A stretch of 32,000 nucleotides of DNA from Novosphingobium rosa NBRC 15208 (GTDB taxonomy: Bacteria > Pseudomonadota > Alphaproteobacteria > Sphingomonadales > Sphingomonadaceae), in NCBI RefSeq assembly GCF_001598555.1, contig NZ_BCZE01000001.1, positions 167,980-199,979 on the forward strand. The letters run 5' to 3'. The translations under genes and the position numbers were made by a program. The notes beneath the pieces are model-generated. The model made no database searches. It saw nothing but the letters and a program-made list of their open reading frames with translations, and was not told the DNA's origin. Shown one piece after another: positions 1 through 32,000 of the stretch (the stretch's first letter is position 1; every line of letters starts with the position of its first letter).

Positions 1-1
1 C

Positions 2-1027
2 GCCATCCCCGCGTTCCAGCAACTCACCCTCTCGCTGGCGGGCCGCTATGAGCATTACAGCGATTTCGGCAGCACCACCAACCCCAAGGTGGGTATCACG
101 TGGAAGCCGGTGCAGGGCGTGACGGTGCGCGGTTCCTACGGCACCTCCTTCCGCGCCCCGACCTTCACCGAGGTTTCGCAGGTGGCGGGCGGCGCTGGCC
201 TCTATTACGATACGCTGCCCGGCCCCAGCGGCAACCTCACCGGCATCGGCATCGCGGGCGGCAACCCCAATCTGAAGCCCGAAACCGCGCGCACATGGTC
301 GGCAGGCGTGGAGTTCGCGCCCCGCGCAGTGCAGGGTCTGGTCGCCACCCTCACCTATTTCGACATCGACTACCGCAACCAGATTCAGGCCCTGCGCGGC
401 ACCTCTGGCATTCTGACCAATCCGCTCTATTCGTCTTTCGTCACCTTCAACCCCAGCGCGGCGCAGGTCAGCGCGCTAGTCAATTCGGGCCTGCCGCTCA
501 ACAATGCCATCAACACCTCGGCGGTGGCCTTTATCGTCGATGGGCGGCGGCAGAATCTGGGGCGCTCGCTGGTCAGCGGCTTCGATTTCGGGGTGAATTA
601 CGGCCACACCTTTGGTGACGTGAAGCTGGATGGCGGAGTGCAGGGCACCTATTACACGCGCTACAATTTTCAGGCGGTGCCCGGCTCGGCCTTCACCAGC
701 GTCATCAACACCATCAACTTCCCGCAGCAGTTCCGCATGCAGGCCGATATCGGCGCAACATGGAAGAAGGTGCATACGCGCCTGACGCTCAACCATCTGG
801 GCGGCTATGCCAACACCGGCGTCATCCCCTATCAGAAGGTGGCGTCCTACAACACGGTCGATGCCTATGTCGGCGTGGATGTGACCGAGCGCTTCAACCT
901 CTCGATCGACGCGCGCAACCTGTTCAACCAGAACCCGCCCTTCGTCGACCAGACGCGCGGTTACGACCCGCAATCGGCCAGCCCGATGCCACGCCTGATC
1001 TCGCTGACCGCCGGGGTGAAGTTCTGA
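2..1027 (+). CDS. TonB-dependent outer-membrane receptor, C-terminal part (5' end outside window)
   Basis: The frame of ORF 89..1027 stays open back to nt 2 (AIPAFQQLTLSLAGRYEHYSDFGSTTNPKVGITWKP). Beta-barrel-like strand pattern. Canonical last strand ...RLISLTAGVKF ends in Phe. Stop TGA 1025-1027 overlaps the next ATG. Confidence 0.85.
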   Translation, partial: AIPAFQQLTLSLAGRYEHYSDFGSTTNPKVGITWKPVQGVTVRGSYGTSFRAPTFTEVSQVAGGAGLYYDTLPGPSGNLTGIGIAGGNPNLKPETARTWSAGVEFAPRAVQGLVATLTYFDIDYRNQIQALRGTSGILTNPLYSSFVTFNPSAAQVSALVNSGLPLNNAINTSAVAFIVDGRRQNLGRSLVSGFDFGVNYGHTFGDVKLDGGVQGTYYTRYNFQAVPGSAFTSVINTINFPQQFRMQADIGATWKKVHTRLTLNHLGGYANTGVIPYQKVASYNTVDAYVGVDVTERFNLSIDARNLFNQNPPFVDQTRGYDPQSASPMPRLISLTAGVKF

Positions 1028-2586
1028 TGCGCGCGTGGCTGGTGGCCGCTCCGCTGCTGGGCGCGGCATGGGCAACGCCCACAATGGCGGCCGCACCCGC
1101 CATGGCTGCGGACTGTTCGGGCCTGCAAGGCGCGCAAGGCCACGGCGTGGTGGTCACCGCCGCCACCGCCATCACCCCCACGCCGGGCCAGCCCTTCCAG
1201 CCCGACACGCCGGGCGGTTACAAGGCCGTGGCGGTGCAGGTGCCGCTCTGCCGGGTGGAGGGCACGATCGAGGGCAACATCGGCTTCGAACTCTGGCTAC
1301 CGCTGCCCGCCGCATGGAACCACCGCCTGCTGGGCGCGGGCGTGGGCGGCGATGCGGGCGTGTTCAACTACACCGACCTTGGCCGCCGCGTCACCGAGGG
1401 CTTCGCCGCCGTCACCACCGACAGCGGGCACAAACTGACCAACAAGCGCTGGATGGCCGATCCCAAGGCGCGCAAGGATTACGAACACCGCGCCACCCAT
1501 CTCGCCACGCTGGCCGCCAAGGCGCTGGTGACGCGCTTTTACGCCCGCCCCGCCGATCATGCCTATTTCCTCGGCTGCTCGGGCGGCGGGCGGCAGGGAT
1601 TGAAGGAGCTGGAACTCTACCCGCAGGACTACGACGGCATCGTGGCCGGCGCGCCTGGCCCCTATATGCCGCTGATCTCGGTGCGGATGATGTATTTCTC
1701 GCTGCTGCAAAAGCAGAATCCGGCGGGCGCGCTCAGCGATGCCGATTGGTCGCTGTATGAGAAAGCCACCTTCGATGCCTGCGACGGCAAGGATGGGGTG
1801 AAGGACGGCGTGGTGGAAAACCCGCTGACCTGCAGCTTCAAACCCGCCACCCTGCTGTGCAAGCCGGGCCAGAGCGACAACTGCCTCACGCCACCCAAGC
1901 TCTCGATGCTGACAGCCATCATCGGCCCCATGCCCGACGAACACGGCAAGCCGATGGACAAGGGCCTGCTGCCCGGCGTGCGCACCCGCCCGGGGCCACC
2001 CTCGCCGCTGCTGCGCGAGATGTGGGCCGATGGCGTCTACAACAACCCCGATTGGGACGAGGCCAGCTTTCAGCGCACCGCCGATCTGGCCAAGGCCAAC
2101 ACCGCCATGCCCCAATTGCGCGCCGACAGCACGACAATCGCCCCCTTTATCGCGCACGGCGGCAAGGCGATCATCTATCAGGGCTGGCAAGATCCTTCCG
2201 TGATCGCGGGGCCCACCATCGACTTCTACCGCAAGCTGGGCGTCGCTCAGGGCGGCGCGCGGAAGCTGGCGGAGGCGGTGCGGCTGATGATGGTGCCCGG
2301 CATGTATCACTGCCAGGGCGGGCCGGGCGCGGACCAGTTCGGTGGCTCCAAGCAGGTGAATGCGCCGGGCGATGCATCGCATGATATCCTCTGGTCGGTG
2401 ATCGATTGGGTGGAGCAGAAGCGTCCGCCCGAAGCGCTGACCGCAACAAAGCTTCTGCAAGGCAAACCGGTGTTCACCCGCCTGATCTGCTCTTTCCCCG
2501 ACAGCGCGCAGTATGATGGCAAGGGCGATGCCAGCAAGGCAAGCTCATACACCTGCCGCCGCGATCCCGTGCTGGCCGCGCGCTAG
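1027..2586 (+). CDS. Tannase/feruloyl-esterase-family alpha/beta hydrolase, secreted
   Basis: ATG at 1027 overlaps the upstream stop (tgATG). Signal-like N-terminus MRAWLVAAPLLGAAWATPTMAAAPAMA. Nucleophile elbow GCSGGGRQG and scattered Cys are typical of the tannase/feruloyl esterase (MHETase-type) family. The part of ORF 760.. upstream of 1027 overlaps the receptor gene and is discarded. Confidence 0.85.
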   Translation: MRAWLVAAPLLGAAWATPTMAAAPAMAADCSGLQGAQGHGVVVTAATAITPTPGQPFQPDTPGGYKAVAVQVPLCRVEGTIEGNIGFELWLPLPAAWNHRLLGAGVGGDAGVFNYTDLGRRVTEGFAAVTTDSGHKLTNKRWMADPKARKDYEHRATHLATLAAKALVTRFYARPADHAYFLGCSGGGRQGLKELELYPQDYDGIVAGAPGPYMPLISVRMMYFSLLQKQNPAGALSDADWSLYEKATFDACDGKDGVKDGVVENPLTCSFKPATLLCKPGQSDNCLTPPKLSMLTAIIGPMPDEHGKPMDKGLLPGVRTRPGPPSPLLREMWADGVYNNPDWDEASFQRTADLAKANTAMPQLRADSTTIAPFIAHGGKAIIYQGWQDPSVIAGPTIDFYRKLGVAQGGARKLAEAVRLMMVPGMYHCQGGPGADQFGGSKQVNAPGDASHDILWSVIDWVEQKRPPEALTATKLLQGKPVFTRLICSFPDSAQYDGKGDASKASSYTCRRDPVLAAR

Positions 2587-3963
2587 ATGCTGACCGACCG
2601 CCTCTGCGCCCATATCGCCCGGACTCCCGCCGGCGCTATCCCTGAAAGCACGCTGGCGGCGACAAGGCTGGCCTTGCTCGACGCGCTGGGGGTGATGCTG
2701 GCGGCCAGCACCCTGAGCCCCGAGGCCGAACCCTTCCGCAGTCTGGCGCTGGCCAGCGGCACAGGGCGCAGCACGCTGCTGGGGCGCGGCGAAAGCGTGC
2801 CCGCCCCGGCGGCGGCGCTGGCCAATGGCGCACTGGCCCATGCGCTGGATTTCGAGGATGCCTTCGACGCTGCCCCGTGCCACCCCAATGCCGCGCTGGT
2901 CCCCGCGCTGCTGGCGCTGGCCGAGGAGCGCGAGGCCACGGCAGAGAACTTTCTGACCGCCATGGCCATCGGCTGCGATCTGACCTGCCGCATGGCGCTG
3001 TCCCTCAAGCAGCCGATGGAGGCGGGCGGCTGGTATCCGCCGCCGATCCTCGGCGCTTTCGGCGCCACGGCCGCAGCCGCGCGGCTGCTGGGTCTGGATG
3101 CGGGACAAACGCGCGATGCCCTGTCTCTGGCGCTCTGCCAGGCCACCGCACCGGGCGAGATCAAACACAGCCACGCCACCACCATCCGCGCCGTGCGGGA
3201 AGCCTTCCCGGCCCAAGCCGCCGTCACCGCCGCCCTGCTGGCCGAGGCGGGCGTCATCGGTTTCGAGGAACCGCTGGAGGGCAAGGGCGGCTTCTATCGC
3301 CTCTACGCCGGGGGGCAATGGGGTGAAGGCGCGCTGCTGGACGGGTTGGGCACGCTGTATCACGGCGAAAACCTCAGCTTCAAACGCTGGCCCGCCTGCC
3401 GGGGCACCCACGCCTATATCGAAGCGGCGCTCGACCTGCGCGCAAGGCTGGGCGGCGCATGGCAGAACATCGCCAGCCTGACCATGGTGGTGGGCGACGT
3501 TCAGCGCATGCTGGTCGAGCCCGCCCCGCGCAAACAGGCCCCCGCCACCGCAATAGACGCCAAGTTCAGCATCTTTTTGACCGCCGCTCTGGCGCTGGTG
3601 CATGGCGAGGTGGGCCTCCACAGCTTCGACGAGGCCGCGCGCGCCGACCCGCAGGTGCTGACGCTGGCGTCCCGTATGCGGGCCCGGCACGATCCCGCCC
3701 GCGTGCCCACCGCTTTCGGCGGCATCCTCGATGCCACGCTGAAGGATGGTGCAAGGCTGACGCTGGATGTGCCGCTGCCCGCAGGTCACCCCTCGCGCCC
3801 GATCTCGCGCGCGGCCATGGTGGAGAAGTTCATCACCTGCGCCGGGCAGGCCGCTCAGCCTTATGGGCTGGACGAGGCCAAGGCTCTGGCCGAACACATT
3901 CTGACGCTGAGCGACGCCACGCCAATCTCCACACTGACAGGCAGAGCATCCGGGAAAGCTTGA
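2587..3963 (+). CDS. MmgE/PrpD-family protein (2-methylcitrate-dehydratase-like)
   Basis: 458-aa ORF with its ATG directly after the upstream TAG (tagATG). The N-terminus MLTDRLCAHIARTPAGAIPESTLAATRLALLDALGVMLAAS and the later ...ANGALAHALDFED... are characteristic of MmgE/PrpD proteins. Confidence 0.9.
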   Translation: MLTDRLCAHIARTPAGAIPESTLAATRLALLDALGVMLAASTLSPEAEPFRSLALASGTGRSTLLGRGESVPAPAAALANGALAHALDFEDAFDAAPCHPNAALVPALLALAEEREATAENFLTAMAIGCDLTCRMALSLKQPMEAGGWYPPPILGAFGATAAAARLLGLDAGQTRDALSLALCQATAPGEIKHSHATTIRAVREAFPAQAAVTAALLAEAGVIGFEEPLEGKGGFYRLYAGGQWGEGALLDGLGTLYHGENLSFKRWPACRGTHAYIEAALDLRARLGGAWQNIASLTMVVGDVQRMLVEPAPRKQAPATAIDAKFSIFLTAALALVHGEVGLHSFDEAARADPQVLTLASRMRARHDPARVPTAFGGILDATLKDGARLTLDVPLPAGHPSRPISRAAMVEKFITCAGQAAQPYGLDEAKALAEHILTLSDATPISTLTGRASGKA

Positions 3964-3964
3964 T

Positions 3965-5341
3965 ATGGCCAGACATTTCGCCACCCTTATCGCCCTGCTG
4001 GCCACCGGCGCCACCTCGGCGCAAACTGTGCCGCAGGCTCCCACCCACCGTGAAGGACGCATGGCCAATGGCAATGGCTGGGCGATCGACATGCCCGCGA
4101 CGTGGAACGGCACGGTGCTGCTGTTCAGCCATGGCTTCAGTTCGGCCCCCGGCAACCCGCCCCGCAACCGCCCGCATGAAGGGGCCGAGCAACTGCTGGC
4201 GCATGGCTATGCCCTGCTCGGCAGTTCCTACAGCCAGACCGGCTGGGCGGTGGAACAGGCCGTGCCCGACCAGATCGCCGCGCTCGACCGCTTCGAGGAA
4301 ACATTCGGCAAGCCACGCCGCGTGATCGCCTATGGCGAATCCATGGGCGGCCTCGTCACCGCCGCGCTGGTCGAGCGCCATCCAGAACGGATCGATGGCG
4401 CCATGCCGATGTGCGCTTCGGTTTCGGGCGCGGTGGCGATGGAAAATCAGGCGCTGGATGGTGCATGGGCGTTGAAAATGCTGGTCGATCCCGCCGCGCC
4501 CTTGCGCATCACCGGTGTCTGGCAGCCGGGCGCGCCGCAACCGCCGATCCGCGAGGAAGGCGCGGCCGTCGATGCGCTGCTGGCCAAGGCCATGGCCTCA
4601 CCGCAAGGGCAGGCGCGGCTGGCGCTGGCCGCCACGCTGGCGCAGTTGCCCGATCAGCCCGATGACAAGGCCCCGCCCGCAGGCTCTTCCGATCTGGAGG
4701 GGCGGGTTCAGGCCTATGGCCGTTGGTTCGCCATGGGGGTGTTCTTTCCCCGCTGGGATCAGGAACGGCGCGCGGGCGGCAATGCCTCATGGAACACCGG
4801 CGTGGATTATGCCGCGCAATTGCAGGCATCCGGCAAGCGCGCGCTGGTCGAACAGGTCTATGCCCGCGCGGGATTGTCGCTGCGGGAGGATCTGGCCACT
4901 TTGGCCAAAGCGCCGCGTGTTTCGGCCAACCCAAAAGCCGTCGCCTACATGCGCGCCAATTTCGTGCCCTCCGGCCGGTTGAAACGTCCGGTCCTCACGC
5001 TGCACACCACAGGCGACGGCGCCACCATGGTCACCTATGAGCGCGCCTATGCCGATCTGGTGCGCCACGCGGGGGCAGCGCCCATGTTGCGGCAGGCCTA
5101 TGTGCAGGCCTTCGGCCATTGCAGCTTCAACACCGCCGAGACCGTCGCGGGGATCGAGGCGCTGGACCGGCGCATCGCCAGCGGGCGATGGGATGACGCG
5201 GCCATCTCCGCCTCCGGCCTGAACCATGCGGCAGAGCCCATCGGCAAGGCACGCTTCGTGTCCTATCGGCCTGCACCCATGCTCAGGCCTTGCGGCGCCG
5301 TAGCGGGGTCTTGCCGTGGCGAAACGACAGCACCGCGTTAG
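3965..5341 (+). CDS. Secreted alpha/beta hydrolase (unknown esterase/lipase-like)
   Basis: ATG lies 1 nt after the upstream TGA. Signal peptide MARHFATLIALLATGATSAQ. GxSxG nucleophile elbow as YGESMGG. Codon bias matches its neighbours. Confidence 0.7.
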   Translation: MARHFATLIALLATGATSAQTVPQAPTHREGRMANGNGWAIDMPATWNGTVLLFSHGFSSAPGNPPRNRPHEGAEQLLAHGYALLGSSYSQTGWAVEQAVPDQIAALDRFEETFGKPRRVIAYGESMGGLVTAALVERHPERIDGAMPMCASVSGAVAMENQALDGAWALKMLVDPAAPLRITGVWQPGAPQPPIREEGAAVDALLAKAMASPQGQARLALAATLAQLPDQPDDKAPPAGSSDLEGRVQAYGRWFAMGVFFPRWDQERRAGGNASWNTGVDYAAQLQASGKRALVEQVYARAGLSLREDLATLAKAPRVSANPKAVAYMRANFVPSGRLKRPVLTLHTTGDGATMVTYERAYADLVRHAGAAPMLRQAYVQAFGHCSFNTAETVAGIEALDRRIASGRWDDAAISASGLNHAAEPIGKARFVSYRPAPMLRPCGAVAGSCRGETTAPR

Positions 5342-5366
5342 GCAACTGAACCAGCCGGATCGGCGC

Positions 5367-5597
5367 CTATGTGCGGAACAGCATCGTGACGAGGAACAGG
5401 ATGGTCTTGACGTCCAGCAGCTTCAGCGCGGCGCGGGCTTCCTGCGGCGTCAGCTTGGCGACCATCGGCATGGCGCCGAAAATCTTGCCCCGGATCACCA
5501 GCGCATCGCCATCCCGCTCGATCTTGCGGACGGTCATCAGTTCCTTGTCATTGGCATCCAGCACGCGCATCTGCGGCGGCTTTTGGGTGGTGTTCAT
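5367..5597 (-). CDS. Small hypothetical protein (76 aa) with hydrophobic C-terminal tail
   Basis: ATG at 5597 overlaps the stop of the upstream oxidoreductase (tcATc arrangement at 5595-5599). Product MNTTQKPPQMRVLDANDKELMTVRKIERDGDALVIRGKIFGAMPMVAKLTPQEARAALKLLDVKTILFLVTMLFRT. No family recognised. The longer ORF 5367..5966 would overlap the oxidoreductase gene. Confidence 0.4.
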   Translation of the reverse strand: MNTTQKPPQMRVLDANDKELMTVRKIERDGDALVIRGKIFGAMPMVAKLTPQEARAALKLLDVKTILFLVTMLFRT

Positions 5598-7180
5598 CAG
5601 ATGACTCCCCCGCAGACCTTGTCGAAATCGATCCCCATGTCGTCCATCATCTGGATCGCCGTGGCGCGGCCAGCGCCAAAGACCCCGCCGCCCGGATGCA
5701 TGAAGGGCCCGACCAGATAGAGCCCCTCGATCTGTGGCACGCGGAAGCTGCCGAGGTCCGGCGTGGGGCGGTGGCCGACCGACTGATACATGAAGGGCGC
5801 GCAGCCGTGGATGTCGCCCTTGATAAAGCTGGCCGGACTGTCGCGCTCGTGATCGACGGGTGAACGGATCAGGCGGCCGGTGATGTTGTCGTCGGTGAGA
5901 TTGCTGTAGAATTTGCGGTATTGGGCAAGGGCGGCGTCGGCCACCTCTTCCTTGCGTTCGTCCCACGCCGCGTGGCCGCCGTCGAACAGGTCATAGGGCG
6001 CGAAGTTCACCCCGTAGAACACACCGGCCCCTTCCGGCGCGCGTGAGGGATCGAAGATGGTGTTGTCTCCGCCCGCGATCAGGCGTGGAGCGGTCAGGCC
6101 ACGGCGCAGCTTGTCATACTCCAGCAGCATGTCGCGCATGGTGTAGAAATCCATGAGTTCGGTCATCATGGCATTGGTCTCATTGCCGACCTTCAGCGTC
6201 AGGCGCTCCTTCAGCGTCAGATGCATGAGGTTGATCGAGAAGGTGGAGGGCGTGACGCGCTCGGCGCGTTCCAGCACCGGCTCGGGCGTTTCGGCGACGA
6301 ATTTGCGCAGGACATGCGGGTGAATCGCACCGATCACGCCATCCCTGGCCATGAAGGTTTCGCCCGTGGTCAGCTCCAGACCGACAGCCTTGCCGGAGGA
6401 GACGATCACCCGGCTCACCTCGGCGCTGCAGCGCACCTCGCCGCCCCAATGTTCGATGGCGCGGACCAGCGCCTTGCTCAGCTGCCCCGAACCACCCCTG
6501 GGCATCGAGCAGCCATAGGTATGGATGATGCCCGGCATCAGGAAAGCACCCATGCCGGTGCCCAACTCGTCAGGCATCTGCAGATTTTCGGTGACCATGC
6601 GCAAGATATGGAGGCGGAGCAGATCGCTTTCGAAATACTGGTTCACCACATCGAGCGCCGACCGGCTCATCACATCGAGCAGGAAGCGGCCCTCGTCGGA
6701 CTGATCCATCATCGCCACAAAGGCGCCCATCGGGAACGGGGGCGCATAGAGCCCGCTCATAAACATAGGCAGGGCGGCCATGCTGGCCCTGGCGAACTTG
6801 CGATAGGCCTCGGCATCGCGCGGGCTGAAGCTGGCGATCTCTTCGCAGGTGCGATCCAGATCCTTCCAGGAGCGGACGATGGTGCCATCCTCCCAGATCG
6901 AGGCATGGGGCAGTTCGGGATAGATATATTCCAGGCCGAACATGCCCAGCAGGCCCAGTTCATCCTGACGCAGCATGGGGTTGCCCTGAATCATGATATG
7001 CACGTTGGAATGCTCATCATGCCAGAAGCCGGGGCGGATCAGTTCACGCGTGGAGACACCCCCACCGAAATGCGGCTTGCGCTCCAACACCAGCACCCTC
7101 TTGCCGGCCTTGGCCATATAGGCGGCGGCGGTCAGGCCATTGTGGCCGGCGCCCATCACCACGATATCGTAATTGCTCAA
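5597..7180 (-). CDS. NAD(P)/FAD-dependent oxidoreductase, phytoene-desaturase (CrtI)-related family
   Basis: Rossmann dinucleotide motif right at the N-terminus (SNYDIVVMGAGHNGLTAAAYMAKAGKRVLVLERKPHFGGG). TTG start at 7180 is preceded by AAGGAG 7 nt upstream and overlaps the SDR stop (TTGA). The first ~282 codons of ORF 5597..8026 are shadow frame over the SDR gene. Confidence 0.85.
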   Translation of the reverse strand: MSNYDIVVMGAGHNGLTAAAYMAKAGKRVLVLERKPHFGGGVSTRELIRPGFWHDEHSNVHIMIQGNPMLRQDELGLLGMFGLEYIYPELPHASIWEDGTIVRSWKDLDRTCEEIASFSPRDAEAYRKFARASMAALPMFMSGLYAPPFPMGAFVAMMDQSDEGRFLLDVMSRSALDVVNQYFESDLLRLHILRMVTENLQMPDELGTGMGAFLMPGIIHTYGCSMPRGGSGQLSKALVRAIEHWGGEVRCSAEVSRVIVSSGKAVGLELTTGETFMARDGVIGAIHPHVLRKFVAETPEPVLERAERVTPSTFSINLMHLTLKERLTLKVGNETNAMMTELMDFYTMRDMLLEYDKLRRGLTAPRLIAGGDNTIFDPSRAPEGAGVFYGVNFAPYDLFDGGHAAWDERKEEVADAALAQYRKFYSNLTDDNITGRLIRSPVDHERDSPASFIKGDIHGCAPFMYQSVGHRPTPDLGSFRVPQIEGLYLVGPFMHPGGGVFGAGRATAIQMMDDMGIDFDKVCGGVI

Positions 7181-8004
7181 TGCCCAACTCCTTGAAAAGC
7201 GTCTCCCGAGAAGAAGGCGCGGAAGGCCGCGAGGCCCGGAACATGGCTGGCACAGCCGCCATCGGCGACGAGCACCTGCCCCGTGATATTCCGCGCGGCA
7301 TCGCTGGCGAGGAAGGCCACCGCCTCGGCGATATCTTCCGCCACGCCAAGCTGGGGGCGCAGCGTTTCGCCCTCGACAGCTTCGCGCAATTGCGGCGGAA
7401 AGGCCTCGCGCAGGGCGGGCGTCATGGTCATGCCGGGCGCGACGGCATTGCAGCGCACGCCATGGATGCCATGACTGGCGGCTATGGCGCGGGTCATCTG
7501 GATGATCGCGGCCTTGCTGCTGGAATAGGCCGCCTGAATGATATGCCCCTGAAGCGCCAGATTGCTGACGGTGTTGACGATGTTCCCACCGCTCACGCGC
7601 AGGTGCGGCAATGCCGCCCGGCAGCCGATCATCGTGCCACGCACGTTCACCGCATAGGTCCGGTCCCAGAGGGCGGTGGCCATATGCTCGATATCGCCAT
7701 CCTGCTGCGCAATATCGGGGCCGAGCAGCGCCGCATTGTTGTGCAGCACATCCAGCCGCCCGAAATGTGCAACGGTCCCGGCGATCATCGCCTCGATGCT
7801 GTCGGCCTGTTCCAGATCCAGCGCGATCGCCAGAGCGCCGGGCAGGGTCTCCGCCAGTTCCCGCGCCCGGTCGAAAGCGATATCGGCAATCGCCACCCGC
7901 GCCCCGCGCTGCGCCATACGTTGCGCGGTGGCCCAACCGATCCCACCTGCTCCACCGGTGATCAGGACCACCTTGCCATCCAGCCGGATTGCATCCTGCG
8001 CCAT
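7177..8004 (-). CDS. Short-chain dehydrogenase/reductase (SDR)
   Basis: MAQDAIRLDGKVVLITGGAGGIGWATAQRMAQRGARVAIAD carries the TGxxxGIG cofactor motif. Catalytic YxxxK is seen as AAYSSSKAA, followed by the PG motif (VAPG). ATG at 8004 is preceded by a GGGAGAA RBS. Confidence 0.9.
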   Translation of the reverse strand: MAQDAIRLDGKVVLITGGAGGIGWATAQRMAQRGARVAIADIAFDRARELAETLPGALAIALDLEQADSIEAMIAGTVAHFGRLDVLHNNAALLGPDIAQQDGDIEHMATALWDRTYAVNVRGTMIGCRAALPHLRVSGGNIVNTVSNLALQGHIIQAAYSSSKAAIIQMTRAIAASHGIHGVRCNAVAPGMTMTPALREAFPPQLREAVEGETLRPQLGVAEDIAEAVAFLASDAARNITGQVLVADGGCASHVPGLAAFRAFFSGDAFQGVGH

Positions 8005-8081
8005 TCGCCTGTTCTCCCACTTCCACACTTGTTTGCGCGGCTGATCGATGCTCTTAATCGCCGCACGACCCAGCGGAAGAC

Positions 8082-8097
8082 GGCACTTTTTTGTGCC
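8082..8097. promoter_or_regulatory. Perfect inverted repeat GGCAC-T6-GTGCC in the SDR/HxlR divergent intergenic region (candidate operator)
   Basis: Read directly: GGCAC at 8082-8086, tttttt spacer, GTGCC at 8093-8097, 5 nt upstream of ATG 8102. Confidence 0.3.
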
Positions 8098-8101
8098 CTG
8101 C

Positions 8102-8557
8102 ATGAAGATGAAATCTGTGATCGATCCGGACGATTTCCCTCAGGATCTGCGCGCTGGCCTGAGCGCGCTGGCCACCGATATGGCAAGCCATGGCACGCGC
8201 CGCGTCGATCCCCCGCGCGAGGTGATGGCCATGCTGGGCGACCGCTGGACATCGCTGATCCTGCAGGTGCTGATGATCGGCATATGGCGCCACGCCGATC
8301 TGAAACGCGCGCTGGCGGCTCTTTCGGAGGAGCAGGCCATCTCGCAGCGGGTGCTCACGCTGAAGCTGCGCGCGCTGGAGCGCGACGGTTTCGTCGCGCG
8401 CCATGTCACGGCGGATGTTCCGCCGCGCGTGTCCTATCGCCTTACCGCGCTGGGGGTGGAGCTGGCGCAGGAAGGCCGCCGGATGATCGATTGGGTGAAC
8501 ACCCGCAGCGCGGCCATCATTCAGGCGCGCACCGCGTTCGACCAGCGCGACGGCTGA
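8102..8557 (+). CDS. HxlR-family winged-helix transcriptional regulator
   Basis: Core ...MAMLGDRWTSLILQVLMIGIWRHADLKRAL...ISQRVLTLKLRALERDGFVARHV...PPRVSYRLTALG is a typical HxlR signature. Start is ambiguous: ATG 8102 was chosen, but ATG 8048 is also open. Divergent from the SDR/oxidoreductase operon. Confidence 0.8.
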   Translation: MKMKSVIDPDDFPQDLRAGLSALATDMASHGTRRVDPPREVMAMLGDRWTSLILQVLMIGIWRHADLKRALAALSEEQAISQRVLTLKLRALERDGFVARHVTADVPPRVSYRLTALGVELAQEGRRMIDWVNTRSAAIIQARTAFDQRDG

Positions 8558-9562
8558 TCAGTTGCCCCGCATCCCCGGGTGGTTCTGCTGGAACTGCACC
8601 GCGATCTCGTCGCGCCGCGCATCGGCGATGGGCACCACATTGCTGTCGGCCGAGGGCGTGGTTTCCTGCGCATGGCACGCCAGCCGCTCCACCACCCAGC
8701 GCAAGGCCCGATCATTGTTGTTCGAGATATGCCACTGGATCGCCTCACGGATGGGCGGAATGTCGAAGGGCACTTCGCGCATCACCAGACCCATCGTCGG
8801 CACGAGCTGATTGGCCAGACGGCGGTGCATCGTGGCGATCCGCCGCGTGCCGATCACCAGCCCCGCCTGTGACAGGAAGGTGGGCGCCACCACCTCGATC
8901 CGGCGCTGGGTCTTCTGGCGGCGCACGAACCAGTCGTCGAACGCCGGGGTGCGGCTCTTGCCGAAGCGGGCTGTCACATGGCCCAGCGCGAAATAGCGTT
9001 CGCGGGTCATATCGCCCTGCAGATCGGGGTTGGCGGCATCGCCGACCACCACATAATCATCGTCGAACAGCACCTGGCTGGGATGATCGGCGCTGATCGC
9101 GAAATCGATGGTCAGCAGCAGATCGATCAGGCCGCGCTCCAGCACCTCGATGGGATTGTCGCCCATCGGCTGGATCTCGAAGCGCATATGCGGCGCTTCG
9201 CGCTCCAGCGTGGCCAGAGCGCCCGCCAGCAGCACCTGCGTCGAATAGTCCGAGGCCATGATGCGCACCTGACGGTCGGCGGTGGCCGGATCGAACTCGG
9301 GGGCGATGGCCACGGTGGTGCGGATCTGCTCCAGCACGGCGCGCACCGGTTCGATCAGTTCTTCGGCACGGGCGGTCAGCACCATGCCGCGCCCCTTCAT
9401 CACCAGCAGATCGTCCCCGAAATAGTCACGCAACCGGCCCAGCGCGCTGCTGGTCGCCGATTGCGACAGGCACAGGCGATCGGCGGCAAGGCTGACGCTT
9501 TTTTCCGAAAGCAGCGCGTCCAGCGCCACCAGCAGGTTGAGGTCCAGTCTCTGGAACCGCAT
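8558..9562 (-). CDS. LysR-family transcriptional regulator (NodD-like N-terminus)
   Basis: MRFQRLDLNLLVALDALLSEKSVSLAADRLCLSQSATSSALGRLRDYFGDDLLV is a canonical LysR HTH, followed by a substrate-binding-domain-length C-terminus. ATG 9562 has GAGAGG 6 nt upstream (ATG 9568 is an alternative). The longer ORF to 9712 overlaps the upstream gene. Confidence 0.9.
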   Translation of the reverse strand: MRFQRLDLNLLVALDALLSEKSVSLAADRLCLSQSATSSALGRLRDYFGDDLLVMKGRGMVLTARAEELIEPVRAVLEQIRTTVAIAPEFDPATADRQVRIMASDYSTQVLLAGALATLEREAPHMRFEIQPMGDNPIEVLERGLIDLLLTIDFAISADHPSQVLFDDDYVVVGDAANPDLQGDMTRERYFALGHVTARFGKSRTPAFDDWFVRRQKTQRRIEVVAPTFLSQAGLVIGTRRIATMHRRLANQLVPTMGLVMREVPFDIPPIREAIQWHISNNNDRALRWVVERLACHAQETTPSADSNVVPIADARRDEIAVQFQQNHPGMRGN

Positions 9563-9575
9563 GCCCATCCTCTCT

Positions 9576-10496
9576 TTATGCCAGCGTCTTGAGTGCGCTG
9601 GAGACAAGATTAGCAAGATTTCCGTCATGCGCAAAGCCCGCGCGGTCTGCCGCCGCCGTGGTGATGGGGGGCTGGGCGGCAAAAGCGGCTTCCAGCGCGG
9701 CGTCGGGTTCATAGGTCACCAGATCGGGCGACACGCCGCATTGGCGGGCGATCTCTGCCGCCAGATCGCCCATGGTCACGCGCAGCGCGGGCAGGGTCAT
9801 GGCGCGTGCCGGGGGGAGAAGCGCGGTGTCCACCTCCAGCGCATGAATGAAATTGCCGGCAACCTGCGCCACCGATTCCGCCCAGATCGTGCCTTGCGCC
9901 GAAACCGGGCAGGTGAACGCCTCTCCGGCCTTCAGCGCATGGAACAGATTGCTCATAAAGGCGCTCTTCATGCCCGAGGGGCCTTTGGGGCGCGCCAGAA
10001 TGCCCGGCAGGCGCAGACTGATGCCCTCGATCAGGCCTCGCGCTGTGAACATGGCGACGGCATGCTCCATCATCGCCTTGTGGCCGCCGTAGATCATCCT
10101 GGGCACCAGCGGCGTGGCATCGTCCACCTGAGGCGGGAAGGGATCGCCGAACACCGCGATCGAGCTGGCATAGGCGAAACGCGGCGTGTTCCCCACCGCC
10201 GCAGCCTCCAGCAGCAGATCATACATGGCGTCGACATTGATCCGGCGCGATGCGTCAGGATCGGCCTCCGCCGCGCCGCCCGGCACCGTGGCCAGATGGA
10301 TCACCGCATCGCAGCCTTGGGACAGAGCATCGGCGCGCACCGCGGCATCCCCCAGATCGCCCGCCACCACGCGCGCGCCCTGCGGAATGCCGCCCGCCAC
10401 CGTGTCCACCCCCACAACGTCGCGCCCTTGCGCGATCAGGCGGCTGACGATCTGGCGGCCGACAAAACCCCCGGCTCCGGTGACGATGGTGGGCAT
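9576..10496 (-). CDS. NAD-dependent epimerase/dehydratase-family protein (extended SDR)
   Basis: MPTIVTGAGGFVGRQIVSRLIAQGRDVVGVD carries the GxxGxxG motif. Later YGGHKAM matches YxxxK. ATG at 10496. Confidence 0.85.
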   Translation of the reverse strand: MPTIVTGAGGFVGRQIVSRLIAQGRDVVGVDTVAGGIPQGARVVAGDLGDAAVRADALSQGCDAVIHLATVPGGAAEADPDASRRINVDAMYDLLLEAAAVGNTPRFAYASSIAVFGDPFPPQVDDATPLVPRMIYGGHKAMMEHAVAMFTARGLIEGISLRLPGILARPKGPSGMKSAFMSNLFHALKAGEAFTCPVSAQGTIWAESVAQVAGNFIHALEVDTALLPPARAMTLPALRVTMGDLAAEIARQCGVSPDLVTYEPDAALEAAFAAQPPITTAAADRAGFAHDGNLANLVSSALKTLA

Positions 10497-10569
10497 GGAC
10501 GCGTCCTTCGATAAAAGAGAGGAGGCGGCACGAGGCCCCCTCCCCAAGGCAGGTTCGACGTGGCGGACG

Positions 10570-12945
10570 TCAGAAATTGACCGACAGGCGCCCGCCAAAA
10601 TAACGATGTGAATCCCGCGCGGGCTGGCCGATGACCAGATTGGCCGAGGTGGCGCTGGCGAAGAAGTCCTCCAGATTGGTGTAATACATGTGGTTGGTCA
10701 GATTGTTGACGAAGAAGGTCAGGCTGGCCGTCTGAGCCTTGTTCTGGAAGCCCAGCGACACATCGACAAGCGCAAAGCCCTTTTGCACCGCATAGGGGTT
10801 CTGATCGGCCTGCATGTTGGTGGTGGTGCGGTAGGAGACATTGCCTCCCAGCAGCACGTTGAATGTGTCCATCGGCACCGTCTGCTGCAGGCTGCCCGTC
10901 AGCTTGAACTTGGGCGAAGAGGGCAGCGGCTTGCCGGTCAGATCCTGACTGTTGGCCGCGACATTGCAGCCCTGCGCCGCCGTCTGCCCGGGATAGCACA
11001 CCGCGCCGGGGAAGTTGGTGAACTTGGCGTCGGTGTAGGCGCCCGACAGGTTGAAGCGTGTGTTGCCCCGCACGTAGGTCAGATCGCCTTCCACGCCCTG
11101 CGTCCGCGCATCGGCATTGGCCAGCACCAGCACGGCGATCAGGCCTGAATTGTTGTAAAGCTGGGCCTGGTAATTGTTGTATTTGGTGTAATAGGCCGCC
11201 AGATTGAAGGTCAGATGCCGGTCAAGCAAGCTGGATTTCAGGCCCAGTTCGAAGCTGTCGATGGTTTCGCGCTTGGTGGCCCCCGTGAATTGCAGATCAG
11301 AGGCACTGGGCGCGCTCTGCGTCGAGGCGAAATCATGCACCGTGTTGAAAGCGCGCGGCTTGTAACCCCGCGTGTAGGAGCCATAGACCATCACATCGCG
11401 CGTGGGCTTGTACTGGATCGCCGCATCGCCCACCAGCGCCGAGGAACTGTCTTTCAGATTCCACGTATAGCCACCCTGACCATAGCCGCCGCTGCCATAA
11501 ATGCCATTGGCGGGATCGAAATATTGGGTGACATTCCAGCCGATCTTGTCCCAATTGTACCGCAGGCCGGCCACCAGCGTCATCTTCTCGCCCAGCTTCG
11601 CCGTGCCGCGGCCATAGATGGCGTAGTTTTGCGTGGTGGAAATGTTGGTCTTGGCCAGCGGGTTCAATGTCCAGTTGCGGAAGCTAGCCTGATTGACTGT
11701 CATGTCCGAATAGAAAAATCCGGTGATGTAGCTGAAGGGGCGTGACGCATCCGAGGCCAGCTTCACCTCTTCGGTGGTCTGGTTGACATAGCCGTAGAAA
11801 TGGCCGGTGTTGTTGAAAGGCTGGTTCAGCGCGGCGGGAATGGCGCCCACGCCTTGCAGGAAGTTCTGGAAGATCGTCGCCCAATTGACATTGGATTCGA
11901 AGATATCCTGCGTCTGGTCCTGGTTTTCGCGGAACAGCGAGGTGGTCGATGTCAGCACAGAACCATTGCCCAGATGATAGTTCAGGACCAGCGAACCGTC
12001 CTTATCCTCATAGCGCGATCCCATCACCGTATGCGAGGCATATTGCGTGTTGCCATAAGCGACATTGATGCCCGGATACATCACCGACTGCGTCAACCCC
12101 ACCGGCGCGGCGAAAAAATAGGCGCCCGGCGTCATATAGACCGGCACGAAATTCTCGCCGCTGCTGGTCGAAAGCGCGTAATGCGCCATCACCTGCGCAT
12201 CCAGCGCATCGGTGATCTGCCACTTCAGCTTGATGCGCCCGCCCTTGCTGTCGGCGTTGGAATGCTCCTTCAGCGTGGTGTTGTAGACCGGATAGGGCGT
12301 GTGCTGGTAATAGGCGCTGATGCTGCCGGTCAGCCCCGGCGCGATCTGGCCCGAGCCATGCACATCCATATGATGCTCGCCATCATTGGTAAGCATGGCG
12401 TTGAAGCCGAATTTGGTCACCTCGCTGGGCGCGTAGGTCACGAAATTGATCACGCCCGCCGAAGCGGTGCGGCCGCCCAGCGTGGCCTGAGGGCCTTTCA
12501 GCACCTCAAGCTGCTGCACATCGGTGATGGTGTTGGCGGCAAAGCTGTCGGCGGGCACGGGCACGCCGTCCACCTGAATGGACACGCCCGAGGTCAGGCC
12601 GATCGCCCCCTCATTGGCATTGGTCGAGATGCCGCGAATGCCATAGGGCACGCGCCCGTTGAAGGTGCCCTTGATCTCCACCGAGGGCACGATGCGATTG
12701 ATGTCCGACAGGTCGGAGACATGGTTCTGGGCGATGGAACTGCTGCTCAGCACGGCGGCGGCGACGGGAATATCCTGCAGGCGCTCGGTGCGCTTCTGCG
12801 CGGTGACGACGATTTCGGCTGTATCGTCAGGTTTGGCGGTGGGCGCGCTCTGGGCCAGCGCACTGCCGCCAAAACCCAGCGGCGCAGCCAGCAGCGCCAT
12901 CATCGAAACCGACAATTTCGTCTGCTGCCGAAACAAGTTGCTCAT
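10570..12945 (-). CDS. TonB-dependent outer-membrane receptor
   Basis: Signal peptide MSNLFRQQTKLSVSMMALLAAPLGFGGSALAQ. TonB-box/plug start DTAEIVVTAQKRTERLQDIPVA. Long beta-barrel region and terminal ...YFGGRLSVNF. ATG 12945 has GGGGAGAT upstream (ATG 12951 is an alternative). Confidence 0.9.
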   Translation of the reverse strand: MSNLFRQQTKLSVSMMALLAAPLGFGGSALAQSAPTAKPDDTAEIVVTAQKRTERLQDIPVAAAVLSSSSIAQNHVSDLSDINRIVPSVEIKGTFNGRVPYGIRGISTNANEGAIGLTSGVSIQVDGVPVPADSFAANTITDVQQLEVLKGPQATLGGRTASAGVINFVTYAPSEVTKFGFNAMLTNDGEHHMDVHGSGQIAPGLTGSISAYYQHTPYPVYNTTLKEHSNADSKGGRIKLKWQITDALDAQVMAHYALSTSSGENFVPVYMTPGAYFFAAPVGLTQSVMYPGINVAYGNTQYASHTVMGSRYEDKDGSLVLNYHLGNGSVLTSTTSLFRENQDQTQDIFESNVNWATIFQNFLQGVGAIPAALNQPFNNTGHFYGYVNQTTEEVKLASDASRPFSYITGFFYSDMTVNQASFRNWTLNPLAKTNISTTQNYAIYGRGTAKLGEKMTLVAGLRYNWDKIGWNVTQYFDPANGIYGSGGYGQGGYTWNLKDSSSALVGDAAIQYKPTRDVMVYGSYTRGYKPRAFNTVHDFASTQSAPSASDLQFTGATKRETIDSFELGLKSSLLDRHLTFNLAAYYTKYNNYQAQLYNNSGLIAVLVLANADARTQGVEGDLTYVRGNTRFNLSGAYTDAKFTNFPGAVCYPGQTAAQGCNVAANSQDLTGKPLPSSPKFKLTGSLQQTVPMDTFNVLLGGNVSYRTTTNMQADQNPYAVQKGFALVDVSLGFQNKAQTASLTFFVNNLTNHMYYTNLEDFFASATSANLVIGQPARDSHRYFGGRLSVNF

Positions 12946-13048
12946 GTCCATATCTCCCCAGTCCCGACCGACATCTGTGATGCCCGGCTCCACTTTTCGT
13001 CTTGGTGGCGAAATTAGCGCGAAGCGGCCCCGCCGTCGCACCGATTGT

Positions 13049-13068
13049 ATGGATGAGCGCCTATCCAT
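13049..13068. promoter_or_regulatory. Inverted repeat ATGGAT-N8-ATCCAT in the divergent TBDR/monooxygenase intergenic region (candidate regulator site)
   Basis: Read directly: ATGGAT 13049-13054 and ATCCAT 13063-13068. Lies between the starts at 12945 (-) and 13114 (+). A LysR regulator is encoded in the same cluster. Confidence 0.25.
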
Positions 13069-13113
13069 GCTTCGGATTTGCCTGAGCCGCGTTTCCGCTT
13101 ACCTCTTGAGGGC

Positions 13114-14253
13114 ATGACACGGGAGAGCATCAAGAGCGTCGCAACGACGCTGATCGTAGGCGGCGGGATCGGCGGCATGGCCGCGGCGATTGCGCTGGCG
13201 GAGCGCGGCGTGGCGGTGGAGATCGTCGATCTCGATCCGCAATGGCGGGTGTATGGCGCGGGCATCACCATCACCGGGCCGACCTTGCGGGCCTATCGGC
13301 GGCTGGGGCTGCTCGACGCCATCAAGAAGCAGGGGGCGATCACCACCAAGACGCGATTGTTCAAATTCGACGGCACCCATATCAAGGATCTGGACGAGCC
13401 CATCATCGAGGAAGGCCTGCCCGCCACGGGCGGCATCATGCGCCCGGTGCTGCACCGGATCATGCAGGCGCGCGTGAAAGAGCTGAACATTCCGGTGCGT
13501 CTGGGCCTCACCGTTTCAGCGCTGGAGAACCGCGCAGAGGGCGTGGATGTCCGCTTTTCGGACGGCTCCACGGGCCATTACGATCTGGTCGTCGGGTCCG
13601 ACAGCGTGGGCTCCAGCGTGCGCGAAATCGCCTTTCCGCATATGGCGGCAGCACAGCCCACCGGGCAGGGTTGCTGGCGCCTTTCCATCCGCCGTCCGCC
13701 CAATCTGACCGAGGGCGAATTCTATCTGGGCCATGACAATCCGGCGGGCATCACCATCTGCGCGCCCGACAGCGTCTATCTCTGGATGCTCACGCCGCAT
13801 GTCGAGCGCGAAAACTTCCTCACCGATGACGAACTCTTCGATGAACTGCGTGGATCGCTGAAGGATTTCGGCGGCAACATCGGCTGGATCCGCGACAACA
13901 TGACGCGCGCGGACTGGATCAACTATCGTCCTCTGACCGCCGCTCTGCAGCCCAAACCCTGGTTCAACGGGCGGATCGTGCTGCTGGGCGATGCGGTGCA
14001 TGCCACCACGCCGCATCTGGCTTCAGGCGCTGGGATGGCGGTGGAAAGCGGACTGGTGCTGGCCGAGGAACTGGCCGGGCATGACGGCGTGGCGCAGGGC
14101 CTGCTGGCCTATCAGGAACGCCGCTTCCCGCGCTGCAAGGATGTGATCGACAGTTCGATTGCCGTCGGGCGGTTGCAACTCAACCATGGCGCGCCGCATG
14201 AGCATGCCGCCATTCTGGAAGGCGCTCTCAGCCGGTTGAACGAGCCGTTTTAA
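13114..14253 (+). CDS. FAD-dependent aromatic-ring monooxygenase (UbiH/salicylate-hydroxylase-like)
   Basis: LIVGGGIGGMAAAIALAERGVAVEIVDLD is a GxGxxG FAD motif. DLVVGSDSVGSSVR matches the DG-type motif. LLGDAVHATTPHLASGAGMAVESG matches the GD(A)xH FAD/substrate motif. ATG at 13114 (TTG 13078 is also open). Confidence 0.9.
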   Translation: MTRESIKSVATTLIVGGGIGGMAAAIALAERGVAVEIVDLDPQWRVYGAGITITGPTLRAYRRLGLLDAIKKQGAITTKTRLFKFDGTHIKDLDEPIIEEGLPATGGIMRPVLHRIMQARVKELNIPVRLGLTVSALENRAEGVDVRFSDGSTGHYDLVVGSDSVGSSVREIAFPHMAAAQPTGQGCWRLSIRRPPNLTEGEFYLGHDNPAGITICAPDSVYLWMLTPHVERENFLTDDELFDELRGSLKDFGGNIGWIRDNMTRADWINYRPLTAALQPKPWFNGRIVLLGDAVHATTPHLASGAGMAVESGLVLAEELAGHDGVAQGLLAYQERRFPRCKDVIDSSIAVGRLQLNHGAPHEHAAILEGALSRLNEPF

Positions 14254-14263
14254 ACGCCTCGGA

Positions 14264-14299
14264 TGAGGGCTTCGGAGACGGTGCCGCCCGAAGCCCTCA
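14264..14299. terminator. Bidirectional stem-loop between convergent genes (12-bp perfect stem)
   Basis: tGAGGGCTTCGG (14264-14275), 12-nt loop, CCGAAGCCCTCa (14288-14299). Sits between stop 14253 (+) and stop 14306 (-). No strong U-tract, so intrinsic-terminator status is uncertain. Confidence 0.5.
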
Positions 14300-14305
14300 C
14301 GTCGA

Positions 14306-14650
14306 TCACAGCTTGTAGGCGCAGACCTTCGCCGTGGCGTTCGCCCAGCAGGCTCCTTCGCGCTTCAGCAGGCCCAGTTCGCTATGGGCATGGGTGGAGC
14401 CGGGCTCCTCATTCCAATAACCATGGGCGCCATCGTCATCCATGTTGACATAGGCGAAATATTTGGACCGATGCTTGTCCGAAACGCCAATCGAAAATGA
14501 CCCCTGCTTGTCATTGATGGTGACTTCGCAAGGACCGTTCAGATAGCTCTTATGCTTGACTTCCAGCACGCAGCGCCCGGTCTTGGCCTGCGCCATGCCT
14601 GGCGACAGCGCAGCGCCCAGCGCCAGAAGAAACAAAGGCGTGAACTTCAT
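14306..14650 (-). CDS. Small secreted 4-Cys protein (114 aa); candidate periplasmic immunity protein for the upstream lysozyme-like gene
   Basis: Signal peptide MKFTPLFLLALGAALSPGMAQA. The mature part has four Cys. ATG 14650 is separated by 1 nt from the upstream stop (14652-14654). Lower GC than the flanking catabolic genes. Confidence 0.6.
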   Translation of the reverse strand: MKFTPLFLLALGAALSPGMAQAKTGRCVLEVKHKSYLNGPCEVTINDKQGSFSIGVSDKHRSKYFAYVNMDDDGAHGYWNEEPGSTHAHSELGLLKREGACWANATAKVCAYKL

Positions 14651-14651
14651 C

Positions 14652-15173
14652 TCAATGACTCCCGACGGGATGAAGACGGTTGTATTCGGCCAGAGCGATG
14701 CGGGCATGGTTCTGCCGATCCGCCTCATTGGGAATGCCCGGCCCCTCGAAGGAGATCATGAAGGCATGCGTCGCCTTGTTCAGATCGCTCTGCTTTTTCA
14801 GCGTGGTGATCGAGCGGCGGTAGGAGGTGTTCAGCTCATGCTCCAGGTAGCCAAGACTGGCCGCCTCGCTGTCGCGCTGCAGATGATGCGCATCGGCCCA
14901 GGCGAAGAAGGTCTTGCGGCGCGGGCCTGTCCATTGCGCCCAACCGTAGCCGCCCTTGTTCTCGGCCTGACCACGCTCGTGATAGGCGGTGAAATTGGCG
15001 CTTTCGGTGCCCAGATTGCCGACGATGGCGGCGGCTTGCACCGGCGTCAGTTCGAAGGCGATGATCAGGTCACCCATGATCGCGGGGGCAAGGCGAATGA
15101 AATTCGGCATCGTCGAAGGCCGATGATGCCGGGGCCGACGCCGATGCCTGATATGCGGTTTCGCTGTCGTCAT
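14652..15173 (-). CDS. Phage-tail-lysozyme-like peptidoglycan hydrolase domain protein, no signal peptide
   Basis: Motif block LTPVQAAAIVGNLGTESANF...NKGGYGWAQWTGPRRKTFFAWA resembles the phage tail lysozyme (Phage_lysozyme2-type) domain. Start is uncertain: the longest ATG is 15173, but its first 21 aa (MTTAKPHIRHRRRPRHHRPST) look non-native. Internal ATGs at 15110 and 15077 are alternatives. Confidence 0.6.
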   Translation of the reverse strand: MTTAKPHIRHRRRPRHHRPSTMPNFIRLAPAIMGDLIIAFELTPVQAAAIVGNLGTESANFTAYHERGQAENKGGYGWAQWTGPRRKTFFAWADAHHLQRDSEAASLGYLEHELNTSYRRSITTLKKQSDLNKATHAFMISFEGPGIPNEADRQNHARIALAEYNRLHPVGSH

Positions 15174-15332
15174 TGCTCAATCCATCCATCTTATGGAACT
15201 GACGTTCTTCGAGCATAGATAAATTGTCAAAACAATCCATGCGACAAGAAAACACGCCAAGAACATCTTTTCCCGCGATGAAATCATCAAGCTCCAGTCA
15301 TGAAAAATCGAATTCTTCAATCCCATGAAAGA
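15174..15332 (-). promoter_or_regulatory. AT-rich intergenic region upstream of the lysozyme-like gene (contains a perfect TTGACA on the minus strand at 15225-15230)
   Basis: 159-bp gap, visibly AT-rich relative to the window. The TTGACA hexamer was read on the minus strand, but no convincing -10 sits at 16-18 nt spacing. Confidence 0.3.
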
Positions 15333-16130
15333 TCAATTGGCGTTCGCCACATTATACCGCGTAAGCCCCGCCTGACTGAGATAACAGACCTTGTCGGAAT
15401 CAGTGTTGAAGGCATCGGTCATGAAATCGAGCGATAGCGACATCTCCACCAGATAACGCGCGCGGATGGCCGCGATCTTGGCCGATTCCTTCTCCCATGT
15501 CCGCAACTCATGGGCGACATACTCGGCGACGGCGGCATCCACCTTGTTTTGCGGATTGCCCTTGCGGATCAGCTCGGTCCGCTTGGTGCTCACACCCTGA
15601 AAGCGGTTGAACAGTTCCAGCATGCCTTGAGAGTCGCCGGTCGCGCTGAACATATGGATGCCGTAATAGGCGCCGGGCTCCACGGTTCGGATCACCCCGC
15701 CCAGAAAAGCGTAGGAGCAGGCGCTGATGCAGGCATATTCCTTGCGCAGGCGCACCGCCATATTCCTGGCGCGGATGATACGGCCCATATAAGGCCCTTC
15801 CATGGCGGCGCCGCCTGGCGAATTGAACCAGATTTCCTCGATCGCGCCCGCCTTCGCGATGGCCTGCTGCAACCGCTGGGACTCGCCGGCCATGATCTGC
15901 CCTTCGGCGATCAGCACCTTGCCATTGGGCGTGTTCTGCACGCGATAGGTCATCGGCGCGGCGAAAGCATCCGTCTGATAAGATTGCGGCAGATCATAAG
16001 AGGCGCAATAGGTCTGCTCGGCCTTCTGCGCCAGCGCCCCTTGGGGCGCCAGCGCAGTCAGACACAGCAGCGGCGCGAAACGCCGCAAGATCAAGCGACC
16101 TTCCAGTCGGTGGCGGGAGGCGTGCGGCAC
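15333..16130 (-). CDS. Periplasmic ClpP/crotonase-fold protein (COG3904-like predicted periplasmic protein)
   Basis: Signal-like LILRRFAPLLCLTALAPQGALAQ. ClpP-like motifs IWFNSPGGAAMEG and ACISACSYAFLGG. GTG 16130 gives a 40-nt overlap with the upstream gene. An in-frame TTG at 16094 gives a TTGA overlap and may be the true start. Confidence 0.6.
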   Translation of the reverse strand: MPHASRHRLEGRLILRRFAPLLCLTALAPQGALAQKAEQTYCASYDLPQSYQTDAFAAPMTYRVQNTPNGKVLIAEGQIMAGESQRLQQAIAKAGAIEEIWFNSPGGAAMEGPYMGRIIRARNMAVRLRKEYACISACSYAFLGGVIRTVEPGAYYGIHMFSATGDSQGMLELFNRFQGVSTKRTELIRKGNPQNKVDAAVAEYVAHELRTWEKESAKIAAIRARYLVEMSLSLDFMTDAFNTDSDKVCYLSQAGLTRYNVANAN

Positions 16131-16579
16131 AGACGCGGCGTCTCACGCACTTCCTGACCCGAAATATAGGCCACATTGGTCACGGTGCGGCACTGGCGGC
16201 CATCGGCCAGCTTCTCGGGCGCGGCAGCGGTCACGGTGCCATGCACGTCCGAGCGGGTGTCGCTGGTCCAGGTCTGGGCCTGACCGACGGGGGCGTTGGC
16301 GGCATCGACGTTGGCCTTGGCCATCTTCTGCTTTTCGCACTCGTCCAGCTTCTTGGCGATCACCGAACCGACAATCGCGCCACCCAGCGCGCCAAGCACC
16401 GTACCAGCCAGCTTGTTTTTGCCGGCCAGGCTATGGCCCAGCAGACCGCCGACCGCGCCACCAACAAGAGCGCCCTTGGTGCCCGAACCGCCGCAGCCAC
16501 CTTCACCGGCCACGGCAGCCGTGTTCATGCTGGTGATAGCAAAGATCATGGCCGTGATCAGAAGAATTATTTTTTTCAT
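16091..16579 (-). CDS. Glycine-zipper / 17-kDa-surface-antigen-like envelope protein
   Basis: ATG 16579 has GGTGGAG 5 nt upstream. Signal peptide MKKIILLITAMIFAITSMNTAAVA. Glycine-zipper block GALVGGAVGGLLGHSLAG...GTVLGALGGAIVGSVIA. C-terminal domain with two Cys (..GRQCRTV...PRLCRTP..). Confidence 0.7.
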   Translation of the reverse strand: MKKIILLITAMIFAITSMNTAAVAGEGGCGGSGTKGALVGGAVGGLLGHSLAGKNKLAGTVLGALGGAIVGSVIAKKLDECEKQKMAKANVDAANAPVGQAQTWTSDTRSDVHGTVTAAAPEKLADGRQCRTVTNVAYISGQEVRETPRLCRTPPATDWKVA

Positions 16580-16585
16580 AAACAC

Positions 16586-16807
16586 TCCACCCTAACAAAG
16601 TTAACGGACCATTATACAATAACATTTGAAAAAGTTCCCGTTCAGGATAAACTTTCTCATATAGTTGAACTATACATAGGTCACGAGAATTTTGCACAAT
16701 ACAATCAAACCATAATGTGAAAGTTCTGCACCAGGCACGCCGCGCCTTCAAAACTTCACGAAAAAGCCCCCTGCATGGTATATCGAAGGACGTCACCATC
16801 GCGCCCC
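16586..16807 (-). promoter_or_regulatory. 222-bp AT-rich intergenic region; likely promoter for the glycine-zipper gene (TATAAT on the minus strand at 16611-16616)
   Basis: This is the largest non-coding gap in the T6SS-linked half. A perfect TATAAT on the minus strand lies 31 nt upstream of ATG 16579. No clear -35 was found. Confidence 0.35.
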
Positions 16808-17503
16808 TTACCCCCGCGCCAGTCCAAAAGTCCGAGACGCCGGCGCGATGGGCCCCTGCTTTTCGAGCAACACCGCCGATCCCTCCCCCGTCTTGTAGAA
16901 ACCCTCGTCAAACGCCGCGATTCCCAGGGCCTTGAGATAGGTCTCCAACAGCGGCCCGGTGAAACGCTTCTTGATCGACCTTTCGGAATAACGCGCCACA
17001 TCCTCGAAAGGCTGGACTTCGCCATCGGCCGAAAAGGCCCATTTGCTGCCATCGAAGGAGGCCGAGACCGCACGCAGGATGTTCAGGAAATCGGTCTTGT
17101 GGGGCGCGAAGATTTCCATCACCGTCGCGGGCAGGCGATCACCGCCCCCCTCCTCCGGCACATAGGTCATGCGCAAGGCATCGCAGGCAAGCACTTCGGC
17201 AAGATGAGACACAGCCGAAAAGGCATCCGTTCCCTCATGGCCATTGTCCCAAAAGGTCACCCATTCCGAATGGGTTGGCACGAAGAGGTAGCGGCGGCGC
17301 TCCACGCTGGTCAGGGGCAGCAAGGCCTGCAAGACCTCGCCCAGATCGCCCTGCGGGCGGGATTCCACCAGGGTCACCCCCCGCTTGGCCTGAATTCCTC
17401 CCTGCCAATCGAGGAAAGCGCGGGTGGCCCGCGCCGCATCGCAGCGCAAAAAGCCGATGGTATCGGTGATGGGCGCCAAATTTCCAGAGAAGAGTTCCTG
17501 CAT
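16808..17503 (-). CDS. Hypothetical cytoplasmic protein (231 aa); candidate cognate immunity protein of the Rhs toxin
   Basis: ATG 17503 lies 1 nt after the Rhs stop (17505-17507). No signal peptide or TM segment. No family recognised. Position is typical of rhs immunity genes. Confidence 0.6.
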   Translation of the reverse strand: MQELFSGNLAPITDTIGFLRCDAARATRAFLDWQGGIQAKRGVTLVESRPQGDLGEVLQALLPLTSVERRRYLFVPTHSEWVTFWDNGHEGTDAFSAVSHLAEVLACDALRMTYVPEEGGGDRLPATVMEIFAPHKTDFLNILRAVSASFDGSKWAFSADGEVQPFEDVARYSERSIKKRFTGPLLETYLKALGIAAFDEGFYKTGEGSAVLLEKQGPIAPASRTFGLARG

Positions 17504-17504
17504 C

Positions 17505-20500
17505 TTACCTTACCGTTTTGAGAATCACATGGCCGTCCGGATCGTTGGACTTCAGCCGCACTTCATGGCCCGGCCCGCGTGTCGAACTGGGCGTATCATA
17601 TTCGACATAAACCCTTTTGCCGTTTGCGTCAGTATATTGCAGGTCCGGGCGATTGACACCCACGCGCTCGCCGGCGGCATTGACCTGCTGCTGGTTGACG
17701 CGGAAATCGGTGGCGCCCTCGGCACGCGCTGCGGCAATATCGGCCTGCATCGCCGCGTTCTGCGTCGGGCTCTGGCCGATCGGCCGCCTCAACGACAAAG
17801 CGGCAGGCGGCTTGGGATTGACCGCAATATCCTGCGGCAATCGCGCGGGCGGCGGCGTGGTAAAACGCGATGCGATCAACTTGCCCGCAGGGCCCGCCAC
17901 CAGCCCCATCCCGGTGGCGATGCCCGCTTCCTTCCAGCTCCAGGGGCGATCCTTGCCCATCAGATTGTCGATGCCCCAATCGGCGACATAGCTGGCAAAG
18001 CCGCTGACCGCGCCCACCCCGGCATAAATCGCATAACCGGCAGCGGCAGGCACGAAGAGGAATGGAACCGAGGCCAGCGCGCCAACCAGCGCGCCCTTGG
18101 CGGCGGCGGCCAGAATGCAGGTGAAGCAGAACTCCTTCTGGGTCAGCGCTTCATTCAGGCCAAAGCCCACGGCGCCTGCCGCCGCCCCCGCCGCCAGCAG
18201 AACGAGCGCCGGGGCCGCGATCGGCGCCAGCAGCACGCCCACCGCCACCCCCACGGCAATCGCCGCCACCGCAGAAAGCGCCTGCTGCCACCACAGCCCC
18301 AGCGGGTCGGCGCGATTGAGCGGATCATTGCCGACATAGGCATAGAGGTTGATCCCCCCCGCCACCCCCATGGGATCGCGGCTGAGATAACGCCCCAGCG
18401 CCGGGTCATACATGCGATGGCGATTGTAATGCAGCCCGGTTTCGGCATCGTGATAATGCCCCGGCAGGCGCAACGGCTGATGCCTGCCACCCACCAGAAC
18501 CTGCAGAGCCCCGAAAGCCGAACGCTCGGCCTCCCAGATCACCCGGCCCTGAGCATCGGTCAGGCGGGTCGGCGTACCGATCGGGTCGACATGATAATGG
18601 CAGATGCCCGCAGCATCGCGCTGGAACAGCGGCATGTGGCTGTCCGGCCACCAGGCATAATCGCGGACCTGCCCGGTCGCGCCCGGCTGCCAGCCATCCG
18701 CGCCGGTCTCGATCTCGCGGATCAGCTGCTCGCCCGCCCAGATAAAATGGGTGACGCGCGTGGTGACGCTGCTCTCCACCGTCTTGCGAATACGGCGGCC
18801 CAACGGATCATAGGCGAAGCGGACCACCAGCCCCCGGCCATCCTCCGCGCGGATCAGACGATCGAAGCCATCCCATGCATAGCGCCAATGTACGGCCCCG
18901 CTGCGCTCCACCAGATTGCCGCGCGGATCATAGACGAAATGCTCGGAGCCCTGCGCCACCATCTGGTTCAGCGCATTGAAACGCGCCTCTCCGGCAGGCC
19001 CGGCGATGCGGTTGCCCGCGCCATCATAGGCGAAAGCCTCGCGCGCGCCATCGCCGCGCCGGAGCGCCAGCACCTGCCCCCCGGCATCGTAATCGACCCG
19101 CAGCGCGCCGAGCCGACTGTCCTCGCGCGCCACCAGCCGGTCCTCGGCGTCATAGGCATAGCTTTGTTGGAACGCGGCGCCCTCCGGCGTTTCCAGACGG
19201 CGCCCCGTGGGCAGGCCGACCTGATCCTGCCATGTCGTGGCCACCAGCCCGCCGGGGGAGAGCATCCGCCACCCCGCCTCGTCGGGAGCATAGTCGATGG
19301 CGTGGCGCGCGCCGCTCCAGTCGGTGATGGCGCAGAGGCGCTGATCGGCATCGCGCGCGTAACGCATGGCGCTGCCATCGGGCCAGACGAGGCCAACAAG
19401 CACACCCGCGTCGTCATAGTCATAACGAATGGCCTGATCGCCCAGACGCTGATCGGTCCGCCGTTCCTCGATCAGGCGGCCCTGCGCATCGTAGCGCCAG
19501 GCAAGGTCGATCTCGGCATTGCGCGCCGCCACCAGAAGCCCGCGCGCATCGTAGGTGAAGCTGGCCAAGGCGCCGCCAGCGGCCATCCGGGTAACCTGCC
19601 CCGCCTCATTGCGGCTGAGATCGATCCGCAAGCCATCGGCGCGGATCAGCTGCTGAAGCGCCCCGGCGGGATCGAAGCTGTAGCTTTCGCGCGAGCCATC
19701 GGCATGGGTCTGACCCTCGGGCCTCTGGCCGACGCCATAATGAAAGCGTGTGCTGTTGCCATTGCCGTCGCTGATGGCGGCCAGCGCGTCACCCTGATAG
19801 TCGAAGCGTTCGATCCGCCCCAGCCTGTCGCGCTGGGCGGTGACAAAGCGCCCTTGGGGATCGCGTGCGGAGAGAGCGCCCTCGTCGCGATAGGCCATGC
19901 CACGGAATGTCCCATCGGGAAAATCCATGCGCTCCAGCCGGTTGATGATATCGTGCCGGGCCCGAAACCGTTCACGCCCGCCGCGCGAGACAGAGGCGAT
20001 GTTGCCGCGCCGGTCATAGGCCAGATCAAGCGCCAGCCCCGATGGCATGCGCAAGGCAGCCAGCTTTCCGGAATCACCATGAGCCATATGCCACTGCCGA
20101 CCCAGCGCGCTGGTGACACAGGCAAGCTGTCCGTCGCCACCAAAACTCATGCGCGTGGCGCCGCCGCCGGGGCTGTCGATCAGCAGATCGTCGGACTGCG
20201 GGTCTCGCCGGGGGGGATGGGGCAGGCCCGCAAAACTTTCCGCCAGTCGGTCGCTGCCCGCGCGCCGCCGAAAGGCCGCGATATGGGCCCGGCTCATGCG
20301 TTGGCGCGCGCCCACCGGCAGGCGCGGCGGCAGGCGCAGGATCTCAGGCGCGCGATAGGCCATATGGCCATTACCCGCGCCATCGACGGTGAGGAAGGCC
20401 TGCACCGGGCCAAAGAAAGCGTTCAGCTCATCCACCGTCGAGCTGCGCAGATAGGCGGGCAGCAGGCGCGGGTCGTGAAAGCGAAAGATCCAGTCCTCGC

Positions 20501-20870
20501 CCTCTGGCGAAGAGACCTTGATAAAGCGCCGCAACTGGCGATGCACCGCCTTGAAACCGGCGCTGGAGAGCAGGAAATAGCCCCATGGCTGGCCGTCGAA
20601 ACGGCGCGCGATGTCTTGCGCCATCCCTGCATCGACATGCAGCAGATAAGGCGCCTTGTCGCGATAGGCGGTCGCCGCCCAGCCCTGATAAAGGCAGGCT
20701 CCGCGCCCCGGCCCCGCCGCTTCCGCCAGGCCCGGCACATCGGGCGAAACGCAGCCGTCGATCAGCGCATAAAGCTGCCCCGCCGCCGCCCATCCGGCAA
20801 CCGACTGCGCCCGCACCGGCGCGAAGAGCACCGGTGATGCGTGGTCGGCAGGGGGCGGCGTCTCGGCCAT
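17505..20870 (-). CDS. Rhs-family T6SS effector with N-terminal DUF4123-like adaptor domain and polymorphic C-terminal toxin
   Basis: ATG 20870 with GGGAGA RBS. Residues ~30-165 match DUF4123 hallmarks (LYALIDG..., APYLLHV, WIFRFHDPRLLPAYL, FFGPV). Residues ~280-859 are YD repeats (YDRRGN, FDYQGD, FTYDARG, YDAQGR, YDYDDAG, YAYDAEDR, VDYDAGG, FAYDGAGN, VYDPRGN, FAYDPLGR). The canonical Rhs core end is HYNRHRMYDPALGRYLSRDPMGVAGGINLYAYVGNDPLNRADPLGL. A 262-aa variable tail follows. Confidence 0.9.
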   Translation of the reverse strand: MAETPPPADHASPVLFAPVRAQSVAGWAAAGQLYALIDGCVSPDVPGLAEAAGPGRGACLYQGWAATAYRDKAPYLLHVDAGMAQDIARRFDGQPWGYFLLSSAGFKAVHRQLRRFIKVSSPEGEDWIFRFHDPRLLPAYLRSSTVDELNAFFGPVQAFLTVDGAGNGHMAYRAPEILRLPPRLPVGARQRMSRAHIAAFRRRAGSDRLAESFAGLPHPPRRDPQSDDLLIDSPGGGATRMSFGGDGQLACVTSALGRQWHMAHGDSGKLAALRMPSGLALDLAYDRRGNIASVSRGGRERFRARHDIINRLERMDFPDGTFRGMAYRDEGALSARDPQGRFVTAQRDRLGRIERFDYQGDALAAISDGNGNSTRFHYGVGQRPEGQTHADGSRESYSFDPAGALQQLIRADGLRIDLSRNEAGQVTRMAAGGALASFTYDARGLLVAARNAEIDLAWRYDAQGRLIEERRTDQRLGDQAIRYDYDDAGVLVGLVWPDGSAMRYARDADQRLCAITDWSGARHAIDYAPDEAGWRMLSPGGLVATTWQDQVGLPTGRRLETPEGAAFQQSYAYDAEDRLVAREDSRLGALRVDYDAGGQVLALRRGDGAREAFAYDGAGNRIAGPAGEARFNALNQMVAQGSEHFVYDPRGNLVERSGAVHWRYAWDGFDRLIRAEDGRGLVVRFAYDPLGRRIRKTVESSVTTRVTHFIWAGEQLIREIETGADGWQPGATGQVRDYAWWPDSHMPLFQRDAAGICHYHVDPIGTPTRLTDAQGRVIWEAERSAFGALQVLVGGRHQPLRLPGHYHDAETGLHYNRHRMYDPALGRYLSRDPMGVAGGINLYAYVGNDPLNRADPLGLWWQQALSAVAAIAVGVAVGVLLAPIAAPALVLLAAGAAAGAVGFGLNEALTQKEFCFTCILAAAAKGALVGALASVPFLFVPAAAGYAIYAGVGAVSGFASYVADWGIDNLMGKDRPWSWKEAGIATGMGLVAGPAGKLIASRFTTPPPARLPQDIAVNPKPPAALSLRRPIGQSPTQNAAMQADIAAARAEGATDFRVNQQQVNAAGERVGVNRPDLQYTDANGKRVYVEYDTPSSTRGPGHEVRLKSNDPDGHVILKTVR
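17508..18293 (-). other. Rhs C-terminal toxin region: glycine-zipper/TM-rich segment plus unclassified ~80-aa terminal domain
   Basis: Residues 860-1121. Hydrophobic G/A-rich stretch WWQQALSAVAAIAVGVAVGVLLAPIAAPALVLLAAGAAAGAVGFGL...GIATGMGLVAGPAGKLIA. Pro-rich linker TTPPPARLPQDIAVNPKPPA. Terminal domain ATDFRVNQQQVNAAGERVGVNRPDLQYTDANGKRVYVEYDTPSSTRGPGHEVRLKSNDPDGHVILKTVR. Confidence 0.7.
18294..20033 (-). other. YD/RHS-repeat shell region ending at the DPLGL autoproteolysis motif
   Basis: Residues ~280-859. DPLGL is at residues 855-859 by my count, so the last shell codon ends at nt 18294. Confidence 0.8.
20376..20783 (-). other. DUF4123-like (Tap/Tec T6SS adaptor) domain encoded in cis at the Rhs N-terminus
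   Basis: Residues ~30-165 of the 1121-aa product; motifs as listed for the CDS. Boundaries are approximate. Confidence 0.6.
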
Positions 20871-20879
20871 CGGTCTCCC

Positions 20880-21212
20880 TTATACCGCCACGAAGGGCGC
20901 GCCGCTGGCATAGGCGCGATCGAGCGTGGTGCGACGTGGCGGAGCGCCATCGCCGATCAGCACGGTCACCGCGCCGCTCGCCAGCGTGCCGCCATGGCAG
21001 GAGGTGTCGCCGATGCGGGCGGCCTCATTGTTGCCGATCTTGACTGTCGGGCAGCCCGCCTCGATCTGGGCCTTGCTGCCGCAATCGAGCTGGTCGCCCT
21101 TGCGCGCGGCAGGCTGGCCCATGATCAGCACGGTCGGCTCGCCCGAGACGATGGTCGCCACATTCTTTTGCGGGCAGCTTTCCTGATCGCTTATGCGTGC
21201 GGCGGGCGGCAT
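20880..21212 (-). CDS. PAAR-domain protein (T6SS spike tip), stand-alone, 110 aa
   Basis: Three PAAR-type motifs: MPPAARISD, GQPAARKGD, NEAARIGD. GAVTVLIG end strand, then a ~25-aa C-terminal extension. ATG 21212 with GAGGGAG RBS. Stop lies 9 nt before the Rhs ATG. Confidence 0.9.
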   Translation of the reverse strand: MPPAARISDQESCPQKNVATIVSGEPTVLIMGQPAARKGDQLDCGSKAQIEAGCPTVKIGNNEAARIGDTSCHGGTLASGAVTVLIGDGAPPRRTTLDRAYASGAPFVAV

Positions 21213-21227
21213 GGCGGCATCTCCCTC

Positions 21228-22079
21228 TCAATGCCCATCGGCGGACCAATGCGGCGGATCGGTGGCCAACTTGCGCACCCCATAGGTCGCGCCGACCCGG
21301 TGCAGATCGCCATTGCTGCTGCCCGAGCGCGGGTGGTCGATCCACACGGTCTTGCCCGAGGCATCGGTGACCGTGATAGCCTGATCCCAGCTGATCGTCA
21401 TATCGATGGCCGTCCCATCGATATGGTTCGAGGTGAGCGAGGGCTTGAACCGTATATGGAACAGATTGACCATCGCCTGCGCCGCCTTGCGCGAGGCGCG
21501 CGCATCGCCATGATCCCAGTGAATATCCACCTCCTTGTTCTCGGGCACGGCATCGGGCTTGATCTGGCCATGGGCGACCATCCAGGCGTAATGCATCAGC
21601 CATGCGCGGTTTCGGTTGCGCCGCGTGGAGCTGACCCGCACCGAGGCCGAGGCGCGCCTGAGCATGGCCACGAAACTGTCGACCTGCACCGCGAAGCCGG
21701 GCGCCAGATCGCTGATCCTGTCGCTGTTGGGAAAACGCGCCTGATTGGCGCGAAACCATGCCGCGCCGCTGAGGTTGCGCTGCACCGCCTGCGCCGCCAG
21801 CCTCTCACGCAGCAACGTGGAGGGCGAACTGTCGGACAGGCGGCTGACCATCGCGCCGCCCGGATCGATCCGCCCGCCCGAGGGCATACCCATCACGAAG
21901 GACTGATAACGGCCGATGGCGGTCATGGTTGGTTCGTCCATCATGCCATCGGAGCGCAGCACGCCGAGGCCCAGATCGCCCACGCGTGTGTTGAGGCCCT
22001 GCTGGATGGCCGCGACATCCTCCCGCGCATTGACGCCACCACGACCGACAGAAGAGGCGAGAGTGATGTCGGGCATCAT
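21228..22079 (-). CDS. LAS/M15-type zinc peptidase (VanY-like) with N-terminal peptidoglycan-binding domain, no signal peptide; candidate T6SS cell-wall effector
   Basis: N-terminus GRGGVNAREDVAAIQQGLNTRVGDLGLGVLRSDGMMDEPTMTAIGRYQ resembles PG_binding_1. Exact SxHxxGxAxD motif SNHIDGTAID (nt 21402-21431). Upstream SSTRRNRNRAW and downstream DPPHWSADGH fit M15 Zn-ligand/catalytic positions. GGAGG RBS. ATGA overlap with the upstream gene. Confidence 0.75.
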   Translation of the reverse strand: MMPDITLASSVGRGGVNAREDVAAIQQGLNTRVGDLGLGVLRSDGMMDEPTMTAIGRYQSFVMGMPSGGRIDPGGAMVSRLSDSSPSTLLRERLAAQAVQRNLSGAAWFRANQARFPNSDRISDLAPGFAVQVDSFVAMLRRASASVRVSSTRRNRNRAWLMHYAWMVAHGQIKPDAVPENKEVDIHWDHGDARASRKAAQAMVNLFHIRFKPSLTSNHIDGTAIDMTISWDQAITVTDASGKTVWIDHPRSGSSNGDLHRVGATYGVRKLATDPPHWSADGH

Positions 22080-22393
22080 TCGGCCTCCGTGTCGTAGCGC
22101 GCCAGCACAGCCATGATCCTGGGTTGCCCGGCATGGGCTTTTTTGAGTCGCACCAGCTGCGTATCGGTGCCGCTGCAGTCGCGCTTGACCTGCTGTTCAA
22201 GCTGCCGGGCGCGGGCACCATCATAGGGCTCCTCGCCCCTTGCGTGGTCGCAGCTTTCGCGGCGGGTTATGAAGGCTTGCACGTCAGCAGGCATGGCCGC
22301 GCCCTGAGGTGAGGCCGCCAAGGCCCCGCCGGCATGGCAGGCCAGCAGCGCGACGGGCAGCGCCCATCCTGTCTTGTGGCGGAGAGCACTCAT
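22076..22393 (-). CDS. Small exported protein, possible lipoprotein (105 aa); candidate immunity for the M15-like effector
   Basis: Signal sequence MSALRHKTGWALPVALLAC with a lipobox-like LLAC. The mature part has two further Cys (RRESCDHARGEEPYD...KRDCSG). Its stop overlaps the effector ATG (ATGA). Confidence 0.55.
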   Translation of the reverse strand: MSALRHKTGWALPVALLACHAGGALAASPQGAAMPADVQAFITRRESCDHARGEEPYDGARARQLEQQVKRDCSGTDTQLVRLKKAHAGQPRIMAVLARYDTEAE

Positions 22394-22398
22394 TCGAT

Positions 22399-22902
22399 CT
22401 ACATATCCAGAACTTTAGCCTGCTTTTCGTAGAAAGCGGCTGAAGTAGCGTTGCCCTGCGCCTTGTAACGCCGGCTGACAGCCTTGGCGGCAAGGGTGGC
22501 GATCTGGAAGGCATGGTCACGCTCGTCAAAGGTAACCTCGCCCTGCCCGACATCGCCGTTCACAAAGCGCCCGACCATAAAACCGCCGGTGTTGGCGCGG
22601 GCGCTGGCGAAATCGATCACCCCCATGGTGGGGATGCCAGCGCGGAACTCGCCATAAAAGGCCTCGCCGCTGGTCTGACCGTCCCGCCGCCGCAGCATGC
22701 CCAGCCCAGAGGCCTTGCCGCCGGGGCAATCGCCGGTCCAATACGTCGGACCGGCGGGCAAGGAGAGAGGCGCCACAAAGCGGCACCAGGAGACAGGGTC
22801 ATGCGACCAGACCAGCGCAGCGGCTGGAGCCTGCGCACGCAGCGCGGCGGCGCCGCCAACACAGGCGGCAGCCAGCGCAAGGTGGAGGCAGGCGCCTCTC
22901 AT
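22399..22902 (-). CDS. Secreted MORN-repeat-like protein (167 aa), function unknown
   Basis: ATG 22902 gives signal peptide MRGACLHLALAAACVGGAAALRAQA. YWTGDCPGGKASGLGMLRRRDGQTSGEAFYGEFRAGIPTMGV resembles MORN repeats. The longer ORF to 23121 would overlap clpV. Confidence 0.55.
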   Translation of the reverse strand: MRGACLHLALAAACVGGAAALRAQAPAAALVWSHDPVSWCRFVAPLSLPAGPTYWTGDCPGGKASGLGMLRRRDGQTSGEAFYGEFRAGIPTMGVIDFASARANTGGFMVGRFVNGDVGQGEVTFDERDHAFQIATLAAKAVSRRYKAQGNATSAAFYEKQAKVLDM

Positions 22903-22930
22903 CACCACGGTTTTTCCCCGGCCATGCCGC

Positions 22931-25627
22931 TTACTCCACCAGGTTCTCAAGCTGACCGGAGAGCTCAACGGGTTCGGGCTGCGCTTGCCTGTCGGTAAAG
23001 GCATAATGGAAGCCGTCCGGCCCTGCCGAGACTTCGATCCCCGAGACTTCTTCGCCCCGCATCTGGCGTTCCAGCAGCTGGATCGACATTTCGGGCAGCA
23101 GCGTGTTGGTGAGGATCGCATCGATCATGCGCCCGCCCGAGGCCACCTCATTGCAGCGCGAAACGATCAGGTCGACAACCGATGCAGTGAACGTCAGCGC
23201 GATCTTGTGGTTCTCGGCGATACGCTTCTCGATGCGCTTCAACTGCAGACGCACGATGCCCGAGAGCATGTCGGGGCTCAGCGGATAATAGGGAAGCACC
23301 AGCAGGCGGCCCAACAGGGCGGGCGGGAAGGTTTTCAGCAGATCGGGCCGCAGGGCCCCCGCCAGCGCTTCGGGATCGGGCTTCATCTCCTCGTCCTCCG
23401 ACAAGGTCATCACCAGATCGGTTCCAACATTGGAGGTCAGCAGGATGATGGTGTTCTTGAAATCGATAAAGCGGCCTTCGCTGTCATTCATGAAGCCCTT
23501 GTCGAAGACCTGAAAAAACATCTCATGGACGTCAGGATGGGCCTTCTCCACCTCATCGAGCAACACCACCGAATAGGGACGGCGACGAACCGCCTCGGTA
23601 AGAACCCCTCCCTGCCCGTAACCGACATAGCCCGCAGGCGCGCCCTTCAGCGTCGAGACGGTATGCGCCTCCTGAAATTCGCTCATGTTGATGACGATCA
23701 GCGAGTCATCGCCCGAGAACAGCAGTTCGGCCAGCGCATGCGCCGTCTCGGTCTTCCCCACGCCCGAGGGGCCGCAGAGCATGAAGACGCCGACCGGCTT
23801 GTTGGGATTGTCCAGCTTGGCCCGGCTGGTCTGGATGCGCTTAGCGATGGCATCCATGGCATGGTCCTGCCCGACCACCCGCGCCTTCAACTGATCGGCA
23901 ATGGTCAGCACGCTCTGGATCTCGTCCTTGACCATGCGGCCCACCGGAATGCCGGTCCAGTCGCCCACCACCGCCGCAATGGCATCCTGATCGACCACGC
24001 CAAAGACCATCGGTGTATCGGCCTGCACAGCGCGCATTTCGGCCAGAGCGGTTTCGAGCGCGGCCTTCAACGGGGCCTCATCCTGGCCCCCGTCCTGCCG
24101 CGCGTTGCGAAGGGCATCACGGGCAGCAGCCACACCGGCCAGCGCGTCCTTCTCCCGCTCCCACTTAGCGGTGACTGTCTCCAGCGCCTCGCGCGCAGCG
24201 GCAATCTCTTCCTCGATGCGTTCCAGGCGATCATCGCTGCGGTAATGATCCGAGGCCTCGCGAGAGACAACGTCACGCTCGATCTCAAGCAGTTCGAGGC
24301 GACGGCGGCGATCCTCCACCATGGCGGGCGTGGCATGCTGCGAGACCGCCACACGCGCGCAAGCCGTATCGAGCAGGCTCACCGCCTTGTCCGGCAATTG
24401 CCGCGCGGGCACATAACGCTGCGACAGCAGCACCGCCGCCGCCACAGCCTCATCCAGCACGGTGACGCCATGATGCTTCTCCATCATCGGCGCGACCGAG
24501 CGGATCATGTCGATGGCCTTGCCGGTCTCGGGCTCGCCCACATCGACGGTCTGGAAACGGCGGGTGAGCGCCGGATCTTTCTCGAAATACTGGCGATATT
24601 CGGCATAAGTCGTGGCCGCGATGGTGCGCAGCCGCCCGCGCGCCAGCGCAGGTTTGAGCAGATTGGCCGCATCCCCCGTGCCCGCCTGACCGCCCGCGCC
24701 GATCAGCGTATGTGCCTCATCGATGAACAGGATGATCGGCACCGGCGAGCTTTCCACCTCATCGATCACCTGACGCAGGCGCTTCTCGAACTCGCCCTTC
24801 ACCCCGGCCCCGGCCTGCATCAGCCCGATGTCGAGCGAGCGCACGGTCACACCCTCCAGCGCGGGGGGCACATCGCCATCGGCGACGCGGCGGGCGAAAC
24901 CCTCGGCCACCGCCGTCTTGCCCACGCCTGCTTCGCCGACAAGGATCGGATTGTTCTGGCGGCGGCGCAGCAGAATATCGACCACCTGCCGGATTTCCGC
25001 ATCGCGCCCGATGATGCGGTCGATCTCTCCAGCGCGGGCCCTGGCGGTCAGATCGACGGAGTATTTGGCCAGCGCCTCGCCACGCCCGGCGGCAACAGTG
25101 CCCGGATCGCCCTCGCCCGCCGCAGGCGCCGGAGCGCTGCCTTCGCTGGTTTCAGCCGAGGCGGCGATCATCGCGTCAAAGCTGTTGCCCAGCTTATCGG
25201 CGCTGACCTTGCGCCACTCGCCGCTCAGCACATAGAGCGCATTGCGCAGGGTCGGTGTCTTCAGCATGCCATAGAACAGATGGCCCGAGCGCACCCGGCT
25301 CGCCCCGAATTGCAGCGAGGCATAGAGCCAGCCCTTCTCGATGGCTTCCTCGATCTGCGGCGCGAAATCGGAAATGGCGCTGGCCCCGCGCGGCAGGGCA
25401 TCGAGCGCCGCCACCACATCCTGCGTGAGCCTTGCATCGTCCAGCCCGAAGCTGCTGCGGATCGCGGCGAGATCGTTGCGCGGATCCTGCAGCAAAATAT
25501 GCACCCAGTGGACCAGCTCGACATAGGGATTGCCGCGCATCTTGCAGAAGCTGGTCGCGGTCTCGATGGCCTTGAGCGGCACCGGGCCAAGGCGCTCGAA
25601 CAGGGCCGTACGGCTGATCTCGGACAT
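22931..25627 (-). CDS. tssH: T6SS AAA+ ATPase ClpV/TssH
   Basis: 898 aa. ClpV-type N-domain (MSEISRTALFERLGPVPLKAIETATSFCKMRGNPYVELVHWVHILLQ). Two Walker A boxes (GEAGVGKTAV, GPSGVGKTETA). Walker B as ILFIDEAH and VVLLDEVEKAH. Confidence 0.95.
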   Translation of the reverse strand: MSEISRTALFERLGPVPLKAIETATSFCKMRGNPYVELVHWVHILLQDPRNDLAAIRSSFGLDDARLTQDVVAALDALPRGASAISDFAPQIEEAIEKGWLYASLQFGASRVRSGHLFYGMLKTPTLRNALYVLSGEWRKVSADKLGNSFDAMIAASAETSEGSAPAPAAGEGDPGTVAAGRGEALAKYSVDLTARARAGEIDRIIGRDAEIRQVVDILLRRRQNNPILVGEAGVGKTAVAEGFARRVADGDVPPALEGVTVRSLDIGLMQAGAGVKGEFEKRLRQVIDEVESSPVPIILFIDEAHTLIGAGGQAGTGDAANLLKPALARGRLRTIAATTYAEYRQYFEKDPALTRRFQTVDVGEPETGKAIDMIRSVAPMMEKHHGVTVLDEAVAAAVLLSQRYVPARQLPDKAVSLLDTACARVAVSQHATPAMVEDRRRRLELLEIERDVVSREASDHYRSDDRLERIEEEIAAAREALETVTAKWEREKDALAGVAAARDALRNARQDGGQDEAPLKAALETALAEMRAVQADTPMVFGVVDQDAIAAVVGDWTGIPVGRMVKDEIQSVLTIADQLKARVVGQDHAMDAIAKRIQTSRAKLDNPNKPVGVFMLCGPSGVGKTETAHALAELLFSGDDSLIVINMSEFQEAHTVSTLKGAPAGYVGYGQGGVLTEAVRRRPYSVVLLDEVEKAHPDVHEMFFQVFDKGFMNDSEGRFIDFKNTIILLTSNVGTDLVMTLSEDEEMKPDPEALAGALRPDLLKTFPPALLGRLLVLPYYPLSPDMLSGIVRLQLKRIEKRIAENHKIALTFTASVVDLIVSRCNEVASGGRMIDAILTNTLLPEMSIQLLERQMRGEEVSGIEVSAGPDGFHYAFTDRQAQPEPVELSGQLENLVE

Positions 25628-26659
25628 TTACAGTTCCCCCAAGGATGCGTGAGCCGGTTTCATGCGGCGCAGATGCGCGTCGGACCGGATGATGTCGGAT
25701 GGTTTCGGGCTGAGCCAACCCGTCCAGCCCAGCCGCGTGCGGCCATCGAGGCGCGCGGGCGGCACTTCGCTTTGCGGAATATCGATGCGGATATCCCATT
25801 CCAGATGGCTGGGCGCAAAGGCATCGAGCGCTTCCGAGGCAATGGTGAAGCGCGGCTGGCCGGGCAGCAGTTTTTCGAACTCGCCAAAGTTGCGCGCGCC
25901 GATCACCACGCTGAAACTGTCCGAGGCGGTACGGATGCGGCTGCCCAGCACGACATCCCGCCCCAAAGTGGCGAAACCCTTGCCGAGGCGGCTGCGGTCT
26001 TCTGCCTCGATCGCGCGCCAGCGCGGCTGATATTCGATGACGCGCACCGGCTGGCCGAGCAGATGGCCCAGCGAATCCTCGATGCCGATGGCGCTGCGCC
26101 GCGAGGCGAAGAGCGAGGCATAATGCACCCGCGCCCGTGCCGGAAAAGCCGCGTGATCGGAAACGTCTTCCGTCGCGCCCGACAGGAACGCCAGATAAGC
26201 GCCAAAGCGGTCATCGGCGGGGCGGTCGGCCTGCACCGCAGGTTGGGAATCGGCCCATGCGCGGTAGAAGAACTGCAACATGCGGTTCGCCAGCACATCC
26301 AGCCAGCGACCGAAGGGCCTCTGCCTGGCATAGCGATGCTCGAACGCCGCGAATTCGGTCAGATGCACCGGCAGCGGCCCCATTGGGCCGGTCAGCCCCA
26401 GCCAATAGCCGTTGATCTGCGCGCGCTGGTGGCGAAACTCCACCGAATGCAGCGTGGGCGCGGGAAAATGCATCGCCGGGATTTGCGCCAGATCGACGAT
26501 ACTCTGATCCGGGCGACGCGCTTCACCCAGACGCGGCAGATCGGGCGCGCGCGCCTCCGCACCGCGCACCGCCGGGAACATCCCGAAGAGGCGCGCCTTC
26601 TCCCTGATCCTTTCGAGGAAGGTCAGATGGTGTGGCGGCGACCCATGCGCGGCGGCCAT
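25628..26659 (-). CDS. tssG: T6SS baseplate subunit TssG
   Basis: 343 aa, directly abutting the clpV start. Size and position after tssF fit TssG. The N-terminal ...LFGMFPAVRGAEA... stands in for the usual F-F-Q-A-V-R-L-L-E block. 37-nt overlap with the tssF end. Confidence 0.85.
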   Translation of the reverse strand: MAAAHGSPPHHLTFLERIREKARLFGMFPAVRGAEARAPDLPRLGEARRPDQSIVDLAQIPAMHFPAPTLHSVEFRHQRAQINGYWLGLTGPMGPLPVHLTEFAAFEHRYARQRPFGRWLDVLANRMLQFFYRAWADSQPAVQADRPADDRFGAYLAFLSGATEDVSDHAAFPARARVHYASLFASRRSAIGIEDSLGHLLGQPVRVIEYQPRWRAIEAEDRSRLGKGFATLGRDVVLGSRIRTASDSFSVVIGARNFGEFEKLLPGQPRFTIASEALDAFAPSHLEWDIRIDIPQSEVPPARLDGRTRLGWTGWLSPKPSDIIRSDAHLRRMKPAHASLGEL

Positions 26660-28479
26660 TGCGCGACATCCCCCTCGTTCGGACTATGGAAGTGGCATTC
26701 GGTGAACGCGTTGATGCTGGCGAATTCGGCCAGAAAGCGCTCCAGAACGGCGGTGAAGAGGAACATGCCGCTCTTGTCGAAAGCGGCGTCGTCCAGCTTG
26801 ATGCGAATGCGATGGCCGCGCGCCAGCGCCATGCGGTCCAGCCCCGGCACGCGGCGCATCACCTTGGTTGAACGGATCGCCAGAACGCCGTCGATCTGGC
26901 GGCGCAGGGCGGCTTCATCCTGCTGGCCGTAAAGCGCCAGATGGTCACGCAGGGCGGAAGGGTCGTCATGATCTTCCGAGGCCAGCGTGGCGTAATTGGG
27001 GGTAAGATGGGCAATCACCCGCCACGCCGCATCGCCCAGCCCCAGCGGCGGGCGCGGGCGCGTGGGCGCACGCAGCACCGTGACGGCGCGAACCGGAACG
27101 CCCGAAACGGTGAAATGCTGGTCGCCGCGAAACGACAGCAATTCGGGCAATTCGCGGTTGGTGACCAGCGCGCGCACCGCCAGCTCATGCACATCGTCCA
27201 GCCGCGTAGCATCGCCAGGCGAGGTCAGGCTGAGCCACGTATCGGTACCGACATATTCGCTGCGGCGGCGCAGGCGTCTTTCGCGGGTGGAGAGGCGGCG
27301 CGGGCGCAGCTGCGTGGAGTAGAACAAAGCCTCGCGCCAGTCATAGAGCAAGGCTCCGAAAGCATAGAGCGGCGCGACGGTCTTGGGATCGAGATTGTCC
27401 CGCGCATAGGCCTTGACGTCGAGCAGGCGGAACACCTCGAAATCATTGCGCCTGGTGCGGTCCGGGATGACATGGAATTCATGCTCATGCGGGCGGACCT
27501 GCACGCGGTCGAGCTGCTTTTCGAACAGATTGATCGCGGGGGTGGCGAAAAGCCTGAAGTTCGTCTTGTCCACCGCGCGCGCCAGCGTGGACGAGGCGCG
27601 CGAGAACAGCAGCACCACATCGCACATCTGCGGCGAGGCGCGAAAGGCCCGATCCAGTCCCTTCAACCGCGTGAACAGAAACCTTTCGGGGCACGCGAAA
27701 TATTCCGACAACAGCCGATAGCCGCGAAAGGAGCGCTGCTCTGCCGGAAGCAGGGCCTCATCATCCTCGAAGCCGATCTGTTCGGGCAGCGGCAGCGCCA
27801 TCCAGGGCGCATTGGCCGGGGCATCCGCCGAGCGCGCCAGCACACCCAGCGTCTCGCCGATGATCTGGCGGTAGAGTTCATTGGGCACAGCCTCTGCGCC
27901 ATGGAGATGGATCGCCAGATCCTTCACCTTGATCTGCGGCAGATCGGCGCCCGGCGTGGCGGCAAAGCGCAGGCGCAGGCCAGCCTCGGCGCGGATCTCG
28001 CCCGAACCGGCGTAGGACGCCACCGCCGCGCGAGTGGAAAGATACTCCGCCTCGACGATCGCCAGCGGCCACAGGGTGACATCGTGTCCGGTGCGGAACA
28101 TCACCGGCGCATTGTCCTGTGTGTTGGCCACCAGTTGCGTGCCGCGCGGCACATGATGGCCCGCCAGCAGGTTCTGCTCGCCCTGCTTGGGTTCGAAACC
28201 GGCGATGCAGATCGAGGGCATCGGGGCCAGATAATGCGGCTGGATCGCATGCAACAGATGCGAGGTGAACTCGGGATATTGATCCGCGAGCTTGAGCTGC
28301 ACCCGCGCGCCCAGAAAAGCCACGCCTTCCAGCAGGCGCTCGACGTAGGGGTCGGGGTCGGTCGGCGTCTTGAGGCCAAGACGGCCCGCGACGGTCTCAT
28401 GCTCCTCGCCGAATTCGCGCGCGGCTTCGCGCAGATAGGCCAGCTCATCGTTGTAATGGCGCAGCAGGCGCGGGTCCAT
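26623..28479 (-). CDS. tssF: T6SS baseplate subunit TssF
   Basis: 618 aa beginning MDPRLLRHYNDELAYLREAAREFGEEH, the hallmark TssF N-terminus. Located between tssE and tssG. Confidence 0.95.
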   Translation of the reverse strand: MDPRLLRHYNDELAYLREAAREFGEEHETVAGRLGLKTPTDPDPYVERLLEGVAFLGARVQLKLADQYPEFTSHLLHAIQPHYLAPMPSICIAGFEPKQGEQNLLAGHHVPRGTQLVANTQDNAPVMFRTGHDVTLWPLAIVEAEYLSTRAAVASYAGSGEIRAEAGLRLRFAATPGADLPQIKVKDLAIHLHGAEAVPNELYRQIIGETLGVLARSADAPANAPWMALPLPEQIGFEDDEALLPAEQRSFRGYRLLSEYFACPERFLFTRLKGLDRAFRASPQMCDVVLLFSRASSTLARAVDKTNFRLFATPAINLFEKQLDRVQVRPHEHEFHVIPDRTRRNDFEVFRLLDVKAYARDNLDPKTVAPLYAFGALLYDWREALFYSTQLRPRRLSTRERRLRRRSEYVGTDTWLSLTSPGDATRLDDVHELAVRALVTNRELPELLSFRGDQHFTVSGVPVRAVTVLRAPTRPRPPLGLGDAAWRVIAHLTPNYATLASEDHDDPSALRDHLALYGQQDEAALRRQIDGVLAIRSTKVMRRVPGLDRMALARGHRIRIKLDDAAFDKSGMFLFTAVLERFLAEFASINAFTECHFHSPNEGDVAQWPPRMGRRHTI

Positions 28480-28485
28480 GAGGGC

Positions 28486-29019
28486 TTACTCCCGCACATC
28501 GACGGCGACGGTTTCCGGGTCCACCTCGGTCCGGAATTTTACCGGCATGGCCTGAGCGGCAGCCGTGATGTCAGCGCGGATCACAAAGGTGATGGTGTTG
28601 GGCTTGTCATGGCTTTCGGCCGGTTCGACACTGAGCGAATCCTCGCCCAGACGCGGCTCATACTGGCGGATCGCCTTGCGGATTTCCCGCGCGCGGTTGA
28701 GGATGGCCCGCCGTGTCAGCGGCTTGCCCGCCAGATCGCTGAGCCCGTAATTCAGCACCGAGCTTTGCACATGCGGATAGGGCTCCAGATCATGGAGCGC
28801 TTCCAGATTGGTGGTGTTGAGCAACCAGGCAAGCTCGCGCCGGATCGTGCTGCGCAGCGCAGCCTCATTGAAGCGGTCGAGCCGGGGCACTGTGTAATGC
28901 CGGAACTTCTCGCGCGAGACCTCGGGCGTATCCGAATGGATGTCTTTCAGCCCGGAAATGTCGATGTCCGCCACAAGCTTGTCGAACAGCGTGGGCGTGA
29001 GACGGTGACTGACGGCCAT
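28486..29019 (-). CDS. tssE: T6SS baseplate subunit TssE (gp25-like)
   Basis: MAVSHRLTPTLFDKLV...IRRELAWLLNTTNLEA...VLNYGLSDLAGK is a typical GPW/gp25 signature. ATG 29019 is preferred over the TTG at 29025 used by the ORF track. Confidence 0.9.
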   Translation of the reverse strand: MAVSHRLTPTLFDKLVADIDISGLKDIHSDTPEVSREKFRHYTVPRLDRFNEAALRSTIRRELAWLLNTTNLEALHDLEPYPHVQSSVLNYGLSDLAGKPLTRRAILNRAREIRKAIRQYEPRLGEDSLSVEPAESHDKPNTITFVIRADITAAAQAMPVKFRTEVDPETVAVDVRE

Positions 29020-29021
29020 GG

Positions 29022-29807
29022 TCAATCGAAGCTCAGGTCGCGCAGGCTCAGCAGCCCGCGATCCTCGCCATTCGAAAGCGTCCAGAGGCGCTGGCCCGAC
29101 CCCAAATCGCCAAAGTCATGCCCCCGCCATTGCGTTTCACGGGCGAGGCGCTCTCTATTGTCCTGTGCAGCCTCGCTGCCCGGATAGCGGGCAGGCAGGA
29201 AACCCGCCACCGACTGCCCGGATTTGAACGCAATCTGCACCGGATACCACACCAGATCGCGCAGATCGCGCGGCCCCTCGCTGGTGATGCTGGCGACCTG
29301 ATCGAAAGGCTGGAGCCCATAGCGCCCGCCGATGATGGCCTCGAAAGCAGGGCCGAAGCGCGCATCGGCATCGGCGATCCACCCGAAACTTTCACCGTTG
29401 AAACGACCGGGAGCATCGGGCGCGGCATCGAAAGCAGCATCGCGCGCGGCAATAGCGTCATGCGCGCGGCCATTGGTCAGATGATGCAGCGCATCGATGA
29501 CACCATCGCACCAGTCGGACGCCACATGCTGACGCGCCCTTTGACGCCCGGCAAAGACCTCCGCACGTTCAAGCTCGGCATCGATCGCCTGACCATAGGC
29601 GGTTGCCAGCATCTGCGCTTCACCCGAAAGCTGGGCAAGGGCCTGCAATTGCTTGCGAGCCTTGTCCCACTCGCCGGCCACAGCCAGCAACTGGAACAGG
29701 AACATGCGCGCCGCCTGATCGGCGGGCTGCGCCCGGACGGTATCGACCAATGCGGCACGCGCACCTTCGACATCGCCCGAACGCAGCAAAGTATCGGCAT
29801 CCGCCAT
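29022..29807 (-). CDS. tagJ: T6SS accessory protein TagJ (ImpE/SciE family)
   Basis: 261 aa. N-terminal TPR-like LLRSGDVEGARAALVDTVRAQPADQAARMFLFQLLAVAGEWDKA. C-terminal FGWIADADARFGPAFEAIIGGRYGLQPF...DLVWYPVQI...LPARYPGS matches ImpE conservation. Confidence 0.85.
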   Translation of the reverse strand: MADADTLLRSGDVEGARAALVDTVRAQPADQAARMFLFQLLAVAGEWDKARKQLQALAQLSGEAQMLATAYGQAIDAELERAEVFAGRQRARQHVASDWCDGVIDALHHLTNGRAHDAIAARDAAFDAAPDAPGRFNGESFGWIADADARFGPAFEAIIGGRYGLQPFDQVASITSEGPRDLRDLVWYPVQIAFKSGQSVAGFLPARYPGSEAAQDNRERLARETQWRGHDFGDLGSGQRLWTLSNGEDRGLLSLRDLSFD

Positions 29808-29815
29808 GGTTCGGA

Positions 29816-30310
29816 TCAGCTGGCGACGTTCTGGCGAATGTCGTAGCTGGCAGTGATGACGCCGCCATCCTTGCCGCCGCTGCGGTTCTGCGGCTGATAG
29901 TCGAAGGTCACCTTGGCAGTGTTGAACACGACCGATTCCATGATGGCATCGCCGTGGCTGGCGCCCTGATTGTCCACTGAAGAAACGATGACGTCTTCCA
30001 GCGTGATCTTGTAATAGACCAGCGGATTGGTGCCATCACCGGCCTTCTGCGAGTAAATGATGACCTGCGGAATATGACGGCCCGAAGCGCAGGCGCTGAA
30101 CAGTTTGGCCGAAGACTTGTCGACTTCCTTGGTGATCGAGATGTCGCGGATTTCTGCCTTGCCCGAACCGCCACCGGCACCGCCGGTGTGGAAGGAACCG
30201 TGCTGGGCCGCGCCGAAGTTGAAGGAAATGATATCGATTTCCTTCTCGTGACCCTTCTTCTGACTTTCACCGTCGATCCCGTCGATCTTCAGGAACAGAT
30301 CAACTGCCAT
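29816..30310 (-). CDS. hcp: Hcp (TssD) T6SS inner tube protein
   Basis: MAVDLFLKIDGIDGESQKKGHEKEIDIISFNFGA... is a textbook Hcp N-terminus. 164 aa. AGGGGA RBS. Confidence 0.95.
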   Translation of the reverse strand: MAVDLFLKIDGIDGESQKKGHEKEIDIISFNFGAAQHGSFHTGGAGGGSGKAEIRDISITKEVDKSSAKLFSACASGRHIPQVIIYSQKAGDGTNPLVYYKITLEDVIVSSVDNQGASHGDAIMESVVFNTAKVTFDYQPQNRSGGKDGGVITASYDIRQNVAS

Positions 30311-30408
30311 TAGAAATCCCCTAAGTCATGAACAACAAATCGAACTTAAATTCCGATTGTTGCAATAGCTCGAAATCTTATAAGTTAAAAATCAATTCGT
30401 CGCGAAAA
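30311..30408 (-). promoter_or_regulatory. AT-rich 98-bp tssC-hcp spacer (about one-third G+C by hand count)
   Basis: This is the only sizeable gap inside the otherwise overlapping or abutting core operon. GATTT occurs four times on the minus strand. It is preceded by the stem CGCGAA/TTCGCG (30401-30422), whose loop contains the tssC stop codon. Confidence 0.3.
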
Positions 30409-31899
30409 TCATGCACTTCGCGGCAATCTCGATACCATGCTGAGCGCAATATCCATGCCCTCCAACTGGTAATGCGGAACGAACATGAACTTGCCCTTAT
30501 AGTAACCGGGATATTCATCATCCGGCACGATTTCGATACGGGCATCCTTGAGTGGCAGGCGGGCCTTGGTTTCTTCGCTCGACAGCGCCGGAGAGCCATC
30601 GACATATTGCAGAACCCAATTGTGCAGATCGCGCTGCAGCTGATCGGCCTCGCGGTTGCCGCCAACCCAGTCGCGCACCATGCACTTCAGATAATGCGCA
30701 AAGCGGCAGCTGGCGAAGATATAAGGCAGGCGCGCCGAAAGATTCGCATTGGCCGTGGCATCGGCATTCTCGTAATTCTTCGCGCGATGCAGCGTCTGGG
30801 CACCAATAAAGGTGGCCTGATCGCTGTTCTTGCGATGAATCAGCGCAATCATGCCCGCCGCAGAAAGCTCAGCTTCACGACGATCCGAAATGGCAATTTC
30901 GGTAGGGCACTTGTAGTCTACGCCGCCGTCGTCAGTCGGGAAGGTCGCGGTCGGCAGGCCCTCGACTGTGCCACCCGATTCCACGCCGCGAATACGCGTG
31001 CACCAGCCATAGGTGTTGAAGGCCTCGGTGATGCGAGTGCCCATGGCGTAAGAGGCATTCAGCCAGAGGTGATGGTCATGCTCACCGCCGGTTTCCTCTT
31101 CGAAATCAAACTCATCGACCGGCTCTGTCTTGGCGCCGTAGACCGGGCGCCCCAGAAAACGCGGCATGGTCAGCGAAAGATAACGGCTGTCTTCCGACGC
31201 GCGGAAGGTACGCCAGGCCGAATATTCCTGCGCATCGAACAGCTTGCCCAGATCGCGCGGATTGGCCAGTTCGGTCCAGCTTTCCATGCCGAACAGCGGC
31301 GGCGCGGCGGCGGCGATAAAGGGCGCATGCGCAGCGGCGCCGATCTTGGCGAGGCCCTTCATGACCTCCAGATTCGGTGCAGTGTGATCGAAGTAATAGT
31401 CGCAAACGAAAGCGCCATAGGGCTGGCCACCCAATTGACCGAATTCGGATTCATAGACCTTCTTGAAGAGCGGGCTCTGATCCCATGCCGCATCGCGATA
31501 CTGGCGGAACATCTTGCGACATTCCTCCTTCGACATATTCATGACACGGATCTTCATATCCTTGCCGGTCGAGGTGTTCATCACCATATAGTGAAGACCA
31601 CGCCATGCGCTTTCCAGCGCCTGAAACTCTTCATTGTGGATGATCTGGTTGACCTGCTCGGTCAGCTTGCGGTCCAACTCGGCGCGCAGCGCGTCCACTG
31701 TGGCATAGACATCCTCACCGATGATCGAGGCATTCTCCAGCGCCTGATGCGCCAGGGTCTTGACCGATTCCTCGATGCGGTTCTTGCGGATATCGTCGGC
31801 GGGCTTGAACTCCTTCTGGAGCAGCGCCGTGAAATCATCCAGCTGCGCACCCTCGATCTGGAGCGACGCGGCGCCGCCCTGAACTGCTTCCTGTGCCAT
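30409..31899 (-). CDS. tssC: T6SS contractile sheath large subunit TssC
   Basis: 496 aa. Conserved sheath blocks: ...VMNMSKEECRKMF..., ...PYGAFVCDYYF..., ...APFIAAAAPPLFGMESWTEL..., ...LTMPRFLGRPVYG.... Follows tssB. Confidence 0.95.
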   Translation of the reverse strand: MAQEAVQGGAASLQIEGAQLDDFTALLQKEFKPADDIRKNRIEESVKTLAHQALENASIIGEDVYATVDALRAELDRKLTEQVNQIIHNEEFQALESAWRGLHYMVMNTSTGKDMKIRVMNMSKEECRKMFRQYRDAAWDQSPLFKKVYESEFGQLGGQPYGAFVCDYYFDHTAPNLEVMKGLAKIGAAAHAPFIAAAAPPLFGMESWTELANPRDLGKLFDAQEYSAWRTFRASEDSRYLSLTMPRFLGRPVYGAKTEPVDEFDFEEETGGEHDHHLWLNASYAMGTRITEAFNTYGWCTRIRGVESGGTVEGLPTATFPTDDGGVDYKCPTEIAISDRREAELSAAGMIALIHRKNSDQATFIGAQTLHRAKNYENADATANANLSARLPYIFASCRFAHYLKCMVRDWVGGNREADQLQRDLHNWVLQYVDGSPALSSEETKARLPLKDARIEIVPDDEYPGYYKGKFMFVPHYQLEGMDIALSMVSRLPRSA

Positions 31900-31916
31900 G
31901 TGTCTTATCCCCGGTC

Positions 31917-32000
31917 TCAGGCCTGTTCGGCCGAATTGGCTTCGCTTTTCGCGGCATCCGCGGAAGAGAGCGCCGACAGCAGCGCCGGATCTTTCAGCAC
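31917..32000 (-). CDS. tssB: T6SS sheath small subunit TssB, C-terminal end only (gene continues beyond window)
   Basis: Manual translation of the minus strand from nt 32000 gives VLKDPALLSALSSADAAKSEANSAEQA-stop (TGA at 31917-31919). Position is immediately upstream of tssC. Confidence 0.75.
   Translation of the reverse strand: MLKDPALLSALSSADAAKSEANSAEQA

Follow-up and report, generated by a model that had tools for sequence, protein, structure and literature searches.

An Rhs effector of Novosphingobium rosa with a fused DUF4123 N-lobe, encoded behind a stand-alone PAAR protein with a C-terminal tail

Introduction

Classical DUF4123 adaptors have been reported as non-secreted (PMC10673891), and a T6SS cargo region of Novosphingobium rosa raises the question of how an Rhs effector reaches the spike when such a domain is part of the effector itself. 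We analysed a window of 32 kb (the whole stretch of DNA under study), for which an earlier note had claimed an in-cis fusion of a DUF4123-like adaptor with its Rhs cargo, behind a stand-alone PAAR protein. The same note had proposed a loading route that runs from the PAAR tail or a distant VgrG, through the fused adaptor, to the Rhs cage.

Results

The Rhs protein contains a complete DUF4123 domain

The Rhs ORF in the ORF list of the window (17505-20870, minus strand) encodes a protein of 1121 aa, and a Novosphingobium rosa entry in NCBI (P0151) matches it at 100% identity. The PAAR ORF (20880-21212, minus strand) encodes 110 aa. We divided the locus into the following features.

22931..31899, minus strand: T6SS core genes tssC, hcp, tagJ, tssE, tssF, tssG and clpV, upstream of the cargo genes (Pfam)
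20949..21212, minus strand: PAAR fold, PAAR protein residues 1-88 (PF05488, E=1.5e-18)
20883..20948, minus strand: PAAR C-terminal tail, residues 89-110, the proposed DUF4123 docking ligand (conservation and AF2)
20871..20882, minus strand: PAAR stop codon TAA and 9-nt spacer with the Shine-Dalgarno sequence GGGAGA for the Rhs gene (direct sequence reading)
20352..20831, minus strand: DUF4123 N-lobe, Rhs protein residues 14-173 (full coverage of the PF13503 profile, and AF2)
20151..20351, minus strand: linker and N-terminal element of the Rhs half, residues 174-240 (family alignment, AF2 helix 194-211)
18309..20150, minus strand: short YD-repeat (Rhs) beta-shell, residues 241-854 (Pfam, AF2, Foldseek)
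18288..18308, minus strand: C-terminal Rhs autoproteolysis motif DPLGLWW, residues 855-861 (motif search)
17871..18287, minus strand: Gly/Ala-rich hydrophobic helical module after the cleavage site, residues 862-1000 (hydropathy, alignment, AF2)
17508..17870, minus strand: variable C-terminal toxin region, residues 1001-1121 (family comparison)
16808..17503, minus strand: putative immunity gene, 231 aa (by position; it starts 1 nt after the Rhs stop codon)

We found that residues 33-150 of the Rhs protein match PF13503 (DUF4123) over profile positions 1-118 of 119 (Pfam, E=5.6e-24), and that the match passes the curated threshold across the whole domain (85.1 bits against a cut-off of 25.8). 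The first ~165 residues are thus DUF4123-like, as had been claimed, and since the DUF4123, RHS_repeat and RHS core matches all lie in one ORF, the adaptor is indeed fused in cis to its cargo. AF2 predicted residues 14-173 as a mixed alpha/beta domain with alternating strands and helices at pLDDT >90, a description taken from the model itself and not from superposition on a Tap structure. Within the fusion family, invariant positions of the domain include D38, C40, W96, G97, FRFxDPR (129-135) and FFG (152-154).

Between residue ~173 and the YD shell, both alignment and AF2 model show just a linker and a single helix (194-211), and the alpha-helical, effector-binding C-lobe of the bilobed architecture is absent from the family alignment and the AF2 model alike. 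The fused DUF4123 resembles in this the TecT-type members that consist of an N-lobe only. Unlike a stand-alone, non-secreted adaptor, it is part of an effector ORF; in line with the DUF4123 family, it lies directly downstream of a spike protein with a short C-terminal tail. According to the family alignment, residues 174-240 comprise a variable linker, a conserved R..VG.R-F.LR..H.AAFR stretch that includes helix 194-211, and an RRD..D(L/I)L element, and the junction of domain, linker and cage (residues 160-240) was modelled by AF2 with pLDDT 87-94.

The cargo half is a short Rhs cage with a variable toxin region

Pfam identified RHS_repeat (PF05593, E=1.9e-33) and the RHS core (PF03527, residues 756-789, E=3.1e-10) in the Rhs protein, and the beta-shell was modelled with pLDDT mostly >90. 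Foldseek matched the shell to Tse5 (8cp6_B, 8qja_B) and RhsP (8h8a_A) with an rmsd of 3.3 Å over 650-700 columns and a TM-score of about 0.55 of the target, and further matches, with E values as low as 1e-43, included the Advenella VgrG-Rhs core and RhsA. The AF2 model and these matches point to the closed beta-cage fold of Rhs/YD-repeat toxins, in a short version that covers approximately 55% of the matched cores.

As in Rhs toxins generally, the sequence features run from a DPxGL motif through a variable toxin region to a small downstream gene. The motif, DPLGLWW, sits within a highly conserved block of the family alignment. The hydrophobic module that follows is as conserved among family members as the shell, judged by per-region identity, with C915, C918 and G930 invariant; its helices are predicted at low confidence by AF2. 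Family members share just 6-19% identity in the toxin region, their last ~100 residues bear no relation to one another, and searches of Pfam and PDB sequences gave no match to this region. Relatives carry an ADP-ribosyltransferase, an EC869-like nuclease or other unrelated Pfam toxin domains at this position. The 231-aa putative immunity protein has no Pfam match; on one syntenic contig (P0004) the same slot holds an ADP-ribosylglycohydrolase, matching the ART toxin encoded there.

A tailed PAAR protein precedes the Rhs gene and the window lacks vgrG

The PAAR protein was modelled with a pLDDT of 91.6 and is beta-rich over residues 1-85. The C-terminal extension expected from the earlier note starts past residue ~88 and is 22 aa long, with a Gly/Pro linker, a helix (90-103, pLDDT 80-88) and then G-A-P106-F107-V108-A-V. 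The junction between the two genes reads TAA-GGGAGACCG-ATG, and since this 9-nt spacer holds a Shine-Dalgarno sequence, PAAR and Rhs are separate genes with coupled translation. In agreement with the note, a built-in tip is lacking in the Rhs protein: Pfam and motif searches of it returned neither a PAAR match nor the string 'PAAR' nor a prePAAR AARxxDxxxH motif. Nor did Pfam detect DUF1795 (Eag) among the neighbouring ORFs of the window.

The absence of vgrG, claimed for the region between clpV and the end of the cargo, extends to the whole window. No vgrG was detected by Pfam on the large ORFs, by phmmer with VgrG, or by a profile of 17 VgrG sequences run on every window ORF of at least 50 aa.

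The fusion is real and recurs across three phyla

We found the DUF4123-Rhs architecture in Alphaproteobacteria, Myxococcota and Acidobacteriota, in at least 28 sequence clusters with differing C-terminal toxins. Clustering at 90% identity gave 22 of these, which belong to Novosphingobium, Sphingomonas, Caulobacter and Belnapia; a further 6 are more distantly related fusion proteins. Among the 150 best DUF4123 relatives in 1.84 billion representatives, 7 are N-terminal DUF4123-Rhs fusions, and the fusion is present in 8 GTDB species genomes, one of them an acidobacterium. A stand-alone PAAR gene lies immediately upstream in every fusion locus examined, while an intact vgrG is missing near 12 of the 16 loci, within the DNA examined around each. 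The tail is kept in all PAAR proteins encoded upstream of fusion genes, across phyla, and a tail profile sets them cleanly apart from all other ORFs (E<=3e-6 versus >=0.9).

Some relatives have the two parts as separate genes. In three split operons (L037, L041, L047) the DUF4123 gene covers residues ~29-163 of the window protein and encodes an N-lobe-only protein that adjoins a tailed PAAR; the separate Rhs protein aligns from residue ~197 in L047 and from ~249 in L037 and L041. In a further relative, L001, the DUF4123 and Rhs parts lie in different frames, and since homology continues across the shift of frame, well before the second start that was called, L001 is a disrupted copy.

L001 is what might suggest that a frameshift, an assembly error or a decaying locus had joined two genes in N. 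rosa; the earlier note had allowed for a sequencing or assembly frameshift of this kind. We regard this as extremely improbable: the N. rosa ORF is uninterrupted and has an identical NCBI protein, diverged clusters in three phyla share the same single ORF, and L001 is itself the broken version. The census of the family refutes an artefact or pseudogene, and the DUF4123-Rhs fusion is confirmed as real and recurring.

Proteins encoded upstream of DUF4123 domains often share a tail

Proteins that end just upstream of DUF4123, whether VgrG, PAAR or unknown carriers, often have in common an Ala-rich helix followed by a P-[FVI]-[CV] ending. This motif, which was defined after the data were seen, occurs in 36 of 104 ORFs upstream of DUF4123 compared to 73 of 4918 background ORFs (Fisher p ~9e-36), and in 23 of 73 upstream ORFs when the fusion family is left out (p ~6e-23). 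One carrier has three tandem copies of the tail. VgrG proteins directly upstream of DUF4123 have the tail; those upstream of a tailed PAAR and a fused DUF4123-Rhs (L004, L016, L019) end at the beta-helix. The VgrG tails read P-V/I-C-E-x-C, and their likeness to the cysteine-free tail of the fusion-family PAAR proteins (APFV) is qualitative; a profile from the latter does not reach the VgrG tails. In the DUF4123 loci L027-29 both PAAR and VgrG are tail-less, which indicates that tail docking is not universal.

Discussion

Our data suggest that the PAAR tail probably docks in the fused DUF4123 N-lobe and so holds the Rhs cage at the spike tip. The 110-aa PAAR protein would cap a trimer of VgrG from another locus, and its tail (the helix, then A-P-F-V) would be bound by Rhs residues ~14-173. 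The contact, most likely on comparison of sequences, would be of the same kind as that of the Tap N-lobe with the helix-turn-helix at the VgrG C-terminus, or of TecT with the PAAR4 extension. Given the covalent link of N-lobe and cage, an effector-binding C-lobe or a co-TecT would be dispensable, the fusion replacing that half of the adaptor. Cleavage at DPLGLWW would free the cargo of the short cage, namely the family-constant hydrophobic module with the variable toxin, against which the downstream gene presumably provides immunity.

Among the closest known arrangements is the PAAR4-TecT-co-TecT-TseT island of the P. aeruginosa H2-T6SS (Burkinshaw et al. 2018, as described in PMC11582642, PMC6684961 and PMC11925235), in which, by these descriptions, N-lobe-only TecT binds the PAAR C-terminal extension (PMC11582642, PMC6684961). 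As summarised there, that island also is a paar-led module remote from vgrG with a PAAR extension, an N-lobe-only DUF4123 and downstream effector and immunity genes, but its adaptor is a polypeptide apart from the effector TseT, which does not belong to the Rhs proteins and is bound by a separate co-chaperone, co-TecT. In N. rosa an Rhs effector carries the N-lobe as part of its own chain, and with adaptor domain and effector in one ORF no gene lies between them that could be a co-TecT equivalent.

In VgrG14-Tap14-RhsP2 of P. aeruginosa PA14 and VgrG1-TecI-TseI of Aeromonas dhakensis, a DUF4123 adaptor likewise serves an Rhs effector, the cage is tethered and the N-lobe recognises a short C-terminal tail of a spike protein, the type of recognition that we propose here. 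Tap14 and TecI are, however, bilobed stand-alone adaptors whose C-lobe binds the cage, and the tail is on VgrG with a Cys pair (for Tap, the N-lobe binds a VgrG C-terminal HTH with a conserved Cys pair; PMC11582642), whereas the N. rosa module has no C-lobe, a cysteine-free tail on PAAR and a peptide bond as tether. PAAR-Rhs/prePAAR effectors such as RhsA of P. protegens (PDB 7q97) have a PAAR-dependent cage of the same fold at the spike tip and a C-terminal autoproteolysis motif. In these effectors PAAR and a prePAAR motif belong to the Rhs chain itself, which also has N-terminal transmembrane helices and is served by Eag (DUF1795) chaperones; in N. rosa PAAR is separate, prePAAR is lacking and the hydrophobic helices follow the C-terminal cleavage site.

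Two other readings of the fused domain have to be weighed against docking of the PAAR tail. The N-lobe could bind the C-terminal tail of a distant VgrG, as Tap6 and Tap14 do, with PAAR only sharpening the spike and its tail serving another role. This mode is experimentally established for bilobed Taps (PMC11582642) and N. rosa may encode a tailed VgrG elsewhere, but every fusion locus examined is linked to PAAR and most of them lack vgrG, the VgrGs that do adjoin fusion loci offer no C-terminal tail, conservation of the PAAR tail across phyla is specific to the fusion context, and TecT, as described in the accounts cited above, is a precedent for binding of a PAAR tail. We therefore consider a distant VgrG unlikely as the docking partner; of the two branches of the route put forward in the earlier note, the comparative evidence best supports the one through the PAAR tail.

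Still less probable, in our view, is a DUF4123 domain that does not dock on the spike at all and only folds, stabilises or caps the short cage, like VIRN of TseI, with loading through some other contact such as that between cage and PAAR. N-terminal Rhs domains with such a role are known (PMC7170923), and the pLDDT of the junction is compatible with a packed arrangement. Against this stand the full conservation of the residues that define the DUF4123 profile, the split operons, where the same domain is a separate protein beside a tailed PAAR, and the report that effector stability is independent of DUF4123 proteins. A point at odds with docking of the PAAR tail is that a fused adaptor would contradict the reported non-secretion of classical DUF4123 proteins, unless it is cleaved off.

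The physical contact of PAAR tail and DUF4123, the fate of the adaptor domain (co-secretion or cleavage), what the hydrophobic module does and the toxin activity are inferences. It is possible, though we hold it only tentatively, that the fused N-lobe leaves the cell with the cage on the PAAR tip, as a secreted, effector-borne loading domain akin to MIX or RIX and not a recycled cytoplasmic adaptor. Release triggered by redox, as proposed for VgrG tails with a Cys pair, would not be used with the cysteine-free PAAR tails, which fits this idea. Also in keeping with it, the hydrophobic module, once released from the cage, may carry the variable toxin across the target inner membrane.

Loading domains attached covalently to another component of the loading chain are known from the N-terminal domains MIX, FIX and RIX, which occur fused or stand-alone and are known to be secreted (PMC10673891), and from an 'evolved' VgrG with DUF4123 fused to its C-terminus (bioRxiv 10.1101/2021.10.07.463556). 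The evolved VgrG has its adaptor on the spike side, whereas here it is on the effector; the MIX, FIX and RIX folds are unrelated to DUF4123, which is regarded as a non-secreted single-protein adaptor. Orphan PAAR+DUF4123 operons were also known already. The earlier note had suggested that the arrangement is undescribed, which our literature search supports for the fused form, having found no paper on a DUF4123-Rhs fusion; binding of a PAAR extension by an N-lobe-only DUF4123 is known, in the published summaries, from PAAR4-TecT. The note had also allowed that such fusions might be common and characterised: they are recurrent and automatically annotated in public databases, and the same search found no characterisation. 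The fused configuration itself thus appears to be undescribed, and what is new in it is the covalent fusion to the effector in place of the effector-binding half, C-lobe or co-TecT. We favour the view that the module is a PAAR-led T6SS cargo unit with the adaptor step hard-wired into the effector.

Results

We found that the Rhs protein of the Novosphingobium rosa window carries an adaptor domain of its own and is encoded directly behind a stand-alone PAAR protein. The genes that bear on this arrangement are as follows.

30409-31899 down to 22931-25627, minus strand: tssC, hcp, tagJ, tssE, tssF, tssG and clpV (Pfam)
between clpV and the PAAR gene, minus strand: three unassigned genes (240, 105 and 283 aa)
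20880-21212, minus strand: PAAR gene, 110 aa (Pfam PF05488)
20883-20948, minus strand: PAAR C-terminal tail, residues 89-110
17505-20870, minus strand: Rhs gene, 1121 aa (Pfam DUF4123, RHS repeats and RHS core)
16808-17503, minus strand: 231-aa gene adjoining the Rhs gene, immunity candidate

In the Pfam search, Rhs residues 33-150 match the DUF4123 profile over positions 1-118 of 119 (E=5.6e-24), a complete domain that shares one open reading frame with the RHS repeats and RHS core; this bears out the fusion that the earlier note had read from the sequence. As that note had also held, the Rhs protein lacks a spike tip of its own, with neither a PAAR domain nor a prePAAR motif found within it by Pfam and motif search, and the PF05488 match identifies the 110-aa upstream protein as a stand-alone PAAR whose stop codon lies 9 nt from the Rhs start, with a Shine-Dalgarno sequence in the spacer. 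The claimed absence of vgrG near the cargo extends to the full 32 kb, since no vgrG was detected by Pfam across all large ORFs, by phmmer with a VgrG, or by a 17-sequence VgrG profile across all ORFs of at least 50 aa. Every element of the original observation is thus confirmed.

Further genes of the window resemble effector/immunity pairs. The 283-aa protein (21228-22079, minus strand) has a weak PG_binding_1 match (E=0.04) and is strongly kept in Sphingomonas loci L012-14 (E about 1e-122; L-numbers denote loci of relatives). It is overlapped by the 105-aa gene (22076-22393, minus strand), whose N-terminus looks signal-peptide-like by eye, and the two probably form a peptidoglycan-targeting effector/immunity pair; they occupy the slot that holds vgrG in the acidobacterial locus L019. 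A possible second cell-wall effector/immunity pair closes the cargo region on its far side: a Phage_lysozyme2 protein (14652-15173, minus strand, E=6.6e-25) and, after it, a 140-aa ORF that overlaps it and has a hydrophobic N-terminus (14306-14728, minus strand). Antisense ORFs of 1137 aa (17424-20837, plus strand) and 1411 aa (22697-26932, plus strand) lie opposite Rhs and clpV; very long antisense ORFs are expected where DNA is high-GC.

An NCBI entry of Novosphingobium rosa matches the Rhs protein at 100% identity. A census of DUF4123-Rhs fusions, proposed in the earlier note, revealed a family and not a one-off: 22 clusters at 90% identity (P0151-P0171 and P0004, our handles for protein clusters), drawn from Novosphingobium, Sphingomonas, Caulobacter and Belnapia, have the DUF4123+RHS architecture in common, and beyond them there is an abrupt drop in score to Rhs proteins of the generic kind. 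When the N-terminal 243 residues were run exhaustively with HMMER against 1.84 billion representatives, 2443 DUF4123 relatives were found; the best 150 of these include seven fusions of the N-terminal DUF4123-Rhs type, 1082-2121 aa long, 65 proteins under 200 aa and 52 of about 300 aa, and no natural PAAR-DUF4123 'Rosetta stone' fusion. When one genome per GTDB species was scanned, eight species had the fusion, one of them a Pyrinomonadaceae acidobacterium. Two of the metagenome-derived fusion proteins map to large NCBI genome contigs (L006 and L011), which we take to be myxobacterial. All 28 fused domains fall inside one 45-leaf clade of a neighbor-joining tree, together with 15 stand-alone proteins. 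Since the C-terminal toxins differ between members (ADP-ribosyltransferase, EC869-like nuclease, other unrelated Pfam toxin domains and unassigned ones), we regard these proteins as a polymorphic-toxin family. The census rules out a frameshift or assembly artefact, and it is exceedingly improbable that such an error joined two genes here. The frameshifted exception is L001, where the DUF4123 and Rhs halves are out of frame with each other; because homology spans the frame shift and the called second start lies further downstream, this copy is a disrupted one.

Other domain arrangements were observed among the relatives. P0006 (2121 aa, L011:10001-16366) begins with a DUF4123-short-Rhs unit that has an RHS core to itself (residues 742-775), and the same ORF continues into DUF6531 and a second full RHS repeat set, giving a tandem or nested Rhs. 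P0008 (386 aa) contains two tandem DUF4123 domains (two matched stretches, E=5e-61). A second effector-fused form, found in Bryobacterales and other Acidobacteriota, carries an N-terminal DUF4123 (E about 1e-28 to 1e-30) on proteins of approximately 750 aa (L038:2603-4843 and L044:418-2721; also L040, L042, L045, L046, L048 and L049); no Pfam family matches the ~600 residues beyond this domain.

In all fusion loci examined, the gene directly 5' of the fusion encodes a stand-alone PAAR, 100-125 aa long, and the nearest stand-alone relatives likewise have a PAAR upstream. In flanks reaching up to 10 kb per side, and less on several contigs that are short, intact vgrG is absent from 12 of 16 distinct fusion loci and present at three (L004, L016 and L019, in the last between clpV and PAAR); at L010 the sole VgrG-like sequence is a 155-aa fragment. 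Several fusion loci are orphan islands amid housekeeping genes, and the Sphingomonas loci L012-14 repeat the window's gene order. The PAAR ORF is in frame with the Rhs start in the window (stop plus three codons) and in L012-14 (one codon). Stop-codon read-through to a PAAR-DUF4123-Rhs product was rejected, as the two are out of frame in L004-L007, L010 and L011 and the spacer has its Shine-Dalgarno sequence; the shared frame is probably chance because more distant loci do not keep it.

The AlphaFold2 model (112-sequence alignment) is confident over residues 8-860, with mean pLDDT 82.6 and pTM 0.74, and predicts DUF4123 as an alpha/beta domain (14-173), then a linker, a single long helix at 194-211, and the YD beta-shell from 229 to 822. 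This shell superposes on the Tse5, RhsP and Advenella VgrG-Rhs core cages at 3.3 Å over 650-700 columns, and since the superposition spans only about 55% of those cores it represents a short Rhs cage. The Tap-type helical C-lobe is absent from the Rhs protein. In three acidobacterial split operons with the order PAAR, DUF4123, Rhs (L037, L041 and L047), the separate adaptor matches window residues ~29-163 and the alignment of the separate Rhs begins at ~197 in L047 and ~249 in L037 and L041. Because the alignments break between the two, the fusion corresponds to an N-lobe-only adaptor joined to a complete Rhs.

Downstream of the autoproteolysis motif DPLGLWW (residues 855-861) lies a Gly/Ala-rich, hydrophobic, helical module of ~140 residues (862-1000; 17871-18287, minus strand), conserved like the shell and with invariant C915, C918 and G930. 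Only the final ~100 residues vary within the family, and since the module is family-wide and the toxins beyond it differ, the polymorphic breakpoint falls after the module and not at DPLGLWW. The C-terminus of Tse5 is a glycine-zipper, of which this module is reminiscent, and the module may serve as a membrane-insertion or translocation device. Toxin residues 1001-1121, where AlphaFold2 confidence is low, and the 231-aa immunity candidate have no Pfam or PDB sequence match.

All PAARs upstream of fusions end in a Gly-rich linker and, after it, the motif [TA][LM]xxAxxxx[AV]PF[VL]; in the window the tail reads TTLDRAYASGAPFVAV, predicted by AlphaFold2 as a helix at residues 90-103 and then an extended end. 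We catalogued the C-termini of proteins ending just upstream of a DUF4123 domain across 64 loci and found similar tails on VgrGs (QALKNAARNAQPVCEICQ), on carriers of 150-400 aa (AAAQGLPFCEECNK) and on other PAARs (AAKKAALPFCEKCAT; AAHSGAAFCEA). A regular expression for the tail, defined post hoc, matched 36 of 104 ORFs upstream of DUF4123 versus 73 of 4918 background ORFs (Fisher p about 9e-36), and 23 of 73 when the fusion family was left out (p about 6e-23). PAAR tails beside fused adaptors are cysteine-free (APFV; window 20883-20948 and L001-L019), and tails beside stand-alone adaptors, like those of VgrGs, mostly have one or two cysteines (AAFCEA, PFCEKC, PVCEIC). Many other PAARs show a C[LM]xxAxxxGAPFV variant, or PFCEEC and then a Lys/Glu/Arg-rich extension. 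A profile built from fusion-family PAAR tails only did not reach the VgrG tails, and we discarded a statistical link between the two; their resemblance is qualitative. Because the profile alignment is not significant, the link rests on bridging variants (PFCEKC in L003, AAFCEA in L037), shared context and the post hoc enrichment.

Four of the tail carriers, proteins of 160-400 aa, have no Pfam family and lie directly 5' of DUF4123 genes.

L038:1761-2597: carrier with three tandem copies of the tail motif
L051:9295-9780: carrier
L068:5846-6394: carrier
L060:8733-9926: carrier

All four terminate in a PFCE(E/M)C tail; they may represent a novel class of tail carrier, or else proteins accessory to the spike. 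At L027-L029 (Acanthopleuribacter and Holophagae), the order is vgrG-PAAR-DUF4123 (357 aa) with a tail on neither VgrG nor PAAR, which means that some DUF4123 loci are not accounted for by tail docking.

Discussion

Tap adaptors use their N-lobe to bind the C-terminal helix-turn-helix of VgrG and their C-lobe to bind the Rhs cage, as shown by Colautti et al. 2024 (PMC11582642). The Discussion of that paper describes a conserved cysteine pair in the VgrG motifs, which the CExC tails in our loci match. According to the same Discussion, TecT is an N-lobe-only DUF4123 that binds the C-terminal extension of its PAAR, and co-TecT binds the effector TseT; the remote paar island with TecT is also treated in PMC6684961 and PMC11925235. 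Earlier reports describe DUF4123 fused to the C-terminal end of evolved VgrGs (bioRxiv 10.1101/2021.10.07.463556) and also orphan PAAR+DUF4123 operons, and a PAAR survey placed DUF4123 genes near some PAAR subtypes. Classic DUF4123 adaptors are described as single, non-secreted proteins (PMC10673891); of DUF4123 proteins overall, a 2020 census counted only 2.7% as multidomain, most commonly with FHA. Full-text literature searches found no description of a DUF4123-Rhs fusion.

From sequence comparison, we think it probable that the PAAR protein caps a VgrG encoded elsewhere in the genome, that its tail docks into the fused N-lobe and that the covalent link tethers the Rhs cage. This link would stand in for the C-lobe or co-TecT, so that the cage would be held at the spike tip; after delivery, the cage would free the constant hydrophobic module and the variable toxin together. 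Docking of the fused N-lobe on a distant tailed VgrG is a rival that we consider unlikely; the VgrGs upstream of a tailed PAAR and fused DUF4123-Rhs (L004, L016 and L019) are tail-less and terminate at the beta-helix. Still less probable is that the domain acts purely as an intramolecular chaperone or plug. The loading route from PAAR tail to fused adaptor to Rhs cage, suggested in the earlier note, largely stands on comparative grounds. Its novelty was put too high, because the route from PAAR tail to N-lobe is already known and the fusion family is visible in databases.

What appears to be new is the fusion of DUF4123 to an effector. Tap is bilobed and its C-lobe binds the Rhs cage, whereas the fused Rhs protein has the N-lobe only and a peptide bond instead; the adaptor that is split into TecT and co-TecT is here part of a single polypeptide; and evolved VgrGs fuse DUF4123 to the spike rather than to the effector. 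The effector-fused form completes this series of bilobed, split and spike-fused adaptors as a natural experiment, and it suggests that an N-lobe and a covalent link are enough for loading. Its moderate interest lies in two tests: whether the adaptor can travel together with the cargo, and whether a peptide bond can take the place of the C-lobe. Whether a 'not secreted' adaptor is exported as part of the cargo or cleaved first, and how the effector detaches from the spike, become testable. Tailed PAAR, N-lobe-Rhs and immunity gene form a compact, portable module, common in soil Alphaproteobacteria, Myxococcota and Acidobacteriota and usually distant from vgrG, that could be used as a marker in the search for effectors and as a scaffold on which to engineer T6SS cargo.

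Follow-up and report, generated by a model that had tools for sequence, protein, structure and literature searches.

A gene pair in the T6SS cluster of Novosphingobium rosa NBRC 15208 probably encodes an antibacterial T6SS cargo effector (ORF283) and its immunity protein (ORF105), judging from the features of the two sequences and their genes. The pair is most likely a new family of an already familiar weapon type and not a new kind of system. The analysis covered the window, i.e. the whole stretch of 32,000 nt at positions 167,980-199,979 on the forward strand of contig NZ_BCZE01000001.1 (assembly GCF_001598555.1). Such an effector/immunity pair had been proposed in the original prediction, and the proposal is supported in silico by a signal-less LAS peptidase encoded at a T6SS cargo site, a translationally coupled partner with an export signal, and orphan copies of the partner in other genomes. 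Gene structure, motifs, fold, conservation, linkage and the orphan immunity copies were obtained directly from the sequence and from the results of the tools.

The gene pair in the T6SS operon

Using Pfam and the list of open reading frames, we determined the gene order of the minus-strand operon as tssC-hcp-impE-tssE-tssF-tssG-clpV-ORF167-ORF105-ORF283-PAAR-Rhs, which places the pair between clpV and PAAR as anticipated (Table 1). The genes are co-directional with intergenic gaps of -4 to 28 nt, the GC content is uniform along the operon and no convincing internal terminator was seen inside it. The cargo region, a variable part of the T6SS cluster in which ORF283 is located, begins 28 nt past clpV. 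The gene preceding ORF283 was expected to encode a lipobox-like protein and to overlap the peptidase start codon, and both features were found. The TGA of ORF105 overlaps the ATG of ORF283 (ATGA; ...GCC GAA TGA / ATG ATG CCC), a GGAGG is located six bases upstream, and ORF283 is translationally coupled to ORF105.

Table 1. Positions of the genes, domains and motifs in the window
Feature	Position	Strand	Description
Rhs toxin, N-terminal DUF4123 domain	17505..20870	-	next cargo gene; Pfam DUF4123, RHS_repeat, RHS
PAAR spike-tip protein	20880..21212	-	Pfam PAAR_motif E 1.5e-18; 15 nt downstream of ORF283
ORF283	21228..22079	-	283 aa; candidate T6SS cargo effector; PG-binding domain and LAS-type zinc peptidase
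Catalytic domain of ORF283	21231..21782	-	residues 100-283; divergent LAS / VanY-like fold
D274-P-P-H277-W	21246..21260	-	predicted general base (Asp) and third zinc ligand (His); D-x-x-H variant
SNHIDGTAID	21402..21431	-	residues 217-226; SxHxxGxAxD exact; H219 and D226 predicted zinc ligands
RNRNR, R154-R158	21606..21620	-	conserved Arg; candidates for the transition-state-stabilising Arg of LAS enzymes
PG_binding_1-like domain of ORF283	21825..22061	-	about residues 7-85; Pfam below threshold, relatives match
ORF105	22076..22393	-	105 aa; candidate periplasmic immunity protein
Four-helix core of ORF105	22100..22288	-	residues 36-98; invariant C48-D-H50-x-R-G-E54 and C73
Export signal of ORF105	22316..22393	-	about residues 1-26; lipobox-like LLAC19, then ALA/AS
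ORF167	22399..22902	-	exported protein; candidate orphan immunity gene
clpV/tssH	22931..25627	-	Pfam; last core gene of the tssC-hcp-impE-tssE-tssF-tssG-clpV operon

The PAAR gene was considered as a conserved neighbour and rejected, as the pair closes the cluster with no PAAR or Rhs gene after it in three loci (L089-L091) and in several others. The conserved feature of the pair is its nearness to clpV, not to PAAR. Neither a vgrG nor a dedicated adaptor for ORF283 was found in the window, and ORF283, at 31 kDa, is large for the Hcp lumen; both points count against the effector reading.

Related Sphingomonadaceae clusters carry a sister module, in which a PG_binding_1+Peptidase_M15_4 protein (319 aa) is followed by an ORF167-like protein. 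ORF167 is 52 % identical to the gene after the M15_4 peptidase in locus L001. It may be an orphan immunity gene whose effector, of the PG_binding_1+Peptidase_M15_4 type, is absent from the window; the window lost that peptidase and kept ORF167. The sister module shares with the ORF105-ORF283 pair the domain architecture with homologous PG-binding domains at the N-terminus (44 % identity over 62 aa), the SNHxxGTAxD motif, the clpV-proximal cargo region and an exported neighbour. Unlike in the pair, its effector gene comes first, its putative immunity protein is of the ORF167 type and its catalytic domain is canonical (Pfam E 9e-11). PADLOC and PHROGs gave no match for ORF283, ORF105 or ORF167, and with PADLOC silent a role in anti-phage defence was rejected.

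Domains, motifs and fold of ORF283 and ORF105

The start codon of ORF283 is the first one after an in-frame stop. The N-terminus is hydrophilic with no hydrophobic segment, and it folds into a PG-binding domain in the AF2 model (pLDDT 96.7). Neither inspection nor the model revealed a signal peptide, in agreement with the predicted absence of a Sec signal. The N-terminal PG_binding_1-like domain, also predicted, stays below the Pfam threshold of 23 bits when ORF283 is searched alone (14.5 bits, E 0.04), while 36 out of 40 family members match PG_binding_1 (best 1.3e-9). Moreover, hhalign aligned the N-terminus of the family with the Pfam-passing PG_binding_1 domain of the M15_4 protein from L001 with a probability of 98.8 %. 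In total, ORF283 has 248 homologues. Its catalytic domain alone has 883 representative homologues (clusters) and is always C-terminal. In other proteins this domain is joined to eCIS_core together with an amidase or lysozyme domain, to SLT, to phospholipase-type and to protease domains, as a toxin module would be, and this favours the effector reading.

The motif of LAS enzymes, defined as SxHxxGxAxD (PMC6354061), had been reported from ORF283 as exact and flanked by typical elements. We confirmed SNHIDGTAID at residues 217-226, SSTRRNRNR at 150-158 and DPPHWSADGH at 274-283. By a rough estimate, the chance of SxHxxGxAxD occurring in a random protein of 283 aa is about 1e-4. Conservation in 135 diverse homologous domains reaches 99 % for H219, D226 and R158 and 98 % for D274, H277 and R154. 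R154 and R158 are placed just after the first core strand of the AF2 model, and by analogy with LysB4 Arg50 and VanX Arg71 (PMC6354061) both are candidates for the counterpart of the LAS arginine.

The original prediction assigned ORF283 to the VanY/M15-type peptidases. The LAS fold and the catalytic motifs agree with this, but no curated M15 model recognises the protein. We found no match above the gathering threshold to VanY (PF02557), Peptidase_M15_4 (PF13539) or Peptidase_M15 (PF01427), and no curated Pfam or NCBIfam model matches the catalytic domain. Searches of PDB by phmmer and by two profiles (full-length, and a deeper one of the catalytic domain) also returned no match for the catalytic domain. 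Among 40 relatives searched against Pfam there were two weak M15_4 matches (best E 0.013) and one M15 match (0.19), and the distant member P0237 reaches the Pfam VanY threshold across the catalytic domain (25.0 bits). Full-length hhalign of the ORF283 family against the M15_4 alignment recovered the shared PG-binding domain alone. After trimming the alignments to the catalytic domains, the comparison of ORF283 with Pfam-recognised M15_4 proteins gave an E-value of 6.5e-5 with the motifs in register: SNHIDGTAID aligned with SNHSWGTAIDL, and the D274-P-P-H277 segment with E-D-A-M-H-F.

Foldseek searches of PDB with the ORF283 model returned LAS peptidases for all of the top 15 matches. The list includes Ply500 (the best structural match), LdcB, ChiX, VanY, VanXYc, LysB4, LysECD7, VanX and a Streptomyces DD-peptidase. 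Probabilities were 0.8-1.0 for most of the 15, with two at 0.35 and 0.47, the E-values were marginal (4e-3 to 0.4) and the TM-scores normalised on the target ranged from 0.30 to 0.50. As sequence searches found nothing, the M15/LAS assignment rests on the fold, the motifs, the domain-only hhalign and the one bridging member. ORF283 is a divergent LAS branch outside those curated Pfam families.

The closest known enzymes by fold are the L-alanoyl-D-glutamate endopeptidases of the Ply500, LysB4, ChiX and T5 type (LAS, MEROPS M15C) together with VanX, VanY and LdcB. In common with them, ORF283 has SxHxxGxAxD, predicted zinc ligands spaced H-x6-D and an acidic residue before the third His, and it has upstream candidates for their Arg. 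With catalytic roles mapped from LysB4, VanX and ChiX (PMC6354061), D274 and H277 are the counterparts of D129/H132 in LysB4, D130/H133 in Ply500 and E181/H184 in VanX, and the D-x-x-H variant is that of the endopeptidases. In contrast to these enzymes, ORF283 carries an additional segment of about 55 residues, among them the conserved W188-D-H190, between the Arg and the His motif, and towards the solved LAS enzymes it displays no detectable sequence-profile similarity and TM-scores of about 0.35-0.5.

ORF105 begins with a basic n-region and a hydrophobic core, in which LLAC19 fits a lipobox and is followed by an AxA site (ALA/AS). In the family, the N-terminus is hydrophobic in 106 of 114 members and the lipobox cysteine is present in 57 of 114. 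These sequence features firmly predict export of ORF105 and make a lipoprotein probable; the latter is graded lower because the cysteine is absent from the near relative P0124. The core was modelled by AF2 with pLDDT of at least 95. No meaningful neighbour in PDB was found by fold or sequence, and the best Foldseek match, the periplasmic metal sensor CnrX (E 2.1), was treated as chance. A search with the single sequence recovered four proteins, and a profile search extended the family to at least 427 clusters, all annotated as hypothetical.

Distribution of the pair and of its separate members

An ORF105-family gene is located directly upstream of the peptidase gene in all 19 T6SS-linked loci examined (the window, L001, L005-L016, L071, L055 and L089-L091). 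These pairs occupy two positions in the cluster, the clpV end and the tssK end. About 22 further loci, not adjacent to T6SS core genes, have this arrangement too, and some of these pairs come after a patatin-like gene. Whenever both genes are present they are adjacent, with gaps of -4 to +55 nt across about 41 effector-bearing loci. Every member of the window's clade is T6SS-linked and has an exported protein as its partner.

The remaining loci show a different situation. Relatives of the peptidase were found in 94 loci, and 49 of these lacked both an ORF105-family gene within 10 kb and a nearby T6SS gene; therefore the family cannot be a T6SS effector everywhere. The partner-less relatives are single genes in conserved chromosomal synteny with intact catalytic residues, and they form a vertically inherited clade adjoining purB or a bacteriophytochrome gene. 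In the NJ tree this clade branches from within the partner-bearing lineages and so looks derived.

Partner genes were also found on their own in loci covering 9 kb on each side. Azorhizobium caulinodans (L092; AP009384.1, about 2.75 Mb) and Agrobacterium sp. (L093) each carry an ORF167-like and an ORF105-like gene in tandem and no peptidase gene within 9 kb, and Herminiimonas (L094) has a lone ORF105-like gene. Such peptidase-less copies are typical of orphan immunity genes.

Candidate function, alternatives and implications

If ORF283 and ORF105 are an effector and its immunity protein, the peptidase would be made in the producer's cytoplasm and, because it has no export signal, would never meet the producer's own cell wall. 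The T6SS would deliver it to the periplasm of an adjacent Gram-negative cell. There, the N-terminal PG_binding_1 domain would keep the enzyme on the sacculus, and the C-terminal LAS-type domain would hydrolyse the peptide stem using the predicted zinc ligands H219, D226 and H277, D274 as the water-activating base, and R154 or R158 as the oxyanion clamp. The bond cleaved may be L-Ala-D-Glu, as weakly hinted at by the D-x-x-H signature and by Ply500 being the closest structural match. Protection would come from ORF105 exported, probably as a lipoprotein, to the periplasm of the producer, where its four-helix core, presumably braced by a disulfide, may bind and block the enzyme arriving from sister cells. 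One might speculate that the invariant CDHxRGE loop plugs the zinc site.

The scheme resembles known systems. In Tae4-Tai4, in other Tae/Tai pairs and in Tse1/Tsi1, a signal-less peptidoglycan hydrolase is encoded in a T6SS cluster together with an immunity protein that has a signal peptide. The order of tai before tae in Agrobacterium, named in the original prediction, is consistent with atu4346 (immunity, Tai4) and atu4347 (effector Tae4, toxic only in the periplasm) of Agrobacterium tumefaciens (PMC4096383); there, as in our pair, the effector gene directly follows the immunity gene. However, Tae1-4 are small cysteine amidases of the NlpC/P60 or CHAP type, whereas ORF283, predicted to be a zinc peptidase of the LAS type, has a PG-binding domain in addition. 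ORF283 contains no cysteine and thus no Cys-His pair of the NlpC/P60 or CHAP fold, and its fold matches are all LAS; ORF105 also sets the pair apart, as it matches no solved protein by sequence or fold. The earlier remark that M15-type peptidases stand outside the classic Tae/Tge families overstated the novelty, because the accessory TagX and predicted M15 effectors had already linked them to the T6SS. M15 effectors have been predicted in Acinetobacter, Neisseria and among WHIX proteins (PMC6833914, PMC10210955, PMC12135965). The predicted LAS-type effectors comprise Tse4/Tpe4AB (LysM+M23), Tpe14AB (LysM+M15_3+M23), Neisseria LysM-M15 and WHIX-fused 'PG_binding1 + Peptidase M15' proteins, and they resemble ORF283 in that each is a wall-targeting metallopeptidase that has a wall-binding module and an immunity neighbour with a signal peptide (PMC6833914, PMC10210955, PMC12135965). 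Unlike ORF283, they are larger, linked to VgrG or WHIX and built of curated M15/M23 domains; they belong to another sequence family with other immunity proteins, and the M15 examples are predictions in the literature read.

TagX of Acinetobacter, an accessory L,D-endopeptidase needed for Hcp secretion that cleaves L-Ala-D-Glu (PMC5061870), and TagY, an M15 protein of S. fredii (PMC11872809), are LAS/VanY-superfamily peptidases encoded in T6SS clusters, and the template used to model TagX was Ply500, the best structural match of ORF283 as well. It seems quite unlikely that ORF283 is a similar accessory, opening the producer's peptidoglycan for T6SS assembly with ORF105 as its periplasmic regulator or partner. 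TagX and TagY are membrane-anchored (two transmembrane segments in TagX) or exported (a signal peptide in TagY), act on the producer's wall, lack an immunity partner and are recognised by PF13539. ORF283 differs from them: it has an exported partner, no PF13539 match, and a folded PG-binding domain in place of the N-terminal transmembrane anchor of TagX. With no signal peptide or transmembrane segment it cannot reach its own periplasm by Sec. Furthermore, ORF283 sits in the variable cargo region, the pair is found also far from any T6SS gene, ORF105-type partners are orphaned in other genera, and fusion proteins with several toxin domains also contain the catalytic domain. The 49 partner-less loci with their conserved synteny and intact catalytic residues, together with one source that names a relative D-Ala-D-Ala dipeptidase, could instead suggest a housekeeping wall or muropeptide-recycling peptidase that happens to lie beside the T6SS cluster, being cytoplasmic or released by a non-T6SS route. 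We regard this as unlikely for ORF283, as it is hard to see what a PG-binding domain would do in the cytoplasm, the constant T6SS linkage and pairing in the window's clade speak against it, and the nested partner-less clade looks derived.

The route of delivery could also differ. The fusion of the catalytic domain to eCIS_core (DUF4157) in P0131 and P0174 and the pairs not beside T6SS core genes, including those after the patatin-like gene, would suit a toxin/immunity pair delivered by a contractile injection system, T4SS or vesicles, with the T6SS neighbourhood being incidental. This is very unlikely for the window, where the pair shares one operon with clpV and PAAR-Rhs and no eCIS or T4SS genes were found; the T6SS linkage also recurs in 19 independent loci at two cluster positions. 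The domain order and the absent signal peptide bring to mind the endolysins of Gram-negative phages, and the matches of ORF283 in the Foldseek viral library are M15B enzymes and endolysins. A remnant phage endolysin is nevertheless highly improbable and was rejected, as ORF283 belongs to no PHROG family, in contrast to the neighbouring-family M15_4 protein, which does match PHROG, and no phage genes are present in the window. The stable pairing of the enzyme with an exported protein also speaks against it.

Returning to the effector/immunity reading, we found no experimentally characterised M15/VanY-like T6SS cargo effector in the literature searched, and so ORF283 could be the first one. The pair leaves the understanding of how T6SS effectors act unchanged. 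If confirmed, it would extend the T6SS repertoire by an effector catalytic domain that is widespread (883 representative clusters) and has no Pfam model, and by a new immunity family with a four-helix core (at least 427 clusters, all of hypothetical proteins). The same domain is reused in multi-domain toxins of other injection systems.

It is possible, although we put little confidence in it, that the family records a transition between weapon and housekeeping enzyme. The partner-bearing, often T6SS-linked lineages would then be ancestral in the tree, and the nested Sphingomonas clade might represent the other state, keeping an intact signal-less PG-binding LAS peptidase at a fixed site with no immunity gene. 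Were this clade still secreted, it would provide a T6SS wall toxin without dedicated immunity, e.g. in a producer with chemically resistant peptidoglycan; otherwise, it would represent an effector that was domesticated for a new role in the cell. Just as tentatively, the ORF167-like/ORF105-like tandem of Rhizobiales might be an acquired defence islet against T6SS attack by Sphingomonads. Confirmation of the pair would also aid annotation in Sphingomonadaceae and in other bacteria living in soil or with plants and would yield a candidate cell-wall enzyme active on Gram-negatives, and the orphan ORF105/ORF167 genes would become a marker for who attacks whom in rhizosphere communities.

ORF283 as a predicted, divergent LAS-type peptidase

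The coordinates of the candidate effector ORF283 and of the candidate immunity gene ORF105, as well as their position between clpV and PAAR, proved to be as originally predicted. The SNHIDGTAID motif is present in ORF283 at residues 217-226 together with the flanking elements, SSTRRNRNR and the C-terminal DPPHWSADGH, and no hydrophobic N-terminus was seen, in line with the expected lack of a Sec signal. In Pfam the sole match was to PG_binding_1 and stayed below threshold (E 0.04), and NCBIfam, phmmer against PDB and two profile searches of PDB gave no match to the C-terminal part. At the family level the N-terminal PG_binding_1 assignment is solid, with 36 of 40 members matching and an hhalign probability of 98.8 %.

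The AF2 model of ORF283 built from 40 homologues (pLDDT 96.7) was compared with PDB using Foldseek, and the best 15 matches were all LAS enzymes (Ply500, LdcB, ChiX, VanY, VanXYc, LysB4, LysECD7, VanX and a Streptomyces DD-peptidase). The probabilities were mostly 0.8-1.0, with marginal E-values of 4e-3 to 0.4 and TM-scores on the target of 0.30-0.50. A viral structure library returned M15B enzymes and endolysins. With residues 100-283 as query, a search of 1.84 billion representative proteins yielded 883 relatives, and positions conserved in at least 95 % of 135 diverse full-length domains include R154, R158, W188, H190, H219, D226, D274 and H277. In LysB4, Ply500, VanX and ChiX the LAS catalytic set consists of SxHxxGxAxD, whose His and Asp bind zinc, another His further on with an acidic base three residues before it, and an upstream Arg (PMC6354061), and the conserved positions of ORF283 appear to map onto it. 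L-Ala-D-Glu endopeptidases have the form D-x-x-H and VanX has E-x-x-H (PMC6354061); on the strength of D-x-x-H and of the best structural match, we tentatively favour L-Ala-D-Glu as the bond that ORF283 would cleave.

Domain-only hhalign of the ORF283 family against Pfam-recognised M15_4 proteins of sister loci (E 6.5e-5, probability 64 %) pairs SNHIDGTAIDM with SNHSWGTAIDL and DPPHW with EDAMHF, and the catalytic domain of the homologue P0237 (43 % identical) scores high enough to pass the threshold of Pfam VanY. As fold, conservation, catalytic mapping and these bridges to curated families agree, we conclude that the C-terminal domain is a divergent LAS-fold peptidase, which upholds the earlier LAS/M15-type assignment while placing the protein outside every curated M15 family. 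A Tae-type cysteine amidase was excluded because ORF283 contains no cysteine.

Among the matches of the 883-relative search, the catalytic domain is also the C-terminal module of large proteins (P0131, P0174, P0166, P0249, P0227 and P0257), fused to eCIS_core (DUF4157) with Amidase_2 or with a pesticin-type lysozyme, to SH3 and SLT, to a phosphoesterase, to trypsin and lipase, or to Peptidase_C92. It behaves like a toxin module, and the architecture is polymorphic-toxin-like. Beside the pair in locus L091, the opposite strand (10964-12468) carries a 157-aa gene and encodes a 337-aa PG_binding_1+Phage_lysozyme protein; the latter is a third wall hydrolase on the same PG-binding N-terminus, and the two genes are probably another effector/immunity pair.

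ORF105 and the T6SS operon

On the minus strand of the window, a single T6SS operon begins at about 31.9 kb and runs to 17.5 kb. The spacings from clpV to the Rhs gene are, in order, 28, 5, -4, 15 and 9 nt; an ATGA overlap joins ORF105 to ORF283, and GGAGG lies 6 bases 5′ of the ORF283 ATG. The GC content is uniform (0.65-0.70) and no convincing minus-strand terminator was found within this stretch.

Genes of the T6SS operon in the window
Gene	Position	Strand	Description
tssC	30409-31899	-	core
hcp	29816-30310	-	core
impE/tagJ	29022-29807	-	accessory
tssE	28486-29025	-	core
tssF	26623-28479	-	core
tssG	25628-26659	-	core
clpV	22931-25627	-	last core gene
ORF167	22399-22902	-	exported; no Pfam match
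ORF105	22076-22393	-	candidate immunity
ORF283	21228-22079	-	candidate effector
PAAR	20880-21212	-	spike tip
DUF4123-Rhs	17505-20870	-	1121 aa

Despite the PAAR and Rhs cargo genes, no vgrG was found anywhere in the 32-kb window (1-32000), so the spike gene must be encoded elsewhere. PAAR is not a conserved neighbour of the pair among related loci, and ORF283, at 31 kDa, is large for Hcp. DUF4123 is usually a separate adaptor or chaperone gene; here it is fused N-terminally to the Rhs toxin, as in the 1219-aa Rhs of L001. The DPxGL core of the window Rhs is followed by a long hydrophobic stretch and a C-terminal toxin without assignment, for which ORF231 (16808-17503) could be the immunity gene.

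From 427 genomes with relatives, mainly Sphingomonadaceae and a few Betaproteobacteria, 80 loci were fetched, and further loci were added by exact-protein look-up. Where an ORF105 homologue occurs within 10 kb, it is always directly upstream of the peptidase gene on the same strand, with a gap of -4 to +55 nt. This includes 19 of 19 T6SS-linked loci, located at the clpV end (the window, L001, L005-L016, L071, L089-L091) or at the tssK-tssL-tssM end (L055/L085). At least 427 clusters make up the ORF105 family; their annotation is hypothetical throughout, and the family has an invariant core C48-D-H50-x-R52-G-E54 ... R61 ... C73 ... D77. AF2 gives a confident four-helix bundle with no PDB relative by sequence or fold. 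A hydrophobic N-terminus is present in 106 of 114 members and a lipobox cysteine in 57. ORF105 is predicted to be exported, as claimed before; it is probably a lipoprotein, as LLAC19 fits a lipobox, but one near relative lacks the cysteine. A cytoplasmic enzyme coupled to a small periplasmic protein is the classic hallmark of T6SS pairs that act in the periplasm, such as atu4347/atu4346 (PMC4096383).

In Sphingobium (L018, L047, L083/L087, ~7070-9975) the pair lies directly 3′ of a 779-aa patatin+DUF3376 protein, and the N-terminus of the ORF105 homologue is extended by a long segment rich in Pro and Ala (~185 aa); at L056 and L064 a peptidase gene without a partner is immediately adjacent to the patatin gene. 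Many related T6SS clusters (L001 6308-7738; also L006-L011, L016, L089 and L090) have kept, between clpV and the pair, a gene for a 476-aa methyltransferase whose winged-helix domain is of the PKMT type (protein lysine methyltransferase); the window lacks it.

Candidate orphan immunity genes and alternative roles

Directly after clpV, L001 and L005-L012 carry an additional module that encodes a 319-aa PG_binding_1+Peptidase_M15_4 protein (Pfam E 9e-11) and, next to it, an ORF167 homologue (52 % identity). The window lacks this peptidase gene, clpV and ORF167 being a mere 28 nt apart, but has kept ORF167, which therefore looks like an orphan immunity gene whose effector was lost. An immunity gene outlasting its effector is the usual fate. 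ORF167-like and ORF105-like genes also occur in tandem in Azorhizobium caulinodans ORS 571 (AP009384.1, L092 8412-9321) and Agrobacterium sp. LMR679 (L093 8504-9327), where neither type of peptidase is encoded within 9 kb, and Herminiimonas glaciei has a lone ORF105-like gene (L094 9001-9306). The tandem may have been acquired as an immunity islet that counters T6SS toxins of Sphingomonads. Orphan copies in other soil bacteria are expected if the proteins protect against incoming toxins, and together with the parallel M15_4 module they strengthen the immunity reading.

The most serious alternative is an accessory enzyme like TagX/TagY, because T6SS clusters encode M15 peptidases with a known role in remodelling the wall of the producing cell itself (PMC5061870, PMC11872809, PMC13584744), TagX being the M15 accessory enzyme described in PMC5061870. 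However, the known ones are anchored in the membrane or exported and lack an immunity partner, whereas ORF283 has no signal peptide, sits within the variable cargo region and belongs to a type also found together with its partner at non-T6SS sites. The peptidase family as a whole may be housekeeping, as 49 of 94 loci encode an intact, signal-less relative with no ORF105-family or T6SS gene within 10 kb (L004, L017, L022, L025-L034, L036-L040, L042-L044, L046, L048-L054, L056-L069, L072, L074, L078, L081, L082, L084; match at ~10001 in most). These form a nested clade with intact catalytic residues and conserved synteny, usually just 3′ of either purB or a heme oxygenase-bacteriophytochrome operon, but the window's own clade is always T6SS-linked and partnered. 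Another delivery route for the pair and a phage origin of ORF283 are weakly supported.

T6SS effector/immunity pairs against the cell wall are well known. Effectors of the LAS superfamily exist in the M23 group (Tse4/Tpe4AB), and M15-type ones have been predicted (Tpe14AB, Neisseria LysM-M15 and WHIX-fused 'PG_binding1 + Peptidase M15'); our literature search found no paper on this peptidase family or on the ORF105 family. The in silico evidence makes it likely that, as first proposed, ORF283 is a T6SS cell-wall effector with ORF105 as its immunity protein. Among the leads, the chromosomal clade that lacks the partner and the orphan immunity tandem of Rhizobiales are the more unusual ones.
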